Shown here piece after piece: positions 1 to 64,000 of a stretch of DNA of 64,000 bases; position 1 is the first letter of the stretch, and every line of letters starts with the position of its first letter. The position numbers were made by a program, and so were the translations under genes. This DNA comes from an uncultured Candidatus Saccharibacteria bacterium. Its GTDB lineage: Bacteria > Patescibacteriota > CPR2 > UBA1875 > CAIMLA01. The stretch spans positions 8,416 through 72,415 of the forward strand of contig CAZEFH010000002.1 in NCBI GenBank assembly GCA_964511435.1, in the 5' to 3' direction. A model generated the notes under the pieces. It did no database searches. It was given only the letters and a program-made list of their open reading frames with translations, and had not been told where the DNA came from.

Positions 1-1401
1 GCACCCCTTGCGTTTATTCTAAATATTGTTCCATTCACTGCAAATCTGTATAAGCAGTGGTGGAGTGAATTCTTTAAGTGGATGTTTATGGGACCTATCG
101 CGATGGCTATTATCGCCCTTGGCTCTATAATAGCCGGAAGTACCACAGCAGGAGGGCTTGCAACACAAAACCACAATTTAATGGACCCCTCTGTATCATT
201 TTCCCAAACTGGTAGTCTCAACATATTTATTGGACTGGTCATATTTGCGGCAACTTTGTATATGGCTGCCACACTGCCGATGCAGTGGGGCGGTAGCTTG
301 ATGAAGAGCTGGGCAGGAATAGGGAAGAAGTTCGGACTTGCACCGCTACAGAAGGCTGGGGGATTTGTCGGGGGGGCTGCCTGGGATAGAACTGGTGGGA
401 AACTATGGAGAGAAACTGCGGGAGGAATTCTAAAGAACCGCAAGGCCTTGAGACATCAACGTGAAGATCTACTTGGCGCTGAAAGAAAGGGGAGAGTTGC
501 AGAGGGCGGAGCTTTGGGACGGTTTGTCACTGGTGCTAGCAAACAACAATCACGTGCACTCAATGAAGCTATTATTGCCAATACTGCCAAGGAGTACGAG
601 TACGGCGCAGCTGACAGAGGCCAACTAAATGCTGCTTTAAGGGATCCGAAGCTCAATAACTATCAAAGAACAGCCATCCATAGAGAACTTGCTTCCCGCG
701 GTGACTACGAGTTTGCATTTGCAAAAGAAGGCGACCTTGATAGGTTCGGTAATTGGCAAAGTAACGGTAATCTAAGTAAGGAACAGGTTGAATCAAATGC
801 AAAAAGGGCAGCTGGGAATTGGCTTAATGATCAGGCCGGTAAAGACCAGGCTCTTGTTAATTCAGTAGTAGATAAGCAGGCTGAACTTGCGTTCGCTGCC
901 GGTAGAAAAGATGATGGAACTCTTCGTGGTCCCGAAGAATATGGCTCTGGTCTGTATGGTCGAGCTGCGTCATCATGGAAAAAGAAACCTGGCTACGAAA
1001 AAAGGCCGAATGCGTTCCCTGACTTCAGCGGTAAAGAACTTGCAAAGCAATTTAACGGCAATGATATCGATCAAATATATGGTCCCAAGGGCACTAAAAG
1101 GGCTCAAGATGAAATTCTTGCTATTTCTCGTGACGATTATAAAATGGCGACTCTTGAGGATGTTGCCAGAACTGCGGGAACAGAAGAAGAGAGGACAAAT
1201 GCACAAACCGTACTGGATAAAATTAACCAATATGCGACAGCTAGCACGGCACCCGATACTAATCCAGGTCAAGGTAATAGACCATCAGCGCCACCGGCTC
1301 AATCACAGCAAGGGGCCCCAGATCAAACTTCAGCCCCCGCAGGCGTAAATCCAGATGGATTTGAAAAAACTCAAAGCGGTTTCTGGATACCAAAAAAGTA
1401 A
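1..1401 (+). CDS. Membrane protein in a T4SS-like cluster, C-terminal part (TrbL/VirB6-like is only a guess); N-terminus lies outside the window
   Basis: Frame 1 is open from base 1 with no stop before the ATG at 82. It has hydrophobic N-terminal segments, a long hydrophilic region and a Pro/Gln/Ala-rich C-terminus. It sits directly upstream of PrgI-like and VirB4 genes. Confidence 0.35.
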   Translation, partial: APLAFILNIVPFTANLYKQWWSEFFKWMFMGPIAMAIIALGSIIAGSTTAGGLATQNHNLMDPSVSFSQTGSLNIFIGLVIFAATLYMAATLPMQWGGSLMKSWAGIGKKFGLAPLQKAGGFVGGAAWDRTGGKLWRETAGGILKNRKALRHQREDLLGAERKGRVAEGGALGRFVTGASKQQSRALNEAIIANTAKEYEYGAADRGQLNAALRDPKLNNYQRTAIHRELASRGDYEFAFAKEGDLDRFGNWQSNGNLSKEQVESNAKRAAGNWLNDQAGKDQALVNSVVDKQAELAFAAGRKDDGTLRGPEEYGSGLYGRAASSWKKKPGYEKRPNAFPDFSGKELAKQFNGNDIDQIYGPKGTKRAQDEILAISRDDYKMATLEDVARTAGTEEERTNAQTVLDKINQYATASTAPDTNPGQGNRPSAPPAQSQQGAPDQTSAPAGVNPDGFEKTQSGFWIPKK

Positions 1402-2169
1402 ATGCAATACAAAGTTCCACAAAACATTGATATCGAAGACAGGGTGATCGCCGGGCTGACTCTACGACAGTTCATGTTTATTATGATTGCTGGAGGCATC
1501 GGACTCCTAGAATACTTCGCCTTGAAGGGACCGCTTAGTTTTCTCTTTCTTCCTGCCGCCATCGTCACAGGTGGTGTCGGGGTGGCCTTTGCCTTCATCA
1601 AGATCAATGATCGTCCTTTCGAAGCCTTTGTCTCTGCAGCCATCAAGTCACTCTTTGCTCCGCATACGAGAATCTGGCAGAAGGACGAGGATGCCGACAT
1701 CCCCAAGCATACAGAGACCCCACACACTCGTGCCAAGGTAGCGGCACCAAAAAAGAAAACTATCGGTGAAATCAAAAGCAATCTAGAAAGGCTATCACTA
1801 CTTGTGGACTCTGGTGGCGCAGCCGGTCTGGAAAGTATGCCAGAGAGGCCCACAAACCTCAACATGAGTACAAAAACAGCAGAGCCGAGTGACCTGCATG
1901 ACATCCTTGCCAAGACGGAGGAGGCAGCTCCTACGGTAGATGCTATCATGAATCAGGCCAAGGAATATGTAGAGAAGACAAGCGCAGCCAAGGAAAAGCC
2001 CGTGAGCGCTATGGCCACTACAGCCGCGAAGCCCACAGACTTCGAGTACGAGAAGCTCGCCCTCTCTGACGAAAAAAAACTAGAAGAAACTCTCGCGAAG
2101 GTCAATGCCGAGCAAAAAGCCCTCAAAGATAAGCTCGAAACCGCCAAGATCGAGAAGTTTGAACGATAG
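1402..2169 (+). CDS. PrgI/VirB3-like small membrane protein of Gram-positive-type T4SS
   Basis: The N-terminus (MQYKVPQNIDIEDRVIAGLTLRQF) is followed by two TM helices, typical of the PrgI family. A charged, coiled-coil-like C-terminus follows. The gene lies upstream of VirB4. Confidence 0.45.
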   Translation: MQYKVPQNIDIEDRVIAGLTLRQFMFIMIAGGIGLLEYFALKGPLSFLFLPAAIVTGGVGVAFAFIKINDRPFEAFVSAAIKSLFAPHTRIWQKDEDADIPKHTETPHTRAKVAAPKKKTIGEIKSNLERLSLLVDSGGAAGLESMPERPTNLNMSTKTAEPSDLHDILAKTEEAAPTVDAIMNQAKEYVEKTSAAKEKPVSAMATTAAKPTDFEYEKLALSDEKKLEETLAKVNAEQKALKDKLETAKIEKFER

Positions 2170-2188
2170 ACATTAGTTTCTAAAGTTA

Positions 2189-2217
2189 AAAAGTTTGTAA
2201 AGTTTGTAAAGTTATAA
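2189..2217. repeat. Left arm of an inverted repeat (AAAGTTTGTAAAGTTATAA, with an extra tandem AGTTTGTAA copy) flanking the four-helix-bundle gene
   Basis: The reverse complement of 2651..2669 exactly matches 2199..2217. Confidence 0.8.
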
Positions 2218-2221
2218 CGAC

Positions 2222-2566
2222 GTGAAAATTGAAAGATTTGAAGACATTCTTGCTTGGCAGAAAGCTAAGGAATTAAACATTATCATTTATTCGGCAATGA
2301 GGGATTGCGGAGATTATTCCTTCCGCGACCAACTCCAGCGGGCATCTGTTTCGATAATGAATAACATCGCAGAAGGTTATGAGCGCAGGAGTAACGCCGA
2401 ATTTAAACATTTTTTATTTATTGCAAAGGGGTCGTGTGGTGAATGTAGGTCCATGCTAGACCTTGCGAAGGAGCTTGCCATGTTCGAAGAAACGGATTTT
2501 AGCAAAGCATATGACTTGTCAGTAGAAATTTCAAGAATATTATCTGGCCTCATAAAAACTTTGTAA
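2222..2566 (+). CDS. Four-helix bundle protein (23S rRNA intervening-sequence protein family, TIGR02436-like)
   Basis: The residues WQKA..L, RDQL.RASVSI..NIAEGY.R and F.HFL.IAKGSCGE form a hallmark signature of this family. The ORF starts with GTG. Confidence 0.75.
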   Translation: MKIERFEDILAWQKAKELNIIIYSAMRDCGDYSFRDQLQRASVSIMNNIAEGYERRSNAEFKHFLFIAKGSCGECRSMLDLAKELAMFEETDFSKAYDLSVEISRILSGLIKTL

Positions 2567-2600
2567 ACCTTTAACTTTATACTTTATGAACTAATCGGTG

Positions 2601-2614
2601 TTTATGCTAAAATA
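2601..2614 (+). promoter_or_regulatory. Promoter-like extended -10 motif TTTATGCTAAAATA (copy 1 of 3)
   Basis: The same 14-mer occurs at 27268..27281 and 40698..40711, each time just upstream of a + strand gene. It contains TGnTAAAAT. Confidence 0.4.
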
Positions 2615-2650
2615 ATACTAGTTGTATCGTTCGGGAAAACTTGAAGAACT

Positions 2651-2669
2651 TTATAACTTTACAAACTTT
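2651..2669. repeat. Right arm of the inverted repeat flanking the four-helix-bundle gene
   Basis: TTATAACTTTACAAACTTT is the reverse complement of 2199..2217. Confidence 0.8.
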
Positions 2670-2692
2670 TCACTAAAATTCCTGGAGGGAAT

Positions 2693-3412
2693 TTGTCTGA
2701 TACAAAATATGACAAAAAGGTAAAGGCCCCTTCTACCCAGCAGTTTATTCCTATTAAGGAAATCAAAGAAGGGGTGGTAGTAATGCGAAATGGGTCACTG
2801 AGAGCCGTGCTCTTGGTGTCTTCTCTAAACTTTGCCTTGAAGAGCGAAGACGAGAAGAATGCTGTCATCGCTTCATATCAGAGTTTTCTCAACTCTCTCG
2901 GCTACCCAGTACAGGTCTATGTCAAATCCCGTCAGCTACATCTAGACAATTACATCCACTCTTTGGAGAAACAGCTGGCGGCACAAACAAATGAGCTCCT
3001 CAAGCTCCAGACCAGCCAATACCTCGAGTTTATCGCTGAGCTGCTACAATACTCCAATATTATGGAAAAACGCTTCTTTGTTATCGTACCCTTCTATCCT
3101 ACCGGTTCAGAAAAGGTAGGCCTAATTAAAAATCTTTTTTCAGGCAAGGAAGGTGTCGCAACCGCAGACTTTGAAACCCAGAAGACTGAGCTAATGCAGC
3201 GAGTTGATCATGTTATCAATGGCCTCACTGGGATTGGCGTGCGCTGTGCCGCACTAAATACCGAGGAGCTGATTGAGCTCTACTACTCTGTCTACAATCC
3301 TGATATATCGGGCTCTGAGAAGATTACTGATGCAGACATCATTCAGTCAGAAGTAGTATCTGGTGGAGCGGCCGACAATTCTGCTACAGAGGAGGGAGCG
3401 CCAAATGCTTGA
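2693..3412 (+). CDS. VirB4/TrbE-family N-terminal domain protein (first half of a split VirB4)
   Basis: The residues QQFIPIKEIKEGVVVMRNGSLRAVLLVSSLNF..KSEDEK match the conserved N-terminus of Gram-positive VirB4/PrgJ-like ATPases. The TTG start sits after a GGAGGG Shine-Dalgarno. The stop TGA overlaps the next ATG. Confidence 0.6.
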   Translation: MSDTKYDKKVKAPSTQQFIPIKEIKEGVVVMRNGSLRAVLLVSSLNFALKSEDEKNAVIASYQSFLNSLGYPVQVYVKSRQLHLDNYIHSLEKQLAAQTNELLKLQTSQYLEFIAELLQYSNIMEKRFFVIVPFYPTGSEKVGLIKNLFSGKEGVATADFETQKTELMQRVDHVINGLTGIGVRCAALNTEELIELYYSVYNPDISGSEKITDADIIQSEVVSGGAADNSATEEGAPNA

Positions 3413-5216
3413 CGACCTATTTAATCCTCAAGCAGCCGAGGAGAAGCGTGCTAGGGAAGCAAACGAGCAGCGTCTCCAGGAGGCTGAACGTATCTACAAT
3501 GAAGGTATGGCCACTCTTAGGGACATCATCGCTCCATCGAGCATGAATGTTGAACTCGACTATATTGAGATTGGTGGTTATTTCACCAGGGCATTCTTCG
3601 TCTACACTTACCCTCGCTACCTCTACACCGAATGGCTATCGCCTGTCGTAAATGGCTCTTTCGAAGGCGACCTCTCGATGTTCATCTACCCAGTAGACAA
3701 TAAAGAGATTATGCAGAAGCTCCAGACCAAGGTAGGACAAATTCAGTCTACCGTGGCAGAACAGCAAGAGAAAGGTGCCGTGCGTGATCCAATGCTTCAG
3801 ACGGCCTACCAAGACGTCGAGGAGCTTCGTGATACCTTACAACGTGGCGAGTCACGCTTCTTTAAGATGTCGCTCTATATCAATCTATATGCCAAGACCA
3901 AGGAAGAGCTAGACCAGCTAACAGACATCCTAGAGACCAATCTCGGCGGCATGCTCGTCTATACCAAGAGGGCTACCTTACAGCAAGAAGACTGCTTCAA
4001 CTCCGGGCTTCCTCTTGGAAACGATGTCATGGACATCTCGCGCAACTTTGACACGAATGCGCTCTCGACTAGCTTCCCCTTTGTTTCGTCTGAGCTCTCA
4101 AACAACGAGGGTATCCTATATGGAATCAATAGGCACAATAACAGCCTTGTCCTCTTCGACCGTTTCACCCTCGAAAATGCCAATATGGTCGTGCTGGCGA
4201 TGTCTGGTGCGGGTAAGAGTTACGCTATCAAGCTAGAAGCGGTGCGCTCAATGATGTTCGGTACCGAAGTCATCATTATCGATCCAGAAAATGAGTATGA
4301 ACGCCTCTGTGAATCCGTCGCTGGTAGTTACCTCAACGTTTCACTAAACTCTGACTACCGCATCAATCCATTTGACCTACCCACCTCGGCTAGTGGCTCG
4401 AAGGAAGGGGAGGATATCCTTCGCAGTAATGTAATCATGATTCATGGCCTAGTCCGCATCATGCTCGGTGGTAAACTCACTGCCATCGAGGACAATATCC
4501 TGGACCGCGCCCTGATCGAGGCATATGCTTCTCGTGGTATCACTAGCGACCCATCGACCCATGGTCTCACACCACCAACCATGGGCGATCTGGAAAAAAT
4601 CCTCGGTAGCATCCAGGGTGGAGAAACCATGGGAGTCCGACTTCAGAAATACACCACCGGTACTTTCTCAGGCCTCTTCAACCAGCAGTCAAACATCAAA
4701 ATGGATAATCAATTCATCGTCTTCTCGATTCGTGATCTCGAAGACGAGCTACGGCCTATCGCCATGCATATCATCCTAAACTTTATTTGGAACCGCGTGA
4801 AGAGCGAGCGCCGTCGCAGAATGCTAATCGTAGACGAGGCCTGGCTAATGATGAAGTACGAGGATAGTGCCCAGTTTATCTACTCTATTGCCAAGAGAGC
4901 TCGTAAATATTATCTCGGCCTCACCACGATCAGTCAGGACGTAGATGAATTCATCAGCTCGAGCTATGGACGCGCTATCGTTAATAACTCATCCCTAACT
5001 CTGTTATTGAAGCAGCACCCAGCAACCGCTGACGTTATCTCAAGGGTATTCAACTTAACCCAGGCCGAGAAGTACTTTCTTCTCAATGCCGAGAAGGGCG
5101 AAGGGCTCTTCTTCGCTGGGCTCAACCATGTCGCCCTCAAGGTCACTCCGAGCTACCAGGAAGATCTACTAATTACAACTAATCCAGAGCAGCTTAACGA
5201 AATAGGAGCAGAGTAA
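3405..5216 (+). CDS. virB4: VirB4/TrbE/CagE-family conjugal transfer ATPase (ATPase half)
   Basis: Walker A (LAMSGAGKSY), Walker B (MLIVDEAW) and an IAPSS..YIEIGG...FFV.TYPR N-terminal motif are present. The ORF track starts this gene at 3363. The ATG at 3405 fits the ATGcTTGA overlap with the upstream stop. Confidence 0.85.
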   Translation: MLDDLFNPQAAEEKRAREANEQRLQEAERIYNEGMATLRDIIAPSSMNVELDYIEIGGYFTRAFFVYTYPRYLYTEWLSPVVNGSFEGDLSMFIYPVDNKEIMQKLQTKVGQIQSTVAEQQEKGAVRDPMLQTAYQDVEELRDTLQRGESRFFKMSLYINLYAKTKEELDQLTDILETNLGGMLVYTKRATLQQEDCFNSGLPLGNDVMDISRNFDTNALSTSFPFVSSELSNNEGILYGINRHNNSLVLFDRFTLENANMVVLAMSGAGKSYAIKLEAVRSMMFGTEVIIIDPENEYERLCESVAGSYLNVSLNSDYRINPFDLPTSASGSKEGEDILRSNVIMIHGLVRIMLGGKLTAIEDNILDRALIEAYASRGITSDPSTHGLTPPTMGDLEKILGSIQGGETMGVRLQKYTTGTFSGLFNQQSNIKMDNQFIVFSIRDLEDELRPIAMHIILNFIWNRVKSERRRRMLIVDEAWLMMKYEDSAQFIYSIAKRARKYYLGLTTISQDVDEFISSSYGRAIVNNSSLTLLLKQHPATADVISRVFNLTQAEKYFLLNAEKGEGLFFAGLNHVALKVTPSYQEDLLITTNPEQLNEIGAE

Positions 5217-5219
5217 CTT

Positions 5220-5948
5220 GTGGGTGGAGGGAAAGCACAAGCTGGTTGTTCGATAGCTGGCTGCTTCGCAGCCTCGGTTGTAATTATATTTTGTTTTGCC
5301 CTAACTGTCGGATTTATGGGAGGCGGAAGTGATAGCGCAGCCGCAGACGATGACGCTGGTTCGGGAAAACTAACGTCATCAATTGAGGGAACAGTCACTG
5401 AAATGAAGAACAAGGGGAAAACTATTAAGATCCCCGCCACCAAAGGGAAGACAGCTGGTGAAGAATATCTTCCCGGGATGACCTTCTCAAAGCAGTGCAA
5501 CTCAGAAGAAGAAAAGTGGTACATTACTATGAGGTGGCCGTATGTGAAATGGCGCTTTAATGGTACATCCGCCCTTGTTGATTCAGCAACGACAAATACG
5601 AAGTCGGCCTATGCTAAGGTAAGGGTTGTGGTTTACAATCCCAAAACAAAAAAATCTATCATTACGGCCATCTGTGAGTCTGGTCCTGCACCCTGGACAG
5701 GGAGTTCCTGGTTTGAACGCCTGCCGTCCTCAACCCGGAAGAGTCTTTCTAAAATTTTTGCCGCCGCAACAAATAATCCCCCTAGCTTTTGGAAAGGCGC
5801 TCGTCAATTTGACCCACCAGAAGCCGATGGCCGTGTTTCTGGTCTAGCTCCAAAAGCTTTAAAAACAATTGGCGCATCAGCAAATACTGTCCTGGAATAT
5901 GGATTTGCAGAAGATCAGAACAGGCCACTTGGCCTGATAAAGGAGTAG
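5220..5948 (+). CDS. Hypothetical membrane-anchored or secreted protein (T4SS cluster)
   Basis: It has an N-terminal hydrophobic segment and no recognised domain. The putative start is GTG. Confidence 0.4.
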   Translation: MGGGKAQAGCSIAGCFAASVVIIFCFALTVGFMGGGSDSAAADDDAGSGKLTSSIEGTVTEMKNKGKTIKIPATKGKTAGEEYLPGMTFSKQCNSEEEKWYITMRWPYVKWRFNGTSALVDSATTNTKSAYAKVRVVVYNPKTKKSIITAICESGPAPWTGSSWFERLPSSTRKSLSKIFAAATNNPPSFWKGARQFDPPEADGRVSGLAPKALKTIGASANTVLEYGFAEDQNRPLGLIKE

Positions 5949-5954
5949 TCAGAC

Positions 5955-6611
5955 ATGAATAAACAATTACTCAAAATAGCAGTTATCTCTTTGTTAGTCA
6001 TAGTGGCTGTCTATGGAAGCTGGCACTACCTGAGTCGAGGACAGCTGAAAATATTGTCTACTGTTCCCGTTACTGAAGTATTAATTAACGGCCGTGCTAT
6101 AACTCTAGATAAAAATAGCCAAGCTAGCTTACCGGCATGGAACTACAATATATCTATCAAGAAAAACTATTATCAAACCTACTCTGCTTCTGAATTTATC
6201 GGTTTTTGGCAGACCAAGACCCTAGTGGTTGAACTAGTGCCCGACGCCGAAGGAGAAGCCCTCTTATCAAAGTCCAGAAAGGTAGTAGCTGCATTTGCTG
6301 AATATACAAATACGGATGACTTAGCCGAGCTAACAACAGAGGTTAAAAACTATCTTACCGCCGAGGCCTTAGATAATCTTGAGTATGAAATAGCTGAATC
6401 AGTGTCAAGCCGAGACACTACTACCCCTATCACTTATCCGAAATTTTATCTGCCAATCAGTAGCAGTTATATAGAGGGTGGCTCTAGGACCGTAAGTGTA
6501 GTGTTGTCTCTACACAAAACTGCCGACACAGACTCCCTGTCTCAAGTTAAATATTCCTATATAAGGCTTGGCAGTTCCTGGAAGATTAACAATATATCTT
6601 ACGAGTATTAA
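5955..6611 (+). CDS. Hypothetical membrane-anchored protein (T4SS cluster)
   Basis: A single N-terminal TM segment (LLKIAVISLLVIVAVYGSW) is present. No recognised domain. Confidence 0.4.
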   Translation: MNKQLLKIAVISLLVIVAVYGSWHYLSRGQLKILSTVPVTEVLINGRAITLDKNSQASLPAWNYNISIKKNYYQTYSASEFIGFWQTKTLVVELVPDAEGEALLSKSRKVVAAFAEYTNTDDLAELTTEVKNYLTAEALDNLEYEIAESVSSRDTTTPITYPKFYLPISSSYIEGGSRTVSVVLSLHKTADTDSLSQVKYSYIRLGSSWKINNISYEY

Positions 6612-6617
6612 TCCCTT

Positions 6618-8291
6618 ATGGCAAAAAGTTACTACGACTATTTCGATGAATATATCAAGAAGCGTTCTGGGCTCGGCAGAATGGGATCTTACTATACTGG
6701 CGCTAAGGGTCACAAAAAACTCCATGCAGACCACCCTGAGATAGAGCAGGCCGCACACTCCTGGGCCCTTTCACAAAGTGGCGACATGACAATGTCAAAT
6801 ATGACGGATGAGGAGAGGCTGGAGCAAGAAGCCTGGGACTCCACAAATCCGAATATGGCAGACAACTTTGGTGGCGATGGAGGAGTAGACTTTGGTGATA
6901 CGTTTGGCGGTCTCGCAGACGCCACTGAAGACAATAGTGATCAATCAACGAGTTCCCGCAATCCCAGCGAATACCCAGAGGATGAGGGTCCTACTGGCGA
7001 CGAACCAAAAGACACAGGAGAAGGTGGTGGATCCAGTTCAGAAGACCCTGACTCAGAAGGGGAAGAGAAACCCGAATCAGAAGGTGCTGGTGGAGACGAA
7101 GCCAATGCTGCCAAAGACGCGGCGAAGGCCGGAAAAGGTGAAGCCGCCTCAGGTGCAGCCGAAGCGTCCGCTGGTGCCGCAGAAACTGCAGCTACCGCTG
7201 CCGAGGCTGCTGAAGGTGCTGCGGCGGCCGAGGCAGCCGTTGGTGCCGCCGCTGCCGCAGCGGAGACAGAAGTAGCCACAGCCGCCGCCGCTTCACTCTT
7301 TGCGAACCCTTGGACATATGTGGTCTTGCTTATTCTAGTAATCGTAATTTTTTTCTTATTTCAGACAATTGCTGCGGCATTCCCAAGTGCAGACACAAAA
7401 ACCACTGCTACCAGCGAGGAAATATTAAAGTATTGTACCAAGAACTATGGGAAATACGACTCTCAGACTCAGCTTAAATCTATCTTTGGCTCTACCGAAT
7501 CAGAAGTATCCTCACAGCTCCAAACGATAGATTTTCCTTATCCGAGTGGCAAGATAAGAGTCCACGAAAAGGCCGCTCCTTGCTTTGACGCAGTCGCAAA
7601 AGAACTTGCTAATATTAACTACAAGATAACAGAAACCGGAGGCACCTTTGTCTGGAGAGCAAATGTAAATAACTCTAGCGTCCTCAGTCTCCATTCTTTT
7701 GGAATTGCTACCGACGTCAACCCAGACAAGAATCCAAATGGAGGTGGTAGCCCAGGAAACTGTGAGACTGATATGCCTAAAGAATTTGTTAATGTTTGGA
7801 AAAAGTATGGTTTTAGGTGGGGTGGTAATTATAATTCGACATGTGATGCGATGCACTATGAATGGCTCGGTGGTGCTCCTGGTGTCGCTATACCAGCACT
7901 GGGAGGAAGCGAAAACAAAACGACAGAAACTGACCTTGGGGCAAAAATAGTTGCCTACGCAAAGAAACAAGAGGGGAAACCTTACCTTTGGGGAGCGGCC
8001 GGTCCTGATAGCTTTGATTGCTCTGGACTAGTTCAATATGTTTATAAACATGTTGCAAATATTACATTACCGCACAGCTCTGCTTCACAGTTTACTAGTA
8101 GCAGACTGTCTACCATTAAAAAGGGCAGTGAAAAGCCGGGTGACCTAGTCTTCTTTGGTAGCCCAATCCATCACGTTGGCATCGTTGCTGGAAATGGCAA
8201 GATGTGGGAAGCACCACACACCGGTTCCTTTGTAAAATTGTCTTCATACAAGAATAGATCAGACGTAGCAGGATTTAGGAGGCTAAAATAG
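6618..8291 (+). CDS. Bifunctional peptidoglycan hydrolase: M15-family (VanY-like) metallopeptidase domain plus NlpC/P60 domain, with an acidic Ala/Glu/Gly-rich low-complexity N-terminal region and one TM
   Basis: The M15 motifs are SLHSFGIATD and DAMHYEW. The NlpC/P60 motif has DCSGLVQYVY with HHVGIV downstream. The low-complexity segment lies at about 6900..7300. Confidence 0.7.
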   Translation: MAKSYYDYFDEYIKKRSGLGRMGSYYTGAKGHKKLHADHPEIEQAAHSWALSQSGDMTMSNMTDEERLEQEAWDSTNPNMADNFGGDGGVDFGDTFGGLADATEDNSDQSTSSRNPSEYPEDEGPTGDEPKDTGEGGGSSSEDPDSEGEEKPESEGAGGDEANAAKDAAKAGKGEAASGAAEASAGAAETAATAAEAAEGAAAAEAAVGAAAAAAETEVATAAAASLFANPWTYVVLLILVIVIFFLFQTIAAAFPSADTKTTATSEEILKYCTKNYGKYDSQTQLKSIFGSTESEVSSQLQTIDFPYPSGKIRVHEKAAPCFDAVAKELANINYKITETGGTFVWRANVNNSSVLSLHSFGIATDVNPDKNPNGGGSPGNCETDMPKEFVNVWKKYGFRWGGNYNSTCDAMHYEWLGGAPGVAIPALGGSENKTTETDLGAKIVAYAKKQEGKPYLWGAAGPDSFDCSGLVQYVYKHVANITLPHSSASQFTSSRLSTIKKGSEKPGDLVFFGSPIHHVGIVAGNGKMWEAPHTGSFVKLSSYKNRSDVAGFRRLK

Positions 8292-9265
8292 TGAAACAAA
8301 GCGTTAAGAGGCTATTAATAATAACAGGACTACTATTAATCTTTACTGTAGTCGGTGTTTCTCTATATATATTCGTAAAGAATAATCAAAGAACCGCCCT
8401 TACAAAAGAGCTTCTAAGTATTGTTCAATCGGAAAGATATGCAACAAAAACAGACCTTAGCGAATGTGCTGATAGTGAAGTTTCTGAAGCTTGTCTCGGC
8501 TCCAGTTTCTCGTATTTAATATCAGGTCTAGAGTTACAACTGAGGTATCTTGGTTCAGAGGCTACAGCGGAGATGTCAAAACTCTCAGACATTCAGATAG
8601 CTTATAAAAATACCCAGTGGTCGGTGGTTTCTGAAAAAACTAGATTGGCTATAGCGGCAAAAAACACTCTTATCGAGCAATATAGTAAGTCACATCTAGC
8701 AGACGCCAAGACTATAAAATCAAAGTACCCTAGCGTTTCAATATGCAATTACTACTTTTCGGGGAAATGGGCGGTAATAAGTTTGTGTCCAAAAGATTCA
8801 GATACTGCGAGCGTGATCCTTAAAAAAGGTGACAAATTAAAAGATTGGTCAATCTCTAGTGGCCCAGGAACTGATTTTTCAACAGGACAGTTAAGTGCAG
8901 TAAGTGTACCAGACGATATAATATTAGTAGTAAATGACCTTTATCCTGTCACTATTATACCCATTGGAAACATAACAAATACCACTCTTGGACCACTATC
9001 TATAATAACAAATGCAAAAGCTTCAAACGTCTCTGGTTTCAGCCTCCCAAATGAAGATTTACTACCATTTTATGGCAAGACTTTCAGCATAACTTCCCAG
9101 ATAATTAATAATCGCAAAATGTATGTTGTGAGTACTATTTCAGATAATGAAAAAGAACGGGAATCAAATATTAAGTTGGCTAAATCTTGGCTTACAAGAA
9201 ACGGCATCAATCCGGAGACTAGTCCCGTTTATTACGATCCACTCGATGAAGATACGGGGGAGTAA
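8291..9265 (+). CDS. Hypothetical membrane-anchored protein
   Basis: An N-terminal TM segment is present. The GTG start overlaps the previous stop. Confidence 0.4.
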   Translation: MKQSVKRLLIITGLLLIFTVVGVSLYIFVKNNQRTALTKELLSIVQSERYATKTDLSECADSEVSEACLGSSFSYLISGLELQLRYLGSEATAEMSKLSDIQIAYKNTQWSVVSEKTRLAIAAKNTLIEQYSKSHLADAKTIKSKYPSVSICNYYFSGKWAVISLCPKDSDTASVILKKGDKLKDWSISSGPGTDFSTGQLSAVSVPDDIILVVNDLYPVTIIPIGNITNTTLGPLSIITNAKASNVSGFSLPNEDLLPFYGKTFSITSQIINNRKMYVVSTISDNEKERESNIKLAKSWLTRNGINPETSPVYYDPLDEDTGE

Positions 9266-9310
9266 TAGACACCTAACGGTTAATATATTATGTGGGTTGT
9301 AATCTAGCGA

Positions 9311-9598
9311 TTAGATTTCTTCCTCGGGTAAATTATCAATTACAAACACCACTTTCTCCACTGGAGATTGCTGCAGTTTAGTAGTGATACCCCGACACTC
9401 AGCAGACCAAGAGCTGGAGCTACTGGCGATCTTTAGGACTCCCTTACGGAAAGAAACTACTCGAAGGTTTTCACTTCCACGGCTTCCAAAGCGCTTGTTT
9501 ATAACCTCTTGTGACCGGGCCACTACTACGGCTGCATCAACCTGTCTATCAATGCCAAGTTGCTTCAGTCTATTCGCAAATATGCTTCCGTTATCCAA
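9311..9598 (-). CDS. DUF721-family protein (DciA-like), downstream of recF
   Basis: It is a small protein sitting immediately 3' of recF on the same strand, with the typical DUF721 layout (G.LKIASSSSSW..E). Confidence 0.5.
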   Translation of the reverse strand: MDNGSIFANRLKQLGIDRQVDAAVVVARSQEVINKRFGSRGSENLRVVSFRKGVLKIASSSSSWSAECRGITTKLQQSPVEKVVFVIDNLPEEEI

Positions 9599-10667
9599 GA
9601 TTGATTACCTTTGCCTTTTCCACAATATTATCGCTTACATGGTCAAGATCAGTCGTAGTGATGATTGTCTGTTGATTTACAAATATCTGTGACAGTAAGT
9701 CGCGGCGTTTCTCGTCTAGCTCGCTGAAAACATCGTCAAGTAGGAGAATCGGTTTCTTTCCCGTAACTTCATAAAGGTAATCTACCTCAGCGAGCTTTAG
9801 CGCCAAAATTACAGTTCTGAGCTCTCCTCGAGAAGCAAATGTCAGTAGGTTGCGGCCGTCCATTATAAAGGCAATGTCATCTCGATGTGGGCCAATAGTC
9901 GTCACGCGAGCCAAAACGTCACGAGGGCGGCTCTCTGCAAGCCTCATCGCTATTCCAAGGAGTTTCTCAGACGGTAAGATACTAGGCCGATACTCCAGGG
10001 CGAGAAATTGCTCTGTTCCAGATAAAAGCTGGTAGTACTTACTGATGTATTTATTAATATTTTCAATATAAGTACAGCGGGCACTAATAATTTCCTCCGT
10101 GTATTCCGCAAACTTACCGTCCCAAACTTCAAGTTCAGTTTCCCGTGATAAACCTAAGTTGATTCGCTTCAGTAGAGAGTTTCGCTGTTCCAGTGTTCTT
10201 CTAAAATGCACTAGCGCAAGTGCATAGCGCCGATCTGACTGCGAAATAATGAGATTTAAGTAGCGCCTTCTAGCTTCTGGGAGAGTAGAAATTAGTTCTA
10301 TATCCTCAGGTGAGAAGAGTACACTCGTCATATGTCCGAGCAGCTTCGATGAAGCTACTTTTACACCTTTAATCATTACTGTCTTTTGTGTTTTTGGTTC
10401 ATTCTCGAGAACGGCCGTGACAAGCTCTGATTTTCCTGATTCATCTGAAGTAATTTCAGCCTCTATTCTTGTAAAGTGGTCTTCCCATGCCACTAGTGCC
10501 TCGTCTTTAGCCCGAAAACTCTTACCACAAGAAAGATAATAGATAGCCTCTAAGAAATTAGTTTTCCCAGACGCGTTTGGACCAACCAAAATAGTCACAC
10601 CATTAAAATCAAAGTGGAATTTCTGATGGTTGCGCCAATTCTGCAATGTGAGTGATTTGAGAGTCAT
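9591..10667 (-). CDS. recF: DNA replication and repair protein RecF
   Basis: The N-terminus is LQNWRNH..F.F..GVTILVGPNASGKTNFLEAIYYLSCGKSFR with a Walker A motif. The C-terminus has the ABC-like signature LLLDDV.SELD. Confidence 0.9.
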   Translation of the reverse strand: MTLKSLTLQNWRNHQKFHFDFNGVTILVGPNASGKTNFLEAIYYLSCGKSFRAKDEALVAWEDHFTRIEAEITSDESGKSELVTAVLENEPKTQKTVMIKGVKVASSKLLGHMTSVLFSPEDIELISTLPEARRRYLNLIISQSDRRYALALVHFRRTLEQRNSLLKRINLGLSRETELEVWDGKFAEYTEEIISARCTYIENINKYISKYYQLLSGTEQFLALEYRPSILPSEKLLGIAMRLAESRPRDVLARVTTIGPHRDDIAFIMDGRNLLTFASRGELRTVILALKLAEVDYLYEVTGKKPILLLDDVFSELDEKRRDLLSQIFVNQQTIITTTDLDHVSDNIVEKAKVINLG

Positions 10668-10684
10668 CGCGCTCTAAACTAAAA

Positions 10685-11782
10685 TTAAGAACGAAGTGGC
10701 ATAATAATGTAAGTGTAGTCTCCCTTACCTTCGAGACGAATGACACCAGGGTTTAGTTTCCCGCTAATTTCAAAGATAATTTTATCTTCTTTTACATTCG
10801 CAAGAACATCGAGAATATATTTACTATTAAAGGAAATTTCACCATCTTTACCCTCAACTTCTGCTTCAACCATAGACGAACTGTCACCAATCTGGGAACT
10901 AGTAGCATTTACTTCAATCTTTCCCTTAGAACGAATGAAGATATTAATACTATTTGCATTTTCTCTAGCAAAGAGTGAGGCTACTTTCAAAATTGAAGTA
11001 AATTCTGCGGCCGATACCACTGCTTTTGTATCGTTTGTATCTGGAATAATCTGTTTATAGTTAGGAAAGTTTCCATCGATAAGTCGAGAAGTGAACTCAA
11101 TTTCATCAGCCGCAAAGAGAACCTGATTATCATTAACACAAACTCGAAGATCTCCTACAATGTCAGAGAGAGTTCTACTGAGCTCCATAAGGGCGCGGGC
11201 TGGAATAATAATCTCTACCTTATCCGCTACCTTCTTCGCTAGTTTTATTTGTTTTTCGGCTAACCTATAGCTATCAGTAGCCGCTAGGGTTAAAGTATCT
11301 CCTTCCACAAGAAAATAAACACCCGAAAGAACTGGTCTAGCCTCATCAAGAGCGGCGGCAAAGGTTACTTGTGAGAGAGCTTCTCTTAGAGTTTTTGCGG
11401 AAATAGAGAATGCCGTAGATTCAATACTAGGAATAAGTGGAAATTCATCGATTGAGATACCTTTAATAGATAACTTATCTTTATCTGAGTTTACATGAAG
11501 AGTCATTTCTTCTGTTTCTAAAACTACTTTTTCACTACCAAGAGAAGTGATAACATCACTAATTAGTCGGGCAGGCACAGTAATAGCACCATCCGCTTCG
11601 ACTTTTGCACCAACCCAGTAATTTACCCCTACTTCTAGATTTGTCGCTGATATCTTAAGTCTTCCGCTTTCTGTTGCTATCATCACATTACTTAAAATTT
11701 CTAGACTTCCCCTAGTTGTAACTACTCTCCCACATACTGCAAGTGCTTTTGCGAGATTTTCTCTTAATATCGATACTTTCAT
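10685..11782 (-). CDS. dnaN: DNA polymerase III beta sliding clamp
   Basis: The length is 365 aa, the N-terminus is MK.SILRENL..AL and it sits between dnaA and recF. Confidence 0.9.
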   Translation of the reverse strand: MKVSILRENLAKALAVCGRVVTTRGSLEILSNVMIATESGRLKISATNLEVGVNYWVGAKVEADGAITVPARLISDVITSLGSEKVVLETEEMTLHVNSDKDKLSIKGISIDEFPLIPSIESTAFSISAKTLREALSQVTFAAALDEARPVLSGVYFLVEGDTLTLAATDSYRLAEKQIKLAKKVADKVEIIIPARALMELSRTLSDIVGDLRVCVNDNQVLFAADEIEFTSRLIDGNFPNYKQIIPDTNDTKAVVSAAEFTSILKVASLFARENANSINIFIRSKGKIEVNATSSQIGDSSSMVEAEVEGKDGEISFNSKYILDVLANVKEDKIIFEISGKLNPGVIRLEGKGDYTYIIMPLRS

Positions 11783-12054
11783 TTATTTACTCCTTTCCAC
11801 ACCCCGGTCTATATACTTTCTTATTTATATATTAATAGTTGTTGTAATAAGGTATGTGTATTTTGGTTAAAACCACGTTTTTGTGCTTAATTTTATCCAC
11901 TTTTTACCTGTTTGATTTGTTAAAACTCTGAGGTAAGAGTGGTTATATTGTGCTAATAAGATTTTTACTCCTTATTTATACTATGGATTTATACCAGAAT
12001 CATCCTCAAGTTTATCCCAAAGTTTTACTACTTATAACCAGACTTATCCACAGT
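11783..12054. promoter_or_regulatory. Probable oriC: an AT-rich dnaA-dnaN intergenic region with DnaA boxes
   Basis: TTATCCACT lies at 11893..11901 and TTATCCACA at 12045..12053. Weaker boxes are TTTCCACA near 11796 and TTATCCCAA at 12012. An AT-rich stretch runs 11800..11880. Confidence 0.6.
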
Positions 12055-13434
12055 CTATCCATAAAGTCGTTCCCGAATAAGGCCTATTTCATGTCTCAAA
12101 ACCTCATTGTCCTGGATTTCTCTATCAATTTTGTCACATGAATGAATCGCAGTAGTGTGGTCTTTTTTTCCGAGTTCACGAGCAATTTTGGGATATGAGA
12201 GCTGAAGCTCTTCTCGCATTAAATACATTGCGATTTGGCGAGGAAGCACAATCTCTTTATCTCTCTTTGTGCCAAGTATTTCATTTACAGAGAGATCATA
12301 GAAGTTGGCAACCTTTTCCACTATTTGTCTGGCGGTGAAGCCGCGCCTACGGGCATTTGAGATAAGGTTTGAGAGAATTGATTTAGTTACATCCAGGGTT
12401 GGCTGTCCACCATTAAGTTCACAGTATGCCAGGATACGATTAAGAGCCCCTTCAAGTTCACGGATATTATTCTGGATATTACGAGCGATGTAATCAAGAA
12501 CTTCTAAGGGCACAACATAGCCCCGAAGTTGACTTTTGCGCTGCAAGATAGCAATTCTCGTTTCTAGGTCTGGCGGCTGAATGTCTACCATTAAACCCCA
12601 TTCGAAACGAGAACGGAGGCGCTCCTCTAGAGTTGGGATTGCTTTTGGAGGACGGTCGCTCGCGAGAATGATTTGCTTATTTGCTTGATGGAGAGCATTA
12701 AAGGTGTGAAAGAATTCCTCCTGAGTTTGCTCCTTATTAGCGAGGAATTGCAGGTCATCAACAATCAAAACGTCTGCTTTACGATATTTATCTTTAAAAC
12801 CGCCGGTTTTTTTCTCTGTAATCGAAGAAATAAAGTCGTTTGTAAATTTCTCGCTGGTGACATAGACAATGTTTTTCTTAGCGTCTCGGTTACGGATGGC
12901 ATTACCAACCGCTTGCATTAGATGGGTCTTCCCCAGTCCAACTCCGCCATAGATGAAGAGTGGGTTGTATTTTGTTCCTGGATTTTCGGCGACACTCTGA
13001 CAAGCGGCAAACGCAAGCTTGTTTGAAGTTCCGACGACGAAAGTATCTAGGGTATAGCGCGGATTCATCCCGCTAGCAGTACCGCCATCACTACTTACCG
13101 CCGGGGCAGTAGGTTTAATATGAATAGTGTCGTCAGTCGTGACAGCTACTGGTTCTACCTTTTCGTTTAATTTTTCGATAGTTTTTGCTGAGCCAACCCG
13201 ATATTCTATTTTTGAGACTTGGGGCGCAGCATGTTTTATGGCTTCGAGTATCTGGGGGTGATATTTCTTTTCTAGCCACTCTTTAGTGAAAACATTTGGG
13301 ACGCTTACCAGAACAACTTCACCATCAATAGACGCAATCTGAGTGTTTTTGAACCAGGTCGTAAAGTTTGCCTTTGACAGGGAAACTTCGAGTTCACCCA
13401 GAACTGATTTCCAGATTGCATCTTTTTCCATCAT
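12055..13434 (-). CDS. dnaA: Chromosomal replication initiator protein DnaA
   Basis: AAA+ Walker A (GGVGLGKTHL), Walker B (LIVDDLQF) and the C-terminal DnaA-box-binding signature (HTTAIHSCDKI) are present. Confidence 0.95.
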   Translation of the reverse strand: MMEKDAIWKSVLGELEVSLSKANFTTWFKNTQIASIDGEVVLVSVPNVFTKEWLEKKYHPQILEAIKHAAPQVSKIEYRVGSAKTIEKLNEKVEPVAVTTDDTIHIKPTAPAVSSDGGTASGMNPRYTLDTFVVGTSNKLAFAACQSVAENPGTKYNPLFIYGGVGLGKTHLMQAVGNAIRNRDAKKNIVYVTSEKFTNDFISSITEKKTGGFKDKYRKADVLIVDDLQFLANKEQTQEEFFHTFNALHQANKQIILASDRPPKAIPTLEERLRSRFEWGLMVDIQPPDLETRIAILQRKSQLRGYVVPLEVLDYIARNIQNNIRELEGALNRILAYCELNGGQPTLDVTKSILSNLISNARRRGFTARQIVEKVANFYDLSVNEILGTKRDKEIVLPRQIAMYLMREELQLSYPKIARELGKKDHTTAIHSCDKIDREIQDNEVLRHEIGLIRERLYG

Positions 13435-13606
13435 TGCCTCGTGCCGGTTACTTATAGTGCAGTAACGGCTTTATTTGCCCAACATTGCTCAAAACGAGTG
13501 TAAAGTAAGTTCATTATAGTACATAAAAAAGTTTTCCACAACCCCCATATGTTATCCACATTTTGGGGGATAATAAGCACAAAATGATTGAGCAGGGTGG
13601 CGGTCC
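13435..13606. promoter_or_regulatory. dnaA upstream region with DnaA boxes (a second box cluster, autoregulation)
   Basis: TTATCCACA lies at 13552..13560 and TTTTCCACA at 13532..13540. Confidence 0.5.
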
Positions 13607-14488
13607 GTGCTAAGATATAAGCTGCTAAAGATAAGGTATATTATGAGTCTATTTGACACTATTCTAGTTCAGCCCTTCGTAAACATATTGGTATTCTTTT
13701 ATAGCATCATTCCTTTTCATGATTTTGGCCTGGCAATCATCCTTCTTACTGTACTTATCCGAGCAATACTTTGGCCAATTCAAGCAAAGATGATGAAAAA
13801 CCAGAAGGCGCTAAACGAGCTGCAGCCAGAAATAAAGAAGATCTCTGAGAAGTACAAGAATGATCCACAGAAACTTCAGGCGATGACCCTTGAGCTTTAT
13901 AAGGAGAAGGAAGTGAATCCGCTGTCTTCTTGTCTGCCGTCTCTGATACAATTCCCGATTATGATTGCACTTTACTACGCTATCATTAAATTTAGCGAGC
14001 CAGCATTTATCAATCTTGTTAAGAGTGATGCGGGTATTTGGCACTATCTTTATGGCTGGATGCATAACTTAGGCTTCGTGAAAGACGCTCTTAGCGGCAG
14101 TTTCAATACTACTTTCCTTGGCTTCTTTGATCTCGCAAATAAGGCGGTAGTTTCGTTTAGTCCAATCAAGATAAACAAGGAGATTGTCTTTGCCCTTGTT
14201 GCAGCTGGAGCCCAGTATCTACAGATGAAACAAATGATGCCAAAGCAGCAGGACAACAATCAGAGCGCCCAGACACTAGGCATGATGACCATCATGATGC
14301 CACTGATGATTCTTTATATCGGCCTTATCTGGCCAGCCGCTCTGCCACTTTACTGGGCTGTGACCACAGGGGTTGCATATTTGCAGCAGTGGCTTGCGAT
14401 GCGTGGCGATGTCGCTAGTCTCGACAAGGAAGCCATTATTGAAGTCGAGGCAGAGGAAAAGAAAGTTACTCCCAAAAGGAAGAAATAA
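13607..14488 (+). CDS. yidC: Membrane protein insertase YidC/Oxa1 family (short Gram-positive type)
   Basis: Conserved core motifs are present (LTVLIRAILWPI..K, SSCLP.LIQFPIMIALYYAI). The start may instead be the ATG at 13643. Confidence 0.85.
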   Translation: MLRYKLLKIRYIMSLFDTILVQPFVNILVFFYSIIPFHDFGLAIILLTVLIRAILWPIQAKMMKNQKALNELQPEIKKISEKYKNDPQKLQAMTLELYKEKEVNPLSSCLPSLIQFPIMIALYYAIIKFSEPAFINLVKSDAGIWHYLYGWMHNLGFVKDALSGSFNTTFLGFFDLANKAVVSFSPIKINKEIVFALVAAGAQYLQMKQMMPKQQDNNQSAQTLGMMTIMMPLMILYIGLIWPAALPLYWAVTTGVAYLQQWLAMRGDVASLDKEAIIEVEAEEKKVTPKRKK

Positions 14489-14943
14489 TGTCAGTTGGAC
14501 ACGCAGAAATCAAAAAAGTTGAGACCATCGTTGCTGATATGTTGCGCTGGATGCGCGTGTCGCTTTCCCCAAATGTTAGCGCTGATACGGATGGGATAAA
14601 GGTAGATCTTGCAGGGAATGATAGCGCCATAATGATTGGTTTCCATGGAGAGACACTAGCAGACTTTACTTACCTCGTTGGGATTATCGTGAAGAATGAA
14701 CTAGGAGAAAATATCCAAGTTCGTATCGATACGGGAGGCTATTTGGCTGGGCGCGATCGTAGGACCAAAGATCTGGCTAGAAAAGCGATTGAAAAAGTGA
14801 AGACCAGCGGCTTCCCAGAAACAATCACAGGCCTGAATTCATATGAGCGCAGGCTAGTACATGCCGAAGCGAATAAAGAGGGCCTTGTTAGCGAGTCGAC
14901 TGGTACTGGAAGAGACCGCAAGATTGTAATTAAGCCAATCTAA
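14488..14943 (+). CDS. jag: Jag/KhpB-like RNA-binding protein (KH + R3H domains)
   Basis: A C-terminal R3H-like segment (YERRLVHAEA...TGTGRDRKIVIKP) is present. The gene sits directly after yidC. Confidence 0.75.
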   Translation: MSVGHAEIKKVETIVADMLRWMRVSLSPNVSADTDGIKVDLAGNDSAIMIGFHGETLADFTYLVGIIVKNELGENIQVRIDTGGYLAGRDRRTKDLARKAIEKVKTSGFPETITGLNSYERRLVHAEANKEGLVSESTGTGRDRKIVIKPI

Positions 14944-14946
14944 GGC

Positions 14947-16794
14947 TTAGTTATCAAAAAGGTGGTAATACTGCACAATACTATATTTATCTAAAGCCCG
15001 CTTAACGACTTCCTCGGTTCGGTCAATTGCTTTGCCATTTTTGATGCAACCAAAGCTGTTACACGCATCGTAGTATTTCATTTGTCCTTCAAGAAAGGTG
15101 AAATAATTAGTTGACTCAATACCAGCCTTCTTTAGTAGGATTGGTGCTAGAAACGTGTCGTTGATAGTTCCTAGGTTAGTTTCTGTGTTTGAATTGTTGC
15201 TCCAAATAAGAAACGGTACTGAGTGTAGCCTAGTCAAGTCTTTGTCTGATAAATTTATACCACTAATGTATCCCGTTTCTTTATATACCGAGTAGTCGTT
15301 ACCCAATATTGGCAAATGGTCTCCCCAGAAAACTATATAAGTAGGGGTATTAATCTTTGAGAAATAATCCACTAATTTCTTTAATGCTAAATCGGCGTCT
15401 TTTACCCCCTCAGTGTATGTTTCAAGTGCCGCAATCTGCTTGAGGCTAAGAGATGATGAAGTAGCTGATATCTCGACAGCATCATATCTATTTGGGGTGT
15501 AGGAAGGGTGATTCTGCATTGTAACAAGAAAAGAATAAAAAGGCTTTTCTTGTTCCCTATTGTTATACATATCAACTATGTAATCAGTGGCTGCTCTGTC
15601 GGAGACATACCACCCCTTCATATCTTTACCAGAGAATGAGCTAACTGATGCAAATTTATCAAATCCAAGCAGGGGATATATTTTTTCTCTGTTCCAGTAC
15701 CATCCTTCGTAGGGATGAATTGCATAAGTATCATATCCCTGGCTTTTTAATAAGTTTGGTAATGAATTTATTGGCTTTTTAATATACTGCAGGTATGGCG
15801 AAGATGAAAAGGGTAAAAATTGCATAGAATTCCCAGTTAATACCTCAAATTCAGTATTCGCAGTATTCCCACCGAACTGCTCCGTAAGTAAGTTTCCATG
15901 AATGCTTGTTTTCTGTAGTTGATGGAAATTTGCTAAAGGATCCTTCGAGAAAACAACATTAGGTAGTCTAGTGGGGTCCCAGAATGATTCGTCCATGACC
16001 ATGATAATATTTGGCTTCTGAGAAGTTGTCTCGTATTTATTTGATTGATCTTTAAGATAGTCTTTTGCCAGCTCTTTACTGTAGTTTTCAGGTTTTTGAG
16101 GTATGGAATATCTTACTTGTAACAAGAAAGCATTTAGTAGCCCATTTGTAAGGTAATTATTTTTCTCATTAAAAACCATATCGTGAACACCTAGCCTAAC
16201 TTGGTTCTTTTGGTTAAACAGGTAGCCAGGAACAATTAAACAAGATACAAATATTAGAATAACTAGCAAAGAAAAACGGAAATCACGATCAATTTTTAGT
16301 GGCTTGCTTTTGTATAATATAGTTGCGATAAACACGGTGTATAGAAGAAAAATAATTAGTGATATGGATTCGTTAAATGATAGCTGCCCGATAATTTTCA
16401 GCGCCTCTCTACTAATAGTTAAGTCCCATGGCAAAAATGGTTCTCCCCTAAAACTGAGCTTAAAGTAATTCACAAGACTTAGCGACAGCATCAATATATT
16501 TTGTAATAATAGTGCAAACTGCAGGCGTTTTAGAATTAAGAGGAAAATACTCCCGATAAGTAATACTAAAAGAACATTTATAGTAAACAACCACGACTTA
16601 CCGACAACCCATTCAAATGTTAAGAAAAGGGACTTCTCCAGGGCTTCTCGTTGCACATAGGCTGCGAGAGCCGTAATAATTATCGAATTGAACACAAGCA
16701 CTGTAGTCGGATGATTGGAAATAATTCTAGTTACTCCTTCCGACATTGAGATGGCAGTTTTATAAATCTTTTTAATACTATTCATGTTGTACAA
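14947..16794 (-). CDS. LTA synthase-family protein (polytopic N-terminal membrane domain plus extracellular sulfatase/phosphoglycerol-transferase-like domain)
   Basis: About 5 N-terminal TM helices precede a sulfatase-type domain (MVMDESFWDP). The length is 615 aa. Confidence 0.6.
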   Translation of the reverse strand: MYNMNSIKKIYKTAISMSEGVTRIISNHPTTVLVFNSIIITALAAYVQREALEKSLFLTFEWVVGKSWLFTINVLLVLLIGSIFLLILKRLQFALLLQNILMLSLSLVNYFKLSFRGEPFLPWDLTISREALKIIGQLSFNESISLIIFLLYTVFIATILYKSKPLKIDRDFRFSLLVILIFVSCLIVPGYLFNQKNQVRLGVHDMVFNEKNNYLTNGLLNAFLLQVRYSIPQKPENYSKELAKDYLKDQSNKYETTSQKPNIIMVMDESFWDPTRLPNVVFSKDPLANFHQLQKTSIHGNLLTEQFGGNTANTEFEVLTGNSMQFLPFSSSPYLQYIKKPINSLPNLLKSQGYDTYAIHPYEGWYWNREKIYPLLGFDKFASVSSFSGKDMKGWYVSDRAATDYIVDMYNNREQEKPFYSFLVTMQNHPSYTPNRYDAVEISATSSSLSLKQIAALETYTEGVKDADLALKKLVDYFSKINTPTYIVFWGDHLPILGNDYSVYKETGYISGINLSDKDLTRLHSVPFLIWSNNSNTETNLGTINDTFLAPILLKKAGIESTNYFTFLEGQMKYYDACNSFGCIKNGKAIDRTEEVVKRALDKYSIVQYYHLFDN

Positions 16795-16842
16795 TAATAA
16801 AGCATATATGATACTATCGTCTAGTAAAGTAATGGAGATAAT

Positions 16843-17715
16843 ATGTCAATAAAAGTCCGTAAAGCCGTTATCCCAGCTGCTGGTTTTGGAACCCGGTTTT
16901 TGCCAGCCACTAAGTCAATGCCGAAGGAAATGTTACCAATTATCGATCGTCCAGCGATTCACTATGCTGTAGAAGAGGCTGTCAGAGCAGGGATTACCGA
17001 CATTATTTTTATCACAGGGCGTGGTAAGAATGCAATCGAAGACTATTTTGATCACTCATATGAGCTAGAACATACTCTAGAGCTTCGTGGTAAGACCGAG
17101 GTCTTAAAGGAAGTACAGCAGGTCTCAGATATGGCGAACATTGTATATATCAGACAGAAGGAGCCCCTTGGACTTGGGCACGCAGTTTTACGTGCAAAGG
17201 ACCTTGTAGGTGACGAGCCCTTCGCCGTGATTCTGCCTGATGATTTTCTATATGGAGAAAAGCCCACTATTGGCGAAATGGTGCGCGTCTTTGAAGAGAC
17301 TGGCAAATCAGTAATACTGACTGAAGAAGTCCCGGAAGAAAGAGTTAGTTCTTATGGGGTGGTTGAGCCCGAATCTGGTACTGATGGTGAATATTTTAAC
17401 TTAAAAGGAATTGTCGAAAAGCCAGATATTAAAGAGGCTCCATCCAACCACGCAGTAGTCGGACGCTATGTGCTGAAACCAGAAATATTTAATTACCTAG
17501 AAAATACAAAGCCAGGTAAGGGAAACGAAATCCAGCTTACAGACGCCATTATTGAACTAATTAAAGACGATGGCATGGTGAGTTATAAAATGCAAAATGA
17601 GCACTATGACACTGGTGATAAACTGGGCTTTTTAAAGGCCACTGTCTGTATGGCTCTTAAGCACGAAAAGCTGAACGGGGAATTCAAAAAGTTCCTACAC
17701 TCTATCGGGAAATAG
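16843..17715 (+). CDS. galU: UTP-glucose-1-phosphate uridylyltransferase
   Basis: The N-terminus is KAVIPAAGFGTRFLPATK..PKEMLPI.D.P..Y.V.EA..AGI. Confidence 0.85.
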   Translation: MSIKVRKAVIPAAGFGTRFLPATKSMPKEMLPIIDRPAIHYAVEEAVRAGITDIIFITGRGKNAIEDYFDHSYELEHTLELRGKTEVLKEVQQVSDMANIVYIRQKEPLGLGHAVLRAKDLVGDEPFAVILPDDFLYGEKPTIGEMVRVFEETGKSVILTEEVPEERVSSYGVVEPESGTDGEYFNLKGIVEKPDIKEAPSNHAVVGRYVLKPEIFNYLENTKPGKGNEIQLTDAIIELIKDDGMVSYKMQNEHYDTGDKLGFLKATVCMALKHEKLNGEFKKFLHSIGK

Positions 17716-17859
17716 CTTAACGAGGAAAATTCTTTTGTACTATTCTCTTAAGATATTTTGTGCTTAATTGTGGTATAATTAAGTGCAGAAAACGTAGGAG
17801 GGAATATAACTAAAAAGATCCACACCCCTAAGAAGAAGCTAGTAGTAATTACTGCAGTA

Positions 17860-18327
17860 ATGGTCTTAATGGTGACAGTTGTTTTCGTTGTATGGTATAT
17901 TTTGTCAGCTAATAAGTTTTCAAAGGAATTAATAACAGCATCTGATGGCATCAAAACGTCAGAAAGCGATAGTTATACCGAGAAAAAACCGACAACAAAT
18001 ATTAATGTCGACACCTCAAAGAATACCACCGAAGTACCGGTTTCAACTGAAGTTAAGCTGATTATTGACCAATTGAGTGAAGACAATGGTTCAGTTCTGT
18101 ATAGGGCGACTGTTACGAACCCAGGCGAGAGCGGAACCTGTAGCGCTGAATTTACAAATCCAAACTCTAAGCCCGTGACTAAGGTTACAGATGCCACGGG
18201 TGGTATCTGTGGTCCGGTTTCATTATCAGTAAATGAGTTTGATAGTCTTGGAAGTTGGACTCTAACTCTCAGGTATTATACTGGGGATACTCAGGCGGTA
18301 GCGACTAAAACATTACAGATTAATTAA
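17860..18327 (+). CDS. Hypothetical secreted or membrane-anchored protein
   Basis: An N-terminal TM segment is present. The ORF may extend upstream with a non-canonical start. An extended -10 (TGGTATAAT) lies at 17771..17779. Confidence 0.4.
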   Translation: MVLMVTVVFVVWYILSANKFSKELITASDGIKTSESDSYTEKKPTTNINVDTSKNTTEVPVSTEVKLIIDQLSEDNGSVLYRATVTNPGESGTCSAEFTNPNSKPVTKVTDATGGICGPVSLSVNEFDSLGSWTLTLRYYTGDTQAVATKTLQIN

Positions 18328-20541
18328 ATGAAATCAAACATGGAACTTAGTAAATATAAGTTATTTATTATTGGAATAACCACAGCCCTTACAATTATCG
18401 GTGCAAATTTTTTCGTGTCTCCAAATAAGACAGTTGCCATCAGTGGGAGTGATTGGTTAGCGGGGAATATTATTGCTGACACATTATTTTATAATGGCAG
18501 TTCGATGACTACAGCTCAGGTTCAGGCGTTTTTGATGACGAAAGTGTCCAACTGTGATACAAATGGTACTCAACCGGCAGCAGAATATGGGCGTTCAGAT
18601 ATTACTCACGCCCAGTATGCAGCACTTAATGGATGGTCGGCACCTCCGTATTATTGTCTAACAACTTATCGACAAGTTCCCCGCGCTGACACCGTAATCA
18701 ATAGTTATAATGCTAGTAGCGTTTCTTTGGATAGCCAGGGTGCACTGACAGCGGCTCAAATTATTCAAAAGGCAGCCTCAACTTATGGGATTAGTTCGGA
18801 AGCGCTGATTGCTACATTGCAAAAAGAATCACCCGGACCTCTTGTAACAGACACTTGGCCTCTCTCTTCACAGTATCGAAACGCCATGGGTTATGGTTGC
18901 CCAGATGGAGCACCATGTGATCCTACCTTTGAAGGCTTTTATAATCAGGTTATGAATGCAGCAAAACAGTTTAAAAAGTATAAAGATAGCCCAGAATTAT
19001 TTAGGTATAAGTCTGGCCAAAACAACACAATTCTTTACAATCCAGATACCAGCTGTGGTAGTTCGAGCGTATATGTCCAGAATAATGCTACAGCTGGGCT
19101 GTATAACTATACTCCATACCAGCCAAATGCCGCTGCTCTTGCAAATCTTTACGGCACAGGGGATTACTGCAGTGCTTATGGAAACAGAAATTTTTGGCGA
19201 ATATATAACGACTGGTTTGATCAAGTTCAAATTATCGCTAACTCTCTTTCTTTCCCATATCTTTTCACTTCTGACGCAACCCCGGCAGTTGGTCAAGATG
19301 TAACAGCTGACTTTGATATCTATAACAATACCGATACAGATATCATTCTGGATTCTGTTGGTTATATAGGAAGAGCTTCAAATGGTAATAATCGTGATTT
19401 TGGTTGGCGTGGTCCTGTGACCGTTCCAGCCAAGGATAAATACGTCTTCTCGTCAACCTTAAGGGTAAAGGACGTTGGAACGGTTTCTATTACACCTGCA
19501 TTCAACTATCGGGGATCATTCTATCTATATAATGACAAAAAGACAGTACTCACAACTCACTTCCCAAACATTACAGTAACAACCCCAATTTCAATGACAC
19601 CTACAAGTGCGATTGCTGGTCAACAAGTGACCTTGGCGGCCACTGTTACTAACAATGAGGATCATACCATCAACTATGATAACCTTGGTTTTGGTGTGCG
19701 TCTTGGTACAAAAAACTATGATACTGGTTGGGCTGGATCTGGCTCAATTGCTGCTAGCGCCACGAAAAATCTTTCAGGGAAAGTTATGCCAGCGCAGTCA
19801 GGGACTCTCAGTGTTTGGGTAGGGAATTATTTTTCTGGGGAATGGGGCACTTTTGCTGGTTCTAATAAGTCATTTAATATAAATCCATTTCGACAAAGTT
19901 ACCTCTCTTTCCCATATCTTTTCACTTCTGACGCAACCCCGGCAGTTGGTCAAGATGTAACAGCTGACTTTGATATCTATAACAATACCGATACAGATAT
20001 CATTCTGGATTCTGTTGGTTATATAGGAAGAGCTTCAAATGGTAATAATCGTGATTTTGGTTGGCGTGGTCCTGTGACCGTTCCAGCCAAGGATAAATAC
20101 GTCTTCTCGTCAACCTTAAGGGTAAAGGACGTTGGAACGGTTTCTATTACACCTGCATTCAACTATCGGGGATCATTCTATCTATATAATGACAAAAAGA
20201 CAGTACTCACAACTCACTTCCCAAACATTACAGTAACAACCCCAATTTCAATGACACCTACAAGTGCGATTGCTGGTCAACAAGTGACCTTGGCGGCCAC
20301 TGTTACTAACAATGAGGATCATACCATCAACTATGATAACCTTGGTTTTGGTGTGCGTCTTGGTACAAAAAACTATGATACTGGTTGGGCTGGATCTGGC
20401 TCAATTGCTGCTAGCGCCACGAAAAATCTTTCAGGGAAAGTTATGCCAGCGCAGTCAGGGACTCTCAGTGTTTGGGTAGGGATGCTCCAAACATCATACT
20501 GGTTAAGCCTTTCTAATAAAGTATTGTTTACTGTACAATAA
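18328..20541 (+). CDS. Large secreted protein of unknown function containing a perfect internal tandem duplication (two 219-aa repeats)
   Basis: It has a signal/TM N-terminus. Residues from SFPYLFTSDATPAVGQD to TLSVWVG occur twice with identical DNA. Confidence 0.5.
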   Translation: MKSNMELSKYKLFIIGITTALTIIGANFFVSPNKTVAISGSDWLAGNIIADTLFYNGSSMTTAQVQAFLMTKVSNCDTNGTQPAAEYGRSDITHAQYAALNGWSAPPYYCLTTYRQVPRADTVINSYNASSVSLDSQGALTAAQIIQKAASTYGISSEALIATLQKESPGPLVTDTWPLSSQYRNAMGYGCPDGAPCDPTFEGFYNQVMNAAKQFKKYKDSPELFRYKSGQNNTILYNPDTSCGSSSVYVQNNATAGLYNYTPYQPNAAALANLYGTGDYCSAYGNRNFWRIYNDWFDQVQIIANSLSFPYLFTSDATPAVGQDVTADFDIYNNTDTDIILDSVGYIGRASNGNNRDFGWRGPVTVPAKDKYVFSSTLRVKDVGTVSITPAFNYRGSFYLYNDKKTVLTTHFPNITVTTPISMTPTSAIAGQQVTLAATVTNNEDHTINYDNLGFGVRLGTKNYDTGWAGSGSIAASATKNLSGKVMPAQSGTLSVWVGNYFSGEWGTFAGSNKSFNINPFRQSYLSFPYLFTSDATPAVGQDVTADFDIYNNTDTDIILDSVGYIGRASNGNNRDFGWRGPVTVPAKDKYVFSSTLRVKDVGTVSITPAFNYRGSFYLYNDKKTVLTTHFPNITVTTPISMTPTSAIAGQQVTLAATVTNNEDHTINYDNLGFGVRLGTKNYDTGWAGSGSIAASATKNLSGKVMPAQSGTLSVWVGMLQTSYWLSLSNKVLFTVQ
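19251..20482 (+). repeat. Direct tandem repeat with a 657-bp period; about 575 bp of each copy is identical (19251..19825 and 19908..20482)
   Basis: A string comparison of the two copies was made. The period is a multiple of 3 (219 codons). Confidence 0.85.
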
Positions 20542-20561
20542 ACGTATTAAGGCAGAGCCGA

Positions 20562-22058
20562 ATGCTAAAATTCAAAATTAACCCCAATCCTATCATAAAG
20601 ACGATAAGTCGAGGACTTCCATATTTGGGAGTATTGATTTTGTCTCCAGCGGTCATGTTGATTTGTTACGTTGGTCTTTTTCAGAGACCAATTGCCGATG
20701 ATTTTTGCACGCTTTCTGTTGTAGCCGCAAACGGTTACTGGGGGACTTTATTTAAATATTTTGGCATTAGATATGGCAGTTCAATATTTTCATATTTTAT
20801 TGCTCTTTTTGGAGCTCAGTCATTTCAATTTCTTGTCATGATTTTGTTTGTAATCTTGGTATTGTTTTGCTATCTATTGTTGCGCCTGCTTACAAAAATT
20901 GCCCAAAGCGGGAATATGATAAAGTCAATTTTATTAGCCGAAACACTGTTTGCTGGCCTTTTTCTATTGACACCAAAGCCAAGCGAGTCATTATATTGGT
21001 TTGGGGCTTCAATTGTCTATACTTGGCCCCTTTTATTCATTTTTATTGCAATACTTTTTGGTGGGTTTGTTCTGAGCAATAATAATAAGAAGTTACAATT
21101 TTCAGGAGTTATAATACTATTTATTTTAACCTATTTTACCTTTGGATTCAGTGAATCATTAGCATTTGCTTTTTTACCAATTACGGTAGGACTAGTGATT
21201 CTGTCTGTTGTGAAACGACACAATAAAGCGTTGTTAGCCGCAAGTATATTATTTGCAAACATTTTTTCTATTGTGACTATGTATCTACTTCCGGCCAGGG
21301 TGCAAAGGGCCCAGATGTATAAAGATGCAGGGATTATTTTTAAACCAACCATACAAGACGTAGTTGTCGGATCACTTCAAGGCGCACTTTCGTTTTTCAA
21401 GACGATTGTTATTACGCCGCAATACCTGGTAATAACGGTATTTATTTTCGTGATTAGTTTTTTTGTTTTTTATGGTCAAAATAGTTTTAAAATCCAAATT
21501 AATTTTAAAGGTTATATAAATAAGTTAATAATATTCCTATTCTTTTTAGTGCTGCCATTTAGTGTCTGGTTTTGCCTAATACCTGGGTATTATGTCTTTC
21601 CTGATGGACCACCAAGCAGGTCTTTTGTTACGATGGTTTTCTTATTTATTGCCTACGTCTTTATGTTTGCATTTGTCTTTGCCGCCTATATTAAGCAGCT
21701 AAACTTTGATGTGTCAGCTATTAATCTACGAACAAAAATCCTTGTAGTAATGTTAGTTTGCGCATTGGTTACTGCTGGAAGTTTATTTATTTACAAAAAT
21801 CACAGATATAGCCTCTCTAGAATCTATAGCAAGGTGACATATATAATTGACTATAATAAAAAGTTTGCCTATAACTATGATCTAAGAGAAAGATATATTC
21901 TTGAGCAAAAGAAAACAGGGAAAGTGTTGATTGAGTTTCCTTCTATTGTAGACAATGAATCTCCTGAACGAAATATGACCACCGAATCAAGCCATTGGAT
22001 AAACGTTTGTGCTGCAAACTACTATGGCGTAAAAAAGTTGAAACTAGTCTCTCAATAG
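20562..22058 (+). CDS. Polytopic integral membrane protein, possibly a GT-C-type (ArnT/GtrC-like) glycosyltransferase
   Basis: At least 12 predicted TM helices are present. It lies in the glycopolymer cluster next to GtrB-like and flippase genes. Confidence 0.35.
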   Translation: MLKFKINPNPIIKTISRGLPYLGVLILSPAVMLICYVGLFQRPIADDFCTLSVVAANGYWGTLFKYFGIRYGSSIFSYFIALFGAQSFQFLVMILFVILVLFCYLLLRLLTKIAQSGNMIKSILLAETLFAGLFLLTPKPSESLYWFGASIVYTWPLLFIFIAILFGGFVLSNNNKKLQFSGVIILFILTYFTFGFSESLAFAFLPITVGLVILSVVKRHNKALLAASILFANIFSIVTMYLLPARVQRAQMYKDAGIIFKPTIQDVVVGSLQGALSFFKTIVITPQYLVITVFIFVISFFVFYGQNSFKIQINFKGYINKLIIFLFFLVLPFSVWFCLIPGYYVFPDGPPSRSFVTMVFLFIAYVFMFAFVFAAYIKQLNFDVSAINLRTKILVVMLVCALVTAGSLFIYKNHRYSLSRIYSKVTYIIDYNKKFAYNYDLRERYILEQKKTGKVLIEFPSIVDNESPERNMTTESSHWINVCAANYYGVKKLKLVSQ

Positions 22059-23162
22059 GGCAATTAAAAGGGTTTTGTGGATACCGTCGTATTTCTGGCC
22101 CAACAATCTTGAATTACTTGAGTAATGGTCGTAGTTATCAAAAATCTTTTCGATTGCACTTACATACTCACTTACCTTCATGCTAGAAACGATGCCTGCT
22201 TTATTACTAACAATCTCTCCCGTGGTAGAGTGGGAGTCTGTGGTTAGGATCGGAAGTCCAAAAAACATATATTCTCTACATTTAGTGCTATCTCCAAATT
22301 GATTGAAGCCCCAGGCACCAGTATAAAGGGCTAAGCCAACCCCAGCCCTGGACGCATGTTTTAAAGTCTCTTCGAGAGTCATATGTCCTAGCAACTTAAT
22401 ATACTTTGATGCAGAATTTTTCTTAATAAAATTATTGAGGGCCTTTTCTTCTGGGCCATTTCCAATTATTTCATATTCTATGTCAGGGTATTTTTTAGAA
22501 AGTTCCTTAACGGCTAAAATAGAATTTTTAAAATCTAATTGATTGTCGATAATGCCGTAGGTTATTAGTCTGTGTCGATAATGCTTGTTTGATTGAAGAT
22601 AAGAGTACTTAGTTGGTGGAACATTTGGTACAAATATATTTTTAGTATCCTCTAAACCCATTTCTCTGCGGATTTGACAAATTTTTGTTGAAACTGACCA
22701 TACTTCATCAGAATTTTTGACACAATACTTATCAATAGAATGGTAAATTGAATTTAACCATATATTATCGAACCTTTTGGGTGAATAGTCTGGAGTAAAG
22801 AACACTATTTTTTCTACTTTGTTGATTTTTTTTAACAACACCCCGGCGAGGGTATTAAGAGGGTCTACCCCAATAAATATATCGGTTTTTTTGACAAATG
22901 TGAAAAAGGTAAAAGTGGACATGATTTCTGTCAGATACCGTAATGGCGCGACCTTTGAAATGATTGCTAGCTTGTGGAAAGTAGGCCTTGAATTCGCATT
23001 CTGAAGTTCGATTCTTGATGGTAGTTTGCCGTCCATAGAATGTCTAACAAAATAATATTCACTGCCGATATCGTTTAGATTATCGCGCAACACGTTCCCA
23101 ATACCATCATATTCTTTGCCGTTTATTAATGCGGTGTGTGTAGCAATAGCAAGTTTTTTCAT
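22044..23162 (-). CDS. Glycosyltransferase family 4
   Basis: The C-terminal GT4 motif is FFGLPILTTD...GEIV. Confidence 0.7.
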   Translation of the reverse strand: MKKLAIATHTALINGKEYDGIGNVLRDNLNDIGSEYYFVRHSMDGKLPSRIELQNANSRPTFHKLAIISKVAPLRYLTEIMSTFTFFTFVKKTDIFIGVDPLNTLAGVLLKKINKVEKIVFFTPDYSPKRFDNIWLNSIYHSIDKYCVKNSDEVWSVSTKICQIRREMGLEDTKNIFVPNVPPTKYSYLQSNKHYRHRLITYGIIDNQLDFKNSILAVKELSKKYPDIEYEIIGNGPEEKALNNFIKKNSASKYIKLLGHMTLEETLKHASRAGVGLALYTGAWGFNQFGDSTKCREYMFFGLPILTTDSHSTTGEIVSNKAGIVSSMKVSEYVSAIEKIFDNYDHYSSNSRLLGQKYDGIHKTLLIALLRD

Positions 23163-23986
23163 CAGGAATTCCGTATTAAGTTGAATAGCGAAACCTTGAG
23201 ATTGGCCGGTATTAGATAAATTGAAATGAATTGAGCGATATTGTAAATATAGTCGAAAACCGTTGGGTGGTAGGCAGGACTTTTACTATATTTTAGACGC
23301 AGCCGGATAGATACAAGCTCCATTTCTTTTAGCTTACTTCGTGTAAGGGAGTTGCTGTTTTGTCGGTAGCGAATAGCTAATTGTTGTATATTTGCAAATT
23401 GATATTTTTCGCCAGCCCTAAAAAGCATTTCTAGATCTTCAGAGACCCTTAACTCTGGGTTAAATTTACCAACAGTTTCAAAAACAGTCTTTCGATACAT
23501 AGAGGCTGGGTTTGCAACTGGATTATATTGAAAGATCTTGTTTCGCAGGGATTTATCGTCTTTTGCATATTTTCTTACTGAAGAACTGATTCCTTCTCCG
23601 AAAATTTCAATAAAGCCCCCAACAACTCCAACCTCAGGAGTTGTTTCCATGTAATTTACTTGGGATTCGATTCGGTCTGATAGAGAAATATCATCAGCGT
23701 CCTGCCAGGCAATGTATTTGCCGTTTGCTTTTGATATGGCAAAGTTGCGTACCCAGCCAACGCCCATATTTTCTTTGTTATAAAAGGCTAAGATATTATT
23801 ATGGCTTTTGGAGTAGCGTCTGATAATGTCGGCTGTCTTGTCTCTCGAGCGGTCATCAATGATGATAATCTCAATATTTTTATAAGTTTGTTTTAAGATG
23901 CTATCAATAGCATCTTTTAAGTATTCCTGAGCATTATAGGCAGGGATAATTACGCTGACCAAGGGTTGACTGTTGTTATTTTTCAC
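23162..23986 (-). CDS. Glycosyltransferase family 2
   Basis: The N-terminus is VSVIIPAYNAQEYL..AIDSIL.QTYKNIEIIIIDDRS.D.T. Confidence 0.75.
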   Translation of the reverse strand: MKNNNSQPLVSVIIPAYNAQEYLKDAIDSILKQTYKNIEIIIIDDRSRDKTADIIRRYSKSHNNILAFYNKENMGVGWVRNFAISKANGKYIAWQDADDISLSDRIESQVNYMETTPEVGVVGGFIEIFGEGISSSVRKYAKDDKSLRNKIFQYNPVANPASMYRKTVFETVGKFNPELRVSEDLEMLFRAGEKYQFANIQQLAIRYRQNSNSLTRSKLKEMELVSIRLRLKYSKSPAYHPTVFDYIYNIAQFISIYLIPANLKVSLFNLIRNS

Positions 23987-24962
23987 GCGCTATCTCTTCG
24001 CGAACTATGTATGTTGGCCGTCCTTTAACGGCATTGAAAATATCTACAAGGTAGACCGCAATGATTCCTTGAAAAGTAGAGAGTATGCCCGTAATAAAAA
24101 TTATTACAGTTAAAAGAACTACATTATTGCTCACATAGTTGTAGTTAATAAATATCTTCAAATAGGCCATAATTAGTAGGCCAACTAGGGAAACTCCCGA
24201 AAGTGCGATTCCAATCCCGATAATGACTTTAAGTGGAGCCATGCTGAATGAAGTTAACCCCAGTCTTGCGAGTTCTATCATTTTCTTTATAGTGAACGAA
24301 GACTTCCCATAACTTCTTGCTCCAGCTTTATATTCAACTTCAGTCGATCTAAAACCAATCCAATTAAATAGACCTCGATAAAACTTGGGACTTTCAGGCA
24401 TGCTGTTAATTTTGTCCAACACTTTACGATCGACAAGTCGGAAATCGGCTTCACCATCCCTTAGATTTAAACCACTAAAAGTATTCAATATGAAATAAAA
24501 GATTGTTGAAGTGATTCTTTTAAAAACTGAGACGCCCTCAGTGAATATCCTGATTGTTTTTACTACATCAAAGCCATTTTCCCATTCAGATATGAGTTTA
24601 GGAATTAGAGACGGAGGCTGTTGTAAGTCACCATCCATCATAATAATGGCATCGCCCGTAGCCGCTTCAAGTCCAGCCTGAAGTGCAGCCGCGTGGCCGA
24701 AATTACGACTAAATGACAACGCCTTGATATGCTCATTTCTAGCAAGATCGACTAGTTTGTCCCAGGTATCGTCAACCGAGCCATCATTAATGTAAATGAT
24801 TTCAAAGTCGTATTTATCATATAATAGATGGCTCTTTAATTCTTTGTAAAAACTACTTATATTACCACTTTCGTTATAACAGGGAATCACAATCGATATT
24901 TTTTTCTTTTTGCTCATTATTTTCTCCAGATTAGATAAATACCACCGACAAGTGCAACGCAA
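23976..24962 (-). CDS. Polyprenyl-phosphate glycosyltransferase (GtrB/ArnC/DPM1-like GT2 with C-terminal TM helices)
   Basis: The motifs ISIVIPCYNE and DGDLQQPP are followed by two C-terminal TM helices. The true start is probably at 24917. Confidence 0.75.
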   Translation of the reverse strand: MRCTCRWYLSNLEKIMSKKKKISIVIPCYNESGNISSFYKELKSHLLYDKYDFEIIYINDGSVDDTWDKLVDLARNEHIKALSFSRNFGHAAALQAGLEAATGDAIIMMDGDLQQPPSLIPKLISEWENGFDVVKTIRIFTEGVSVFKRITSTIFYFILNTFSGLNLRDGEADFRLVDRKVLDKINSMPESPKFYRGLFNWIGFRSTEVEYKAGARSYGKSSFTIKKMIELARLGLTSFSMAPLKVIIGIGIALSGVSLVGLLIMAYLKIFINYNYVSNNVVLLTVIIFITGILSTFQGIIAVYLVDIFNAVKGRPTYIVREEIAREK

Positions 24963-26176
24963 TTAGCTATTAATAAGTCGATAATAATATCAAATAACTG
25001 TCCATGATTCAATATCACTAGTATATAAAATACTAGAAGACTTAGCAAAACTGGGAAAAGGGCCCAATACTTCCTAACTGATAGGTGATAAGTAAAAATT
25101 AGGTTTACGATAGACGATACTAGCATTACCAACCCTAAGGGGACTAGTAAATAATAAAACGTTTGGAATTTTGCACCCATTAAAATCCCAATTATTAGTT
25201 TTGGGAAAAGAGCGAATCCAGCTAGACCAATAAGTCCAAGACTGACAAGAATTGCTATAGACCTGTATAGTAATTTCCTGTTTTGCGATGGGGAGTTTTT
25301 CGTGCTAACACTGGCCAATAGGACTCCAGGAACTGATGCGGTCAAAAAATATATAATTCGAGCAATTGTCGATATCCCACTATAAAAACCAGCAATTTCT
25401 GAAGAAAAATATTTTCTTACTACAAGAACGTCTGCGGTATATAAAACGGTTAGCCCAAATAAAACTGAAATAATAAACAGTCCCAGCTTAGCTTGCTGCG
25501 AAATTATTTTCTTCTCAGACAAAAACTGTTTTCCTCTTAGTATTATAGGAAGATTAAATTTAGAAAATGGAACTTCTTTTTTAGTATTTGAGTATAAATA
25601 AGCCCAAGTTATTACAAGAGAAAGAGTATATCCCCAGATTGCCCCTGTTACCTGTATGCCTAATAGTATTAGAATTGAGGCCAAAATCAGTTTACCGATT
25701 GAGTAGATAATATTTCCAATAGAAACCTTGCTTAGGTGTAGCTTTGATTGCAAATAATATAAACGAAAGATATAGGGTACGGTTATGACAAAGAGCGGAG
25801 CAAGGGAAATAATCCCAGCTGTTCCGCTGTATTTAAGGTTAATAGCAAGTAGTGGGCTAAGTAAGATAATAGTTATTCCAACGATTAAGGAGATAAATAG
25901 TGCTATTCTTTCTAATTCAGTAAGAATTAATCCTTTTTCATCGTCACTTGAATGATTATTTTGTATGTTGATTATTAGATAACCAAAAGAAGTAAAGATT
26001 ACTCCAAATTCCATGTAAAGAGTGATTAGTGATTGGACTTCGCCAAAGTTTGCGACTGACAGTAATCTGCTTATTACTGGATAATATAAATAATTAAAAA
26101 ACGAAAACGATAACGTTCCTAGGAAAAATACTAAATTGTGCTTCAGAAAATCGTTCTGTAAAAACTTTTTGACCAC
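24917..26176 (-). CDS. Polysaccharide/oligosaccharide flippase (Wzx-like, MOP superfamily)
   Basis: It is 419 aa with about 12 TM helices and sits in the glycan cluster. Confidence 0.65.
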   Translation of the reverse strand: MVKKFLQNDFLKHNLVFFLGTLSFSFFNYLYYPVISRLLSVANFGEVQSLITLYMEFGVIFTSFGYLIINIQNNHSSDDEKGLILTELERIALFISLIVGITIILLSPLLAINLKYSGTAGIISLAPLFVITVPYIFRLYYLQSKLHLSKVSIGNIIYSIGKLILASILILLGIQVTGAIWGYTLSLVITWAYLYSNTKKEVPFSKFNLPIILRGKQFLSEKKIISQQAKLGLFIISVLFGLTVLYTADVLVVRKYFSSEIAGFYSGISTIARIIYFLTASVPGVLLASVSTKNSPSQNRKLLYRSIAILVSLGLIGLAGFALFPKLIIGILMGAKFQTFYYLLVPLGLVMLVSSIVNLIFTYHLSVRKYWALFPVLLSLLVFYILVILNHGQLFDIIIDLLIANCVALVGGIYLIWRK

Positions 26177-26250
26177 AGTTGTATTCTACTATTTATCAGC
26201 CTGGTTTTGAAGGTAATAATAGAGTAAAATCAAATATGTAAGGAGATAGA

Positions 26251-27240
26251 ATGAGTAAAATACTTGTTACTGGTGGGGCCGGTTATATAGGAAGCCACAC
26301 TGTAAGAAAACTACGTGAAGCTGGCTATGAAATAGTAATATACGACAACCTATCTTCTGGTCACAGGGATGCCATCAAGGAGTTTCGTCTGATTGAGGGC
26401 AATCTCGAAGATCTTGAAAAGCTAGATAAAGTCTTTGAAGCTGAAAAATTTGAAGCGGTGGTCCATTTTGCCGGTAGTATCGAAGCGGGCGAATCAAATA
26501 CTGACCCGAAACGTTTCTTTCAGAATAATTTCGTCAACAGTCTGAATCTAGCCGATATGATGGTGAAACACGGAGTAAAAAAGATTATTTTTTCGTCCAC
26601 GGCCGCTGTATATGGTGAGCCAGAGAAAATGCCGGTGGTTGAAACTTCACCCACTGAGCCAACGAATATTTATGGACTTTCAAAACTGATGTTTGAACAT
26701 GTTCTTAAGGCTTATGACTATGCCTATGGACTAAAGTCGGTCGCCTTACGCTATTTTAATGCGACCGGGGCTGACCCATCTGGAGAGATTGGGCCGGACC
26801 ATAAGCACAAAACACACCTTTTGACCGTAGCTTTCCTAACGGCACTCGGTAAGCGGGACGCCATAAGTATCTTTGGAACGGATTATCCAACCGAAGATGG
26901 AACTGGAGTTCGAGACTATGTTCACGTAAACGATCTCGCAGACGCACATGTGCTTGCATTAAAATATCTTGATGCAGGGAATGATAGTAATATCTTTAAC
27001 CTTGGGAATGAGCGTGGCAATTCAGTGAGAGAAGTGATTGAGATTGCAAAAGATGTTTCTGGTGTTGACTTTAAAGTTATTGAAGAAGCGCGTAGAGATG
27101 GCGACCCAGCGAAGATTGTTGCTAGTTCAGGTAAAGCAAAAGATATCCTCGGGTGGAAGCCTCAGCTCGAAGACCTTCGAAGAATAGAAGAAACAGCATG
27201 GAAGTGGCATAGCGGCCACCCAGACGGCTATAAGGACTAG
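26251..27240 (+). CDS. galE: UDP-glucose 4-epimerase
   Basis: The N-terminus is ILVTGGAGYIGSHT. A YxxxK SDR catalytic motif is present. The length is 329 aa. Confidence 0.85.
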   Translation: MSKILVTGGAGYIGSHTVRKLREAGYEIVIYDNLSSGHRDAIKEFRLIEGNLEDLEKLDKVFEAEKFEAVVHFAGSIEAGESNTDPKRFFQNNFVNSLNLADMMVKHGVKKIIFSSTAAVYGEPEKMPVVETSPTEPTNIYGLSKLMFEHVLKAYDYAYGLKSVALRYFNATGADPSGEIGPDHKHKTHLLTVAFLTALGKRDAISIFGTDYPTEDGTGVRDYVHVNDLADAHVLALKYLDAGNDSNIFNLGNERGNSVREVIEIAKDVSGVDFKVIEEARRDGDPAKIVASSGKAKDILGWKPQLEDLRRIEETAWKWHSGHPDGYKD

Positions 27241-27267
27241 TGAACAAATAGTTCAATTTATAACCTT

Positions 27268-27281
27268 TTTATGCTAAAATA
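27268..27281 (+). promoter_or_regulatory. Promoter-like motif TTTATGCTAAAATA (copy 2 of 3), with TTCAAT 17 nt upstream. The -10 ends 8 nt before the ATG, so a leaderless transcript is possible
   Basis: An exact 14-mer match to the other copies, positioned relative to the ATG at 27289. Confidence 0.45.
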
Positions 27282-27288
27282 GCGAAGT

Positions 27289-28080
27289 ATGAATGATAGT
27301 CGCTATTTTAAATACTGGCACTTAATCAAAGAAATCGCTGTCACAGACTTTAAGATGAAATATCAGGGCTCCGTTCTGGGCTATATCTGGTCTTTGGCGA
27401 AGCCTCTAGGTCTATTTACAGTACTATATGTGATATTTACGATGGTTTTTAAGTTAGGAACCGGTATTCCACATTACCCAGTATATTTGCTTTTGGGAGT
27501 AATGATTTTTCAGTTTTGGTCTGAAGCAACGTCGTCGGCAATGCTTTCAATATTTTCTAAGGGGGACTTGATTCGAAAGGTATATTTCCCACGAATAGTA
27601 TTAGTCGTCTCGGCAACAATGACTTCGCTGATAACCTTTTCTCTGAATATGATAGTGGTTCTATTCTTTGCGCTCCTAAACCATGTAGAATTGTCCTGGA
27701 ACATTTTACTTGTGATACCGGCGATAATTGAGCTTTACATATTTATTTTAGGGGTCTCTTTCTACCTTAGTGCGATGTTTGTTAAGTTTCATGACATTGG
27801 ACATATTTGGGATATTACCAATCAAGCGCTATTCTATTTAACTCCGATACTGTATTCGATCGCCGCTGTCCCAAATATCTATGCAAAATTTATGATTCTT
27901 TCTCCAATTGCTCAAACAATGCAGCAAATACGACACTCATTTATCCCGCTAGAAGGAGTCTTAACAATCCAAGATTATTGGGGGTTCGCGTATATACCGG
28001 AAATTTTTGTTTTATTTGTGTTTATATCCGGTTATTACATTTTCAACAAAATGGCCGCTAAATTTGCTGAGGAGGTTTAA
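27289..28080 (+). CDS. ABC-2 type transporter permease (Wzm/TagG-like polysaccharide exporter)
   Basis: It has 6 TM helices and the ABC-2 family layout. It sits upstream of a Wzt/TagH-like ATPase. Confidence 0.75.
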   Translation: MNDSRYFKYWHLIKEIAVTDFKMKYQGSVLGYIWSLAKPLGLFTVLYVIFTMVFKLGTGIPHYPVYLLLGVMIFQFWSEATSSAMLSIFSKGDLIRKVYFPRIVLVVSATMTSLITFSLNMIVVLFFALLNHVELSWNILLVIPAIIELYIFILGVSFYLSAMFVKFHDIGHIWDITNQALFYLTPILYSIAAVPNIYAKFMILSPIAQTMQQIRHSFIPLEGVLTIQDYWGFAYIPEIFVLFVFISGYYIFNKMAAKFAEEV

Positions 28081-29286
28081 GTGAATAGCGGTATTGCGAT
28101 TAAAGTTGAAAATGTTTATAAGTCTTTCAGGATTCCTCATGAAAGAAATAGTTCTCTTAAGTCAGCGGCAATCAATCTCTTTAAGAAGAAAAAGTATACT
28201 CGTTACGAAGCAGCTAAGGGGATTAGTTTTGAGGTAAAAAGAGGGGAATTTTTAGGCGTCATCGGCCGTAATGGCTGTGGCAAAAGTACTATGTTAAAAA
28301 TGTTGGCTGGTATCTATGTCCCAGAAAAGGGTAAGATAACCATAGATGGGACACTTTCACCGTTTCTTGAGCTAGGAGTGGGCTTCAATCCAGAACTTTC
28401 AGCAAGAGACAATGTTTATCTTAACGGGGTTATTCTTGGCCTAACAAGAAAAGAAATTGACGAGAAGTTTGATGAAATAATTAAATTTTCCGAGTTAGAA
28501 GAATTTGTTGACCAGAAGCTGAAAAATTTTTCTTCAGGCATGCAGGTAAGATTAGCCTTTTCTGTTGCAATACATGCTCATGCAGACATTCTGCTAATTG
28601 ACGAAGTTCTGGCTGTTGGCGATGTGAATTTCCAACGAAAATGCTTTAATGTTTTTAAAGAATTGAAAGCATCCGGTAAAACAATTGTGTTTGTGTCTCA
28701 TAGTATGGATATGGTTGAAAAGTTTTGTGATAGGGTTTTAGTCTTTGAGAAGGCAGAAATCGCCTTTGATGGGGGCGCTCAGGAAGCAGCAATTGAGTAT
28801 CTGAAACTCCAATCTCAAAGTATTGATACCGAGAAAACAGTAAGCTTCGATACAAGTGTAGTTATCAAAGATATATCCCTAAATGATAAAAATGAAAACG
28901 GGTTGTTTGGTTTTAAGGATAAGGTTCAATTAACGATAACAGTTGATAGTGCGATATCTGGTTCTGATTTAGGTATTGGTTTTGGTTTATTTGAAGAAGA
29001 GACCGGATTAAGAGTCGCCGGTTTTAATTCTCACAGTGATGAGAAAAAACTTGGTTTTAAGAGAGGGATAAATAAATTTTCACTCTCGATTGATCCGGAG
29101 CAGATATTACAAGGAAGGTATTATTTTCAAGCTAGTATCTTTAAAGGCGATCCGGATTTGGGGAATTATCTTGCTTCATATGACAGTAAAAGAACATCAA
29201 AATATCTAACTTTTCCCAAGTCAAATCAAGTTTCTCCTGGTATAGTCTCTCTAAAACACTGCTGGGATCAAGATGAAAAAAGCTAG
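28081..29286 (+). CDS. ABC transporter ATP-binding protein (Wzt/TagH-like) with a C-terminal extension
   Basis: Walker A (GVIGRNGCGKST), the ABC signature (FSSGMQVRLAF) and Walker B (ILLIDE) are present, with about 150 extra C-terminal residues. Confidence 0.85.
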   Translation: MNSGIAIKVENVYKSFRIPHERNSSLKSAAINLFKKKKYTRYEAAKGISFEVKRGEFLGVIGRNGCGKSTMLKMLAGIYVPEKGKITIDGTLSPFLELGVGFNPELSARDNVYLNGVILGLTRKEIDEKFDEIIKFSELEEFVDQKLKNFSSGMQVRLAFSVAIHAHADILLIDEVLAVGDVNFQRKCFNVFKELKASGKTIVFVSHSMDMVEKFCDRVLVFEKAEIAFDGGAQEAAIEYLKLQSQSIDTEKTVSFDTSVVIKDISLNDKNENGLFGFKDKVQLTITVDSAISGSDLGIGFGLFEEETGLRVAGFNSHSDEKKLGFKRGINKFSLSIDPEQILQGRYYFQASIFKGDPDLGNYLASYDSKRTSKYLTFPKSNQVSPGIVSLKHCWDQDEKS

Positions 29287-30328
29287 TATAGTTGTAACTG
29301 GTGGTGACGGAGGATATGGCAATCTTGGAGACGAAGCTCTCCTTGAATCTGTAAAAGAGTTTTACCATCAATATCTAGAAAAATTTAATGTCATTATTTT
29401 AATGGCAAACACGCCCTTAACACAGAATGATGGTTTTGTTTATGTAAAAGATGATATAGAATCTTGGGAAAAGGCAAATATTAATACCAAAGATATTAAG
29501 CTAGTTCATTATTATGGCGGTGGCTATTTGAATAAGTATTGGTTTGAAGAAAAAATATGGCTCTATCGATATCTATGTGAACAAGGACTTTCTTCCAAAA
29601 AAGTTGTTTTTACCGGTCAAGGCTTGGGACCGTTTAATGAGAAACAAATGACTGAGATAGGGGATATTGCTAAAAATTCAGCTGTTTTTGCGATGAGGGA
29701 CAATGCATTTCAATCCCCAAAAACAAGTTTTTCTTTTGATGAAACAATCTCGCGCTTTAGTCTATGGAGATTATACCCCAGAAGAAGAAAATATATTAAT
29801 GTTCATTTTAGGCCAGGTGAAGCATACTCTGAAACTGAAGAAAAAGATATTATTTCAAAGACGAACTTAATTACCAAGTTTGCTAATAAGCGGGGCCTAA
29901 AAGTTCGTATTTTTACAATGTTATATCAAGAGAAAGAGCGTCTCGAAAAGATTTTGAGAGGGGTGGAAGGTATAGAAATCTGGGATAGGCCAATAAATTT
30001 TTCAGAGTTGACTAGTTTTCTTGGTAGGGGCTATATAAATATTTCCCAAAGTTACCATGGTGTGTTGGCTTCATTATATTCAGGAACACCAGTTATTGGT
30101 ATATACAGCAACGACTATTATCAAAGTAAGTACCAGGGTCTAAAAGACATACTTGTGTCAGATTTATTTACTATGGCGCCCATAGATAAAATAGAAGAAA
30201 CAAATATTCTAGAATTATTGAAACGTAATTCATTTAAAAATAAATTAATACGTTGTTTACGGCTAAATAATCTAAAAAAACAAAATCACGACGTCTACAA
30301 AAAAATTAGGAGTATATTAAATGGTTAA
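29273..30328 (+). CDS. Polysaccharide pyruvyl transferase-like protein (CsaB/WcaK family); call is tentative
   Basis: The N-terminus (IVVTGGDGGYGNLGDEALL) resembles the pyruvyl-transferase glycine-rich motif. Confidence 0.4.
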   Translation: MKKASIVVTGGDGGYGNLGDEALLESVKEFYHQYLEKFNVIILMANTPLTQNDGFVYVKDDIESWEKANINTKDIKLVHYYGGGYLNKYWFEEKIWLYRYLCEQGLSSKKVVFTGQGLGPFNEKQMTEIGDIAKNSAVFAMRDNAFQSPKTSFSFDETISRFSLWRLYPRRRKYINVHFRPGEAYSETEEKDIISKTNLITKFANKRGLKVRIFTMLYQEKERLEKILRGVEGIEIWDRPINFSELTSFLGRGYINISQSYHGVLASLYSGTPVIGIYSNDYYQSKYQGLKDILVSDLFTMAPIDKIEETNILELLKRNSFKNKLIRCLRLNNLKKQNHDVYKKIRSILNG

Positions 30329-33245
30329 AAAGCCAAAAATTAGCGTTATTATTCCTTGCTATAATCAGGGTCAATATGCTTTTGATGCAGTGAGATCTGT
30401 TTTTGCACAAACGAGAAATGATTTTGAAATAATTATTGTTAATGATGGTTCTAATGACGATCATACAGACAAATTGCTGCAAGAAATTAGCAAAAAACAC
30501 CCCGATGTTATGGTTTTTAATAAGAGAAATGGTGGACTTTCTGATGCCAGAAATTATGGTATCGGTAAAGCCCGAGGTGACTACATCGTCTGTCTTGACA
30601 GCGACGATGCTCTTAGACCAACCTACCTAGAGAAAACAGCTAAGATACTTGACGGCGACAAGGACCAAAGGATTGGATTTGTATCAACTTGGATACAGGA
30701 GTTTGGTCTCCGTTCAGAAGTATGGCGACCAAAGGTGGAGAATAAAACCGATATTCTGTTAACAAATCATTTCATAGCTGGGTCAATGTTCCGCAAAAGT
30801 TCTTGGGAACAAGTCGGGGGTTATAAGAAAGAAATGATTGGCGGCTACGAAGACTGGGAATTTTGGCTTAGTATTGTTGAAAGCGGTAAGGATTGGAGGA
30901 TAATCGAGGAGCCTCTATTCTTGTACCGAATTAGGCATAATTCTATGCTTCAAAATGCAACAGAAAAACACAAGCAGCTCTACGAATTACTCATTAAATT
31001 TCATAAAAAGTTATTTTCTGATCAAAGTAATGAAATAATTGCGGATTATGCAGCACTCAACCAAAAGCTTAGAACGGATCTTTCAGACGCATATTCAAAA
31101 ACATCTCAAGTCACAAGCGATTACTACAGTGTAAATGAGGAATTGATTCAATTAAAAATGTCTCGCGTTACTCGTTACGTCATTAAACTTAGAGATAATC
31201 TGGTTGATCTACGAACGGCAGTACACGATCGAATAGCGAAAACTAAAAAGGGTACCAGGTCGCAGATCAGTAGGTTAATTCCCGCAAAAATTAAATCAAA
31301 TATTTCAAGTTTTAAAAACGCTCTTTTGGGAATTCGATACACAACTATTGAAAATCAAGCTATCCAAAGCGGTCTCCCTTTAGTGTCGATCATTACTCCA
31401 TTTTATAATCATGGTGCAACTATCCTTGAAACTGTCGATAGTGTTTTGGGACAAAGTTACCAAAACTTCGAATACATTATTGTAAATGATGGGTCAAATC
31501 CAGAAAATACTGCTATACTCTCGAAAATAAAGGATAGTCGGATAAAGATAATCACACACCACAAAAACCTTGGGAATGGCAGCCCAGCGACGGCACGTAA
31601 TACCGGCATCAAGGAATCTTGGGGGCGTTACGTTCTCTGTTTGGATGCCGATGATAAACTTGATAAAACATTTTTAGAAAAGGCACTGGTTTTGCTTGAA
31701 ACAACACCTGGGGTTGCTGTTGTAACTACTGATACAAGTATGTTTGGTGCAGTAGAGCGTGTACTGGAATACGCTGATTATAACCCAGCCGAACTAATTA
31801 AAAACAATATAGTTATTACAGCTGCTGTTTATCGTAAAGAAGCCTGGGAAGCCGTAGGAGGCTATAAATCAGAGATTGGCTATGAAGACTGGGAGTTTTG
31901 GATTGCGTTAGCAGAAAAGGGTTATTTTGGTAAAAAGATTGCTGAAAAACTATTTTTTTACAGAACTGCAGACACATCACGTTATCAGGAGGACGTAAAG
32001 AACCATAGTCAAAATCTAGAAAAAATTAATCAGCTACATCCGTCTTTTTACTCAAATATTGAGTACTATCTGAAAAAATTTCAGAAAAATAAGCAAATCG
32101 TGATACCAGGCACAGCTTTCATAAACCTAAGGAGCAACAGTGATTATCTGAAAAATGATCAGCGGAAAAAGGTCGTAGTGGCAGTTCCTTGGCTTACTTA
32201 TGGAGGAGCAGAAACACTTTTATACAACTTCTGTAGAGGGTTGTCGGCCGAATACGATTTTACATTTATTACTGGCTATAAGTCAGATAATGAGTGGGAA
32301 TATCGTTTCAGAGAGTTTAGTGACTCCATCTATCATTTGCCAAATATTTTGGAACATGAGCAACTACAGTTAGAGTTTATTTCAAACTATATTTCTACTA
32401 GGAATGTAGAGATTTTTCATGTTTTTCACTGTCAATATCCACTTACTATGCTATCTGAATTAAAAAAGCGCCATCCAGGTCTAAAAATTATTGTGACAAT
32501 GTTTAATTCTAGTGTAGATTTTTTCTGGCAATCCCTTGAGTTAGGTGACTACGTCGATGTTTATACTAGCGATAATACTACGGTTACAGATATTGTTAGC
32601 GCTAGGTTGCCCCATAAAATAGTTATACCGATTTTGAATGGGATAGATGTTTATGGAGATTATTCTCCAGATAGCTATGATCGGAACGTAACAAGGGAAT
32701 CATTGGGTGTTACCAAGGATGATAAAGTAATATGTTTTGTGGGGCGACTATCTGAAGAAAAGAACGTTTCAGCCGTTGTAAAACTAGCCGATGCCATAAA
32801 AAACATTCCTAATACGAGGGTGATTATCGTAGGAGATGGTCCAGAGAAAAAGCGGGTGTTGGCTGCAGTGAGAAGAAATAATAAAGTACTATATCTTGGA
32901 TATAGGGATGATGTGGCAGCAATATTATCTGCTAGCGATATATTTTTCTTACCATCTCATGTCGAAGGTTTCCCCCAAACACTAGTCGAGGCCATGGCTC
33001 TCGGTAATGTTTTAGTGACTTCTACGGCAGGAGAGATGAAAAAAATAGTCGATGATAGTATAGGCAGAACATTCGATTCAAAAAATATTGGTCACGCAAT
33101 AGAGATTATTAAAGACTTATTATTACAGGACAAAGGACTTTTTGACATGCAGAGAAATGCTGTCGCTAAAGCGCGTAAATATTATTCATACAGTCGAATG
33201 ATTGATGATTATGATTGTCTTTACGGGGATCTAGGGAGAAAATAA
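30321..33245 (+). CDS. Three-domain glycosyltransferase (GT2 - coiled-coil linker - GT2 - GT4)
   Basis: Two ISVIIPCYN / VSIITPFYN GT2 modules are present, each with a DxD motif (CLDSDD and CLDADD). A C-terminal GT4 domain (FVGRLSEEKN, EGFPQTLVEAMALG) follows. Confidence 0.75.
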   Translation: MVKKPKISVIIPCYNQGQYAFDAVRSVFAQTRNDFEIIIVNDGSNDDHTDKLLQEISKKHPDVMVFNKRNGGLSDARNYGIGKARGDYIVCLDSDDALRPTYLEKTAKILDGDKDQRIGFVSTWIQEFGLRSEVWRPKVENKTDILLTNHFIAGSMFRKSSWEQVGGYKKEMIGGYEDWEFWLSIVESGKDWRIIEEPLFLYRIRHNSMLQNATEKHKQLYELLIKFHKKLFSDQSNEIIADYAALNQKLRTDLSDAYSKTSQVTSDYYSVNEELIQLKMSRVTRYVIKLRDNLVDLRTAVHDRIAKTKKGTRSQISRLIPAKIKSNISSFKNALLGIRYTTIENQAIQSGLPLVSIITPFYNHGATILETVDSVLGQSYQNFEYIIVNDGSNPENTAILSKIKDSRIKIITHHKNLGNGSPATARNTGIKESWGRYVLCLDADDKLDKTFLEKALVLLETTPGVAVVTTDTSMFGAVERVLEYADYNPAELIKNNIVITAAVYRKEAWEAVGGYKSEIGYEDWEFWIALAEKGYFGKKIAEKLFFYRTADTSRYQEDVKNHSQNLEKINQLHPSFYSNIEYYLKKFQKNKQIVIPGTAFINLRSNSDYLKNDQRKKVVVAVPWLTYGGAETLLYNFCRGLSAEYDFTFITGYKSDNEWEYRFREFSDSIYHLPNILEHEQLQLEFISNYISTRNVEIFHVFHCQYPLTMLSELKKRHPGLKIIVTMFNSSVDFFWQSLELGDYVDVYTSDNTTVTDIVSARLPHKIVIPILNGIDVYGDYSPDSYDRNVTRESLGVTKDDKVICFVGRLSEEKNVSAVVKLADAIKNIPNTRVIIVGDGPEKKRVLAAVRRNNKVLYLGYRDDVAAILSASDIFFLPSHVEGFPQTLVEAMALGNVLVTSTAGEMKKIVDDSIGRTFDSKNIGHAIEIIKDLLLQDKGLFDMQRNAVAKARKYYSYSRMIDDYDCLYGDLGRK

Positions 33246-33246
33246 A

Positions 33247-34128
33247 TTGCATTTGGATAGTTATAAACTCCTAGGGATAGATATAGTAGATAGTAGTTTG
33301 GCTAAACTTGGCCGAGAGCTTGGCATTGCTCTGTCAGGGGACAAAAAATTAGCACTTGTAAAAGTAAATACGGAATTACTACGAAGACAGTTAAATGATA
33401 CGAGCTTTAAAAGAACATTACATGAATCTGATGTCATTATTCCTGATGGCCGAGGGGTTCAGTGGGCAGCTAAGTACCTTACAATGCCTGTTACCCGGAA
33501 TAAATTTATGAGACCAATACAGTCTGTCTGGCAGATGATTTATAGTGGCGCAGCAATTGTCCTGAACCCAAGCTTTATTTCTTATCCAATCACAGAGGTT
33601 TTTCCGGGGATCGAAGCCTTTAATCTGATGCTACAAGCCGTTGAAGATAGTGGGAAATCAGTGTATTTTTTTGGTGCAAAACAGAAAGATCTCGAGCTTG
33701 CTATCGAGAATATTCGTCTAGACCACCCGAAGTTGAAAATAGCCGGCTTTCAGAACGGTTATGATTTCCAGTCTGATTCCAAAGTTGATCCAGTGGCAGA
33801 TATCAACAAGACGGACGCAGCCCTTCTGATAGTGGCACTTGGCAGTCCTAAACAAGAATACTGGATTCATGAAAATCTACCAAAATTGAAGCACGTGAAA
33901 GTCGCTGTCGGTGAAGGTGGTACACTTGTCCGTATCGCTTATCCGAGGCAAAAAGCTCCAACGTGGGTGAATCGCCTAGGCCTTGAGTGGCTCTGGCGGC
34001 TCTTCTTCAATAGTAGTCTCACCGAGGGTAGGGGTAGGTGGAAGCGGTTTTGGGATTCAGTGCCGCGGTTTATTTATGAGATGGTAAAATGGAAGATAAA
34101 GAATGGATATGCAAAAGTTACTAAATAA
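33247..34128 (+). CDS. WecB/TagA/CpsF-family glycosyltransferase (GT26)
   Basis: The motifs IPDG.GV, VYFFGAK, IAG..NGY and ALGSPKQEYWI are present. Confidence 0.7.
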   Translation: MHLDSYKLLGIDIVDSSLAKLGRELGIALSGDKKLALVKVNTELLRRQLNDTSFKRTLHESDVIIPDGRGVQWAAKYLTMPVTRNKFMRPIQSVWQMIYSGAAIVLNPSFISYPITEVFPGIEAFNLMLQAVEDSGKSVYFFGAKQKDLELAIENIRLDHPKLKIAGFQNGYDFQSDSKVDPVADINKTDAALLIVALGSPKQEYWIHENLPKLKHVKVAVGEGGTLVRIAYPRQKAPTWVNRLGLEWLWRLFFNSSLTEGRGRWKRFWDSVPRFIYEMVKWKIKNGYAKVTK

Positions 34129-34513
34129 ATACTGGTTAGACATCCTCGTCTTATTAATGGTGCTTATTTTTGTGGCCATTGGTTGTATCTATTATTTGAA
34201 ACCGACCTCTAAAACTGGTGAGACTGTAAAAGTCACTATCGAAATTATTGACCAGGCGCAGGCCGAATTGATAAAAACAGAAGCTGAAAGAGAAAAAACA
34301 GTATTCATAAATAGTATTAATACTCCGGTTTCGGTTGTTTCTGTAAGAGAAGACTCGGATAAGCTTCTTGTGACAGTATCAGGAGACGGGTCAGTCGATG
34401 AGGACGGTACTACTACATTTATTGGACAGAGACTATTAGTTGGTCAAAAAGCCGAGATTCACGGTGGTTACTTCGCTCAGGGTAAGATCTCAAAAATAGA
34501 AAAGGCAAACTAA
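34103..34513 (+). CDS. Hypothetical small membrane-anchored protein
   Basis: A single N-terminal TM helix is present. No recognised domain. Confidence 0.35.
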   Translation: MDMQKLLNKYWLDILVLLMVLIFVAIGCIYYLKPTSKTGETVKVTIEIIDQAQAELIKTEAEREKTVFINSINTPVSVVSVREDSDKLLVTVSGDGSVDEDGTTTFIGQRLLVGQKAEIHGGYFAQGKISKIEKAN

Positions 34514-35740
34514 ATGGTCTTCAGTGACTCAGTTGTGGGAAGGGTTTTGAATCGATTATCTTTCCCGAAAGTTTCAGAAGGATTCCTGCTATTAGCGCTT
34601 GCAACCTATTTTTACGAAGGTGGTTTATCAAAGATAGGCGTGAGTTCGTCTTTGGTGCTATATTTGCCTGCAGTATTTTTGGTGGTGGCGCTAGTACTTG
34701 CTGATAAGAAAAGAATTACACTGAGTAAGTCAGGAAAGATACTACTTGGTTTTTATTTGTTTGCCCTGATTTCAGGTCTAATCGCGGTCATTAACGGCGC
34801 TAGTGGTAGACTAATTATCCAGGGATGGCTACTGTACCTCCAGTTTGGCATTGCACTATTCGCTAGCAGTGCCGTGGCGAAGCCGATAAAGTTTATCAGG
34901 GATACTATTATCGTCGCACTACCAGTGTTGGCTTATGGTCTTTATCAAGTTATTGCGAACGTAGGCACATCTAGCCTCTGGTTATCTAGTTCTGAGAGTG
35001 GGATATCGACCAGGGCCTTTGGTTTTTTCGGAAGTCCCAATGTATTTGGTGCTATTGTAGCAATTATAGCAATTACATCCATTGCATATTACCTGCAGGT
35101 AAAAAATAGAGCATACCTAGTCGTATCTCTAGTAGCAACCTTTTTAACGGTGTTTTCCTTCTCTAGGAGTGCATGGCTGGGACTTATCTTGGGAATCGGC
35201 GTGATGGCGGTAGTGGTGAATTGGAGATACCTTTTTATTACTGGATTAGGTGTATTCACCCTTCTAGTGCCCCAGGTTCGGTTGCGTATCTATTCGCTAC
35301 TATCTGAAAGCTACTGGCTCGATGCTTCATTAGACGGAAGATTATGGTCGCTAAACAACGGACTTCACATTTTTTCAAAACATCCACTTCTTGGAACCGG
35401 ACCCGGTACTTATGGCGGGAAACTAGCCTTGAGCAGCTCAAGCCCAGTCTATCTTGAAGGGATTCAGCGCGGATATGTTGCACTATATTATACCGATAAC
35501 CAATGGCTTCAGCTTCTGGTGCAGACAGGGATAGTCGGACTTCTTATATTTGCCATATTTATTGCGGAGGTTTTTAAAAGCCTTATAAATAGCTATAATG
35601 AGAATAAGCAGTACCTCACCCTCGGAGCCATCGGGTCTTTGGTTGCATTCGTAGTTACTGGGTTCATGGGTAACGTCCTCGAATTTGGTGCAGTTTCTGT
35701 TTTGGTAGGAATAATTATAGGGTTAACTTCTTATGAGTAA
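34514..35740 (+). CDS. O-antigen ligase/polymerase-family membrane protein (Wzy/WaaL-like)
   Basis: About 10-12 TM helices flank a large external loop (HPLLGTGPGTYG). Confidence 0.6.
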   Translation: MVFSDSVVGRVLNRLSFPKVSEGFLLLALATYFYEGGLSKIGVSSSLVLYLPAVFLVVALVLADKKRITLSKSGKILLGFYLFALISGLIAVINGASGRLIIQGWLLYLQFGIALFASSAVAKPIKFIRDTIIVALPVLAYGLYQVIANVGTSSLWLSSSESGISTRAFGFFGSPNVFGAIVAIIAITSIAYYLQVKNRAYLVVSLVATFLTVFSFSRSAWLGLILGIGVMAVVVNWRYLFITGLGVFTLLVPQVRLRIYSLLSESYWLDASLDGRLWSLNNGLHIFSKHPLLGTGPGTYGGKLALSSSSPVYLEGIQRGYVALYYTDNQWLQLLVQTGIVGLLIFAIFIAEVFKSLINSYNENKQYLTLGAIGSLVAFVVTGFMGNVLEFGAVSVLVGIIIGLTSYE

Positions 35741-36818
35741 AGAATCAAAGAAGATCGCTGTCGTCTACAGTGGTGGCGCCGGTTGGGGCGGGATTGAGAC
35801 TTATCTTAATCTTCTATTTAAATACTTTCCCAAAGACGAAATGGAACTAACTTTATTTAGCTTGGGAGAATGGCCACTAACTGATAGTCTTCGTAAGACG
35901 GGGGCAAGAATAGAACTTTTCTCGGGAAATCGTATCGGAATTACTACTGTTTATAAGATGTCTAATATGCTGAAACAAGAAGGGTACTGCTTAGTAGTTT
36001 CTCACGGGAATGTCTCTACTGCTTATGGCAGAGCAGCTTCGCTTCTGAGCGGAGTACCAAGTCTAGTCACGGTGCACTCAGACATTGATTATGACTACCC
36101 CAATCCACTTTTTCGCTTAATATACAAAACCATTGATGTTTTAACTCGTTTTCAGACTACTAGATATCTCGCAGTGTCTCAATATATCGCTGAAAAAATT
36201 CAGAAAAGTGGTATTAAAAAGAACAAGGTCGATGTGGTGTATAACGCCATCGAGTTACCTCAAGATAATTTAGTAAACAAACGAAGTGATGGTGCGGTTG
36301 TTATTTCTACCGTCGGACGTTTGCATCAGGTAAAGGGCTTTCATAATCTGATTCGTGCCATGAAGTTATTGGACGATAAAGTTACTCTTCGAATTGGTGG
36401 AGAGGGTGAAGAAAAAGAGAATCTTGAATGCATTATTGCTCAGGAAGGTCTCCAGAAACGAGTCCAGCTTGTCGGCCATGTTGAACCATTTGAGTTTATC
36501 GCGAAAAGTGACATTTTCGTCCAACCTTCGCTTGTTGAGGGTTTTGGTTTAGCAACAATTGAGGCTATGGCTGTCGGTGTCCCTGTGGTTGTTACCCCAG
36601 TGGGGAGCCTGAGAGAGATAGTTGAGGACGGTGTAACGGGGATAGTTGCAGGTGGACAAACTCCACCTGCCTTAGCAGCTGCAATCAATACTTTGATTGA
36701 AAGTCCTGCGTTAAGACAAAAACTTGCGGTGTCAGGACAGGATTACGTTGGCAATAACTTTACTATTGAGAAGTGGGTTTTAGGTACGGCTAATACATAT
36801 AGAAAGGCTATCAGATGA
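35733..36818 (+). CDS. Glycosyltransferase family 4
   Basis: The C-terminal motif is EGFGLATIEAMAVGVPVV. Confidence 0.75.
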   Translation: MSKESKKIAVVYSGGAGWGGIETYLNLLFKYFPKDEMELTLFSLGEWPLTDSLRKTGARIELFSGNRIGITTVYKMSNMLKQEGYCLVVSHGNVSTAYGRAASLLSGVPSLVTVHSDIDYDYPNPLFRLIYKTIDVLTRFQTTRYLAVSQYIAEKIQKSGIKKNKVDVVYNAIELPQDNLVNKRSDGAVVISTVGRLHQVKGFHNLIRAMKLLDDKVTLRIGGEGEEKENLECIIAQEGLQKRVQLVGHVEPFEFIAKSDIFVQPSLVEGFGLATIEAMAVGVPVVVTPVGSLREIVEDGVTGIVAGGQTPPALAAAINTLIESPALRQKLAVSGQDYVGNNFTIEKWVLGTANTYRKAIR

Positions 36819-37906
36819 AGATAGTTCATGTAATCAATTATCCAGGGCAAGGGGGGATGGAAAAATACGCTTATTTGTTGGCTAAATATGCGATTAACTC
36901 TGGTCACTCGGTTGAATTTGTTTTTGGTGGAGAAGGTCCTCTCGTTAATCAGGTTAATAATATTGGTTGCCATGTCCATATGCTGAAAATGAGAGCTCCA
37001 TATGACCTTGTCGCTGTCTATAATTTAGTGAAGTTACTTAAGAATCTGAAACCAGATGTTGTTCATACTCACTTTATGAGAGAGAATTTTCTAGTTATCG
37101 ATGCATCAAGGTTTGTTAAAATTCCGGCAATATTTTCTACCGTTCATCGACTGGAACCAAAGAGTTCACTGCAGGCCTCTGTAAACCAACTCTATTCGAA
37201 GGGGCTTACAAAGTTTATTGCAGTTTCGCCACTTGCTAAAGAATATTTATTAAATGAGGGTATTAAAGAATCAAAGATTATTACGATTCCAAATGGAGCT
37301 GAAATCGGCGAATTTGACAAAAACAATATTCGTAAAAGGTATAGTCTTACAAAAAAAGATATTATTTTTGCATATGTAGGAAGATTTTCTGAGGAAAAGG
37401 GCCACGAAATACTGATTCGCGCATTCGCAAAATCCCATAAAGCGAATTGGAAGCTATTATTAGTGGGAGATGGTGAACTTATTGAGTCAATGAAGGGTCT
37501 TGCCCAGAAGTTAAAGATTTCAAATAAAATTATTTTTACTGGAGCTATAGAGAATGGTTACGAGGCCATTGCGGTTGCGAACTACTATGTACAGCCTTCA
37601 AAAATAGAAAACATGCCTATAAGCGTAGTTGAGGCAATGCTTCTTGGTGTACCAGTTCTTGCGTCTAATTGTTCAGCCCATAATTGGCTATTAAAGAACG
37701 GGGAGTTTGGGATATTGTTTAAAAATGGTAATATAAATTCCTTGATAGCCGGGTTTTCCGAAATAATTGGTGATAAGTCGACTATGAATAAGGCAAAGAA
37801 TGCACAAGAATATGCACTTTCCCACTTTACCGCAACTAAAATGTGGGAAAATACAGAGAAGCTTTATCAAAAATATGTTCAAGCGGCCAGAGTGGTGCTA
37901 AAATAG
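36815..37906 (+). CDS. Glycosyltransferase family 4
   Basis: A GRFSEEKG motif and the E..P.SVVEAMLLGVPVL motif are present. Confidence 0.75.
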   Translation: MKIVHVINYPGQGGMEKYAYLLAKYAINSGHSVEFVFGGEGPLVNQVNNIGCHVHMLKMRAPYDLVAVYNLVKLLKNLKPDVVHTHFMRENFLVIDASRFVKIPAIFSTVHRLEPKSSLQASVNQLYSKGLTKFIAVSPLAKEYLLNEGIKESKIITIPNGAEIGEFDKNNIRKRYSLTKKDIIFAYVGRFSEEKGHEILIRAFAKSHKANWKLLLVGDGELIESMKGLAQKLKISNKIIFTGAIENGYEAIAVANYYVQPSKIENMPISVVEAMLLGVPVLASNCSAHNWLLKNGEFGILFKNGNINSLIAGFSEIIGDKSTMNKAKNAQEYALSHFTATKMWENTEKLYQKYVQAARVVLK

Positions 37907-37916
37907 CGTCTAGAAT

Positions 37917-38960
37917 ATGATTACTCCAAAGTTATTTATATTACCTTTTCTTGCGGCGGCAGTGACGATGGTACTACTTCCGATAGTTCGTCGACTGTCC
38001 GAGAAAGTGGGAGCGCTTGCTCAGCCAAATGAGAGGAAGGTTCATAAGTTTCCTGTGCCGCAGACTGGCGGAGTGGCGATATTTTTTGGTTTTCTTGTGG
38101 CGACACTCTTTTTCAATCGAACGAGCCCAGAAATAATCGGTTATCTTCTCGGCGGCACCGTAATCACAGGGATTGGCCTTCTTGATGACATCTTTGATCT
38201 CCCACCAATTACAAAGTTTTTTGGTCAGATTCTTGCGGCGCTGATTGTGATTTATTCCGGGGTTCGGATAGAGTTTGTAGGTAATCCAGCTGATGGGGGA
38301 CTGATCAATCTTGGTTTTCTTTCTCTACCGTTTACCTTCCTCTGGATAGTGGGAGTCGCAAATGCGATTAACTTCCTTGATGGCCTTGATGGTCTCGCCG
38401 CTGGAGTCTCTGGTATTTCCGCTTGGACCCTTGGCACTGTTGCTCTGATGAGTGGACGTTATGATGCTGGAGTACTGGCGTTCACGCTTGGAGCCGCAGC
38501 ATTTGCCTTTCTTCCAACAAACTTTTCGAATGAGCATAATCGTAAAATGTTTATGGGCGATGCAGGGTCAAACTTCCTCGGCTACTCCTTGGCGGTTGTT
38601 TCTATAATGGGTATGGTGAAAGTAGCGGCTGCATTTTCGATGATTCTGCCGATGCTAGTACTAGCAATACCGCTTTTTGATACCGGGTTTGCAGTAGTAA
38701 GACGTCTCCTTTCTGGGAAGAGTCCTTTCGAGCCGGACAGCGCCCATCTCCATCACCGAATTATGCACAAGGGGTTCAGTCATAAGCAAACTGCATTTAT
38801 CATCTATGGTGTGAACATCATTCTTGGAGTTATCGCCATCGCTTCGATGAAAATGACTAATCCTCAGGCAATTGCTACCTTTGCGATTACGGCGGGAGTC
38901 CTCTTCGTTGTCGCCTGGAAGCTTGGTCTCATCACGATAAAGAGAAGTGTAAAATCCTAG
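37917..38960 (+). CDS. Polyprenyl-phosphate N-acetylhexosamine-1-phosphate transferase (MraY/WecA/TagO family), the initiating transferase
   Basis: The motifs NAINFLDGLDGLAAG and the family's DD..D motif region are present, with about 10 TM helices. Confidence 0.8.
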   Translation: MITPKLFILPFLAAAVTMVLLPIVRRLSEKVGALAQPNERKVHKFPVPQTGGVAIFFGFLVATLFFNRTSPEIIGYLLGGTVITGIGLLDDIFDLPPITKFFGQILAALIVIYSGVRIEFVGNPADGGLINLGFLSLPFTFLWIVGVANAINFLDGLDGLAAGVSGISAWTLGTVALMSGRYDAGVLAFTLGAAAFAFLPTNFSNEHNRKMFMGDAGSNFLGYSLAVVSIMGMVKVAAAFSMILPMLVLAIPLFDTGFAVVRRLLSGKSPFEPDSAHLHHRIMHKGFSHKQTAFIIYGVNIILGVIAIASMKMTNPQAIATFAITAGVLFVVAWKLGLITIKRSVKS

Positions 38961-39011
38961 CTTCTGAGCACGGATATTGTTATAATAAGGCGGCCGAAAG
39001 GCTGTTTTATT

Positions 39012-39767
39012 TTGGAGACAACTATGAAGAATCGTGCCGCTATTATCCTTGCCGCTGGTAAGGGTACTCGAATGAAATCTGATCTCCCCAAGGTGCTGCA
39101 CCAAGTTGGCGGGAAAGCAATGGTCAATCACGTGCTTGAGTCTGCACATGAAGCAAATCTTGCTAAGGTGGTTGTTGTTACTGGTCATATGGCAAAATCG
39201 GTTGAAGATACTCTGTGCAAAGAGGCGACTTGTGTTTTTCAGGACCAGCAGCTTGGTACTGGTCACGCAGTTCTGATTACTGAGAAAAATTTTCCTGACC
39301 CAGAAACATCCGTTGTAGTTCTCTGCGGTGATGCACCACTAGTAAAGGCGGCGACCATTACGAAACTTATGGACTACCATGAATCAGTTGGCGCCGACGC
39401 AACAGTCCTGACAGCAGTTGTTAGCGACCCATTCGGATACGGGAGAATTGTTCGCGACGCTGAGGGGCACCTGGAAAAAATAGTCGAAGAAAAAGATGCC
39501 ACAGATGAAGAAAAGCAGATCAGGGAGATAAACACTGGCACATACTGCTTCCGGTCGGGCGCTCTCTTTGACGCTCTAAAGCAGGTTGGGAACAATAATG
39601 CTCAGGGTGAATATTACCTACCAGACACCCTTGAAATTATTCGTGAGCACGGCGGTACTATCAGGGTAATGAGCGACAGTGATGCCACAGAAGTGCTTGG
39701 CGTAAATACCCTAGAGCAACTTGCGGAAGTTGAGAAAATATATCAAGCCAGAAAGGGGAATAAATAA
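39012..39767 (+). CDS. Sugar-1-phosphate nucleotidyltransferase, GlmU N-terminal-domain-like (no acetyltransferase LbH domain)
   Basis: The N-terminus is AIILAAGKGTRMKSDLPKVLH.VGGK.M. The length is only 251 aa. Confidence 0.55.
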   Translation: METTMKNRAAIILAAGKGTRMKSDLPKVLHQVGGKAMVNHVLESAHEANLAKVVVVTGHMAKSVEDTLCKEATCVFQDQQLGTGHAVLITEKNFPDPETSVVVLCGDAPLVKAATITKLMDYHESVGADATVLTAVVSDPFGYGRIVRDAEGHLEKIVEEKDATDEEKQIREINTGTYCFRSGALFDALKQVGNNNAQGEYYLPDTLEIIREHGGTIRVMSDSDATEVLGVNTLEQLAEVEKIYQARKGNK

Positions 39768-40675
39768 TGAATGCATATGCAATAGGACACAAGAACCCAG
39801 ATACTGACTCAGTGGTCGCAGCAATCGCTTTTTCTACCATCCACGAAGGTTTTGTCCCAGCTGTTGCTTGCGAAATCAATAAAGAGACATCATATTTGCT
39901 AAATAGATTTGGCTTTACTATACCAGTTCTGCTCCCAGCAGAAGAGAAGAAGGTGGCGCTTGTTGATACCAATAATCCAGAGGAATTTGCTGATAATCTC
40001 AAGGAAGACGAAATAGTATCGATAGTCGATCACCACAAAATGGGTGGAATCAAGACGGCTGAGCCGGTTGTTGTGACTATTCGTGTCGTTGGCTCTACCA
40101 ACACCGTTCTCTACGAGCTAGGCAAAAAAGAGAGTATTAGTTTCGATGCTAGGCTGGCCAGCATCATGATTGGGGCGATTGTTTCCGATACCCTTAATCT
40201 TACTTCTCCTACCACGACGGATGCAGACAGGACCGCCGTAGAAGAGCTAAATATGGTCGCAAATCTAGATATTCAGCAGTTGGCTGATGAAATGTTCGCG
40301 GCAAAGTCAGACATTTCTGATATCAGCACAGCCGAGCTACTCGGGAAGGACTATAAAGAGTTTGAAGTAAATGGCAAGAAGGTCGGGGTTGGAGTCTGGG
40401 AAACCGTTAAGCCAGAGATGGTGCTCGAGCGTAAATCAGAAATTCTAGCCGAGCTCGCACAGAAGAAGCAGGCAGAGGGACTCGCTGTGATTGTATTCGC
40501 CTGTGTTGATATTCTGGCGGCAAAAAGTGATTTCTTTGTAGTTTCTACAGACGAACAGATAATGCTAGAAAATATTTATGGAGTAAAGACGGTTGATTCT
40601 ATTCTCACTGCCGAGGGAGTGGTTTCTCGCAAGAAACAGATGAACCCGCAGATTACCGATTATCTCTCGAAGTAG
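39767..40675 (+). CDS. ppaC: Manganese-dependent inorganic pyrophosphatase (family II, DHH/DHHA2)
   Basis: The N-terminus is GHKNPDTDSVVAAIAF with a VDHHK motif. The length is 302 aa. The start shares one base with the upstream stop (TAATG). Confidence 0.7.
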   Translation: MNAYAIGHKNPDTDSVVAAIAFSTIHEGFVPAVACEINKETSYLLNRFGFTIPVLLPAEEKKVALVDTNNPEEFADNLKEDEIVSIVDHHKMGGIKTAEPVVVTIRVVGSTNTVLYELGKKESISFDARLASIMIGAIVSDTLNLTSPTTTDADRTAVEELNMVANLDIQQLADEMFAAKSDISDISTAELLGKDYKEFEVNGKKVGVGVWETVKPEMVLERKSEILAELAQKKQAEGLAVIVFACVDILAAKSDFFVVSTDEQIMLENIYGVKTVDSILTAEGVVSRKKQMNPQITDYLSK

Positions 40676-40681
40676 CCGTGG

Positions 40682-40711
40682 TTGACCAATCCTGGATTTT
40701 ATGCTAAAATA
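40682..40711 (+). promoter_or_regulatory. Promoter: TTGACC -35, 17-bp spacer, then TGCTAAAAT extended -10 (copy 3 of the TTTATGCTAAAATA motif), upstream of rpmH
   Basis: TTGACC lies at 40682..40687 and TAAAAT at 40705..40710. The spacing was counted at 17 nt. Confidence 0.55.
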
Positions 40712-40753
40712 CCTAGGTTAAATGCGCCAAATAACACATAGGTAAGATACGAA

Positions 40754-40906
40754 ATGAGTAAAAGAACATTCCAGCCAAAGAAAGCCCACGTCGGCAAGAC
40801 ACACGGATTCCTAGTCCGCATGGCAACTACCGCAGGGCAAAAAGTCCTCAAGGCTCGTCGCCTGAAGGGACGTAAAAGTCTGACTCCAAAGGCATATGCT
40901 AAGTAG
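40754..40906 (+). CDS. rpmH: 50S ribosomal protein L34
   Basis: The 50-aa protein is [50 protein letters not shown]. It is absent from the ORF track because it is shorter than 60 aa. Confidence 0.85.
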
Positions 40907-41252
40907 AGCCCTCAGGCTTACTGACAATCGAGATTTTCAAAATGTATATAGGCGCGGTCGTTATAATGCGACCGCGCTTCTTAGTGTAAACGTCCTTGCT
41001 AGTCGTGGTGGAGCGACTAAGATTGGTGTCGTTGCGAGTAAGAAGGCAGCTAAAAAGGCTCATGACCGTAATGCAGTGAAGCGTAAAGTGCGCGAAGCAG
41101 CTAGGCTTGCATATTCTAGGCTGAAGCCAGGCAACAATGTCGTAATTACAATTAAGGCACCAGCCCTTACTGCCGACTATAAAACTCTTGAGAAGGACTT
41201 GCTTGGTTCATTTAAGCGACTCGGACTTTTTACTGATGAAAGCTCTAAATAA
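40896..41252 (+). CDS. rnpA: Ribonuclease P protein component
   Basis: A basic 118-aa protein directly after rpmH. The R..L..N..F..V...G motif region is present. Confidence 0.8.
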
Positions 41253-41523
41253 GATAATTCGGTGGCCGTTTAAGGCACTAATTACCCTGTATCAGAAGAC
41301 TATATCTCCTGACCATGGGATTATTTCTGGCTTCTTTCCTCATGGATACTGCAGGTTTTCTCCAACTTGCTCGGAGTATACCAAGCAAGCGATTGATAAA
41401 CATGGTGTAGTGCTCGGCACGGTAATGGGAAGCTGGCGCATACTTCGATGTAATCCCTGGTCTCGTGGTGGCAATGATCCAGTGCCCGATAAGCCACTCG
41501 AGGCATTTAAGAAAAGTAAATAG
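41236..41523 (+). CDS. yidD: Membrane protein insertion efficiency factor YidD
   Basis: The motif is PTCSEY...AI..HG...G..LG..RI.RC.P, with a start at the MKALNK ATG. Confidence 0.8.
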
Positions 41524-41531
41524 AACGAAAA

Positions 41532-41560
41532 CTGCCCCGCACGCAAATGGGGCAGTTTCC
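41532..41560. terminator. Rho-independent terminator hairpin after yidD (CTGCCCC, 10-nt loop, GGGGCAG, then TTTCC)
   Basis: A 7-bp perfect stem followed by a T-run. It also abuts the end of the minus-strand high-GC operon. Confidence 0.6.
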
Positions 41561-41595
41561 TTACTTGCAGGCGGGGCAGATGCACGCGTGGTGCG

Positions 41596-41964
41596 CTAGC
41601 TGGACGGAACGAACTCGAGCCTCGCAGCGTAGTCGCGGTTCACGCGGCAGGTGTAGAAGTGCGGTGGAGCAATCGGGTCAGCGTACGCAACCACGACGGC
41701 ACGGCCGTTTTCACGATTGGCTGCGACGAAGGCGAGGTCAAACCTGAATCCGTTGATGCTTTCGCCCTCGAAAGGCCCGCCGAGAAGCCAGCCGTTATCC
41801 CGAAGGACGCACTCCAAATCCTCCAGAGAAGGGCCGTAGGTAGCTGCTTTACGAGTGGCAAACTCGGACGCGAGGTAGGGGTGAGTGTCCTTGGCCACCT
41901 TCTCCCTGTTGATCTCGGTGAGGTCTGTGACAAAGGTAGGCCAACTGTGGATCGATCTCAGCAT
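41596..41964 (-). CDS. Hypothetical protein, third gene of the high-GC three-gene operon. A weak barstar-like pattern (..EFA.....YGPSLEDLECVL) is speculative
   Basis: High GC3 codon usage. A GGAGGTGA Shine-Dalgarno lies 7 nt upstream of the ATG at 41964. The gene lies 15 bp after the previous gene's stop. Confidence 0.5.
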   Translation of the reverse strand: MLRSIHSWPTFVTDLTEINREKVAKDTHPYLASEFATRKAATYGPSLEDLECVLRDNGWLLGGPFEGESINGFRFDLAFVAANRENGRAVVVAYADPIAPPHFYTCRVNRDYAARLEFVPSS

Positions 41965-41979
41965 GTAGGGTCACCTCCG

Positions 41980-42435
41980 CTACTCGCGCTCGGGCAATGC
42001 GCCGGTCATCACCGTGAAGCGCTCGAGGTCGAGAACTTCGGTGATGAGGTCGATTGCCAACAAGATCAGAACCTCATGCAGACCTTCGGTGATGTAGAAC
42101 TCGACGCTACGCAGCTCGCCCCTGAAACCATTTGCCCAAGGGAAGCAGACAGCGATCTCTCCGATGACATCGTTGCCATCCCTCTCCAGGACCTCAATCC
42201 AGGAGACGAGTGCGTACTGGTACCCGTCAGGGCCGTAGACCTTGGCGCGCTGGTGTGTCAGGCGATAGTCGCCTTCCGTAAGGGAAGCGCGACACTTCGC
42301 CATTCCTCGTGACAGGTCGATCCGGTGATCTCCGCCCAGGCTCTTGGCCCAGGCGTCGAGACGGGGATCAACCAGATTCAGCTTGTGGCCAGACTTGATC
42401 TCTCCGTAGGCGAAGACGACATGTGTCTCTTCCAC
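41980..42435 (-). CDS. Hypothetical acidic protein, second gene of the high-GC operon
   Basis: The start is GTG and a GGAGGTG Shine-Dalgarno lies 7 nt upstream. GC3 is high. No recognised domain. Confidence 0.5.
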   Translation of the reverse strand: MEETHVVFAYGEIKSGHKLNLVDPRLDAWAKSLGGDHRIDLSRGMAKCRASLTEGDYRLTHQRAKVYGPDGYQYALVSWIEVLERDGNDVIGEIAVCFPWANGFRGELRSVEFYITEGLHEVLILLAIDLITEVLDLERFTVMTGALPERE

Positions 42436-42448
42436 GATGGTACACCTC

Positions 42449-42640
42449 CTACTTCTTCTTGGGAGTGGGGGCGGCCGACATCGTCGGCAGCACCTTGGTC
42501 TGGGGCGGCTTCGGGTCGGCGTTGAACCGACCTATGATGAGCGAGAAGAGTATGCCGAAGACGATAATGCCACCGATGACAATGGCAAACGCCAGGCGGT
42601 TCAGCTCGCCAACCGTACGTTCCTTATCCAACATATTCAC
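42449..42640 (-). CDS. Small single-pass membrane protein (63 aa), first gene of the high-GC operon
   Basis: One TM helix (LAFAIVIGGIIVFGILFSLIIG) is followed by a Pro/Lys-rich tail. The gene has a GAGAGGGG Shine-Dalgarno and a GTG or ATG start. Confidence 0.45.
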   Translation of the reverse strand: MNMLDKERTVGELNRLAFAIVIGGIIVFGILFSLIIGRFNADPKPPQTKVLPTMSAAPTPKKK

Positions 42641-42766
42641 GTGCTTTCCCCTCTCAGTCAGACCCTACCTCGGTAGGGCATTATCTATGAGCAGAACACG
42701 ATATATTATAACAAGTTGGCCAATAAATCAATAGTTTTAAAGCCCGGTCCAATGAATATACTAGAA

Positions 42767-42802
42767 TAAACATTACGACATTCTTGCGAATGTCGTAATG
42801 TA
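42767..42802. promoter_or_regulatory. Palindromic operator-like element (ACATTACGACATTC, 4-nt spacer, GAATGTCGTAATGT) in the divergent region between the high-GC operon and the ArsR-like gene
   Basis: It has perfect 14-bp inverted arms. The same element occurs, reverse-complemented, at 43119..43156. Confidence 0.6.
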
Positions 42803-42818
42803 GTGGTACATTATACTT

Positions 42819-43091
42819 ATGACGAAAACCCCAAAACAACTTGAAAGATATTTTAAAGGAGTATCAAATCACCGGCGGATACAGATTTTGAAATTAATTA
42901 AAGACAGGGGATCTTTAACCTTATTCGATATTTCTGAGACTCTGAATTCGAATATCACAACAATTTCCGAACATACAAGTCGGCTAGCTAAGGCAGGCTT
43001 AATTAACAAGGAATATAAAGGCAAGTTCGTTTTTCACTCCTTGTCTCCCTATGGAGAGATTATGATAGAAAGCTTTGAAAGGTTCTCATAG
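42819..43091 (+). CDS. ArsR/SmtB-family winged-helix transcriptional regulator
   Basis: The motif NHRRIQILKLI...SLTLFDISETLN.NITTISEHTSRLAKAGLI matches the ArsR HTH pattern. It is 90 aa. Confidence 0.7.
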   Translation: MTKTPKQLERYFKGVSNHRRIQILKLIKDRGSLTLFDISETLNSNITTISEHTSRLAKAGLINKEYKGKFVFHSLSPYGEIMIESFERFS

Positions 43092-43118
43092 AAGTAAGTA
43101 GATTCGTGTTTTGTAGTA

Positions 43119-43156
43119 TAAACATTACGACATTCGCAAGAATGTCGTAATGTTTA
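43119..43156. promoter_or_regulatory. Second copy of the palindromic operator (TAAACATTACGACATTC GCAA GAATGTCGTAATGTTTA, 17-bp arms) in the promoter region of the large lipase-like gene
   Basis: A perfect 38-bp palindrome that is the exact reverse complement of the upstream copy. Confidence 0.6.
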
Positions 43157-43213
43157 TATATTGACAATATTTACACATATACTCATAATATAGCCAAATA
43201 ATGGAGGTAAGAG

Positions 43214-46200
43214 GTGGCTTCCATGGGTAAAAATTCAGCTGTGATTTCTTGGTTTGAATCAATCATTAACCAGGAAAATTATTGGAGAAGTGTATTTTAT
43301 GCAGGGCTTACAGTTATAGTGAGTCTTTTTTTGTATTTACCGCAAAAGACATTTGCAGCGGAGTGGGTGAGCATGGGTTTCGAAGATACACAGGTCAGAT
43401 CATATGTAGTTGATCGATATGATAAACAACATATCGTTGTAAATCTCTCGTCTACAAAAAATGGTTTCTATAATTATTATACAAAAGATGGGGGAGATAC
43501 GTGGCAACCAATCCAAGGGGCAAATAGCATATGTGATACGGCGATTCAAAATCGAGGTAATAAGCTGGAGTTTTGGCTTGGTTGTATGGATGGACTGAAA
43601 AGATCAATTGATGGTAGTGATACTTTTCAGACGGTGGTAAATTATGGTAATAACATTGTTTATAATATGTCTTCCTCGGACGATGGAACGCTATATTTTT
43701 CGGCTGCGAATTCTGTCTATAGAGTAAGAGACAGCCTGATTATCGAAAAAACCAACCTGCCAAACACAAGTAGCTCTATCGCGTACATTTCTGTAAACCC
43801 GATTAACAGCAGTGAAGCGTATATTTCCAAAACTGGAACCGGACCAGGAATATACAAGACAAGCGATGCCGGGGGTAATTGGGCTCAAGTTTCTGCGATG
43901 GCGCAGTTTAATAGTGGAATTAATGGTTTATATTTTCTTGGTGACGGTAACCTGTGCATTACGGCCAGCCCCGGTGGTGTTAGTTTTTCGTCAAATGGTG
44001 GCTTTACGTGGAGCAATCTAAAAACACCTGATCCGAGCGGTCAATATGAATCTAATCGTCTGTATTCTGGTGGTCAAAATCCTGATGTTTTGGCAAATGT
44101 GATAATTACCAACTTTACCTTGGCGAATGTAACCCCTAGAATTTACTCTCAGACTGGGGCCAGTACTCTCGATACCGTGGTTTCTCCACTCACATTTAGT
44201 GCTGTCTACCCGGCTGTGTCTCAAGGAGTGACGTTTGTAGTAGGGCGTATTGGGACAAATGGTATTTGGAGAAATGACGGGATAGCTATTCAGCCAGAAT
44301 ATCTCAAGAAGCGACCGGTAATAATTATTCCGGGAATAATGGGGAGCTGGGGTAAAAGTTTTAGTAAAGAGTTGTTTTTAGACCCAATTTTTCACACATA
44401 CGACTCGCTAATCAATTCTTTAGTCGAAAATGGTTTGAGGGAGGATGTGGACTATTTTACATTCCCGTATAACTGGATGCAGGACAACCATCAGTCTGCA
44501 ATTCAACTTAAATATTTTATAGATAAAATCAAAATTAATACTGGCGCTGATAAGGTAAATATTGTTGCTCATAGTATGGGTGGTATAGTTACTCGGGATT
44601 ACGCAGAATCAAGTAATTATGAAAATGATATAGATAAAATAATATTTTTAGGGACGCCTCATTTAGGTAGTCCATCATCATATATTACATGGGAGTCTGG
44701 AAAGGTTGTTTTTGGTAGTGATTTGCTTACAAATGAATTAACAAATTATTTATTTGCTGAAATGGCAAAACAGTTTGGTTATAATAGTCTATTTGACTTT
44801 ATCCGTCACAAAGTCGTATCTGTGGGGCAGCTATTGCCTATTTATGATTATTTGGCAACGAGTTCTGGTGTTTTATTATACCCAAACGGTTACCCTCGAA
44901 ATAACTACTTGGAAAGACTTGATGTAAATAACAATTTACTAATTAGTTTAGGGATTCACGTGACCAACATCATAACGCAAGATATCGAAACCATTAATGG
45001 GTACAAAGTAAGTAATGATGAAGGATCTGATGGCCATTGGGAATTTGGGTTCCCGGAACTCCCAATGATTGGGTTTGGAGATGGTGTTGTTCCAAATAAT
45101 AGCTCAACATTCATCGCAAGCCAAAAACAGGTAATACTGAATGGTGTTGGCCATCGTGAAATAGCCACTAGTGCAACAAGAGAGGTCTTGGTCGCACTTG
45201 GTATAAATGATCCTAAGACTGTAATTGAGGAAACTATAGAAAAGTACTTAATAATTAAGGCATATTCCCCAGTAGACTTTTATGTTATTGCGCCAGATGG
45301 TTTGAAAATTGGCTATAACAAAAATGGAGGAATATTTAACGAAATTACTGACGCCTTTTACTCTGGAGCAGACAGTGCAGCAGAATTTGTTACAATTCCG
45401 AGTCCTCCAGATGGTGAATACCGGATAGTTACGCTGGGTAACTCCTCGGGTTCATATAAGATTGAATCAAGCTATATCGATGATCAGCTGAACAAAGGAT
45501 CTACGACAAGTTACGAGGGTGTCACCAAGGTGGGGTCTGAACAAACCGTCATAACAAATCTCTCTAAAGCAGATTTTGAGACAGAAACAGAAATAGATGA
45601 TCATATTGCACCAGTTACCACTGCATCCATTGATCAATCAGAAATCGAATACAATAAAGGCCCGCTAACAGTTACTCTTTCTGCAACCGATAACGTAAGT
45701 GGTTTAAAGGTAACTCAATATAGTTATGATGGTAGTAATTGGAATGATTACGTCGATCCAGTAACAATCTCTGAAAATGGTACGAACACATTACATTACC
45801 GTTCAGAAGATAATGCCGGCAACGTGGAAGAAACAAAGACACTGGTGGTGAAAATTGATTATACTCCGCCAATGATTACGCTCACAACAGACAAATCAAG
45901 TTATACAAGATATGATAAAGTAAGTCTAAGTTGTGAGGTAATTGATGTATTTTCACAAGTAAAAACCGTTAATCTAGAATTAGATGGAAATCAGATTCAG
46001 TGTAGTAATCAAGAAATTGATGTCTCGAGATTGGCGCTCGGTAGTCATACACTTCACATTGTCGCGACTGATGTAGTTGGGAATGTGGCGGAACAGACCG
46101 TACATTTTAATATAATCGGAACTTCTACTTCATTATTGCTCGACATCAATTCACTGTACTTTGGCAAACAGATTAGTCGAATGCAATACTATCAATACAA

Positions 46201-46366
46201 CGCGCTCTTATCAGTCTATGAATTGATGTCTAGACTAGGCCTGGGAAAACCTGCGAACTCAATTTTGGATGCGTGGTTAAAAATTATTGATAAAGACAAA
46301 AAACTTAAGTTTATTACTGATTACGCGTATAATTTACTTAAAGAGGATATGTTATGGCTAAAGTAA
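43214..46366 (+). CDS. Large secreted alpha/beta-hydrolase (lipase/esterase, PGAP1/DUF676-like) with C-terminal Ig-like / OmpL47-type beta-sandwich repeats
   Basis: It has a signal/TM N-terminus. The nucleophile elbow is VAHSMGG (GxSxG). C-terminal NVSGLKV..YSYDGSNW...HYRSEDNAGNVE repeats are typical of chitobiase-type Ig-like domains. Confidence 0.6.
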   Translation: MASMGKNSAVISWFESIINQENYWRSVFYAGLTVIVSLFLYLPQKTFAAEWVSMGFEDTQVRSYVVDRYDKQHIVVNLSSTKNGFYNYYTKDGGDTWQPIQGANSICDTAIQNRGNKLEFWLGCMDGLKRSIDGSDTFQTVVNYGNNIVYNMSSSDDGTLYFSAANSVYRVRDSLIIEKTNLPNTSSSIAYISVNPINSSEAYISKTGTGPGIYKTSDAGGNWAQVSAMAQFNSGINGLYFLGDGNLCITASPGGVSFSSNGGFTWSNLKTPDPSGQYESNRLYSGGQNPDVLANVIITNFTLANVTPRIYSQTGASTLDTVVSPLTFSAVYPAVSQGVTFVVGRIGTNGIWRNDGIAIQPEYLKKRPVIIIPGIMGSWGKSFSKELFLDPIFHTYDSLINSLVENGLREDVDYFTFPYNWMQDNHQSAIQLKYFIDKIKINTGADKVNIVAHSMGGIVTRDYAESSNYENDIDKIIFLGTPHLGSPSSYITWESGKVVFGSDLLTNELTNYLFAEMAKQFGYNSLFDFIRHKVVSVGQLLPIYDYLATSSGVLLYPNGYPRNNYLERLDVNNNLLISLGIHVTNIITQDIETINGYKVSNDEGSDGHWEFGFPELPMIGFGDGVVPNNSSTFIASQKQVILNGVGHREIATSATREVLVALGINDPKTVIEETIEKYLIIKAYSPVDFYVIAPDGLKIGYNKNGGIFNEITDAFYSGADSAAEFVTIPSPPDGEYRIVTLGNSSGSYKIESSYIDDQLNKGSTTSYEGVTKVGSEQTVITNLSKADFETETEIDDHIAPVTTASIDQSEIEYNKGPLTVTLSATDNVSGLKVTQYSYDGSNWNDYVDPVTISENGTNTLHYRSEDNAGNVEETKTLVVKIDYTPPMITLTTDKSSYTRYDKVSLSCEVIDVFSQVKTVNLELDGNQIQCSNQEIDVSRLALGSHTLHIVATDVVGNVAEQTVHFNIIGTSTSLLLDINSLYFGKQISRMQYYQYNALLSVYELMSRLGLGKPANSILDAWLKIIDKDKKLKFITDYAYNLLKEDMLWLK

Positions 46367-46755
46367 ATGTAAATATCTCTCCACTCGGGTTATGGATTTA
46401 CTTCGAATCACTCATCTCGGTGTTATTGTTGTGGTATTCGGGAACATACACAAATTGGGGAATCCAGTTATTGATTGCCTTGGCAGTCATCTTGATTGTC
46501 CTGTGGTTATATATATTTAGTGCCAAATCAATAATATATCGAGCAGTTATTTCAAACTTAATTCTGACAGCCGTAACCTCTGTGTATTACGTAATCATTA
46601 TTTTTATAGGGCTATCAAAAGGTTTAGTATTGGGAGATTACTGTTTTGATGTATGTATAGGAGAATGGCTATTGTTTTATATAGTAATTATTACCTCGAT
46701 TTTTATGACTATAACTCAATTATTAATTTTTAAACTAAATTACAAAAACCTATGA
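46354..46755 (+). CDS. Hypothetical small polytopic membrane protein
   Basis: It has 4 predicted TM helices. Confidence 0.35.
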   Translation: MAKVNVNISPLGLWIYFESLISVLLLWYSGTYTNWGIQLLIALAVILIVLWLYIFSAKSIIYRAVISNLILTAVTSVYYVIIIFIGLSKGLVLGDYCFDVCIGEWLLFYIVIITSIFMTITQLLIFKLNYKNL

Positions 46756-46973
46756 CTATCCAAGAACTTAAAACTACAATTGACCGAATCGAGGGGGAGT
46801 ATGCTGTGCTCGTCTATGGCAAGGAGCAGCTGCTCTGGCCGAAGGATAAGCTCCCTGCTCACGCCAAGGAAGGTGATACCCTTGTACTTACTGCCAAGCG
46901 GGACGTAGATGCGCGCAAAGACCGAGAAGAACTAGCAAAAACGGTTATCAACGAGCTGCTGAAAAAGGACTGA
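46752..46973 (+). CDS. DUF3006-family small protein
   Basis: The 73-aa sequence has the pattern IDRIEG..AVL......L.WPK..LP..AKEGD.L. Confidence 0.5.
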   Translation: MTIQELKTTIDRIEGEYAVLVYGKEQLLWPKDKLPAHAKEGDTLVLTAKRDVDARKDREELAKTVINELLKKD

Positions 46974-46974
46974 C

Positions 46975-48696
46975 ATGTCGGCACATAACCCTCAGACCCA
47001 AGCAGGAACTGTCGCCCGGGGGCTACTTGCTGCCTGTGGGTTTGCTCTTGGTGGCTATATTACGCTTGTTATCATACAGCCGATGGTTTTTGAGAATCGA
47101 TTTGGCTATGGCAGTGCTATAGCAGGTATTAGTGTTTCTCTGAAGACTGCCAGCGAGGCAGAAGACATCGTCGCCGAAGAGTGGAAAAGATATTCTAAAT
47201 CAGAGGTAGATTTTTCTGGTCAAAGTATACCTGTGACGGCACTGGTGAAGGAAATAGATATTAATCGAACTATCGATGAGGCGTTGGTCGATGAAGAGAG
47301 ACATTACTTCGGACTTTCTAAGTACAGTGGCAAAAGTCATAGTACGAAGCTTGTTTATAATGATGACGAGATCTCGGCGCAGCTATCTCAGCTTTATGAC
47401 GAGGTAGCGACAGTACCTGCAGACGCTGTGATTGCTGACATTGATGCTGGAGTTGTGGAGTCTGAGAAGTCGGGGATACGGCTACTTCTTGCGGAGTCCC
47501 GGATGAATATTTATGACAGCCTCACGCGCTTCGAGAGCATCATCGGTCCTCGTACTGAGCAGTTGGAGCCAGGGTTAACAAAAACGGCGGCAGAGGCGCT
47601 TATTACGAGTGTACGGGCTAGTATTGCCACCCCAGTACAAGTAAAAGGCGATAATTATAGTGAATCGATATCCGCAGCTAGTCTAAAAGAGTGGCTAAAA
47701 TTGTCACCAATCTCATCGCAGACACTAGTAGCGAATGACACGTTACTTCCTGACAACGATGATGACTATTACTATCTCGACCAGGCCAAGCTGTATCAGT
47801 ATGCATCCATGATTGCGGAAAAAGTAAATCAGAAGGCTGCGAATGCTGTTCTAGGGATGAATGGAGGCGCATTAGTAGTGGTCCAGGCTTCGGTGATAGG
47901 ACAGGAACTAAACAAAAATAAACTCATCGCCGATATTGAAGACGCAGTAAAGTCGGATCACTCTGTTAATCTCTCGGTGTCTGTAATACAACCAGAGGTG
48001 ACAGAAAAGAATCTGGGTCAACTAGGAATTACTGAGCTTATCTCTGAGGGGTGGTCGGATGCCGCCGGTTCTCCCGCCAATAGAATCCACAATTTCAAAA
48101 CAGGTACATCAAAGTTCAATGGAGTTCTCATAAAGCCAGATGAAGAGGTTTCGTTCAATAAAATTCTCGGACCAGTCGATGCTAGTACTGGTTATGTTCA
48201 AGAGCTAGTGATTCTGGCTGATAAGACGGTACCTGAGTATGGTGGCGGTCTCTGTCAGGTATCATCGACGGCATTTCGCGCTGCTCTGAATGCAGGACTT
48301 CCTATTCTGGAGCGACACAATCATGCTTATCCGGTCGTTTACTACAGGCCATATGGAGTAGATGCGACCATCTATCTCCCTACTCCTGACCTTAGATTTA
48401 AGAACGATACAGGGCACTACATCTTGATTCAGACAAGCGTGGTTGGTACAAAGGTTTACTTTGACTTCTATGGTACTAAGAAGCCGGGGAAAACGGTTTT
48501 TTCTGGTAGCGCGAGTCCCGTGAATGAAGTTTCTGTGGTAGAGCAGGTTACCCCGACGATTACTGACGTAAATGCAAGGGGTCCGAAGTCATTTACGGCA
48601 ACATTTTATCGTCACATCTATGACGCTGCAGGAAAGCTTACCGATAATGATAAGTTTACTAGTCGGTATGATACACCCGACAAGTACCCGCACTAG
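46975..48696 (+). CDS. VanW-family protein (N-terminal TM, linker domains, C-terminal VanW domain)
   Basis: The VanW core is GTSKFNG......EVSFN...GP....GY.....I....TV.EYGGGLCQVSST.F.AALNAGLPI.ERH.H. Confidence 0.7.
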   Translation: MSAHNPQTQAGTVARGLLAACGFALGGYITLVIIQPMVFENRFGYGSAIAGISVSLKTASEAEDIVAEEWKRYSKSEVDFSGQSIPVTALVKEIDINRTIDEALVDEERHYFGLSKYSGKSHSTKLVYNDDEISAQLSQLYDEVATVPADAVIADIDAGVVESEKSGIRLLLAESRMNIYDSLTRFESIIGPRTEQLEPGLTKTAAEALITSVRASIATPVQVKGDNYSESISAASLKEWLKLSPISSQTLVANDTLLPDNDDDYYYLDQAKLYQYASMIAEKVNQKAANAVLGMNGGALVVVQASVIGQELNKNKLIADIEDAVKSDHSVNLSVSVIQPEVTEKNLGQLGITELISEGWSDAAGSPANRIHNFKTGTSKFNGVLIKPDEEVSFNKILGPVDASTGYVQELVILADKTVPEYGGGLCQVSSTAFRAALNAGLPILERHNHAYPVVYYRPYGVDATIYLPTPDLRFKNDTGHYILIQTSVVGTKVYFDFYGTKKPGKTVFSGSASPVNEVSVVEQVTPTITDVNARGPKSFTATFYRHIYDAAGKLTDNDKFTSRYDTPDKYPH

Positions 48697-48740
48697 ATCA
48701 AATAATAATTAATATGTAATAACTCAAAAAATTTAGACAA

Positions 48741-48781
48741 AAAGCAACGCGCCCTGTTCCCTCGGATGAGGTTACAGGGCG
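48741..48781 (-). terminator. Rho-independent terminator for the high-GC paralogue gene (stem CGCCCTGT/ACAGGGCG with a U-run on the minus strand)
   Basis: An 8-bp stem with a 16-nt loop. The minus-strand RNA continues GCUUUUUGUC. Confidence 0.5.
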
Positions 48782-48801
48782 GTTGTGTTGCATGGAGACA
48801 A

Positions 48802-49263
48802 TCAGTCGCCGGCGATCGGCTCGTAGGGAGGCAAGTTCGCTGACCCAGCGAAGGTGTCCGATACGACGGTCGGGGACCAGTGGTCTTCAGCGATCTTGTG
48901 CCAGTAGATGGCGATGATGCGGATCTTCTCCTCGATGCCGGAATCATGGTCCAGGTAGTCCTGGAGCTTGGTACTGGCGAGAGCGAGGCGGACTCCCTTG
49001 CCATCCTCGCTATCAGGATCTGCGGCGCAGTCCTCGTGGCTGTGCAGCAGCACGAGGCGTGAGCCGTGGCCTCTGATGGAAGTCAGGATCTCCGAGAGGA
49101 GCAGGTCGCGGTGCGGCCCTTCCTCCTCCAGAGTCATGAAGCCACCAGCACGATTTGGAGCGTCGAGGAACTGGATGCGGTGGGCGCTTGCATAGGCGAG
49201 CACGTCTCTGGTGAGACGACCGTCCATACAGCCCACACTTGTTCCGAATACTCTGTTACCCAT
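48802..49263 (-). CDS. High-GC paralogue of the adjacent gene. A small protein with CxDGR...H(x2)C motifs and unknown function; a beta-carbonic-anhydrase-like metal site is speculative
   Basis: VFGTSVGCMDGR...LDAPNRAGG...HSHEDCA aligns with VFGTMLNCMDGR...VDAPNPAGP...VAHQGCA of 49368..49790. GC3 is high. A GAGAGGGG Shine-Dalgarno precedes the ATG at 49263. Confidence 0.5.
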   Translation of the reverse strand: MGNRVFGTSVGCMDGRLTRDVLAYASAHRIQFLDAPNRAGGFMTLEEEGPHRDLLLSEILTSIRGHGSRLVLLHSHEDCAADPDSEDGKGVRLALASTKLQDYLDHDSGIEEKIRIIAIYWHKIAEDHWSPTVVSDTFAGSANLPPYEPIAGD

Positions 49264-49319
49264 CTGTACCCCTCTCACAGTAGCCGATAATGTGCAACAC
49301 GAAGCAAATTATACACTGA

Positions 49320-49352
49320 AAATAAAAAAAGTCCAGCCTATTGTGGCTGGAC
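49320..49352 (-). terminator. Rho-independent terminator of the native paralogue (GTCCAGCC, loop TATTGT, GGCTGGAC, then U7 on the minus strand)
   Basis: A perfect 8-bp stem followed by a run of T on the transcribed strand. Confidence 0.7.
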
Positions 49353-49367
49353 GAAAGCAAAATATTA

Positions 49368-49790
49368 TTATTCGGTGACCTTGTTCACAAGGTGATTTAC
49401 TTCCCAGTCAAGATCAGTAATCTTAGTGAGCCAGAGACCATCGACGGTAATCCCAGCGGGGAGGCCCCACTTGGTAGCAACAATTTCGACAGCTTCCTTT
49501 AGTTCTGTCAGTTGTTCCTCGTCAGAAATCGGGTTCTTGGCGCACCCTTGATGTGCCACAATAGAGAGCTTGGTCGAGTGATGACCATTGATCGAAATCA
49601 TTGTTTCGGCTTTATAGTGATCGATGATGGTTTTGTCACCTTTTACGATCATGTTTGTAGGGCCAGCTGGATTTGGTGCATCGACTACATCTAGTTTATA
49701 CTGTTCCTTCATCCACTTAACAACGGCATTTTGAGTGCGGCCATCCATACAGTTAAGCATAGTACCGAAAACAGTTGCGGTATCTGACAT
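49368..49790 (-). CDS. Native AT-rich paralogue: a small protein with CxDGR...HxxC motifs (function unknown)
   Basis: An AAAGGAGAGAT Shine-Dalgarno precedes the ATG at 49790. The ORF track extends the frame to 49916, but that extension overlaps atpC. Confidence 0.5.
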   Translation of the reverse strand: MSDTATVFGTMLNCMDGRTQNAVVKWMKEQYKLDVVDAPNPAGPTNMIVKGDKTIIDHYKAETMISINGHHSTKLSIVAHQGCAKNPISDEEQLTELKEAVEIVATKWGLPAGITVDGLWLTKITDLDWEVNHLVNKVTE

Positions 49791-49803
49791 ATCTCTCCTT
49801 TTG

Positions 49804-50258
49804 TTACTGGTTAAGTTTTTCTGGCTTGTGTTGATGTTTTGAGTGTAGGGAAGAATGACGCCCAAGTGAACGTAGCTGTGTAGTGATGCGCGCAAGTTCG
49901 GCTTCTGATACAGCAATCAGCTCTTTGTTATCCTTGGCGGTGTCTAGTGCCTTTTCAGCACGCTCCTTTGCCTTCATAATCTCAGTTTGATTGAGCTCGT
50001 GTAGGTGATCAGCACTATCTGCGAGAATCATTACTTCACCATTTTCTTTTACGTAGACAAAACCACCATAGACGAGGGCTACTTTACTTTTGCCCGCAGT
50101 CTTTACGATGATGTCACCGTGAGTCAGCTCTGCCACAAGAGGCATGTGGTGGGGTAGAATTGCAATCTGGCCAGTGACCGTAGGTAGCACTACCTCTTCG
50201 ACTTCTTCGTCGAGAAGAGTGCGTTCTGGTGATACAACTCTAAGGTGAAGTTTGGACA

Positions 50259-50259
<1 letters not shown>
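49804..50259 (-). CDS. atpC: F1Fo ATP synthase epsilon subunit
   Basis: The sequence pattern is L.VVSPE......EV..V.LPT..G..GILP.H.P... Confidence 0.85.
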
Positions 50260-51644
<1,385 letters not shown>

Positions 51645-51658
51645 TTAATCTGTATTAT

Positions 51659-52504
51659 TTATTCTTCCAAGGTCATTTTGCCGGCGGAAATCTCGGCGAT
51701 TTCCCGAGTGATACCTGCTTGACGGGTCTGATTATATGAGAGAGTCAGGTCGTAGATTAGTTCCTCGGCGTTTTCATTCGCGTTCTTCATTGCCATCATT
51801 CTAGCTGAGTGTTCGGAAGCTGCCGCCTCTAGAATGTATTGCCAGAGTTGAGTCTCGAGCACGCGCGGAATCAGAGTGGAAATAATTTCCTTTTTGTCTG
51901 GGTCGAAGATAATGTTATCACCCTCATCACATTCGGTATTAATGACGAACGGTAATAGTTGAACTGATCTTGCAACCTGGGAAAGACTTGACTCAAAGTG
52001 AGTGTAAACAACTTTTACCTGATCATATTTACCAGCCAAGTAGTCGTCAGTAATTTGCTGGATTATTGGCAGGATTTTTTCAAAACGGAGATCATCACCG
52101 AAGCTCAGATAACTAGAAACCACAGAATACTTGTGAGAAGTGAGGAAGTCTCTGCATTTCTTACCGATAGCGATGTAGTCGACTTCTGAACCTTCTGTTT
52201 CGGCGACGGCTTCTTTGATGATACGAGTATTAAGCGCGCCACAGAGCCCGCGATCAGAAGTAATGACAACTACTAGCTTCCGATTACCATCACGGCGAAC
52301 CAGTAATGGATGTGTGGAAGGGTTAATCCCAGCACATACTTCACCTAGGAGTTCAGTTCCGAGGTTAGAGAAGTCACGGGAAGCGAGGTTTTTTGTGACA
52401 GCTTTTTGCATTTTGACGACGGAAACTAGCTCCATAGCACTAATAATCTGCTTGGTATTACTTGCAGACCTAATGCGACGCTTTATCTCCTTCGTCGATG
52501 CCAT
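51659..52504 (-). CDS. atpG: F1Fo ATP synthase gamma subunit
   Basis: The N-terminus is MAS.KEIKRRI.S...T..I. The C-terminus is ...ITREI.EI..G. The length is 281 aa. Confidence 0.9.
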   Translation of the reverse strand: MASTKEIKRRIRSASNTKQIISAMELVSVVKMQKAVTKNLASRDFSNLGTELLGEVCAGINPSTHPLLVRRDGNRKLVVVITSDRGLCGALNTRIIKEAVAETEGSEVDYIAIGKKCRDFLTSHKYSVVSSYLSFGDDLRFEKILPIIQQITDDYLAGKYDQVKVVYTHFESSLSQVARSVQLLPFVINTECDEGDNIIFDPDKKEIISTLIPRVLETQLWQYILEAAASEHSARMMAMKNANENAEELIYDLTLSYNQTRQAGITREIAEISAGKMTLEE

Positions 52505-52506
52505 AT

Positions 52507-54015
52507 CTAAGCCTCTTCTCGCTCGATGCTGATGTTATCAAGAATCTTCTTGAGGCCTTTTTCAACTGCCTCGGTAAGATCGAGATCTTTCTTAAAGTCT
52601 TTAAGGAAGGTTTTGTCTTTCGCAATTGCGGCAAAGAGCTGAGTCTCAAATTCCTTAATTTCACGTACGGCGATCCCGTCAAGGTAACCATTTGTTGCAG
52701 CGTAGAGGATTGCAACTTGATTCTCGACAGCTAGTGGCTGATATTGATCTTGCTTCAATACTTCGACAATGCGTTTACCACGTTCAATCTGTTTCTTGGT
52801 TTCTTCATCGAGATCAGATGCAAACTGAGCAAAAGATTGTAATTCACGATACTGGGCAAGCTCAAGGCGTAACTTTCCGGCTACTTTCTTAATTGCCTTG
52901 ATTTGTGCCGCAGACCCAACACGAGAAACCGATAAACCGACATTTAGAGCTGGACGAATACCCTGATAGAAAAGGTCTGATTCAAGGTAGATTTGGCCGT
53001 CAGTAATCGAAATTACGTTGGTTGGGATATATGCAGAAACATCACCAGCCTGAGTTTCAATGATTGGGAGGGCGGTGATAGAGCCACCGCCAAAAGCCTC
53101 GTCACGACGACAAGCGCGCTCGAGAAGACGTGAGTGGAGGTAGAATACATCTCCTGGATAGGCTTCACGTCCTGGAGGACGGCGGAGCAGCAATGATATT
53201 TCGCGGTATGACCAGGCATGTTTGGAGAGGTCATCGTAGATTACGAGGACATCTTTGCCTTGATCCATAAAATACTCTGCGATAGTTACGCCGGTATATG
53301 GTGCAATAAATAGTGCTGGCGCAGGGTCAGATGCAGAAGCATTAACGATAATAGTGTTTTTCATTGCTCCGTGCTCAGAGAGCTGAGCCACAATGCGAGC
53401 AACCTTGGAATTCTTTTGTCCGATTGCAACATAAACACAAATAACACCGGTATCTTTTTGATTGATAATTGTATCGATGGCAATGGCAGTTTTACCAGTT
53501 TGTCGATCGCCGATAATCAATTCACGTTGTCCGCGGCCGATTGGAATAACTGCATCGACTGCCTTAATTCCTGTTTGCAGTGGCACATTGACTGATTTAC
53601 GCTCGATAACACCTGGAGCAATCTTCTCGACCGGGTAACTTACAGAGCTGTTGATTTTGGTGCCACCGTCGATTGGATTGCCAAGTGAATCGACGACACG
53701 ACCAACTAGTTCATCTGAGACAGGAATCTCGAGCACTTTACCAGTACAGCGTACTTCGTCGCCTTCTTTTACTTTTTTCGAATCTCCAACAATGACGATA
53801 CCGACACTGTCTTCCTCAAGGTTGAGCGCGATACCATAGATACCGCCAGCAAATTCAACCATCTCGAAAGACATTACGCCCATTAGGCCAACGGCCTTGG
53901 CGACACCGTCACCAACGGAGATAACTTTTCCGATTTTGTATGAGCTGACAGCTGGTTTGTAGTCTTTTAGCTGTTCTTCGATTTTTTGGAGCAAAACATC
54001 TCGGTTATTTAACAT
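52507..54015 (-). CDS. atpA: F1Fo ATP synthase alpha subunit
   Basis: The Walker A motif is GDRQTGKT. The length is 502 aa. Confidence 0.95.
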
Positions 54016-54412
54016 TTTCTACTCCCGCTGAGAGCTTAGTTTGTTTGATAAATTCTGTGAGGTCGTGAACTCGACTTCTGAGGGTGTTATCGATAACGGT
54101 TTCCCCACGACGAATTATCACTCCACCAAGAAAATCTTCGTTAATGAGGTAGGTAACCTCCGGTTTTTTGCCGGATTTTTTCTCAAAGATCTTTTCGATA
54201 AGTGATTTTTGCTTAAATGAAAGCTCGCGTGCGCTAGTAACAGTGATATAGCTGTCACGAAACTCGTCTTCTAGCGAAAGACGACCGGCAAGCATAGCAG
54301 CTTTCTGTGGGTAACGCTCGACTAGTTTATGGGCTAGTCGCTCGACTACCTTCGGGTCTTCATCCTCGGTAATGAGGCTAAGAATCTTGGCGACATCAAA
54401 ACCTGCAGCCAT
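54005..54412 (-). CDS. atpH: F1Fo ATP synthase delta (OSCP) subunit, short form
   Basis: It sits between atpF and atpA, and the C-terminus is GG..I..G....D.S. Confidence 0.75.
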
Positions 54413-54414
54413 TC

Positions 54415-54918
54415 TTAGCCTTTCTCGATAAAGCCGGCGAGTGCCTCATTAATGAGGGCATCGTCATACTTCTTGGTATCGTTTTTTAGTAGTGATGTAA
54501 GTGACTGCTCGACAAGCTTAGCCACATCATCCTTTGCAGATTCAATAATTGCGAGCTTCTGCTTCTCGGCGTCGACTTCAGCGTCGGCAATGATAGTCTT
54601 GGCCTTAGTTTCGGCTTCAAAGGTAGCATTCTTTTCGATTTCTTTGGCTTCCGCCTTGGCACCATCGATAATTTTGTCTGCTTCGGCCTTGGCCTTCATA
54701 ACTAGCTTTTCTTTTCGTTTTTCAATTTCTTGATATTCTTTGTCTATTTCTGCAGCCTTTGCTAGTGAATCCTCAATTGTAGCTGTTCGATTATTAAGCA
54801 TCTTGAGAATTGGCTTATATAGAAATTTCCAAAGAATCAGGAAAAGCAAACCAAAATTAACGAGCTGTGCAATCATAGCTCCGCCATCAATTCCTAGATT
54901 GTGTAGTGCTTCTCCCAT
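54415..54918 (-). CDS. atpF: F1Fo ATP synthase subunit b
   Basis: An N-terminal TM helix is followed by a long charged helix. Confidence 0.85.
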   Translation of the reverse strand: MGEALHNLGIDGGAMIAQLVNFGLLFLILWKFLYKPILKMLNNRTATIEDSLAKAAEIDKEYQEIEKRKEKLVMKAKAEADKIIDGAKAEAKEIEKNATFEAETKAKTIIADAEVDAEKQKLAIIESAKDDVAKLVEQSLTSLLKNDTKKYDDALINEALAGFIEKG

Positions 54919-54943
54919 TTCTATAAGCTCCTATTCAGTGTTA

Positions 54944-55183
<240 letters not shown>

Positions 55184-55209
55184 TTACTTTTAATTATTAC
55201 TTAAATACT

Positions 55210-55956
55210 TTAATGCGCTTCATGTGACATAACCGCCATCGAGAAGAATACAAGTGCTAGCATAGTGAAAACGAGCGCTTGAATAAATCCGACAAACAGC
55301 TCTAGCATATAGAAAGGAATGGGAGCAATGTAAGGGGCGATGGCACCAAGAACTATTAGAAGGACCTCTCCGGCGAATACATTTCCGAAAAGACGAAAAG
55401 CAAAAGAAATGATACGCACAAACTCTGAAATGAGTTCAAGAATGCCAACAAAGAAATTAATTGGGTTGGAAAAGTTGAAGAACTTTTTACCGTATTTGAA
55501 GACACCCAGTGCAGCAATACCAAATACCTGAGTCATAATTACGACGATGACTCCCAGAGCGATAGTGGTGTTGAGATCGGCGGTCCCAGCGCGGAGTAGA
55601 GGGACGAGTACTGTATGTCCCTCAGGGCTCAATTCATGGAAGCCGATTGTGCCTACGCCTGGTACTAGGCCAAACCAGTTGTTGAATAGAATAAAGATAA
55701 AAAATGTAGCAATAAGAGGGAATATTTTGCGAGAAAATGCCTTGTCATGGATGACACTGTCAGTGAGTCCTACCAGTTTCTCAATTCCGAGCTCGACTAT
55801 ATTCTGTAGCCCACGTGGTACTAGCTCCATCTTGCGAGTAGCAAAAAGTGAGACCAGCCAGAGGATGATAAGTACACAAGTAGCAGCGAGAAAACTATTC
55901 GTTAGATGAAAGGAACCAATTTCGATGACTGGATTCGCGGCGATAGAAATATGCAC
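55210..55956 (-). CDS. atpB: F1Fo ATP synthase subunit a
   Basis: The motif is SFAFRLFGNVFAGEVLL. Confidence 0.9.
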   Translation of the reverse strand: MHISIAANPVIEIGSFHLTNSFLAATCVLIILWLVSLFATRKMELVPRGLQNIVELGIEKLVGLTDSVIHDKAFSRKIFPLIATFFIFILFNNWFGLVPGVGTIGFHELSPEGHTVLVPLLRAGTADLNTTIALGVIVVIMTQVFGIAALGVFKYGKKFFNFSNPINFFVGILELISEFVRIISFAFRLFGNVFAGEVLLIVLGAIAPYIAPIPFYMLELFVGFIQALVFTMLALVFFSMAVMSHEAH

Positions 55957-56177
55957 TAGTTGTTTCCTTTCAGATTATCAATTGTCTTTTTGATGCCATA
56001 GGCAGAAGTAAAGAGACTTAGCCCGATACCTAGGAATAGAAATAAATGCCCAGTGTGGAATTCTTTGTCCATCCATACCCCCAGCAAAATAAAAAGCAGT
56101 AGGGGTACACTAATGCGGAAGCCAATTTCTAATGAGTAGCCGTAGATATTGAAATCTTTTCCACCTTTATCGGACAT
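55956..56177 (-). CDS. AtpZ/AtpI-like small membrane protein upstream of atpB
   Basis: It is a 73-aa, two-TM protein sitting immediately 5' of atpB. Confidence 0.45.
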   Translation of the reverse strand: MSDKGGKDFNIYGYSLEIGFRISVPLLLFILLGVWMDKEFHTGHLFLFLGIGLSLFTSAYGIKKTIDNLKGNN

Positions 56178-56278
56178 AGCTTTTCTCCATACAAAAATGC
56201 GTCAATTGGACACGAGTTGCGGCAAGTGGCGCACTTTGCGTCTCCATTTTACGCTAGTTTCTCGATTGTGACAAGTGT

Positions 56279-56536
56279 TTAGAGAGATTCTTGATGGTGA
56301 AGCTTTGATATAGTGGTGTAGAGACCCCAAATGGTGAGGATGATAGCGGTGACAGCGAGTCCGACCTTGAAGAATTTGTGCAGATGAAACGCTCGGTCAA
56401 GGATGATTCCAAGCATCTCGAGCACGGTCAGGGGTGCGACAAGGCGCCAAACAAGGTTGCGGGGCGTGATAGGAATACGTCCTTTTTTCTCTAACATAGC
56501 AAGAAACATTTTACTGTTTTCCGAGTTTGTGGACAA
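56279..56536 (-). CDS. Small two-TM membrane protein (a second AtpI/AtpZ-like candidate)
   Basis: It is an 85-aa protein with two TM helices and sits upstream of the atp operon. Confidence 0.35.
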   Translation of the reverse strand: MSTNSENSKMFLAMLEKKGRIPITPRNLVWRLVAPLTVLEMLGIILDRAFHLHKFFKVGLAVTAIILTIWGLYTTISKLHHQESL

Positions 56537-56555
56537 GATTTTCTTTAACCTTCCG

Positions 56556-56584
56556 TTGACGAAGAGGGTGATTTTTGCTATAAT
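56556..56584 (+). promoter_or_regulatory. Near-consensus sigma70-type promoter (TTGACG, 17-nt spacer, TATAAT) upstream of the intron-containing tRNA
   Basis: TTGACG lies at 56556..56561, the spacer was counted at 17 nt, and TATAAT lies at 56579..56584. Confidence 0.55.
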
Positions 56585-56707
56585 TTGCGAGTTGAAAACA
56601 ATAAGCAGTTAACAATAAACAAACATCAATGGGAACTGTTAATTGATTTCTGGTACCTGAAATTTGATTATATTCCCGGGTAGCTCAGCGGTAGAGCAGT
56701 TGGCTGT

Positions 56708-57226
56708 GTATACTAGTAACTTTTGTAGCTTGTAATAAACTGGAAGTATGGGCGACAAAAGAAAATATGCAGACCGTCGTGAATACTTGATAGCGGCAGT
56801 GTCTAAAAGAAGAAAACTTCTGCGGGCAAAGGCTATTGAATACAAAGGCGGAAAGTGTAGTATATGTGGCTACCACAAATGCGCAAATGCTCTTGATTTT
56901 CATCATTTATCAGGAAAAGACTTCAGTCTTTCCGCTGATGGAATGACGAGATCATGGGACAGAACAAGAACGGAGCTAGATAAGTGTATTCTAGTTTGCG
57001 CAAATTGCCACAGAGAAATCCATTCGCAGCTTCAGTCGGAAACGGTTGAATGAAAACTGGGTGAATTGCGGGAAACCCTAACGTTAAGTCGAGGGCAATC
57101 CGCAGCCAATCCTCATAATGAGGCAGGTTCAGAGACTAGGTGATTACACCCTAGAGCGCCCAGCACCTAAGGCATTAGCTATGGTGATGAGATAGTCCAC
57201 GCCTTGTAGAAATACTTGGATTAGTG
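56708..57226 (+). mobile_element. Group I intron (IC3-like, resembling the Azoarcus/cyanobacterial tRNA introns) carrying an HNH endonuclease ORF
   Basis: The 5' exon ends in U and the intron ends in G. The 3' core contains AATTGCGGGAAACCC, GTTCAGAGACTAG, CACCTAAGGCA and GCTATGG. These closely resemble conserved P3-P7-P9 elements of the Azoarcus tRNA-Ile intron. Confidence 0.7.
56748..57053 (+). CDS. HNH homing endonuclease encoded within the intron
   Basis: The zinc-finger and HNH motifs are CSICGYHKC...DFHHL and CANCHREIH. The length is 101 aa. Confidence 0.7.
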   Translation: MGDKRKYADRREYLIAAVSKRRKLLRAKAIEYKGGKCSICGYHKCANALDFHHLSGKDFSLSADGMTRSWDRTRTELDKCILVCANCHREIHSQLQSETVE

Positions 57227-57349
57227 TAACCAATTGGTCGTCGGTTCGAATCCGACCCCGGGAGCCAAATAAGAAGAGGCTTAATAAAGCCTTTTTTTGA
57301 TACCTATTTTCCTTAACCCCTATCGGACTTAGAACTTTTGAGTTAAAAT

Positions 57350-57571
57350 TTGGGTAATATGATTGAAAAAAATGTATTAGGGAATTACAAACATTTTAAG
57401 GGCGGTTTATACACGGTTATTGCAGTTGGGAAAGACTCTGAAAACTTAAGCGATGTTGTTGTCTATAAATCCAAAAAGGATGACGGTGTCTGGGTTAGGT
57501 CTTATGAGATGTTTTTTCAAGATGTTACGGTTGAAGGAAAAGTGATACCCCGTTTTCAAAAAATGGATTGA
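57350..57571 (+). CDS. DUF1653-family small protein
   Basis: The motif is YKHFKGGLY.VI......E......VVY. Confidence 0.6.
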   Translation: MGNMIEKNVLGNYKHFKGGLYTVIAVGKDSENLSDVVVYKSKKDDGVWVRSYEMFFQDVTVEGKVIPRFQKMD

Positions 57572-57608
57572 TTGTTCTAAACTCAGCCCACCAAGCGAGC
57601 CATATAAA

Positions 57609-57635
57609 ATAGACCACGCTTGTGGTCTATTTTTC
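57609..57635 (+). terminator. Rho-independent terminator (ATAGACCAC, loop GCTT, GTGGTCTAT, then TTTTTC)
   Basis: A perfect 9-bp stem followed by a T-run. Confidence 0.75.
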
Positions 57636-57677
57636 TATTAATTTGGAAAGTTGCTATAAAGATACTACAATATATTC

Positions 57678-58082
57678 ATGTATATAGACTGGACAGATGA
57701 CCTCAGTGTCGGGGTTAAGGAGATAGATCAGCAGCACAAGCGCTTCTTAGTGATAATTAATGAGCTCTATGATGCACTTGAGAATCAGAATGAGAAAACT
57801 GTCCTTGGCGACATTCTTGGTAAGCTCGAATCCTACGCGATGTACCACTTTATGACCGAAGAGAAGTATATGGATGAATTAGGGTTTGATGGCGCGGAGG
57901 AGCATAAGGCAGAGCACAAATCACTCAGTCTAAAGATTGCAGACTTTCGAACTGAATACCAGGATGACGAAGAAAAGTATGCTCAGGAACTCTTGCACTT
58001 TCTCAAGGACTGGCTCACTCACCACCTGATGGAGGTGGACAAAAAGTATGAACAATGCTTCCGAGAGCATGGGCTGAAATAG
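57678..58082 (+). CDS. Bacteriohemerythrin (hemerythrin HHE cation-binding domain)
   Basis: The motifs are W.D.L.VGV..ID.QHK.F...IN.L, H...EE..M and H...H with the spacing typical of hemerythrin iron ligands. Confidence 0.75.
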   Translation: MYIDWTDDLSVGVKEIDQQHKRFLVIINELYDALENQNEKTVLGDILGKLESYAMYHFMTEEKYMDELGFDGAEEHKAEHKSLSLKIADFRTEYQDDEEKYAQELLHFLKDWLTHHLMEVDKKYEQCFREHGLK

Positions 58083-58103
58083 GGCGAGAGCCCTATTTTT
58101 TTA
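58079..58103 (+). terminator. Rho-independent terminator (ATAGGGC, loop GAGA, GCCCTAT, then T7)
   Basis: A perfect 7-bp stem followed by a T-run. Confidence 0.7.
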
Positions 58104-58179
58104 TAGACAAAACAGCACAAATATGTTAAAGTATCTTGCGTTCACCATGGTTGTATATGTCTCTGAAGGGGGACTCGCT

Positions 58180-58728
58180 ATGACTACGACTGAAAGTACG
58201 GGGATAGTCCTGTCGGAAGAGGAGATGAATCTCAAGGATATCGCCTGGAGAGCCTTCGGGAGACGGCAGAAGATGCCGTTCGATGATCTGGCTCGCGCGA
58301 TGACTCGGGCATCCTGGGCGAGAATCCTCATTCGTCTCGGTGTGGTCGTTGTGGACGAGGCGGAGCCTGGCATTGTTCGCAAGACGAAGCTCCCTGTCAG
58401 GCTGAAGGAGCGTCCGGTAATTCGTGGAAGCGAATTCGGGGATGTTCCCCAGTCGGTGACCAGACAGCGTGAAACCATGGAGGTGATGCGAGATCGAATT
58501 GCAAGTCTGAGTGAACGAGAGCGACAGATACTGGATGCCTGCGCTTTCAGTGTTGACTGGGCTAGTACCAGTCATGTCTACCGTATCAAACTCGTCGAAG
58601 TCAAGCGTCGTACAGGCTGTAAGACTTCAGATATCGCTGCACTGATGAAGAAGATCGGAATCCCGACGAGCGGAAACAAGGGACTTACCTGGGTCCTGCC
58701 GTCTTGGTTCCGTGGCGCTTTGCTCTAA
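58180..58728 (+). CDS. Hypothetical protein encoded in the third high-GC patch
   Basis: GC3 is high. A GAAGGGGGA Shine-Dalgarno lies 6 nt upstream of the ATG at 58180. The ORF track extends the frame to 58123. No recognised domain; an ERERQIL segment is only vaguely HTH-like. Confidence 0.45.
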   Translation: MTTTESTGIVLSEEEMNLKDIAWRAFGRRQKMPFDDLARAMTRASWARILIRLGVVVVDEAEPGIVRKTKLPVRLKERPVIRGSEFGDVPQSVTRQRETMEVMRDRIASLSERERQILDACAFSVDWASTSHVYRIKLVEVKRRTGCKTSDIAALMKKIGIPTSGNKGLTWVLPSWFRGALL

Positions 58729-58757
58729 GGGGCGGTGTCGTACACCACGTGTAAAAA

Positions 58758-58790
58758 CGAGGGTGCGGCACCGCCCCTCGTTCGTTTTAG
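58758..58790. terminator. Bidirectional terminator hairpin (ACGAGGG...CCCTCGT inside a longer AGGGGCGGTG/CACCGCCCCT stem) shared by the high-GC gene (+) and lepA (-)
   Basis: The stem is followed by a T-run on both strands. Confidence 0.55.
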
Positions 58791-60568
58791 TCTTTCTTTA
58801 GTAGCTCCATGAAGACACCGGAAGGGATCTCTACCTTACCGAATTTCTTCATTCTTTTCTTACCCTCTTTTTGTTTATTGAGGAGTTTATTTTTACGTGT
58901 AACATCGCCTCCATATAGCTTGGCTGTGACATCCTTACGCATTGCCGAGATGTCTTCACGGGCGATGATCTTTCCGCCGATGGCGGCCTGAAGCGCAACT
59001 TTGAAGAGCTGTTTTGGGATAAGCTCCTTTAGCTTTTCAACTACTTGTTTGCCGACAGTCTGAGCCTCGCTACGATGGACCAGAAGAGAAAGAGTGTCTA
59101 CTACTGTTTCAGCGATGTAAATGTCAACTTTTACTAGGTCTCCAGTCCGATACTCTAGAAACTCATAGTTCATACTTGCATAGCCGGAGCTGATGCTCTT
59201 TAACTGATCAAAGAAGTCGGTCACTATTTGTGAAAGCGGAAGCTCGCACTTTATGACCACTCGGGTTTCTTCGAGATAATCGATGTTGCCGAAGATACCG
59301 CGGCGGTTCGAGATTAGCTCCATGATAACGCCGATATATTCACTTGGGGTCACAATCTCAACTTTGACCCATGGCTCTCTGATTTCCTGGATGTGCATAA
59401 TACTTGGCAGCTCCGCGGGGCTATTTATAATGATGACTTCTTTGTTTGTCTTTACGATTTCATATGCCACTGAGGGAACGGTTACAAGGAGGTCAAGATT
59501 ATACTCTCTCTCCAGACGCTCCTTAATGATGTCCATATGAAGGAGTCCGAGGAAGCCACAACGAAAGCCAAATCCAAGAGCGCTTGAGACCTCTGGTTCA
59601 TATGATAGGGAGGAGTCTGATAGGCTGAGCTTGCCGAGAGCCTCACGCAAGAGTGGGTAATCGTCGCCCTCCGTAGTATAGATACCGGCAAAAACGAATG
59701 GCTTCACCATTTTGTATCCCGAGAGCGCCTCGACTCCCTTGTCTGTGGCTAGAGTAACAGTATCACCGACTCTAGCTCCAGACACATCCTTGAGTCCGGT
59801 GACGATATAGCCGATTTCGCCCGTGAGAAGTTCTGTTTGTGGGATGAACTTCGGTGTCATATATCCTATCTCGAGACTTTCAGCACCAGATTTCGTCCCA
59901 AGCATATACAGCTTCTGCCCCTTTGGCAGCTTGCCATCAACAACTCGAACATAGGCGACCACACCTTTGTAGATGTCATAGTATGAATCAAAGATGAGAG
60001 CACGGAAAGGTTTATCTTTCTCACCAACAGGAGCTGGCACTTTCTCGATCACGCGGTCCAGAATCTCGGCTACGCCTTCGCCAGTTTTCCCAGAGGCCAG
60101 AATTATTTCTTCGCGCTTCACCCCGAGAAGGTCAATAATTTCCTGAGCCACCTTCTCTGGTTCTGCATGGGGTAAGTCGATTTTATTAAGAACCGGAATA
60201 ATTTCGAGATTATGTTCTAGAGCAAGATAAATATTGGAAAGAGTCTGGGCTTCAATCCCCTGGGAAGCGTCGACGACCAGAATCGCACCCTCGACCGCCG
60301 CCAGAGAACGAGATACTTCATAAGTAAAGTCGACATGACCAGGGGTATCGATGAGATTCAGAATGTGACCATTGTATTCCATACGAGCAGGCTGAAGCTT
60401 GATAGTGATGCCGCGCTCTTGTTCTAGTTCCATCGTGTCGAGAAGCTGAGCATGCATGTCCCTTTTGTCAATGGTACCAGTCACTTCCAAAAAACGATCC
60501 GACAGCGTAGATTTGCCGTGATCGATATGGGCGATGATGCAGAAATTACGAATTTTTGATTGGTCCAT
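58787..60568 (-). CDS. lepA: Elongation factor 4 (LepA)
   Basis: The motifs are IRNFCIIAHIDHGKSTL, DTPGHVDF and NKID, and the C-terminal domain is typical of LepA. The length is 593 aa. Confidence 0.95.
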   Translation of the reverse strand: MDQSKIRNFCIIAHIDHGKSTLSDRFLEVTGTIDKRDMHAQLLDTMELEQERGITIKLQPARMEYNGHILNLIDTPGHVDFTYEVSRSLAAVEGAILVVDASQGIEAQTLSNIYLALEHNLEIIPVLNKIDLPHAEPEKVAQEIIDLLGVKREEIILASGKTGEGVAEILDRVIEKVPAPVGEKDKPFRALIFDSYYDIYKGVVAYVRVVDGKLPKGQKLYMLGTKSGAESLEIGYMTPKFIPQTELLTGEIGYIVTGLKDVSGARVGDTVTLATDKGVEALSGYKMVKPFVFAGIYTTEGDDYPLLREALGKLSLSDSSLSYEPEVSSALGFGFRCGFLGLLHMDIIKERLEREYNLDLLVTVPSVAYEIVKTNKEVIIINSPAELPSIMHIQEIREPWVKVEIVTPSEYIGVIMELISNRRGIFGNIDYLEETRVVIKCELPLSQIVTDFFDQLKSISSGYASMNYEFLEYRTGDLVKVDIYIAETVVDTLSLLVHRSEAQTVGKQVVEKLKELIPKQLFKVALQAAIGGKIIAREDISAMRKDVTAKLYGGDVTRKNKLLNKQKEGKKRMKKFGKVEIPSGVFMELLKKD

Positions 60569-62214
60569 TAGGCCTTTCGAAGTCTTAATTTATCGAGTAC
60601 AAATTTCGTCTCTTCGCACTTCATTAGCCAGGTAAAGAAGACGTAAGTCAGGGCGCCGAGGCCGATAGCGCCCATAGTCTGAAGGAAAAGGCCGACAACA
60701 CTCAGGGTATTAACAAGTGGGTCAAAGAGGTAGAGCCCGTAGTGGACTATGATTCCCATTAGAGTAGAGGCGAGAATAAGTCTAGTCGTTGATTCAAATA
60801 TTTTGTGGTCGGGGTCGAGTGCTCCAATCTGATTGTGTAGGGCAATAAATAGGGCCACAGCATTCACGATACCTGCAATCGAGAAGGCGAGAGCGATGCC
60901 GGCGACACCGAGCTGGAGTGGAGCCACAAACGGTAGTGCTACTGAAAGCACTGCATTTACTATCATAACGGCAATACTGATATAGAGAGGGGTTTTGGTG
61001 TCTTGAATCGCATAGAAAGCCTTCAGTAGAAGGGGAATGAGTCCCTGGGCGACAAGACCAACCGCAAAGAAAAGAAGTGCTTTGGTTGTCCAATAGGTGT
61101 TGTCCCAACTGAAGTTCCCGATGCCGAAGACAAGGCGAATTACTTGAGCGCGGAGGACAATTAGTCCAATAGTAGCAGGGATCGTAAAGTAGAGGATGCG
61201 GCGAGCGCTCCAAGAAAAGTTCGCCATGAAGTCTTTCATATTGTTCTTAGTTTTCGCTTCGGAGAGGACTGGGAAAATGGCTGTTGCGATTGCGATGCCA
61301 AAGATGACCGTTGGTGCTGTCTGGATATCGTTGGCAAAGTTTAGTACGGTGATACCACCGACAAAGAAAGAGGCGACGATGGTGTCGACAAAAAGATTTA
61401 TTTGTCCGACACCGATGGCGATAGTTCGGGGCAACATCAGTGTAATGATGCGGCCGATTTGTCCTTTTTGTAGATTGAGAATTGGCCGCCAGCGGAAGCC
61501 AGTAGTTAGCACTGAAGGTAGCTGAATCAGGGCGTGGAAAAAAGCGCCGATGATAACGCCGATACCAAGGGCATAAACTGGGGTTTCGAATCGAGGCACC
61601 AGTATAGTTGCAGCTGCTATTATGGAGAGATTGTAGATTAGTGGAGCTAGAGAGTAGGCGATAAATTTTTTGTGCGAATTAAGGATGCCCCCAAAAACAC
61701 CAGAGATAGCCATTAAAACAGGGGATACTAGCATCATCCTTGTTAGGTTTACTGTAACCTGGAATATTTGTGGATCATGTCCAGCCTTGTTGAAAAATCC
61801 AGGGAAGATAAACGGCACTAGCTTCGGCGCCAGTAGAAAAAGTACCGCAGCAAATACGATAGCGGCGAGAAAAATAAAGTTTAGGAAGGAGGTAGCGAGC
61901 TCGTTTGCTTCATCTTGATTTTTCGCGTTTAGCTTCTCAATGAATACTGGAATAAATGCACTTGAAAGAGCACCTAGAATTAGTAAGTTGAAGATGGTAT
62001 CTGGGATGCGAAATGAGGCATAGAAGGCATCTGTCATCGAGCCGGCACCAAAGGTTCCAGCAATAACGCGTTCACGCCAGAGGCCGAGTATATTGGACAT
62101 AAGACCAGTAGCACCGAGAATAACCGCAGCATTGCCGATAGTCAGCTTCTTGCTACTGATGTCATACCAAAACTTTCTTACTCGATTCATATTTTCTATA
62201 TCCTCTTTCGTCAT
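60568..62214 (-). CDS. murJ: Lipid II flippase MurJ (MviN family)
   Basis: It is 548 aa with about 14 TM helices and a MurJ-type N-terminus (SF..P.). Confidence 0.85.
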   Translation of the reverse strand: MTKEDIENMNRVRKFWYDISSKKLTIGNAAVILGATGLMSNILGLWRERVIAGTFGAGSMTDAFYASFRIPDTIFNLLILGALSSAFIPVFIEKLNAKNQDEANELATSFLNFIFLAAIVFAAVLFLLAPKLVPFIFPGFFNKAGHDPQIFQVTVNLTRMMLVSPVLMAISGVFGGILNSHKKFIAYSLAPLIYNLSIIAAATILVPRFETPVYALGIGVIIGAFFHALIQLPSVLTTGFRWRPILNLQKGQIGRIITLMLPRTIAIGVGQINLFVDTIVASFFVGGITVLNFANDIQTAPTVIFGIAIATAIFPVLSEAKTKNNMKDFMANFSWSARRILYFTIPATIGLIVLRAQVIRLVFGIGNFSWDNTYWTTKALLFFAVGLVAQGLIPLLLKAFYAIQDTKTPLYISIAVMIVNAVLSVALPFVAPLQLGVAGIALAFSIAGIVNAVALFIALHNQIGALDPDHKIFESTTRLILASTLMGIIVHYGLYLFDPLVNTLSVVGLFLQTMGAIGLGALTYVFFTWLMKCEETKFVLDKLRLRKA

Positions 62215-62439
62215 TCCAAGCTTGATTTGGAATCCAATCTATATCTATTATCTTTGATTAATATATTTTTTGCCACCTCCTCTTGAAAGTAGGTGGCGCC
62301 AGGTTCAAGAAAAATTGAACTCCTTCATCTCAGTACGAAATTCTGCTTTGCAGTAATTTCTAGCTAGAGGGTGATAGTCGGGTGACTGTGGTCACCGAGC
62401 GATTTTTCAAAGTAGCGCACGGGAAACTTTATAAACTTT

Positions 62440-64000
62440 TTACTTTGATTTATCCATGATTGCTTTAAATTCATCTGCATCAAGAGTTTCTTTTTCGAGT
62501 AGTGCAGCAGCAACGGCTTCTAGCTTCTTCTTGTTCTTGGTAATAGTGGCCGCTGCCTTCTTATAACCTTCTTCGACAAATCTATCAACCTCAGCGTCAA
62601 TAAGGGCTGCCACTTTTTCTGAGTAATCTTTGTCGTGTTCACCTAGCTCACGGCCGAGGAAAACTAGCTCTTCGCGGCGACCATAAACGCGATTACCAAG
62701 GACATCACTCATACCATAGCGAGTGACCATTTCGCGTGAGAGCTTGGTTGCTCTCTCCATATCATTCGAGGCACCAGTTGTGACGTCAGAGAAAAAGATC
62801 TTCTCAGCTGCACGTCCGCCGAGCATCATCGCTATATCGTCCTCAAGCTCAGATTTACTAGAGAGCTTCTTGTCTTCTTCTGGCAGTGACCAGGTAACGC
62901 CGAGTGCCATGCCACGAGAAACAATCGAGATTTTGTGGATAGGATCAGTGCCGGCAAGAAGGTGGCCGACGACTGCGTGTCCAGCTTCGTGATAAGCCGT
63001 GATTTTCTTTTCTTTTTCGCTCATACCGGCGCCCTTGCGCTCTGGTCCGAGATAGACTTTTTCAATTGCCTTTTCGACGTCGATGGCAAAGATTTCCTTC
63101 TTGTTTTCACGAGCGGCAAAGATAGCGGCCTCGTTCAGAATGTTCTGAAGATCTGCTCCAGAGAAGCCTGGAGTCTGGCGTGCTATCACAGAAAGGTCGA
63201 CGTTCTTTGCAAGTGGCTTATTCTTGGCATGAACCTTGAGAATCTCCTCTCGGTCTTTGATATCGGGCATATCAAGGACTACTTTACGGTCAAAGCGCCC
63301 AGGACGCTGAAGTGCAGGGTCAAGGACATCAGGACGGTTAGTTGCTGCCATCACGATGACATTAGTATCTGTCTCGAAACCATCCATTTCAGTAAGAATC
63401 TGATTCAGGGTCTGCTCACGCTCATCATGAGATCCACCCATTCCAGTACCACGTTGGCGACCAACGGCATCGATTTCGTCAATAAAGATGATGCAAGGAG
63501 CATTCTTCTTCGCCTTGGCGAAAAGATCGCGAACACGAGAAGCACCGACACCGACAAACATTTCTACGAATTCAGAGCCAGAAATAGAAAAGAAGGGTAC
63601 TCCGGCTTCACCAGCCACAGCGCGTGCCATCAGAGTTTTGCCTGTTCCTGGTTGACCAAAAAGCAGTACTCCCTTAGGAATTTTGGCACCGAGAGCGGTG
63701 AACTTCTTTGGATGTTTTAGGAAATCAACGATTTCCATTAGTTCTTGCTTTGCTTCAGCGGCACCAGCGACGTCAGCAAAAGTAATTTTGTCTTTCTTGG
63801 CATCAGCAAGACGGGCACTCGACTTACCAAAACTCATTGCCTGATTATTGCCTCCTTGTGCCTGACGCAGCATAAAGTAGAAGAATCCGATGATAAGGAC
63901 AAACGGCACTACGGTCGTAAGTAGGGTAATCCAGATTGAATTATCGCTACCAGTCTTAATATCTATATTTACTTTACTTGGATCAGCACCGAGATCTTTG
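62440..64000 (-). CDS. ftsH: ATP-dependent zinc metalloprotease FtsH; the N-terminal membrane region runs to or past the window edge
   Basis: AAA+ Walker A (GQPGTGKT), Walker B (IIFIDEIDA), the SRH motif and the zinc site (HEAGHA) are present. The ORF track places the start at 63909, but a hydrophobic TM2-like segment is encoded just upstream. Confidence 0.9.

Follow-up and report, generated by a model that had tools for sequence, protein, structure and literature searches.

Intervening sequences (IVSs) in rRNA and their conserved open reading frame (ORF) have been known since about 1990, and we know of no accepted origin, mobility mechanism, or protein function for them. The IVS of Coxiella burnetii is 428 to 444 nt long with a 28-bp stem, the 5' arm of which carries GACAGAT heptamers directly upstream of the ORF and is cut there by RNase III; the ORF itself is reported to be decaying, and IVSs have long been proposed in the literature to be transposition remnants. 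The cyanobacterial STRRs are tandem 7-bp units able to form hairpins, have no explained function, and lie in operon intergenic spacers (hupS-hupL) and inside the RNase P RNA gene. To our knowledge, these arrays have stood unexplained for as long as the rRNA IVSs. Genes of the IVS-associated family PF05635 ("23S_rRNA_IVP") are also embedded in cas operons and are treated as candidate cas-associated functions in the passages of Zhang et al. 2013 (PMC3936711) that concern them, passages that make no mention of flanking repeats.

The 64-kb window (the whole stretch of Saccharibacteria DNA analyzed here) contains a PF05635 gene inserted in a T4SS operon, and the features of this locus are as follows.

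1402 to 2169, plus strand: upstream host gene, PrgI-family T4SS protein, 255 aa (PF12666, E = 2e-14)
2173 to 2217, plus strand: left (forward) array of five AAAGTYYRT-type tandem units, from the sequence and the homologous-locus consensus
2222 to 2566, plus strand: cassette ORF with a GTG start, PF05635/TIGR02436 four-helix-bundle protein, 114 aa
2554 to 2595, plus strand: proximal right (reverse) array RE1, degenerate, from inverted pairs with the left array
2602 to 2613, plus strand: TTATGCTAAAAT, native extended -10 promoter element of VirB4 genes, a shared 12-mer
2621 to 2683, plus strand: second, separate 63-nt insertion relative to locus L002, placed by gap-tolerant alignment of the window with L002
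2636 to 2679, plus strand: distal right (reverse) array RE2, containing the perfect right arm (2651 to 2669)
2684 to 2689, plus strand: Shine-Dalgarno sequence GGAGGG of the downstream host gene, aligning with cGAGGG of L002
2693 to 3412, plus strand: N-terminal TraC-like part of VirB4 (VirB4N) with a TTG start, by its L165 equivalent
3405 to 5216, plus strand: VirB4 ATPase part, likely ATG at 3405 (ORF 3363 to 5216; PF19044, E = 1.2e-29)

Profile matches on both sides of the cassette place it between PrgI-like and VirB4 genes, as the earlier note had proposed, and it is co-oriented with this host operon. The PrgI-family orthologues of L002, L005, L003, L163, and L165 terminate at the same position, and the division of VirB4 into two genes is also seen in relatives. 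The L165 equivalent of VirB4N has a 247-aa product that matches the TraC-like profile PF26593, and the likely ATG of the ATPase part shares bases with the TGA of VirB4N (ATGCTTGA).

The cassette ORF product matches PF05635 over profile positions 1 to 106 of 106 (E = 7.5e-32; 110.2 bits, cutoff 33.8) and TIGR02436 (E = 3e-31; 107.9 bits, cutoff 24), and these scores, far above the cutoffs, agree with its first description as a 114-aa rRNA-IVS-type protein. The translation carries the family motif (G)xxRxxxSxxxNxxE as RasvSimnNiaE (residues QRASVSIMNNIAEG, R-x3-S-x3-N-x2-E), and no Shine-Dalgarno sequence precedes the GTG start. In sequence, the protein resembles 2GSC (E = 7.6e-11), a solved pentamer, as well as 2RLD, and by this likeness may form a homopentameric toroid. 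Compared with orthologous cassettes, its pN is 0.11 to 0.19 and its pS 0.77 to 0.98, reflecting purifying selection; the gene is a bona fide family member that is kept by selection.

The left array is organized as five units, in the order TTAGTTTCT AAAGTTAA AAAGTTTGT AAAGTTTGT AAAGTTATAA, running from 3 nt past the PrgI-family stop codon to 4 nt before the cassette GTG. It includes the 19-mer AAAGTTTGTAAAGTTATAA (2199 to 2217), whose exact reverse complement lies at 2651 to 2669; the perfect inverted arms pointed out previously are thus present, and the extra tandem copy reported on the left belongs to this five-unit array. With one mismatch allowed, the arm pair reaches 22 nt (2196 to 2217 and 2651 to 2672), and at 84% it reaches 31 nt (2175 to 2205 and 2637 to 2667). 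The view that these arms bracket the gene is correct for the left arm, but the perfect right arm is part of the separate 63-nt insertion past the VirB4 promoter. That insertion, between the VirB4N -10 box and the Shine-Dalgarno sequence, carries RE2 and is missing from L162, L163, and L165, the other filled sites; RE2, which also holds a weak promoter-like match (TTTATA-18-TAAAAT), is lineage-specific and apart from the canonical cassette end. RE1 begins within the last codons of the cassette ORF and runs across its stop codon, is ∼80% complementary to the left array over ∼40 nt, and has an outer end (GAACTAAT) that mirrors the outer end of the left array (ATTAGTTC). The single right array of L162, L163, and L165 occupies the position of RE1, so that by this comparison RE1 is the cassette's canonical right end.

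An initial hint from a MAFFT alignment that the distal right arm is native intergenic DNA was overruled; the native landmark is instead 2602 to 2613, because the filled orthologues and the promoter 12-mer show it to be so. This 12-mer sits between RE1 and RE2 and also precedes VirB4N in the empty sites L002 and L005 and the filled site L163, with a variant (TTTGTGCTAAAAT) in the empty site L003; its two other copies in the window, at 27269 and 40699 (rpmH-like), are just upstream of plus-strand genes. The cassette is ∼430 nt long to its proximal end and ∼510 nt to its distal end, and the GC content between the flanking genes is 35%, compared with 48% in both flanking genes. No second copy of the cassette was found in the 64-kb window by tblastn or with the 19-mer or its sub-words, which are restricted to the cassette locus, and the sole other array there is a solo one of three units at 62426 to 62445, after ftsH. 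Arrays of this type number only four in 1.2 Mb of Saccharibacteria DNA, with these arms as two of the four.

The closest relatives carry an empty PrgI-VirB4 site (L002, L005, and L003), and three related lineages (L162, L163/L164, and L165) carry orthologous cassettes at that junction, such that the cassette is present or absent as one unit among close relatives. The Logan run ERR3839025 contains a locus (L001) identical to that in the window. Synonymous divergence among the orthologous cassettes is saturated. Because these copies have diverged to saturation in place, the cassette does not seem to have moved recently, and the sequences indicate an old resident and not a recent hop; the suggestion that it had been transposed or copied into this context in recent times does not fit. 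Its absence from the closest relatives is probably due to loss, a call between gain and loss that relies on a small, single-gene NJ tree. Gap-tolerant alignment revealed no deletion scar or target-site duplication at the empty sites, for which the flanks are 13 to 30% diverged. Candidate scars seen by eye as fused end units in L002/L005 (AGTTTCT...ATACTTATG) and in L003 were dropped, because the gap-tolerant alignment gave only spurious small blocks.

Like the rRNA IVSs of Leptospira and Coxiella, the cassette has a PF05635 ORF as its only gene, a similar size, terminal inverted repeats on both sides of that ORF, a GC content below that of the host, and a poor or absent Shine-Dalgarno sequence, and like that of Coxiella its 5' arm is composed of short tandem repeats reaching up to the start codon. 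It differs from them in its location in the intergenic spacer of a protein-coding operon rather than in an rRNA helix, and in having two alternative right arms. In contrast to Coxiella, the repeat unit is a 9-mer (AAAGTYYRT) rather than the heptamer GACAGAT, and the ORF is under strong purifying selection rather than decaying. The description of an IVS-like cassette therefore holds for the ORF, the low GC content, the tandem-repeat inverted termini, and the length of ∼430 to 510 nt, but there is no sign of an rRNA origin: the 64-kb window contains no rRNA genes, and Rfam identified no rRNA in seven homologous loci with ORF-free flanks or in three further homologous loci (10 in all).

The cas-operon genes, as presented in the passages cited above, are similar in being single, small, co-oriented genes wedged in a conserved operon, although the host operon here is a T4SS. 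Inverted heptamer arrays are confirmed at the Anabaena sp. 90 (cas6-4HB-cas4) and Picosynechococcus (cmr2-4HB-cmr3) loci. The arms around cyanobacterial PF05635 genes are inverted tandem heptamer arrays resembling STRRs. Descriptions of STRRs are confined to cyanobacteria and include no enclosed ORF, whereas the units in the window are 9-mers in a Saccharibacterium; STRRs may be related to PF05635 cassettes.

The array layout belongs to the protein family rather than to this one locus. The flank inverted-repeat score has a median of 15 in 77 close homologues, versus 8 in 115 ordinary ORFs of the same loci, and ∼95% of the 77 exceed the control 95th percentile (P = 2e-28). Forward arrays predominate upstream (54:6) and reverse arrays downstream (81:11) at the homologous loci, with a unit consensus of AAAGT[T/C][T/C][A/G]T derived from 153 forward and 225 reverse 9-mers; the AAAGT core is conserved, and the spacer is variable, with a period of 7 to 9 nt. 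Arrays are modally 4 to 5 units long (range, 3 to 24) and often unequal between the two sides; at L082, L142, and L168, the arrays before and after the gene share one orientation. On the sense strand, the upstream arm shows a purine/A bias, one that holds for 13 of 14 unit types. Inverted arrays also flank five distant homologues in the fetched loci, including L056, L061, L057, and L128, and eight of nine distant homologues from finished replicons of cyanobacteria and Riemerella (Nostoc, Riemerella, Anabaena, Geminocystis, Picosynechococcus, and Trichormus), with units that differ by lineage. In all, the layout recurs across ∼90 independent loci in four bacterial phyla, with Coxiella added from the literature.

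Close homologues are found in Patescibacteria and Bacteroidota, and most of the 80 examined, like most of the distant ones, lie between protein-coding genes, with the cassette co-oriented with both neighbors at 39 of 51 loci. Junctions used by the subfamily include grpE-dnaJ (L169), dnaN-recF, cas operons, and T4SS operons, and members in different phyla share ∼70% protein identity (L168, from Saprospiraceae, and L169). The protein of L096 is 62% identical to that in the window, as close as many carriers of AAAGT units, and its units are of the GGGAAAA type seen in distant Nostoc and Geminocystis members.

On balance, we lean toward the reading that the locus is a resident IVS-type cassette, a PF05635 gene bracketed by inverted tandem arrays that occupies a T4SS intergenic space and is processed at the RNA level. 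Such a cassette would have entered the PrgI-VirB4 junction once, in an ancestor of the Saccharibacteria clade, and then been inherited vertically and lost twice. It would be transcribed by read-through of the T4SS operon, and in the transcript the left array would pair with either RE1 or RE2 to form a 20- to 40-bp duplex around the ORF. On the model of the rRNA IVSs of Coxiella and Leptospira, RNase III may cleave this duplex, freeing the cassette RNA and uncoupling the flanking cistrons; VirB4 would keep its own promoter, between the two right arrays. Insertions could be tolerated in essential operons and structured RNAs because cleavage would uncouple the cassette RNA. RNase III cleavage is demonstrated for Coxiella, whereas for the window cassette excision by this enzyme is suggested by analogy alone. 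A tblastn search with an E. coli Rnc sequence gave no RNase III match in the 64-kb window, a result that is uninformative for the whole genome.

The long stem around the gene that the earlier note had anticipated appears in the predicted MFE and centroid folds alike, although the gain of the whole-region fold over shuffled sequences is modest (z = -1.67). The duplex of the left array with RE1 has a predicted energy of -23.1 kcal/mol, compared with -9.7 ± 2.7 for shuffles, and that with RE2, a stem of 19 to 22 (near-)perfect base pairs, has -25.9 kcal/mol, with shuffles at about -10; the two partners are near equal in energy, and in these computations the transcript ends decide which is chosen. 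Across loci, pairing between arms of the same locus is stronger than between loci (-33.9 versus -29.9 kcal/mol, P = 5e-4), and between-locus pairing is almost as strong because the unit sequence is itself conserved. Within the subfamily, therefore, the constraint is on sequence conservation and not on complementarity alone. Mismatches between the arms are as often A.C as G.U (77 of each overall), and isolated mismatches lean slightly the opposite way (11 G.U versus 27 A.C). Selection for pairing in the sense transcript is thus not demonstrated by the arms, and the RNA reading stays inferential.

The lack of a G.U bias is also in keeping with a different role for the arrays, which we judge rather unlikely: they may be reiterated sites for the cassette's own pentameric Avd-like protein, with the complementarity of the arms secondary. 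The protein could bind single-stranded RNA or DNA in a TRAP-like manner, one unit per protomer, or DNA at both ends, resulting either in autoregulation of translation, conceivable because the left array abuts the start codon, or in a complex that mobilizes or protects the cassette. A conserved AAAGT core with variable spacers and a 7- to 9-nt period resembles reiterated protein-binding sites, the modal array of 4 to 5 units is matched by the pentameric state of the solved homologue 2GSC, and the unit sequence is conserved despite saturated synonymous sites. Unit sequences also differ between protein subfamilies, and the homologue Avd works with nucleic acids and a reverse transcriptase. However, L096 bears units typical of distant members, and units therefore do not track protein lineage strictly; moreover, arrays range from 3 to 24 units, and the downstream array would not present the motif in RNA.

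Distinctly unlikely is a DNA-level, MITE-like, nonautonomous transposon that is served by a transposase or recombinase encoded elsewhere, with the four-helix-bundle gene as cargo or accessory. The cassette resembles MITEs and small transposons in its terminal inverted repeats of multiple short (reiterated, subterminal) motifs, its presence/absence polymorphism among close relatives, and its low GC content, and the same reading draws on near-identical subfamily members in different phyla and at many junctions, on tandem cassettes (L085 and L126/L128), on the absence of a strand-specific RNA signature from the arms, and on the long-standing transposition-remnant proposal for IVSs. Unlike MITEs, it has no target-site duplication or clean boundary that could be found between these diverged flanks, no cognate transposase in or near it, a single copy in the 64 kb with arrays extremely rare in the 1.2 Mb of related genomes, and a long vertical residence during which orthologous copies diverged in place to saturation. 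In addition, the orientation of the arrays relative to the ORF is strongly fixed, and this, with the sense-strand purine bias, indicates a transcript-level constraint.

Domestication of the gene as an accessory or regulator of Saccharibacteria T4SSs, with the repeats as local regulatory or terminator structures, is very unlikely. It would account for the same junction being kept under purifying selection in several lineages and for independent PF05635 cassettes in other T4SS regions, but the cassette was probably lost at least two times in close relatives that retain the T4SS, the same subfamily is found in unrelated operons, and only 3 of 80 homologue loci have a T4SS context. Conversely, 76 of 80 T4SS loci in reference genomes have no PF05635 gene within ∼17 kb, and three others carry such a gene at a different place in the locus.

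Avd is matched by the Pfam family PF05635, which is enriched beside the reverse transcriptases of diversity-generating retroelements, and the cassette protein shares with Avd a homologous fold and family, a putatively pentameric four-helix-bundle barrel. Its being the Avd of such an element is nonetheless extremely unlikely, as it lacks a nearby reverse transcriptase or template/variable repeats and its close homologues are lone genes within housekeeping operons. No reverse transcriptase is encoded by the 15 ORFs scanned from 82 to 16794 (the three closest to the cassette and all those of ≥150 aa from 5220 on), the neighbors being T4SS genes, a cell wall hydrolase, recF, dnaN, dnaA, and yidC. 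We know of no description of Avd genes with inverted tandem arrays on their flanks. The idea that the repeat arose by chance in AT-rich, low-complexity sequence beside an ordinary small gene is already refuted: although the region is AT-rich, the 19-mer is not a common word but is specific to this locus in the window, its matches at ≤3 mismatches being the two arms and an overlapping tandem copy at 2190 (0.06 expected, three observed; 0 of 100 shuffles reached three), and the layout recurs at loci throughout the family.

Beyond the preferred reading of this locus as an RNA-processed, IVS-type resident of a T4SS spacer, we tentatively entertain a wider one that, taken as a whole, is possible but not to be counted on. 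PF05635 cassettes, each an ORF between inverted arrays of 6- to 13-nt units, could constitute one widespread, unrecognized class of selfish elements that colonizes the spacers of conserved operons (T4SS, dnaN-recF, grpE-dnaJ, nrdAB, and cas) and structured-RNA helices in at least five phyla. Under this joint proposal, the classical rRNA IVSs would be the special case that landed in rRNA, the ORF-less STRR hairpin arrays and ORF-less IVSs would be decayed or minimal forms, and an Avd-like pentamer would read the repeats and control processing or spread. The IVS design of an ORF with tandem-repeat inverted arms accompanies the protein family, mostly between protein-coding genes, and what was a curiosity of a few pathogens becomes a class with thousands of natural variants, for which cultured carriers exist (Anabaena sp. 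90, Nostoc, Riemerella, and Picosynechococcus). PF05635 genes in cas, T4SS, or replication operons are probably passengers and not system components, a status that bears on operon annotation.

Carriage by phages was considered, and a single scan of viral contigs gave only a truncated remnant (L167). The 3 of 80 homologue loci with a T4SS context are suggestive of an insertion hot spot, but this number is too small to establish enrichment. Independent PF05635 cassettes are present in other T4SS regions (L126/L128, L086, and L057), and on Nostoc C052 and Trichormus plasmids the cassettes adjoin coupling-protein and VirB10 genes.

The window holds a gene for a 114-amino-acid protein (2222-2566, + strand, GTG start) with a full-length match to PF05635/TIGR02436, the RxxxSxxxNxxE motif of that family, and sequence similarity to 2GSC, the structure of the pentameric Xcc0516, which bears out its assignment in an earlier note to the four-helix-bundle (4HB) family of rRNA intervening sequences (IVSs). 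As that note also had it, and as domain matches of the neighbors agree, the gene lies between a PrgI-family gene and a VirB4 gene that is split into two halves; the 523-nt spacer from PrgI to the N-terminal VirB4 gene (VirB4N) is 35% GC versus 48% in each flanking gene. The perfect inverted arms described around the gene are present, with AAAGTTTGTAAAGTTATAA at 2199-2217 and its exact reverse complement at 2651-2669, and the pair can be extended over 22 nt with a single mismatch or over 31 nt at 84%. Allowing up to three mismatches, the 19-mer matches only the two arms and the reported tandem copy overlapping the left one (0.06 matches expected by chance), and its 8- to 10-nt sub-words are essentially limited to the locus, so it is not a common low-complexity word. 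The finding is real, and it is more general than was thought. The features of the locus are as follows.

2166-2601: cassette, the first insertion relative to the empty site L002
2222-2566, + strand: 4HB open reading frame (ORF)
2554-2595: RE1, proximal right array, degenerate, its outer end mirroring the left outer end
2602-2613, + strand: 12-mer TTATGCTAAAAT (extended -10 type), upstream of VirB4N
2621-2683: second insertion relative to L002, 63 nt, carrying RE2
2636-2679: RE2, distal right array, including the perfect right arm
2693-3412, + strand: VirB4N, TraC-like N-terminal part of VirB4
3405-5216, + strand: VirB4 ATPase
27269-27280 and 40699-40710: other copies of TTATGCTAAAAT, each just 5' of a + strand gene (rpmH-like in one case)

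The two VirB4 genes overlap as ATGCTTGA start/stop, and a separate Shine-Dalgarno sequence serves the ATPase gene; L002, L005, L003, and L165 share the split, which is thus conserved rather than the product of a frameshift error.

A search with the VirB4 ATPase matched Saccharibacteria MAGs, the best of which (L002 and L005) are 91-92% identical, and in these as well as in L003 and L006 only about 70-90 nt separate the PrgI stop from the VirB4N start, with no 4HB gene between. At this junction, homologues of the window protein are missing from all 80 reference type IV secretion system (T4SS) loci; in one of them, L057, the junction holds a distant member of the family, encoded on the opposite strand. 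The closest homologues (72-79% identical) occupy the same junction in metagenomic Saccharibacteria (L162, L163/L164, and L165), where the PrgI stop is followed by a forward array reaching almost to the start codon, the ORF, a reverse array beginning inside its last codons, a -10 box (TTTATGCTAAAAT in L163, with variants in L165 and L162), a Shine-Dalgarno sequence, and VirB4N. Two of the empty sites, L002 and L005, also have TTATGCTAAAAT 5' of VirB4N (the L003 counterpart is TTTGTGCTAAAAT), and each of its three copies in 64 kb comes shortly before a + strand gene. This marks TTATGCTAAAAT as a native promoter element, and it looks like a strong consensus element of this genome. The copy at 27269 is only 8 nt ahead of an ATG, suggesting a leaderless or near-leaderless mRNA. 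With the native 12-mer at 2602-2613, the canonical right end of the cassette is RE1, and the VirB4 host promoter is kept downstream. Gap-tolerant alignment with L002 gives two separate insertions, the second of which the other filled sites lack. Double right arrays are seen again in several other loci.

Folding does predict long-range pairing around the gene, as the earlier note proposed, but its perfect stem uses a lineage-specific second arm. RE1 and RE2 are near-equal partners for the left array (duplexes of -23.1 and -25.9 kcal/mol, shuffles about -10; masked MFEs of -124.3 and -124.8, respectively); RE2 is chosen in the fold of 2170-2700, and RE1 in the ensemble for 2150-2720 (29 versus 0.3 expected base pairs).

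In a neighbor-joining tree of VirB4N, a small tree of one gene, the window (filled) groups with L002 and L005 (both empty, 87% identity), filled L163, L162, and L165 group with L003 (empty, 91% to L162), and L006 (empty) is the outgroup. The 4HB divergence parallels the host tree, and synonymous sites among the orthologues are saturated (pS 0.77-0.98; pN 0.11-0.19). The most parsimonious history on this small tree would be a single ancient gain, with vertical descent under purifying selection and two losses; neither a deletion scar nor a target duplication was found at the empty sites by gap-tolerant alignment. The transposition or copying into an mRNA context that was suggested earlier does not hold as a recent event, since same-junction orthologues and saturated synonymous sites mark the cassette as an old resident.

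The flanking arrays are a family trait. Among 80 metagenomic loci with 4HB homologues 58-72% identical to the window protein, nearly all have a forward array 5' of the gene (forward upstream, 54:6) and a reverse array 3' (reverse downstream, 81:11). The median best inverted-repeat score around 4HB genes is 15, compared with 9 in direct orientation, about 8 for shuffles, and 8 for 115 ordinary ORFs of the same loci, and 95% of 4HB genes score above the 95th percentile of these control ORFs (p 2e-28). Arrays have 3-24 units (mode 4-5) with a period of mostly 9 nt, sometimes 7 or 8, and the consensus 9-mer AAAGT[T/C][T/C][A/G]T. Such arrays are almost absent elsewhere, with four in 1.2 Mb, two being the window cassette's own. 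Another of the four is a solo three-unit array at 62426-62445 (- strand; AAAGTAAAAAGTTTATAAAGTTT), which may have been left behind by a lost cassette. It starts at the stop codon of the FtsH-like gene at 62440-63909 (- strand), in the 225-nt spacer between that gene and a MurJ-like one, and has no 4HB ORF near it.

Distant PF05635 members have the same array design with unrelated units, as listed here by locus, unit, and position.

L056: AGCTGATAG, between dnaN and recF
L061: AATTAGTAAATAG, between dnaN and recF
L057: ATCAAA-type, between PrgI and VirB4N, opposite strand
L126/L128: AAATTCAAAAT-type, between PrgI and VirB4N
Nostoc sp. ATCC 53789: GGGAAAA, plasmid pNsp_c
Nostoc edaphicum: TAGGGAG, between nrdB and nrdA, opposite strand
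Nostoc sp. C052: AGGGAAC, after a coupling-protein gene
Anabaena sp. 90: GGTGACA, between cas6 and cas4
Geminocystis: GGGAARA, plasmid
Picosynechococcus: AGGAGATA, between cmr2 and cmr3
Trichormus: GGAGTCAGAAT, near VirB10
Riemerella: AAGGTTY, replicon deposited as plasmid

The full design is present in eight of nine finished replicons, the ninth case (PCC 7120 alpha) lying in an IS-disrupted region and keeping the downstream array alone. The cassette design is discrete, conserved, and widespread. Purines make up more than 50% of the sense strand of the upstream arm in 13 of the 14 unit types, and a polarity tied to the gene in this way speaks for a constraint at the transcript level.

By analogy with experimentally studied rRNA IVSs, RNase III would cleave the arm duplex, and cleavage would insulate the host transcript. 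In the Coxiella rRNA IVS, three to four GACAGAT repeats similarly lie directly 5' of the ORF, within the 5' arm of the stem, which is where RNase III cuts. Pairing is stronger within a locus than between loci (-33.9 versus -29.9 kcal/mol, p 5e-4), arms of different loci pairing strongly because the unit itself is conserved; no excess of G.U over A.C mismatches was found between arms. Three loci (L082 2800-3600, L142 990-1610, and L168 5830-6450) have the gene flanked on either side by long arrays (up to 22 units) of one orientation, and L168 has a forward-plus-reverse hairpin entirely upstream of it; these do not fit a simple stem around the ORF. The same-orientation arrays, the strong pairing between loci, and the lack of a G.U excess count against, or at least not for, cleavage by RNase III. 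The main rival is that the pentameric 4HB protein itself reads the repeats, as the conserved unit core, flexible spacer between cores, and modal 4-5 units per array would favor, but the GGGAAAA units of L096, a close protein homologue, speak against it. The fixed array polarity, single copy, and long residence in place make a purely DNA-level MITE-like element less likely.

The cassette is probably an IVS-type element set in an operon spacer. Homologous cassettes are co-oriented with both neighbors in 39 of 51 loci, and no rRNA was found near them in 10 loci checked. A 2013 survey noted PF05635 genes inside cas operons (Zhang et al. 2013, PMC3936711) and a CPR study reported the domain in some rRNA insertions; the passages retrieved from both leave flanking arrays unmentioned, and in the literature searched only the Coxiella paper describes them. 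A link among rRNA IVSs, operon-embedded PF05635 genes, and possibly the cyanobacterial STRR heptamer hairpins is plausible but unproven. Bacteroidota-type contigs also hold members of the window protein's subfamily (about 70% identity) together with AAAGT arrays, one between grpE and dnaJ (L169) and one on a 319-kb Saprospiraceae contig (L168), indicating horizontal spread between phyla. The sole viral-contig match (L167 1554-1910, IMG/VR) is a 4HB remnant, either truncated or fused, and the GAGTTTRTA 9-mer repeats ahead of it form a translated part of a longer ORF.

Independent cassettes in other CPR T4SS operons (L126/L128, L086, and L057) are too few to claim a hot spot. L126/L128 (3001-4198) carry a close-subfamily cassette 5' of PrgI and a distant one between PrgI and VirB4N, and in L085 (2591-3345) a distant member (2591-2962) is directly 5' of a close-subfamily cassette. 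The distant-type cassettes of L056 (15837-16217, - strand) and L061 (14196-14594, - strand) are at an apparent dnaN-recF junction, read from flanking sequence, about 6-8 kb from VirB4 in Saccharibacteria-type T4SS loci on contigs of MAGs labeled Nevskiaceae and Burkholderiaceae. The window T4SS operon likewise adjoins the dnaA-dnaN-recF origin region, where the dnaN-recF spacer (10668-10684) is only 17 nt and so empty. Elsewhere in the window, a full-length match to a group I intron (56968-57219, + strand; RF00028, 85.6 bits), whose surroundings showed neither a tRNA nor an rRNA host gene, is overlapped on its 5' side by a 101-amino-acid ORF (56748-57053, + strand) with HNH-like CxxC...HH...CxxCH motifs.

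Follow-up and report, generated by a model that had tools for sequence, protein, structure and literature searches.

An exact 577-bp direct repeat within the gene of a putatively secreted lysozyme-fold protein from a Saccharibacteria-like bacterium

It is a general phenomenon in bacteria that paralogous repeats, in tandem or within one gene, evolve in concert through gene conversion, and the homogenisation of repeats by recombination is nothing unusual in repetitive surface proteins of bacteria. GH73 endo-beta-N-acetylglucosaminidases and related lysozyme-fold cell-wall hydrolases, which are close systems to the protein described here, include LytB of S. pneumoniae (7pj3), the C. perfringens autolysin (5wqw), the Atl glucosaminidase (6fxo) and phage tail-tip lysins. 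Very little is known about surface-protein variation in Saccharibacteria-like episymbionts. The Periscope Proteins are surface proteins whose long tandem repeats are almost identical in DNA sequence, such as SasG/Aap (G5-E), Rib/alpha C, Sgo_0707 (SHIRT), Esp and CdrA (Whelan et al. 2021, PMC8201768). They have a signal peptide and an anchor in the wall or membrane, and their array serves as a stalk on which the N-terminal domain is projected. Their high DNA identity has been proposed to allow intragenic recombination with gain and loss of repeats, and variation in length between strains is their defining property (PMC8201768).

We analysed a single stretch of DNA of 64 kb (the window) and observed a long direct repeat inside one ORF (Table 1). 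An offset scan found the two copies to be the same letter for letter, as a single unbroken run of 577 bp at an offset of 657 bp, or 219 codons, with both copies in frame. This pair was recovered by a repeat search and was the sole long repeat in the window, while Tandem Repeats Finder, whose longest period of 500 lies below the 657-bp spacing, gave no match. The flanks of the copies matched each other at 28-35%, which is the random level, and given these flanks an identity of 577 bp cannot be due to chance. The spacer was wholly different from the tail taken together with the sequence downstream of it, the sequence before copy 1 differed from that before copy 2, and in gapped DNA comparisons neither the spacer (L) against the tail (T) nor the end of the upstream flank (X) against the end of the spacer showed similarity above shuffled controls. 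The first-pass annotation had described a perfect 657-bp tandem duplication with copies starting at 19251 and 19908; the exact direct repeat is present, but it covers only 577 bp of the 657-bp period and the left end had been placed 2 bp short. The protein entry P0001 corresponds to the product of this ORF with a start four codons later.

Table 1. Features of the repeat-bearing gene and its upstream neighbour, numbered from the first letter of the window.
Feature	Position	Strand	Length or residues	Description
Upstream gene	17860..18327	+	155 aa	N-terminal hydrophobic segment, probably a small beta-sandwich; stop at 18327, next ATG at 18328
Repeat-bearing ORF	18328..20541	+	737 aa (stop included)	Predicted secreted lysozyme-fold protein with four predicted C-terminal beta-sandwich domains
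N-terminal hydrophobic segment	18328..18444	+	aa 1-39	Putative signal peptide or signal anchor, from sequence and alignment; cleavage presumed
N-domain	18445..19245	+	aa 40-306	Lysozyme-like fold; invariant residues across 50 homologs
Repeat copy 1	19249..19825	+	577 bp	Domain A, aa 308-412 (nt 19249-19563); core of domain B, aa 413-499 (nt 19564-19824); 1 nt
Spacer L, unrepeated	19826..19905	+	80 bp, ~aa 500-526	Last two beta-strands of first B domain and linker to next A domain
Repeat copy 2	19906..20482	+	577 bp	Identical to copy 1; domain A, aa 527-631; core of domain B, aa 632-718; 1 nt
Tail T, unrepeated	20483..20541	+	59 bp, ~aa 719-737 and stop	Last two beta-strands of second B domain

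The repeat does not coincide with whole domains. Two identical 190-aa domains had been proposed for this protein, a description that we replace, as each copy consists of 192 codons and 1 nt and holds one complete beta-sandwich domain (A) with about 80% of a second (B). An AF2 model of aa 300-737 (pLDDT 92) contained four sandwiches; the repeat begins at the start of domain A and its identity ends within a beta-strand of domain B, two strands before the end of that domain (model residues 200/201 and 419/420). In this model the spacer and the tail each supplied the final two strands of a B domain, a prediction of high confidence. Spacer and tail were assigned to the tails of B1 and B2 solely by their position in the alignment and the model, and scoring them against B1 and B2 tail profiles was uninformative, these tails being too short. 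Secretion of the product is plausible from its sequence, as the N-terminal hydrophobic segment is followed by an A-x-A-like site conserved in homologs (KTVA/ISGSDW in the query, aligned with the A-x-A/LSGSDF consensus, the slash marking the site) and the N-domain has conserved cysteines. Residues invariant in the N-domain across 50 homologs included the Glu of LQKE(S/Q), the Asp of CPD and several Cys. The product is best explained as a secreted or envelope-associated protein with a GH73-like N-terminal domain and two two-domain units (A-B, A-B).

The upstream gene and the repeat-bearing ORF likely form one operon. A homolog of the upstream gene was observed at the same position in the homologous locus L002 (35% identity, E 4e-17), and genes similar in size were found at this position in L001 and L004. 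The conserved neighbourhood of the family comprises GalU, a small anchored protein, the repeat-bearing gene and a membrane glycosyltransferase-like protein. Almost all members of the family come from Saccharibacteria, and a few copies occur in Actinobacteria, the phylum of known Saccharibacteria hosts. Searches of PDB sequences, NCBIfam and Pfam gave no usable family for the whole protein, its Pfam matches being weak and to beta-sandwich domains only (A2M, PA14, DUF4352), and the literature found on Saccharibacteria in connection with peptidoglycan hydrolases or with gene conversion had no title or abstract concerned with this protein family. The query is an outlier, with its best homolog 46% identical and no closer relative among 5.8 billion proteins. 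It was observed as one cluster member on one contig, and a search for close relatives in metagenome contigs returned a single match at 34%. Its assignment to Saccharibacteria is based on gene order and on the organisms from which the homologs come.

Thirty-two of the 61 homologs with A/B domains had the layout A1-B1-A2-B2, and the query aligned colinearly with 21 homologs of this layout. Within these 21 proteins A1 and A2 were 45% identical and B1 and B2 49% identical, against 57-69% for the same position between homologs, which indicates that the two units are old paralogs in those homologs. Across distant homologs the number of array domains ranged from 2 to 5 and the order of domains also varied.

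Our preferred explanation for the repeat, which we consider on balance probable, is that unit 1 recently replaced unit 2 through intragenic gene conversion or another form of recombination. Two A-B units, diverged or partly diverged, would already have been present before the event, and intragenic homologous recombination would have transferred 577 bp from unit 1 onto the matching part of unit 2, either as gene conversion or as a comparable non-reciprocal replacement involving sister chromosomes. This tract would run from the first codon of domain A to a point in domain B two beta-strands short of its end, and since it would stop there, the earlier spacer and C-terminal tail would have remained as they were. 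A mosaic pattern was indeed observed, with no differences over 577 bp, abrupt edges and flanks at the random level. Uniform mutation following a tandem duplication is incompatible with no differences in 577 bp beside about 55 in 80 bp. A very recent simple duplication, as proposed from a first reading of the sequence, should have left 657 identical bases, while the identity run is 577 bp and is followed by 80 bp at random-level similarity; nor does the start of the spacer equal the start of the tail, or the end of the spacer that of the upstream sequence, one of which a tandem duplication predicts. The sharing of the two-unit, four-domain layout with 32 distant homologs likewise speaks against such a duplication.

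Judged by their indels, HMM scores and pairwise scores, both query copies are unit-1-like in character. In the alignment both were without the 3-aa insertion of A2 and the 4-aa insertion of B2. Unit-1 and unit-2 HMMs scored 84.7 and 68.4 bits, respectively, for domain A and 82.4 and 63.7 bits for the core of domain B, and for each domain the pairwise scores favoured unit 1 in 19 of the 21 comparisons. This preference of 16-19 bits was weak compared with the 44-72 bits of true unit-1 domains in leave-one-out tests, and could simply stem from a lineage that branched early or from an older duplication specific to the lineage. Invasion of the RecA type would be hard if the old unit 2 had differed from unit 1 as much as the two units of the homologs do, at roughly 45-49% amino acid identity. 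Conversion needs pre-existing DNA homology, and the model thus requires earlier rounds of homogenisation (concerted evolution) that are themselves only assumed. We infer RecA-type conversion as the mechanism, unit 1 over unit 2 as the direction, and the recency of the event in real cells as opposed to an exaggeration by the assembler.

Comparable repeats were observed in other members of the family, with exact internal repeats of at least 110 aa in 7 of 120 homolog proteins. L002 carried an exact repeat of 541 bp, the left flank of which matched at about 70% over the adjacent ~55 bp (by eye) and 45% over 150 bp (computed) before a jump to 100%, and L001 carried one of 387 bp starting inside a domain. 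In L004, the contig name of which suggests a long-read assembly, a repeat of about 721 bp had 2 mismatches, while the Agromyces isolate L077 had a 621-bp tandem unit with 1 mismatch and L003 a tandem case with 332 of 333 bp identical. One possibility raised in the first-pass annotation was a locus of active recombination or expansion, with variation of a surface protein; the recombination part of this reading is favoured by the mosaic pattern, the unit-1-like copies and the similar events across the family.

It is possible, though we think it unlikely, that the exact identity arose in the assembly. An assembler or polisher may have merged small differences between similar units through bubble popping or multi-mapped polishing, or a loop in the assembly graph, passed through a fixed number of times, may have produced a wrong number of 657-bp units. 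The exact 577-bp repeat exceeds short reads and most insert sizes, the query protein is known from a single contig, and the assembly is the sole source of both the exact identity and the copy number. The comparable exact repeats in homologs also came mostly from short-read metagenome contigs (a SPAdes NODE contig for L002, and k141 contigs), and the tandem case of L003 resembles a simple loop. However, near-identical repeats were also present in L077, which is a cultured isolate, and in L004, and the window held no other long repeats. De Bruijn assemblers do not merge copies that have diverged below about 97%. The short spacer limits the scope of any artefact, as single 150-bp reads should span repeat, spacer and repeat across its 80 bp, which would imply at least two copies in some genome. 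More generally, for exact intragenic repeats of 0.4-0.6 kb in metagenome-assembled genomes, copy number and micro-divergence are not to be trusted without long reads.

A lineage-specific origin, which we regard as improbable, would start from an ancestral single A-B unit into which a second copy and 80 bp of unrelated filler were recently inserted in an illegitimate event, with no older unit 2 overwritten. Both copies being unit-1-like would fit such an origin, as would the lack of DNA similarity between spacer and tail and the existence of homologs of 524-644 aa that have just two or three beta-sandwich domains. The spacer does not behave as filler, however: it is in frame, in the alignment it falls on the tail of B1 and the linker in the homologs (e.g. 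SFNIN against YFNIQ), and it forms the last two strands of a B domain in the confident part of the model. The total length and the order of parts are those of the 32 four-domain homologs, and the junctions expected from a tandem duplication were, as described above, not observed at either end of the spacer.

Programmed variation, in which domain units would be exchanged very frequently by a mechanism of a cassette-like or site-specific kind so as to alter binding specificity, is very improbable: the recurrent domain replacement and duplication in the family and its varied domain orders are what speaks for it, but no silent cassettes or other donor copies of the unit and no inverted repeats were found in the 64-kb window, no recombinase was found among the ORFs scanned with Pfam around the gene (a subset of those in the window), and no recognisable motif was found at the repeat edges. 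A weak sub-threshold XerD-like NCBIfam match fell on a membrane protein. A diversity-generating retroelement was set aside on general grounds, since such elements typically have much shorter repeats with differences at adenines, against 577 identical bp here.

If the repeat is real, it would mark a site prone to instability and recombination in what is probably a cell-wall-active surface protein of a Saccharibacteria-like episymbiont. The 577-bp direct repeat may serve as a substrate for in-frame loss or gain of the 657-bp (219-codon) unit, where loss would yield a 518-aa two-domain form and gain would yield longer forms, as in the variable-length 'Periscope' surface proteins. A wider proposal, which we regard as improbable, is that the family represents a fast-evolving host-interface enzyme with a binding or spacer array repeatedly rebuilt by intragenic recombination (domain replacement, duplication and loss). 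If true, epibionts would gain a Periscope-like tuning of reach or specificity towards host cell walls, of which the perfect repeat would be a snapshot. The picture at the level of the family, which has a GH73-like fold, a conserved neighbourhood and frequent domain reshuffling but no Pfam or NCBIfam model, may be more useful than the single repeat.

Compared with the GH73 enzymes, the N-domain showed the lysozyme-like alpha/beta fold of the GH73 and lysozyme superfamily and, like these enzymes, an invariant Glu at a helix end. We take the context of this residue, in the LQKE motif, to resemble that of the catalytic Glu in GH73 and lysozyme-fold enzymes. The query is also modular as these enzymes are, with C-terminal or flanking binding or spacer domains. 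Unlike in GH73 enzymes, about six conserved cysteines and large insertions were present, only 133 of the 267 N-domain residues aligned, at 16% identity, and sequence searches with the N-domain against Pfam (Glucosaminidase PF01832 or SLT), NCBIfam and PDB gave no match at E <= 0.1 to 1. The N-domain is a candidate peptidoglycan glycosidase.

Foldseek matched the four-domain model to Macroglobulin (MG) or CARDB-type arrays (alpha-2-macroglobulin, complement C3/C5 and bacterial ECAM) with E-values of about 1e-10 to 1e-9, and a weak Pfam A2M match was observed (24.7 bits against a cut-off of 21). The TM-scores were low (0.2-0.3), however, reflecting a generic sandwich fold, and unlike the MG arrays the query has neither a thioester or bait region nor an individually significant Pfam stretch. 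As in concerted evolution, the repeated block was 100% identical with sharp edges and diverged flanks, and the homologs keep their two units distinct. The query differs from gene-conversion cases with a gradient of identity, such as L002, in that its flanks have no measurable residual DNA homology.

The Periscope Proteins differ from the query in several respects. The query has just two copies, parted by a non-identical 80-bp piece, and the edge of its repeat falls inside a domain. Its N-terminal domain resembles a peptidoglycan glycosidase rather than a host-ligand adhesin, and the query comes from a Saccharibacteria-like organism, not from a classical pathogen. The tail, which ends in LFTVQ, showed neither an LPXTG motif nor another anchor at the C-terminus, so the query differs in having no C-terminal wall anchor, while a hydrophobic N-terminus with an A-x-A-like site is present. 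In common with the Periscope Proteins, the query has tandem folded beta-rich domains that are identical at the DNA level (577-bp copies, 100%), preceded by an N-terminal domain of a functional type. The number of array domains also varies, as it does in the Periscope Proteins, though among distant homologs and therefore on a different time scale. As in the G5-E repeats of SasG, the identical domains alternate with a different one (A-B-A-B), such that direct neighbours are dissimilar. We regard the repeat-bearing protein as a probable further case of surface proteins with high-identity repeats, "Periscope"-like in kind.

An offset scan of the window returned 577 identical bases in an unbroken run, offset by 657 bp (219 codons), and a repeat search returned the identical pair as the sole long repeat of the 64-kb window. 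The sequence does contain this exact repeat, and the first-pass annotation had placed it correctly to within 2 bp. Its reading as a perfect 657-bp tandem duplication was wrong in its simple form, as identity is limited to 577 bp and the spacer (L) and gene end (T) are unrelated. Identity dropped immediately on either side of the run, to 35% over 150 bp on the left and 28% on the right (random level), and the layout is therefore X - R - L - R - T, where X is the sequence before copy 1 and R the repeat. Neither L against T with its downstream sequence nor the sequence before copy 1 against L scored above shuffled sequences in gapped local alignment. A tandem duplication with a 657-bp period predicts 657 identical bases, and also that L starts as T starts or ends as X ends, both of which fail. 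Uniform mutation was also rejected, as it cannot yield zero differences in 577 bp beside approximately 55 in 80 bp.

Positions of the repeat-bearing gene, its parts and other features of the window
Feature	Position	Strand	Remarks
dnaA	12055-13434	-	
yidC and jag/KhpB-like R3H gene	within 12055-14943, with dnaA	+	
Sulfatase/LTA-synthase-like gene	within window		
galU	16843-17715		
155-aa anchored protein gene	17860-18327	+	N-terminal hydrophobic segment; weak MG2-like (beta-sandwich) match
Repeat-bearing ORF	18328-20541	+	737 aa; holds both copies
R, repeat, copy 1	19249-19825	+	577 bp
L, spacer	19826-19905	+	80 bp
R, repeat, copy 2	19906-20482	+	577 bp
T, gene end	20483-20541	+	59 bp
DUF6056 membrane protein gene	after repeat-bearing gene		
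Envelope-polysaccharide gene cluster	~20562-40675		directly downstream of repeat-bearing gene
Glycosyltransferase, flippase, epimerase and ABC-2 transporter genes	long run after DUF6056 gene		
974-aa ORF	30321-33245	+	two GT2 and one GT1 glycosyltransferase domains fused; within envelope-polysaccharide cluster
40-nt element, two copies	42762-42801; 43114-43153		88% identical; 352 bp apart; just upstream of ORF 43214-46366

The encoded protein was found in the database as P0001, the same protein with a start 4 codons later and on one NCBI contig only, while the next best homolog among 5.8 billion proteins searched was 46% identical. Its N-terminal hydrophobic segment is read as a signal peptide, since the following KTVA|ISGSDW lines up with the A-x-A|LSGSDF consensus of the homologs. 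The adjoining N-domain (aa 40-306) has a lysozyme fold and is conserved across over 4,000 proteins of the database, where precomputed Pfam annotation showed it attached to diverse C-terminal modules (ChW, ricin-type lectin, B-lectin, CARDB and others); Pfam, NCBIfam and PDB sequence searches with the domain gave no match. Comparison of homologs identified as invariant the Glu of LQKE(S/Q), the Asp of CPD and several cysteines. The N-domain therefore probably represents a new GH73-like family of peptidoglycan glycosidases. Homologs were almost all from Saccharibacteria (TM7) genomes among the matches listed, which makes this group the most likely source of the window. The N-domain, otherwise almost confined to Saccharibacteria, was also observed at approximately 50% identity in the cultured Actinobacteria Agromyces sp. 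NPDC052230 (L077) and Leifsonia sp. EB34 (L066). Actinobacteria are the phylum of known Saccharibacteria hosts, and horizontal transfer between host and epibiont is possible.

Modelling of aa 300-737 with 32 homologs gave four beta-sandwich domains (pLDDT 92), for which Foldseek gave generic matches to macroglobulin-domain arrays. HMMs resolved these into two mutually distantly related types, A and B, in the order A-B-A-B. Each copy of the repeat covers a whole A domain (aa 308-412; 527-631) and the first ~80% of a B domain (aa 413-499; 632-718), with the left edge at the first codon of A and the right edge partway along a beta-strand (model residues 200/201 and 419/420), and the repeated block is therefore not a domain module. 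L and T were each modelled with high confidence as the last two strands of their own B domain, and each B domain is a mosaic, its core identical and its final strands unrelated between the two.

The protein aligned end to end with 21 homologs of 726-759 aa, within which the first and second A domains (A1, A2) were 45% identical and the B domains (B1, B2) 49% identical, while the same domain position was 57-69% identical between different proteins. The two units of these homologs, A1-B1 and A2-B2, are thus old paralogs kept distinct. The A1-B1-A2-B2 layout was present in 32 of the 61 listed homologs with A/B domains, the others having 2 to 5 domains in varied order (e.g. A1-B1-A1-A1, A1-A1-B1-A1, A1-B1-A2), and our protein is classed as A1-B1-A1-B1. 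A2 domains typically carry an insertion of 3 aa and B2 domains one of 4 aa, and both copies in our protein lacked these. Unit-1 profiles scored higher than unit-2 profiles (84.7 vs 68.4 bits for A, 82.4 vs 63.7 bits for the B core), and in pairwise scoring 19 of 21 comparisons per domain came out for unit 1. Genuine unit-1 domains gave differences of 44-72 bits (leave-one-out), the query being a distant outlier, so that the unit-1 preference, as judged from these scores, seems real but modest.

We somewhat favor, as the simplest account, a recent event that homogenised the two old domain pairs of this probably secreted lysozyme-fold protein by copying unit 1 over unit 2. A two-unit gene would have been present beforehand, and a recent non-reciprocal homologous recombination, by gene conversion or by an equivalent sister-chromosome exchange, would have written unit 1 over unit 2. 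Two older pieces would have stayed unchanged, the spacer L (B1 tail with linker) and the C-terminal tail T (B2 tail). Conversion needs DNA homology, and the units of this lineage were therefore probably held similar by earlier rounds (concerted evolution).

An assembly effect, with loop traversal or bubble merging accounting for the number of copies (two or more) and for their perfect identity, is a less likely but serious alternative, because short reads cannot span an exact repeat of 577 bp. However, the spacer is only 80 bp and a single read can cover repeat-spacer-repeat, so that two or more very similar copies are to be expected. Addition of a second unit with filler DNA as a lineage-specific insertion is improbable, since L is in frame, lines up with the tail of B1 and the linker in homologs, and folds in the model as the missing strands. 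A programmed cassette system is very improbable and without support, with donor copies and inverted repeats absent from the 64-kb window and no recombinase among the neighbouring ORFs scanned.

Events comparable to the proposed homogenisation were observed across the family, with exact internal protein repeats of at least 110 aa in 7 of the 120 best homologs. Locus L001 contained a 387-bp exact repeat (offset 663) beginning within an A domain, and L003 a 333-bp tandem unit with one difference. In L002, a SPAdes contig with a 541-bp exact repeat (offset 699), the left flank was by eye ~70% identical in the ~55 bp next to the repeat (by computation, 45% across 150 bp) before identity rose abruptly to 100%, a step that is a classical conversion signature. 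The 815-aa homolog of L004 (2501-4948; ENA ERZ21830300, contig ctg710511l, a name suggesting long-read assembly) carried the whole N-domain in two copies of ~721 bp with 2 mismatches, 1629 bp apart. In several of 80 species-representative loci from GTDB genomes, that of the cultured Agromyces isolate included, the region downstream of the N-domain had exact runs of 200-562 bp, and several further loci had runs of 80-120 bp. The 999-aa Agromyces homolog (L077, 3857-6856) has seven beta-rich repeats of ~103 aa, different in type from A and B, the last four forming a tandem duplication of two domains (621 bp, one mismatch) at its C-terminal end. Within-protein identity between the C-terminal region's two halves formed a continuum, most proteins at 40-53%, then 60%, 74%, 79%, 92% and 97%, which argues that the phenomenon is biological and recurrent and not specific to the assembly of this window. 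More useful than the repeat itself, as by-products, are this uncharacterised family and the frequency with which its domains are reshuffled. Separately, several MAGs labelled uncultured Candidatus Saccharibacteria shared an exact 291-361-bp direct repeat at a spacing of 1423-1428 bp (L051, L052, L058, L059 and L082 at ~1485 and 2913; L080 and L081 at ~1494 and 2917; also L061), located ~1-2.5 kb upstream of their N-domain-family gene and unrelated to the 577-bp repeat.

The window probably spans the chromosomal replication-origin region, as dnaA, yidC and the jag/KhpB-like gene are clustered, and the L004 homolog adjoins jag, yidC and rnpA in the same origin-proximal neighbourhood. The 155-aa gene abuts the repeat-bearing gene, its last base directly preceding that gene's first, and its product, which matched no family model, may be a partner protein. 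A homolog was observed in the same position in L002 (35% identity, E 4e-17), and L001 and L004 have genes of similar size there (186 and 208 aa). The order NTP-transferase, small protein, repeat-bearing-gene homolog and membrane PMT_2/DUF6056 protein was kept in L001 and partly in L003. Each 40-nt element forms a hairpin with a perfect 14-bp stem (ACATTACGACATTC ... GAATGTCGTAATGT) and a 4-nt loop (TTGC or GCAA); these loops are mutual reverse complements, making the second hairpin effectively the first inverted. The hairpins may act as terminators or mark the ends of a small element.

Of the concepts described so far, the Periscope Protein class comes closest, comprising surface proteins with tandem folded domains near-identical in DNA, an identity otherwise avoided in multidomain proteins and proposed to permit intragenic recombination and length variation (PMC8201768). 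Our protein resembles these in repeating folded domains identical in DNA and in having a functional N-terminal domain, and its alternation of two domain types is like that of the SasG G5-E repeats. It differs in having two copies only, separated by a non-identical spacer, a repeat edge that falls within a domain, no recognisable C-terminal anchor, and an enzyme-like rather than adhesin-like head. We would not file the gene as a member of the class; the likeness in working is limited to its now carrying a substrate for loss or gain of units. Without one of its units the protein would be 518 aa long and its array would have two domains, a number also observed in homologs of 524-532 aa.

What the first reader, a model, noticed from the sequence alone, without database searches (positions are those of the whole stretch)
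41532..42760. Compact high-GC three-gene operon of unrecognisable proteins inserted between yidD and a divergent ArsR-like regulator: a candidate novel accessory system
The stretch from about 41.56 to 42.70 kb is far more GC-rich than the surrounding DNA, by eye roughly 60% against about 42%. Three co-oriented minus-strand genes are packed with 13-15 bp spacers. Each has a strong GGAGG-type Shine-Dalgarno (GAGAGGGG, GGAGGTG, GGAGGTGA) and a GTG or ATG start, with GC3-rich codons throughout. The products are a 63-aa single-TM protein with a Pro/Lys tail, a 151-aa acidic protein and a 122-aa protein. I recognise none of them. The 122-aa protein shows only a faint barstar-like pattern (YGPSLEDLECVL). 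The block sits exactly between the yidD terminator and the palindromic operator of the ArsR-like gene. Its promoter region is therefore shared divergently with that regulator. The composition, self-contained signals and placement suggest a horizontally acquired module from a high-GC donor. A small-membrane-protein plus two small soluble proteins is a layout seen in toxin/immunity, abortive-infection and holin-like modules. The function is open.
Basis: partly seen in the sequence, partly recalled or inferred. Interest (0 to 1): 0.8.

Follow-up and report, generated by a model that had tools for sequence, protein, structure and literature searches.

The report
GC-rich orphan gene islet after yidD
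A real 1.1-kb stretch of GC-rich DNA with three small genes that resemble nothing known sits in a variable slot of an uncultured bacterium's chromosome, and because a related two-gene version fills the same slot in one relative, it is a lineage-specific accessory cassette of unproven, probably conflict-related, function and not an artefact or a one-off insertion.

Summary
Window 41550-42660 has 58.9% GC against 42.2% elsewhere and is the most GC-rich 1.1-kb stretch of the window. It carries three tightly packed minus-strand genes: A63 (one TM helix, pI 10.3), B151 (pI 5.0) and C122 (pI 5.6). Their GC3 is 0.72-0.80, and the unit has Shine-Dalgarno sites, an extended -10 promoter and a hairpin terminator shared back-to-back with yidD.

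No protein matches Pfam, NCBIfam, PHROGs, PADLOC or PDB. B151 has no true relative among about 15 billion proteins.

An independent assembly crosses both junctions, so the island is not chimeric. Five related contigs have yidD followed directly by DUF3006-VanW, an empty site.

New result: one relative (RnpA 81% identical) carries a GC-rich two-gene version at the same site. It has the same promoter, start context and terminator, a 63-aa TM protein and a B homologue (31% identity, E 9e-9). The gene caller annotated the wrong strand there. So A+B is the core and C is optional. The link to ArsR is not conserved and the barstar hint fails.

Function is unresolved. My best guess is a fast-evolving conflict or immunity-type cassette. 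Overall this is an ordinary kind of feature, an orphan genomic islet, with one odd trait: high GC persists despite saturated divergence.

The parts
41532..41579 (.). GC-rich hairpin that serves as a back-to-back terminator. On the + strand the stem CTGCCCCGC..GGGGCAG plus TTT ends yidD. On the minus strand the long hairpin CTGCCCCGC...GCGGGGCAG followed by UUUUCGUU (41531-41518) ends the island operon.
   Evidence: Inverted repeats I6 and I8. RNA fold of the minus strand gives -36.7 kcal/mol, z = -4.2, with 0 of 200 shuffles as stable. The L011 counterpart gives -38.7 kcal/mol, z = -5.2. 34 nt are 88% identical between window and L011.
41596..41964 (-). Gene C (C122): 122 aa, ATG start, pI 5.6, no TM segment. 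It is the optional third gene and is absent from the L011 version of the cassette.
   Evidence: ORF. GC1/2/3 = 0.59/0.46/0.72. SD GGAGGTGA lies 6 nt upstream. No hit in Pfam, NCBIfam, PADLOC or PHROGs. Only a self-hit in the 5.8-billion-protein search. The weak phage gp35 and hot-dog leads were not confirmed.
41980..42435 (-). Gene B (B151): 151 aa, GTG start, acidic (pI 5.0), predicted mostly beta with a C-terminal amphipathic helix. It is the core cytosolic component.
   Evidence: ORF. GC1/2/3 = 0.65/0.38/0.74. Homologue on the minus strand of L011 10713-11144: 31% identity over 85 aa, pairwise E = 9e-9. Exhaustive HMMER over 1.84 billion representatives found only itself plus one repeat-inflated spurious hit.
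42449..42640 (-). Gene A (A63): 63 aa, GTG start, basic (pI 10.3), one strongly hydrophobic TM helix (residues about 16-37) and a Pro/Lys-rich tail. It is the core membrane component.
   Evidence: ORF. Maximum 19-residue Kyte-Doolittle hydropathy is 2.93. The L011 counterpart at 11158-11346 is also 63 aa, starts with GTG in the conserved context GGAArGCACGTGAA, has one TM helix and pI 11.1, but shows no BLAST-level similarity.
42648..42655 (-). Shine-Dalgarno site of gene A (GAGAGGGG).
   Evidence: Read directly. GAGAGGGGAA is conserved in L011.
42661..42679 (-). Stem-loop in the 5' UTR (GCCCTACCGAGGTAGGGTC). In the window the whole leader 42636-42700 folds so as to partly sequester the SD. 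This structure is not conserved in L011.
   Evidence: hairpin; window leader -26.4 kcal/mol, z = -3.7. L011 leader z = -1.2.
42705..42731 (-). AT-rich, host-type promoter of the operon: extended -10 TGtTATAAT (42705-42713) and a -35-like TTGATT (42726-42731). Inferred transcription start near 42698.
   Evidence: Read. The block TATAATATATCsTGTTC is conserved in L011 at 11396-11412 with 1 mismatch. The consensus scanner did not list it because the -35 is weak. The start site is inferred, not measured.
42766..42801 (.). Context, not part of the cassette: a 36-nt perfect palindrome (ACATTACGACATTC-4 nt-GAATGTCGTAATGT) just upstream of arsR. A second, inverted copy lies at 43122-43157 and abuts the -35 TTGACA of the lipase promoter.
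   Evidence: 4 half-sites in the window against 0.5 expected, and none elsewhere. The palindrome lies at least 35 nt upstream of the island's -35.

Best explanation
SHOWN. Window 41.53-42.73 kb is a genuine, self-contained accessory operon: host-type extended -10 promoter, then gene A, gene B, gene C, then a hairpin terminator. Its composition is foreign. It occupies a variable slot immediately downstream of rpmH-rnpA-yidD in the origin-proximal chromosome of an uncultured bacterium. The conserved core is A, a 63-aa basic single-pass membrane protein, plus B, a roughly 150-aa acidic cytosolic protein. Both recur at the same site in one related genome, with the same promoter, start context and terminator. 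C is an optional add-on. A and B change at the protein level 2-17 times faster than any neighbouring gene.

INFERRED. The cassette is a conflict-type module, most likely protective in the manner of immunity or anti-toxin proteins. The basic membrane-anchored A may tether or cooperate with the acidic B at the membrane. C may be an additional, independently acquired small acidic protector. Rapid sequence turnover would then reflect an arms race with a toxin, phage or host partner. The GC-rich coding part either came from a GC-rich gene pool that is not in the databases, or is kept GC-rich by an unknown force.
For: - Real coding genes. GC3 > GC1 > GC2 in all three frames, with strong SD sites and 13-15 nt spacers. 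B is conserved at protein level but is not alignable by blastn.
- Not an artefact. The independent Logan contig is 100% identical over 41056-42796. A second genome and a second run (GCA_041738615.1 and SRR28170474) show the same arrangement.
- Variable slot. In L013, L014, L016, L019 and L020, yidD is followed directly by DUF3006-VanW. L018 is AT-rich after yidD. L017 has polA there. In the window, DUF3006 and VanW resume at 46764.
- Conserved regulatory ends. These are the promoter block, the GGAArGCACGTGAA start context and the terminator.
- Core versus accessory genes. L011 has A' and B' but no C.
- Fast evolution. dN is 0.73 for A and 0.87 for B, against 0.05-0.38 for seven neighbouring genes.
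- Immunity-like properties. The proteins are small, B and C are acidic, there are no enzymatic or DNA-binding domains, and the locus is hypervariable.
- Context from the literature. Genomic islands are common in Patescibacteria (PMC12455944). Its reference list cites Hsiao et al. [quoted passage not shown]
Against: - No positive functional evidence exists. There is no match to any immunity, toxin, antitoxin or defence family.
- No toxin-domain gene lies next to the cassette.
- Only two family members are known, so constraint cannot be separated from relaxed selection. pN/pS of about 0.8 at saturation is uninformative.
- The topology of A is ambiguous because both flanks are basic.
- Expression has not been measured.
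Confidence: 0.35

Rival explanations
1. Toxin-antidote or abortive-infection module. A63 would be a small membrane-damaging toxin (holin-like or type-I-toxin-like), and B (plus or minus C) its protein antidote or regulator.
For: A is a 63-aa protein with one very hydrophobic helix and basic flanks. The operon is compact. A is basic and B is acidic, which would suit a direct neutralising interaction. Fast evolution is typical of such modules. The layout is conserved as A then B in L011.
Against: There is no hit to holin, Hok/TisB-type, PADLOC or PHROG families. A toxin gene placed first under a strong SD and an apparently constitutive promoter is atypical. B has no DNA-binding domain for autoregulation. 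A and A' share almost no sequence.
Confidence: 0.2
2. Foreign DNA with no present function for the host. It would be a remnant or moron of a phage or other mobile element from a GC-rich organism, retained by chance in a recombination-prone slot.
For: The composition is strongly foreign. The proteins are orphans. C122's C-terminal half weakly resembles a ~48-aa early protein family of Arthrobacter phages (41% over 56 aa, database-level E = 0.1). A second GC-rich gene lies nearby at 48802-49278, and the adjacent ArsR-lipase segment is also accessory. pN/pS is near 0.8.
Against: There is no integrase, transposase, att site or flanking repeat. A and B are intact ORFs with preserved length (63 aa in both), promoter, SD and terminator in two genomes that are saturated at synonymous sites, which argues for maintained expression. 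The phage-family profile scores C122 at only 11.3 bits, against 10.4 for the best of 2000 shuffles. There are no hits in phage, plasmid or IMG/VR collections.
Confidence: 0.2
3. An ArsR-controlled operon functionally tied to the neighbouring regulator and its lipase. This follows from the first reader's point about a shared divergent promoter region.
For: A 178-nt divergent intergenic region lies between gene A and arsR, and it contains a perfect 36-nt palindrome.
Against: The palindromes flank arsR, and the second one abuts the -35 of the lipase promoter. The first lies at least 35 nt upstream of the island's -35. L011 has the cassette and its promoter but no ArsR or lipase. ArsR and the lipase have low GC (0.36-0.38), so they are a separate acquisition.
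Confidence: 0.07
4. Assembly chimera or contaminating GC-rich DNA joined into a low-GC contig.
For: The compositional steps at both edges are abrupt.
Against: An independent de Bruijn assembly of run ERR3839025 crosses both junctions at 100% identity. A different genome from a different sample has a homologous GC-rich cassette at the same site, in two assemblies. The junctions coincide with a shared bidirectional terminator and a host-type promoter.
Confidence: 0.02
5. The GC-rich block is a large structured non-coding RNA, and the ORFs are by-products of high GC content.
For: In AT-rich genomes structured RNAs stand out as GC peaks. The ends are conserved while the interior is diverged. ORF-less GC-rich segments of 270-300 nt follow yidD in L022 and L029.
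Against: There is strong three-base periodicity, with GC3 0.72-0.80 against GC2 0.38-0.46, in exactly the frames that carry SD sites and start codons. B is conserved as protein but not as DNA. There is no Rfam match even at E of 1 or less.
Confidence: 0.03

Closest known systems
Compositionally atypical genomic islets carrying orphan genes in variable slots between core genes. Genomic islands are reported as frequent in Patescibacteria (PMC12455944), and that paper cites Hsiao et al. [quoted passage not shown]
   Same: Foreign base composition. Orphan proteins. Absence from the orthologous site in relatives. Location in a stretch where several other accessory segments lie, namely ArsR-lipase and a GC-rich Pro_CA_2 paralogue.
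   Different: There are no mobility genes, tRNA target or flanking repeats. The cassette uses a host-like promoter and shares a terminator with yidD. A homologous copy at the same site in a relative that is saturated at synonymous sites still has GC3 of 0.65-0.72, which the usual picture of amelioration does not predict.
Orphan or poly-immunity gene clusters of polymorphic toxin systems (SUKH/SMI1-KNR4 and Imm families). This comparison rests on my own knowledge of the work of Zhang, Iyer, Aravind and colleagues.
   Same: Small acidic cytosolic proteins without catalytic motifs. Hypervariability between related genomes. Variable gene number (C present or absent). Own constitutive-looking promoter.
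   Different: No sequence match to any Imm or SUKH profile. No linked toxin gene. A membrane protein leads the operon. Membership is not demonstrated.
Small-membrane-protein toxin modules and holin-like genes.
   Same: A 63-aa protein with one hydrophobic helix and basic flanks, followed by small soluble partners.
   Different: No family match. No antisense-RNA architecture. No lysis genes. A and A' differ almost completely in sequence.
The ~48-aa early-region protein family of Arthrobacter phages, represented by the C-terminus of Maja gp35 and Richie gp63.
   Same: C122 residues 87-112 share the motif GRxxVVxxxxPxxxPxFxTC, co-linear with both C-termini. The phages are GC-rich actinophages, which would fit a GC-rich donor pool.
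   Different: The family's most conserved block (REEAFaaC..SYVEFYGG) is missing from C122. The family profile scores 11.3 bits against 10.4 for the best shuffle. The database-level E-value is 0.1. I treat this as unconfirmed.

Membership tests
Type II toxin-antitoxin (RelE/HigB/ParE-type toxin) | Toxin matches a RelE/HigB/ParE profile and is a small basic protein | tested here: not met
Type II toxin-antitoxin | Antitoxin with an HTH, RHH or AbrB DNA-binding domain encoded alongside | tested here: not met
   No DNA-binding domain was detected in A, B, C, A' or B'.
Known anti-phage defence systems (PADLOC-DB v2) | At least one protein matching a defence-system model | tested here: not met
   No match below E = 0.09.
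Holins and small membrane toxins | Small protein with one or more TM helices | tested here: met
   A63 and A' each have one strongly hydrophobic 19-residue segment, Kyte-Doolittle 2.93 and 2.61.
Holins and small membrane toxins | Match to a holin or toxin family, or adjacency to lysis genes | tested here: not met
   No Pfam or PHROG family below E = 0.09. No endolysin or spanin lies adjacent.
Polymorphic-toxin immunity proteins (SUKH / Imm families) | Profile match to an Imm or SMI1-KNR4 family | tested here: not met
   Pfam found nothing for B, C or B'.
Polymorphic-toxin immunity proteins (SUKH / Imm families) | Small, acidic, cytosolic and hypervariable between related genomes | tested here: met
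   pI is 5.0, 5.6 and 4.9 and there is no TM segment. B and B' are 25-31% identical, while flanking RnpA and YidD are 81% and 77% identical. This is a resemblance in how it may work, not proof of membership.
Polymorphic-toxin immunity proteins (SUKH / Imm families) | A linked or cognate toxin | not testable with these tools
   No toxin-domain gene lies next to the cassette. A cognate toxin in another organism cannot be searched for without knowing it.
Integrative mobile element | Integrase or transposase gene, and terminal or target-site repeats | tested here: not met
   No such ORF lies between 41.5 and 42.8 kb. No direct or inverted repeats bracket the island beyond chance-length matches. 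No tRNA gene is present in the window.
Horizontally acquired genomic islet | Composition deviates from the host genome | tested here: met
   GC z = 3.4, GC3 z = 3.8-4.7, raw tetranucleotide z = 4.2.
Horizontally acquired genomic islet | Absent from the orthologous site in related genomes | tested here: met
   L013, L014, L016, L019 and L020 have yidD-DUF3006-VanW. L018 and L017 also lack the island.
Horizontally acquired genomic islet | An identifiable donor lineage or homologues elsewhere | tested here: not met
   Only self-hits were found for B and C. Nothing was found in phages, plasmids or IMG/VR. The DNA-motif scans returned only chance hits.
ArsR/SmtB-regulated operon | Operator overlapping the operon's core promoter, and co-occurrence of regulator and operon | tested here: not met
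   The palindrome 42766-42801 lies upstream of the island's -35 at 42726-42731. L011 has the cassette without ArsR.
Arthrobacter-phage ~48-aa early protein family (Maja gp35 C-terminus) | Significant match of C122 to a profile of the family | tested here: inconclusive
   C122 scores 11.3 bits and is the top of 600 window ORFs and 2000 shuffles, but the best shuffle scores 10.4 bits and the family's main conserved block is absent.
Structured non-coding RNA | Rfam match, or lack of codon periodicity | tested here: not met
   No Rfam hit of note at E up to 1. There is clear codon-position GC asymmetry in the SD-preceded frames.

The most novel reading that the evidence does not exclude
The A+B cassette is a new, lineage-endemic two-component system: a basic membrane anchor plus an acidic partner, with swappable third genes. 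It would belong to an uncultured, probably CPR-like, bacterial lineage and act in host-epibiont, inter-bacterial or phage conflict. Its coding region would be actively kept GC-rich against the genome's AT bias. It would be largely invisible to protein databases because gene callers trained on the AT-rich genome annotate the wrong strand, as happened in GCA_041738615.1.
Probability: 0.15. Interest if true: 0.65.

Novelty: new member of a known kind. Interest (0 to 1): 0.35.

Why it matters
If the cassette proves functional, it would add two or three new protein families to the poorly known accessory repertoire of an uncultured lineage.

The more general lessons are methodological.
1. GC-rich islets in AT-rich metagenome-assembled genomes can be annotated on the wrong strand, so real families look like singletons in protein databases.
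2. Comparing DNA at orthologous sites recovered a homologue that searches of 5.8 billion proteins (word index) and 1.84 billion cluster representatives (exhaustive HMMER), both drawn from about 15 billion sequences, missed.
3. GC3 of 0.65-0.80 persists at one locus in two genomes that are saturated at synonymous sites. This small, concrete case does not fit the simple amelioration model and could be followed up as more genomes of the lineage appear.

Tried and rejected
- Fused B+C query for the single exhaustive HMMER job.
- P0003 (2990 aa, E = 3e-6). It is a YadA-type trimeric autotransporter, and the score comes from summing about 12 copies of a 27-aa stalk repeat, so the hit is spurious.
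- Genome-collection scan with the neighbouring PPase.
- Metagenome scan with the lipase found nothing.
- DNA probes from the conserved 3' end. The three hits all lie inside coding regions of unrelated genomes with 63-70% GC.
- C122 against PDB gave hot-dog thioesterase 2gvh at E = 0.095 with no Pfam 4HBT hit, so I rejected it.
- B' against Pfam gave AltA1 at E = 0.045, and the B profile against PDB gave a beta-lactamase fragment at E = 0.11. I rejected both.
- The Arthrobacter-phage gp35 lead was followed through 10 phage loci and a family HMM and did not strengthen.
- No paralogues of A, B or C exist in the window or in any fetched locus.
- dN/dS is uninformative because dS is saturated for all genes. 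Only relative dN is usable.
- Literature searches for the run and assembly accessions found no papers.
Full report
1. THE OBSERVATION

The stretch 41550-42660 has 58.9% GC against 42.2% for the rest of the window. It is the most GC-rich 1100-nt window of all, z = 3.4.

Three minus-strand ORFs fill it:
- A63 at 42449-42640, GTG start.
- B151 at 41980-42435, GTG start.
- C122 at 41596-41964, ATG start.

They are separated by 13 and 15 nt, and each is preceded by a GGAGG-type Shine-Dalgarno site. Their codon-position GC follows GC3 > GC1 > GC2, with GC3 of 0.72-0.80 against a mean of 0.405 (sd 0.083) for 54 proxy genes, z = 3.8-4.7. This is the pattern of genuine coding sequence from a GC-rich background.

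The raw tetranucleotide distance is also extreme (z = 4.2). It becomes ordinary once base composition is divided out (z = 0.5). What can be shown on 1.1 kb is therefore a base-composition anomaly, not a distinct oligonucleotide signature.

2. NOT AN ARTEFACT

The only other place where B151 is on record is a 1741-nt Logan contig from run ERR3839025. It is 100% identical to window 41056-42796 and crosses both compositional junctions. It ends inside the 36-nt palindrome that is repeated 350 nt away, which is a natural break for a k-mer assembler.

More importantly, a different genome from a different sample shows the same kind of GC-rich block at the same site (section 4).

3. CONTEXT

The window is origin-proximal chromosome. 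It holds dnaA, a VirB4-type ATPase, an LtaS-like protein, MurJ, FtsH, LepA, an F-type ATP synthase, a short GlmU, a family II pyrophosphatase and many glycosyltransferases. I infer an uncultured, possibly CPR-like bacterium. That inference was not tested: the genome-collection scan did not recover the source genome or any close relative.

Left of the island lie rpmH-rnpA-yidD. To the right lies an ArsR/SmtB-family winged-helix gene flanked by two inverted copies of a perfect 36-nt palindrome. The second copy abuts the TTGACA -35 of a 1050-aa LCAT/PGAP1-like lipase with Ig-like domains.

4. RELATIVES: EMPTY SITES, AND A SECOND COPY

RnpA has 18 relatives at 52-83% identity in the 5.8-billion-protein collection, and I fetched their contigs.
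- In L013, L014, L016, L019 and L020 (RnpA 75%), yidD is followed directly by DUF3006-VanW-...-ATP synthase.
- In the window the same DUF3006 (46764-46975; Pfam E = 5e-13) and VanW resume only at 46.76 kb.
- So 41.52-46.76 kb is extra relative to those genomes. It comprises the GC-rich island, then the low-GC ArsR-lipase pair and a 133-aa ORF.
- L018 (78%) is AT-rich after yidD, and L017 (64%) has polA there.
- The slot after yidD is therefore a variable region in this lineage.

L011 was unexpected. It comes from GCA_041738615.1 (RnpA 81%) and was also assembled independently as L012 from SRR28170474. It has a roughly 700-nt block with GC 0.56-0.62 immediately after yidD.
- The deposited or automatic gene call there is a 110-aa ORF on the plus strand.
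- The minus strand instead carries a 63-aa single-TM protein (A', 11158-11346) and a 144-aa protein (B', 10713-11144).
- B' is homologous to B151: 31% identity over 85 aa, pairwise E = 9e-9, with shared PDGYxY...G.hAh..P...G..G.hR.V.FY motifs.
- The wrong-strand call explains why protein databases hold no relative of B151.
- The two loci also share three regulatory blocks. These are the promoter block TGnTATAATATATCsTGTTC, the start context GAGAGGGGAA..GGCACGTGAA, and 34 nt (88% identical) running from the last stop codon into the terminator stem.
- L011 has nothing corresponding to C122, and no ArsR or lipase.

5. ANATOMY AND LIKELY EXPRESSION

- Promoter. The promoter is AT-rich and host-like, with an extended -10 at 42705-42713 and a weak -35 at 42726-42731. 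The transcription start is inferred to lie near 42698.
- Leader. In the window the leader folds (z = -3.7) so that the SD is partly paired. This is not conserved in L011, where z = -1.2.
- Terminator. The 3' end is a long hairpin, -36.7 kcal/mol in the window and -38.7 kcal/mol in L011, z = -4.2 and -5.2. In the window it is followed by a U-run. Read from the other strand, the same stem terminates yidD.
- ArsR palindromes. They occur only at the two sites around arsR. The nearer one lies at least 35 nt upstream of the island's -35. This, and the ArsR-less L011 cassette, argue against ArsR control.

6. THE PROTEINS

- A63 and A' are both 63 aa and basic (pI 10.3 and 11.1). Each has one strongly hydrophobic helix and basic flanks on both sides, so the topology is ambiguous. 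They share no BLAST-level similarity.
- B151 and B' are acidic (pI 5.0 and 4.9). C122 has pI 5.6. None has a TM segment.
- No protein hits Pfam, NCBIfam, PHROGs or PADLOC at useful E-values.
- B151 and C122 have only self-hits among 5.8 billion proteins.
- Exhaustive HMMER of B151 against 1.84 billion representatives gave itself plus a repeat-inflated hit to a YadA adhesin.
- Phage, plasmid and IMG/VR searches were empty.
- PDB sequence searches gave only E of about 0.1.

The one lead was a tblastn match of C122 residues 66-115 to the C-terminus of Arthrobacter phage Maja gp35 (41% identity, database-level E = 0.1). That module is a ~48-aa early-region protein family found in 36 Arthrobacter phage records. 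I fetched ten more members and built a profile. It scored C122 at 11.3 bits, barely above the best of 2000 shuffles (10.4), and the family's main conserved block is missing from C122. I treat the lead as unconfirmed.

7. EVOLUTIONARY PATTERN

Between the window and L011, synonymous sites are saturated for all genes (pS 0.60-0.81), so dN/dS is not interpretable. dN can still be compared: 0.73 for A and 0.87 for B, against 0.05-0.38 for rpmH, atpD, rnpA, yidD, atpC, glmU and the PPase.

The island's non-coding ends are conserved about as much as other orthologous DNA, at 72-77% against 75-84% of aligned columns. This fits inheritance of the locus from a common ancestor. It does not suggest recently exchanged flanks.

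Even so, GC3 remains 0.65-0.80 in both copies, inside genomes whose own genes have GC3 of 0.33-0.50. There are two possibilities. Either the coding cassette has been replaced independently from a GC-rich pool between conserved ends, or GC richness is maintained by selection or biased conversion. I cannot decide between them.

The absence of any B homologue in well-sampled GC-rich phyla argues against a common donor such as Actinobacteria. The window's second GC-rich gene is relevant here. It is a divergent Pro_CA_2 paralogue at 48802-49278 with GC3 0.74. Relatives also have GC-elevated small genes. Together these show that GC-rich small accessory genes recur in this lineage.

8. INTERPRETATION

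Shown:
- The operon is real and self-contained, and its composition is foreign.
- It occupies a variable slot after yidD.
- It has a two-gene core (A+B) and an optional third gene.
- It evolves much faster than its neighbours.
- Two diverged genomes retain intact ORFs and expression signals.

Inferred (confidence about 0.35): it is a conflict-type, probably protective, cassette. B and C look like immunity or anti-toxin-type proteins, being small, acidic, without enzymatic domains and hypervariable. A would be a membrane anchor or partner whose basic tail could bind the acidic B.

Rivals:
- A toxin-antidote module with A as a membrane toxin (0.2).
- A functionless remnant or moron from a GC-rich mobile element (0.2).
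- ArsR-linked function (0.07).
- A structured RNA (0.03).
- An assembly artefact (0.02).

The remaining probability belongs to functions I have not thought of.

9. COMPARISON AND NOVELTY

The nearest known kind is the ordinary genomic islet carrying orphan genes. Genomic islands are reported as frequent in Patescibacteria (PMC12455944), and that paper's reference list cites Hsiao et al. [quoted passage not shown]

The cassette fails every membership test I could run for barstar, type II TA, known defence systems, holins, Imm/SUKH families and integrative elements. It meets the tests for a compositionally atypical islet that is absent from relatives.

I file it as a new member of a known kind whose protein families are new. 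I score interest at 0.35. The islet itself is unsurprising. The persistence of high GC at an orthologous site, and the wrong-strand annotation that hid the family, are the points worth keeping.

Noticed in passing
window 48802-49278 (-): A second GC-rich gene (158 aa, GC 0.61, GC3 0.74) with its own hairpin terminator. It is a divergent Pro_CA_2 (PF20393) paralogue, E = 9e-13, next to a canonical Pro_CA_2 gene at 49371-49916 (GC3 0.50). Its positional counterpart in L013 (3182-3736) is only 27% identical and is also GC-elevated (GC3 0.52 against about 0.35).
   Followed up: partly
L011 10671-11048 (+) versus 10713-11346 (-): In GCA_041738615.1 the GC-rich block after yidD is annotated as a 110-aa plus-strand ORF. 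The minus strand holds the real A' and B' genes, preceded by SD sites and homologous to the window's genes. Wrong-strand calling in GC-rich islets of AT-rich MAGs hides families from protein databases.
   Followed up: yes
window 42766-42801 and 43122-43157: The 90-aa ArsR/SdpR-like gene is bracketed by two inverted copies of a perfect 36-nt palindrome. The downstream copy abuts the -35 of an 11/12-match sigma-70 promoter for the 1050-aa lipase. No other copy exists in the window. This looks like a two-operator autoregulated unit.
   Followed up: partly
window 42819-46755: ArsR, a 1050-aa LCAT/PGAP1-like lipase with OmpL47-type and Ig-like domains, and a 133-aa ORF form a low-GC (0.36-0.38) segment. 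It is also absent from all fetched relatives. The slot after yidD therefore holds two adjacent accessory segments with opposite compositional bias.
   Followed up: partly
window 56748-57219 (+): A full-length group I intron (RF00028, 85.6 bits, E = 2e-20) at 56968-57219 overlaps the 3' end of a 101-aa HNH-endonuclease-like ORF (…CANCHREIH…) at 56748-57053. No tRNA or rRNA was detected around it, so the host gene of the intron is unknown.
   Followed up: partly
L022 1090-1575 and L029 1100-1384: Two more distant relatives have ORF-less, hairpin-rich, GC-elevated (0.53-0.55) stretches of 270-300 nt right after yidD. They share a 35-nt block (83% identity) with each other but nothing with the island, and they have no Rfam match. 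They may be an undescribed small RNA or a decayed cassette.
   Followed up: partly
L017 6602-6829, 7863-8192, 8246-8476: Three small unannotated ORFs without Pfam hits have GC3 of 0.53-0.61 in a genome whose genes average about 0.42. GC-elevated small orphan genes seem to recur across this lineage.
   Followed up: no
L030-L040 (Arthrobacter phages): A ~48-aa protein (MTREEAFAaC..SYVEFYGGRWLVVP..PV.QPaFF.C.P) is conserved in the early regions of 36 Arthrobacter phage records. It is usually free-standing, near RecT, exonuclease or SprT genes, and in Maja it is fused to a 50-aa N-terminal extension. It is not in PHROGs at E below 0.2.
   Followed up: partly
window 3363-5216 and 12055-13434: A CD1110-family VirB4-like conjugation/T4SS ATPase (E = 3e-111) lies about 7 kb from dnaA. 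Together with the short GlmU and an LtaS-like gene, this suggests a CPR-like, Gram-positive-type host. The source genome has no representative among 185,579 GTDB species genomes when probed with its PPase.
   Followed up: no

Follow-up and report, generated by a model that had tools for sequence, protein, structure and literature searches.

Two palindromes, O1 and O2, bracket the gene for a 90-residue ArsR/SmtB-like regulator in the DNA analysed here (64,000 nucleotides from an uncultured Candidatus Saccharibacteria bacterium, referred to below as the window), and comparison with the relatives of this gene suggests that the palindromes are the cognate operators of the regulator between them, with autoregulation. 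We put the probability of this reading at about three in four. The elements concerned, counted from the first letter of the window, are:

42770-42801, no strand: predicted operator O1, made of the four hexamers ACATTA, ACATTC, GAATGT and TAATGT, separated by cg, ttgc and cg
42784-42812, plus strand: predicted promoter of the regulator gene, with the -35 element TTGCGA (42784-42789), a spacer of 17 nt and the -10 element TACATT (42807-42812)
42819-43091, plus strand: 90-aa ArsR/SmtB-like winged-helix regulator, assigned from Pfam and an AF2 model
43117-43158 (core 43122-43153), no strand: predicted operator O2, with the centre GCAA and perfect arms of 19 nt

O1 reads ACATTACGACATTC-TTGC-GAATGTCGTAATGT (42770-42801) and O2 reads ACATTACGACATTC-GCAA-GAATGTCGTAATGT (43122-43153), with arms identical to those of O1. 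An earlier note on this DNA had described the two as exact reverse complements of each other, and a repeat search confirmed this over 36 nt (42766-42801 against 43122-43157, 100% complementary, with 320 nt between them). The same search gave perfect arms of 14 nt for O1 and of 19 nt for O2 (43117-43135 and 43140-43158), so that the arms of O2 are perfect, as had been stated, but longer than the 17 bp allotted to them. O2 starts 33 nt past the stop codon of the regulator gene. Exactly four copies of the half-site are present in the 64-kb window, and these are the four arms of O1 and O2; the five other matches each have three mismatches, which is the level seen in shuffled sequence. Scored with the weight matrix of the family, which was symmetrised and built from 132 unique sites, O1 and O2 reach 29.2 bits each, while the next best position in the window reaches 1.0 and the maximum over 20 shuffled windows is 4.6 bits. 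The half-site is thus missing from the rest of the 64-kb window, and no wider regulon is visible there. Both window sites score below most family sites (29 against 40-50 bits), and their outer hexamers are ACATTA, with a change at a position where C is otherwise invariant among family sites. A metagenome scan for the exact arms of the window operator returned matches only inside ribD of an unrelated bacterium.

The 90-aa open reading frame matches the Pfam families HTH_24, HTH_5 (ArsR) and MarR above their gathering scores (30.7 bits for HTH_5, against a cut-off of 22). Its scores against the NCBIfam ArsR/SmtB model NF033788 (46.4 bits, cut-off 55) and the NCBIfam SdpR subfamily model (42.6, cut-off 100) are below threshold. 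In the AF2 model (pLDDT 96.3) the elements follow the order a1-a2-a3-aR-b-b-a5, which is the ArsR order, with helices at residues 5-15, 18-30, 35-42, 46-58 and 77-87 and strands at 62-67 and 70-75. No metal or metalloid site was found in the 90-aa translation, which has no Cys and no His/Asp ligand set in helix a5 (77-87); such a site defines only the metal-sensing members of ArsR/SmtB and not the fold family. The nearest solved relatives in a PDB sequence search were HlyU, Lmo1102, CadC and CzrA, with ArsR also among the matches, and the best PDB match of the family profile was HlyU (4k2e, E = 1.1e-8). Conservation among homologues begins at residue 3 (KTxKQLERYFKGV...); this speaks for the ATG at 42819 being the true start.

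Homologues of about 90 aa that are 45-75% identical come from genomes of the candidate phyla radiation (CPR, Patescibacteria) and from metagenomes, and the full HMMER search gave 243 clusters (50% identity) at E <= 1e-10. A genome scan, from which 80 loci were retained, found relatives in 137 species-level genomes, all of Patescibacteria type; these include Saccharibacteria, Paceibacterota and Doudna-, Giovannoni-, Uhr-, Sung-, Kaiser-, Zambryski- and Lloydbacteria, among others. Other phyla are named in the labels of a few bins with relatives, and we judged these labels untrustworthy. The exact protein of the window has no database record, probably because gene calling passed over the short unitig between the two repeats. 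A phage origin of the element was rejected, as the site consensus is absent from 2.9 million viral contigs and a single relative of the protein was found among these.

In most loci of the family, a strong palindrome closely precedes the gene, with the consensus ACAACATTCCAACATTCTG/CAGAATGTTGGAATGTTGT. Its form is A(C/T)ATTC-N2-A(C/T)ATTC-N4-GAAT(G/A)T-N2-GAAT(G/A)T, with a spacing of 6-2-6-4-6-2-6, and the window site fits it. Of 84 non-redundant Patescibacteria loci, 77 carry a site ahead of the homologous gene, and in 72 the 3' end of this gene has another one. This 3' site lies over the stop codon in 50 of the 72, typically as ACA-TTC-TAA (Thr-Phe-stop), and begins no more than 10 nt past it in 11 others, so that 61 of the 72 are on or near the stop. 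The bracket is therefore the standard architecture of this gene family and not a local curiosity. The flanks of the family loci contain only 32 further sites, 29 of which are intergenic.

Within the sites, nine of the 14 arm positions are near-invariant, namely position 1 of the inner hexamer and positions 3-6 of each hexamer. Positions 2, 7, 8 and 10 vary, and there the two arms are non-complementary in 25-48% of 133 unique sites. Sequence is thus conserved where pairing varies, which is the signature of a protein site rather than of a hairpin. In addition, residue 69, which lies at the tip of the wing in the AF2 model, tracks position 2 of the inner hexamers. In raw counts that ignore kinship, C stands at this position in 198 of 238 inner hexamers where residue 69 is Arg, in all eight where it is Lys (the window included) and in five of 66 where it is Asn, Leu, Gln, Ser, Thr or Val; the variants other than Arg and Lys are found in several different sequence backgrounds. 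We regard this as good evidence, drawn from sequence comparison, that the regulator itself probably reads the palindromic site. The proposal that the palindromes are winged-helix operators is thereby supported, both by their conservation with the gene across the superphylum and by the covariation with the wing residue. Each operator comprises four hexamers, two direct and two inverted, and would have room for two dimers. Literature searches on the regulator, its operator and the motif strings found nothing relevant, and the regulator-plus-site pair across the CPR has apparently not yet been described.

The position of O1 points to how the regulator may act on its own gene. The predicted -35 element, TTGCGA, consists of the central TTGC of the operator plus GA, and the centre of O1 lies 33.5 bp before the ATG. 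Only 6 nt separate the -10 element TACATT from the ATG at 42819, and the window has no Shine-Dalgarno sequence there. The same promoter geometry is seen in locus L001, the closest relative (TTGCGA-17-TAATAT-6-ATG), and in L005 (TTGAGA-17-TACAAT-6-ATG). Across the family, a Shine-Dalgarno-like 4-mer is present in four of 67 loci and missing from the other 63, a -10-like hexamer ends 4-9 nt before the start in 38 of 67, often with an extended TGn, and the operator centre mostly lies 30-50 bp upstream of the start. We therefore predict that the regulator mRNA is leaderless. As O1 covers the -35 element of a leaderless promoter, negative autoregulation is implied, and regulator bound at O1 would shut off its own gene. 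That the regulator controls itself, as had been suggested, thus gains in silico support, since O1 contains the regulator's own -35 element and the same is seen family-wide. The idea that the -35 element is always supplied by the operator centre proved only partly true, the centres being TGCA, TTGA, TCAA and others; in many loci we read the TTGGAA of the right arm as the -35 element. We found no orientation bias of the operator centres between site 1 and site 2.

On the other side of the regulator gene, O2 precedes a gene for a large hydrolase:

43161-43189, plus strand: predicted sigma-70-type promoter of the hydrolase gene, TTGACA-17-CATAAT, with 11 of 12 consensus matches
43214-46366, plus strand: secreted or surface multidomain alpha/beta-hydrolase of 1050 aa, assigned from Pfam and NCBIfam domains

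The hydrolase has an LCAT/PGAP1/Lipase_2 core with AHSMGG, together with Ig-like and OmpL47-type barrel domains, and it is followed by a 133-aa open reading frame, a DUF3006 protein and a VanW protein. Its leader in the window, AGCCAAATAA, is conserved, and a Shine-Dalgarno sequence, GGAGG, lies at 43203-43207. O2 had been placed 60 nt before the GTG start of this gene at 43214, which we confirmed; its 14-nt arm ends 7 bp before the -35 element of the hydrolase and the extended palindrome 2 bp before it. Six lineages have an orthologous hydrolase next to the regulator; the order is tandem in the window, L001 and L089 and divergent in L005, L090 and L091. An alignment shows that the promoter (TTGACA-17/18-CATAAT) and the leader AAAGCCATAAA are conserved across all six. 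In each, an operator ends 6-23 bp upstream of the -35 element of the hydrolase and never lies over the core promoter, and in L005 a single operator is common to the regulator and the hydrolase. Measured between the site centre and the start of the hydrolase -35 element, the distance is 23.5-39.5 bp in the six lineages and shows no helical phase.

Because the linkage is kept in two arrangements, we argue that in this clade the regulator targets the hydrolase. Judged from these comparisons, control of the hydrolase by the regulator is somewhat better than an even bet, and it could take the form of repression or of activation. A link between the regulator and the lipase gene, as seen in the earlier note, is to this extent supported by the adjacency in six lineages; gating by simple occlusion of the promoter is not, as the site is clear of the core promoter. 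The position of the site at the hydrolase gene is not that of a classical repressor.

The idea that O2 is specifically the operator of the lipase gene fared less well, since the family has a 3' copy in general, irrespective of the gene that comes next. No common downstream target of the 3' site emerged, the neighbours being diverse (phosphoglycerate mutase, NYN, TspO and many unrelated ones). Where the neighbour is co-directional, 55 of 60 loci have the 3' copy, and where it is convergent, 15 of 21 do; the presence of the copy beside convergent genes implies that the main role of O2 is not control of the downstream gene. Likewise, L090 and L091 have retained the 3' site despite having the hydrolase on the other side, so site 2 belongs to the regulator unit. 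Most likely, O2 would cooperate with O1, 352 bp away, possibly through a DNA loop, and would insulate the unit from neighbouring transcription. The distance between the two sites varies across the family (about 300-340 bp), and a search for helical phasing of O1 and O2 found none. In the window's own lineage, O2 would in addition place the regulator 7 bp upstream of the -35 element of the hydrolase and so couple the hydrolase to the regulator; the closeness of site 2 to the hydrolase promoter may couple both genes in the tandem loci generally.

The geometry at the hydrolase gene also allows the regulator to be seen as an activator that works from O2 in the manner of HlyU while repressing itself at O1. 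The site is 6-23 bp upstream of the -35 element in all six lineages with the core promoter left free, and HlyU, which its depositors call a transcriptional activator, is in sequence the nearest relative with a solved structure (E = 1e-8). Against this, the hydrolase promoter already matches the consensus at 11 of 12 positions, so an activator should be unneeded, the spacing between site and -35 element varies by 16 bp without helical periodicity, and the extended palindrome comes within 2 bp of the -35 element in the window, which speaks rather for a hindrance of RNA polymerase or its alpha subunit. We hold activation from O2 to be rather doubtful. Repression, the family default by analogy, is possible at the hydrolase gene, where the site abuts the -35 element in the window.

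The earlier note had also assigned a block of high GC content upstream of O1 to the control of the regulator:

41596-42640, minus strand: high-GC block with open reading frames of 63, 151 and 122 aa and a GC content of 57-59% (42.5% for the window)
42713-42705, minus strand: candidate extended -10 element of the block, TGTTATAAT, read from the sequence

Operator control of this block is unsupported, as its candidate promoter is about 60 bp away from O1 and L001 has the operator without the block. In L001, yidD is followed directly by the operator and the regulator, and the block is therefore not needed for the operator. None of the three open reading frames matched Pfam, NCBIfam or PHROG, and searches for homologues of the 151-aa and 122-aa proteins returned only the proteins themselves. 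L089, whose regulator is 66% identical, has open reading frames of 77, 251 and 138 aa with 59-61% GC at the same place and on the same strand, and a similar element, ACTTGGTTATTAT, at the place that corresponds to TGTTATAAT. A tblastx comparison of the two blocks detected no homology beyond one weak match (E = 0.002); the small membrane proteins of the two blocks have similar C-terminal tails. A hypervariable high-GC block thus recurs at the same position in the window and L089. The view of the block as a simple foreign insertion is weakened by the block of L089, analogous in position and GC content, and a functional link between block and operator is for the same reason conceivable. Farther upstream lie ppaC (DHH family, 39767-40675), rpmH, rnpA and yidD, the last three assigned from their translations, with a GC-rich terminator after yidD at about 41533-41565. 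The other neighbours within about 6-10 kb encode glycosyltransferases, VanW and carbonic anhydrase-like proteins and ATP synthase.

Long palindromes can also act as RNA, and we considered whether these are mainly hairpins, that is, intrinsic and possibly bidirectional terminators or stem-loops that stabilise mRNA. Their fold energies are considerable (-27.4 kcal/mol for the plus strand of O2, -19.6 and -20.8 for O1, with z-scores of -5.7 to -8.7), and the placement of the 3' copy on or just past the stop codon in most loci, together with its retention in convergent ones, would suit a terminator. The superphylum-wide conservation described above nevertheless concerns the sequence of the hexamers and not the pairing; the variable arm positions are mismatched in up to 48% of sites. 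Moreover, a direct repeat of the hexamer within each arm is meaningless for a hairpin, and a residue in the wing of the protein covaries with the site. O1 itself lies on a promoter, and in L005 and L091 the corresponding site is between divergent starts, where there is nothing to terminate.

The downstream tails also bear on this question. A T-rich hexamer follows about 39% of the 3' copies and 26% of the 5' copies, a weak enrichment. The earlier statement that no T-run follows the palindromes is correct for the plus strand of O2, which a simple scan left unflagged and which, with five G-C pairs among its 14 core pairs and the tail TATATTGAC, does not qualify as a terminator. It does not extend to the minus strand of O1, which the scan flagged as terminator-like (tail TTATTCTAGT), yet no minus-strand gene ends there. 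The genome has an ordinary GC-rich terminator in the one after yidD, and an Rfam search of the palindromes matched no family and gave only sub-threshold, microRNA-like hairpin noise. We therefore give little credence to the hairpin as the essence of these elements; termination is unlikely as their main function, while O2 could still have a secondary role of this kind.

The bracketed gene has a history of rearrangement. Measured against ppaC/DHH and the hydrolase, the regulator has one orientation in the type represented by the window and L001 and the opposite one in that represented by L005 and L090, and a second inversion separates L021 from L027 (80% DNA identity), with its breakpoint at the outer edge of the palindrome. 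Paralogues in one genome are homologous over exactly the stretch that begins with site 1 and ends with site 2. Sites that belong to the same locus resemble each other more than sites of different loci do, even at unconstrained positions (6.3 against 4.4 of 8), some loci contain solitary sites and site-gene-site arrays (L048), and assemblies break inside the palindrome. These comparisons indicate that, in the course of evolution, the bracketed gene was turned around in place and that the breakpoints were at the palindromes. Since the operators are palindromic, the 5' end of the gene still has an operator and -35-like sequences after a flip, and the gene is thus tolerant of either orientation.

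The same observations, to which the window adds a 36-bp perfect inverted repeat around a 320-bp segment, could be taken to mean that the palindromes are primarily recombination substrates, the regulator being an invertible or mobile cassette that switches the neighbour it faces, with binding a secondary matter. We consider this highly improbable. There is no recombinase or transposase gene within about 6-10 kb, where the neighbours are housekeeping genes, and no target-site duplication at 42766 / 43157; the window holds two copies only, and the consensus is, as noted, absent from the viral contigs. Homology limited to the gene and its sites would also be expected from selection on the functional parts alone, and inversions over evolutionary time are no demonstration of a switch in a living population. 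A MITE or IS-like element was rejected on similar grounds, with no flanking direct repeat, no transposase and two copies only in 64 kb. Operators of the regulator remain our preferred reading of the palindromes. It is conceivable, if improbable, that the regulator gene and its two operators are a self-contained cassette that functions both ways round: as the palindromic operators contain promoter elements that can be read in both directions, recombination between them could flip the gene and leave its autoregulation intact. Such flipping might still serve as a switch of neighbours, with the regulator facing or reading into either the secreted hydrolase or the hypervariable high-GC block. If so, the cassette would be an inverton that carries a regulator, needs no recombinase and is conserved across the candidate phyla radiation.

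Among known systems, the ArsR/SmtB autorepressors (SmtB, CzrA, CadC and ArsR) share with the window regulator a small winged-helix fold, with the match to HTH_5, and a long, imperfect to perfect inverted repeat that serves, here by prediction, as an operator at the promoter of the regulator itself. The 12-2-12 sites of SmtB and CzrA have been reported to take more than one dimer. The window regulator differs from these proteins in having no Cys and no a3 or a5 ligands and in scoring below the NCBIfam cut-off. Further differences are that its operator is a 14-4-14 arrangement of four hexamers, that its mRNA is predicted to be leaderless and that its family is confined to Patescibacteria-type genomes. 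No ArsR/SmtB system known to us has a second operator where the gene ends. HlyU of Vibrio is likewise an ArsR-family protein of the non-metal type; it binds palindromes upstream of secreted haemolysin and toxin genes and acts as an activator or anti-silencer from far upstream, and the window regulator adjoins a gene for a secreted hydrolase. The similarity to HlyU is remote, however, the window site covers the regulator's own -35 element, and no silencer is known here.

The combination of a promoter operator with a second, equivalent one a few hundred bp downstream, at or within the transcribed region, is reminiscent of O1 and O2 of lac and of OE and OI of gal, where repression uses auxiliary operators and DNA looping. 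The window regulator shows no sign of tetramerisation, in contrast to these systems, and its second operator is at the end of its own gene; in its family the operator distance varies, with no conserved helical phase. Invertons resemble the window in the 36-bp inverted repeat, in the occurrence of both orientations among relatives and in breakpoints at the repeats, whereas no invertase lies near the window element and the inverted segment carries a whole gene and not just a promoter.

Compared with the systems known to us and the literature that we found, the four-hexamer 14-4-14 operator, present across a superphylum and with a leaderless promoter built into it, is new, as are the second, near-universal 3' operator and the inversion-prone cassette. 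A bracket of two operators, one of them often over the stop codon, together with repeated inversion, is unusual for an ArsR-type repressor. The link between this regulator and a large, secreted, lipase-like hydrolase is of interest for dependence on the host, as episymbionts of this kind are thought to depend on host lipids. Bacteria of the candidate phyla radiation have tiny genomes and few regulators, and there are no genetics for them; to our knowledge, almost nothing is known of their gene regulation. Here, a regulator and its operator can be read from sequence across the radiation, and the weight matrix, the predicted promoters and the predicted contact residue provide a handle on it.

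The interval between yidD and the gene for the 90-aa ArsR/SmtB-like regulator, the predicted operators flanking that gene, and related sites in other genomes and metagenomes contain the following features.

Window 41533-41565: stem-loop of high GC content, CTGCCCC...GGGGCAG; both strands carry T-rich stretches
Window 41596-42640 and L089 844-2333 (second tandem relative), minus strand: three-ORF block of 57-61% GC
Window 43184-43207: -10 element and leader of the hydrolase gene, CATAAT-AAAGCCATAAA, followed by a Shine-Dalgarno sequence (alignment A3)
L094 2079-2110, L093 900-931 and L095 10628-10659, within ribD: exact arms of the window operator, ACATTACGACATTC-TGCA-GAATGTCGTAATGT
L048 1143-4293: seven operator sites in about 3 kb
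Window 42770-42775, 42796-42801, 43122-43127 and 43148-43153: outer operator hexamers, all ACATTA

The high-GC block occupies the yidD-regulator interval in two lineages with genomes of about 40% GC, that of the window and that of L089, and is absent from the closest relative, L001. The two blocks agree in the number, order and strand of their genes and in GC content. Their proteins show no detectable homology to one another, and no database relatives were found for them. In the window, the stem-loop separates yidD from the convergent last ORF of the block and looks like an ordinary bidirectional terminator; the operator palindromes, by contrast, are AT-rich.

The palindrome is also a break point in short-read assemblies, as seen in L088 (equivalent to window 41056-42796) and L091 (ending at 4302). 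These breaks are probably why no record of the exact regulator protein exists for the source sample, and regulator cassettes are therefore likely to be under-assembled in metagenomes. Several MAGs bearing the CPR-type cassette (loci L012, L018, L038, L040, L047, L054, L066 and L021) have record titles naming Gammaproteobacteria, Verrucomicrobiota, Bdellovibrionales or Pacearchaeota; these contigs have probably been mis-binned or mislabelled.

The exact arms of the window operator also lie in frame within ribD of an unrelated bacterium (54-62% GC), where they encode KTLRHSAECRNV, part of a variable linker. A match at these 28 fixed bases is expected by chance far less than once, and no regulator gene or further operator site was found near it in the three ribD loci.

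Downstream of the operators, the -10 element of the hydrolase promoter, the leader and the Shine-Dalgarno sequence are kept in six lineages; coding DNA of these lineages shows only about 65-73% identity. The leader may serve a function in its own right. Sites are also found in larger groups: in L048, an operator site precedes each of six consecutive genes (a membrane-anchored HTH_11 protein, a 71-aa ORF, an NYN-domain protein, a 331-aa protein, the regulator and TspO), and four to six sites occur in L019, L077, L067, L011 and L021. The L048 arrangement may represent either a regulon clustered at one locus or a cassette-like array.

The four outer hexamers of the window operators all read ACATTA rather than ACATTC; across the family, this C at position 6 is nearly invariant (263 of 266). 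The coordinated substitution suggests either a change of specificity or a weakening of the outer contacts in the window lineage.
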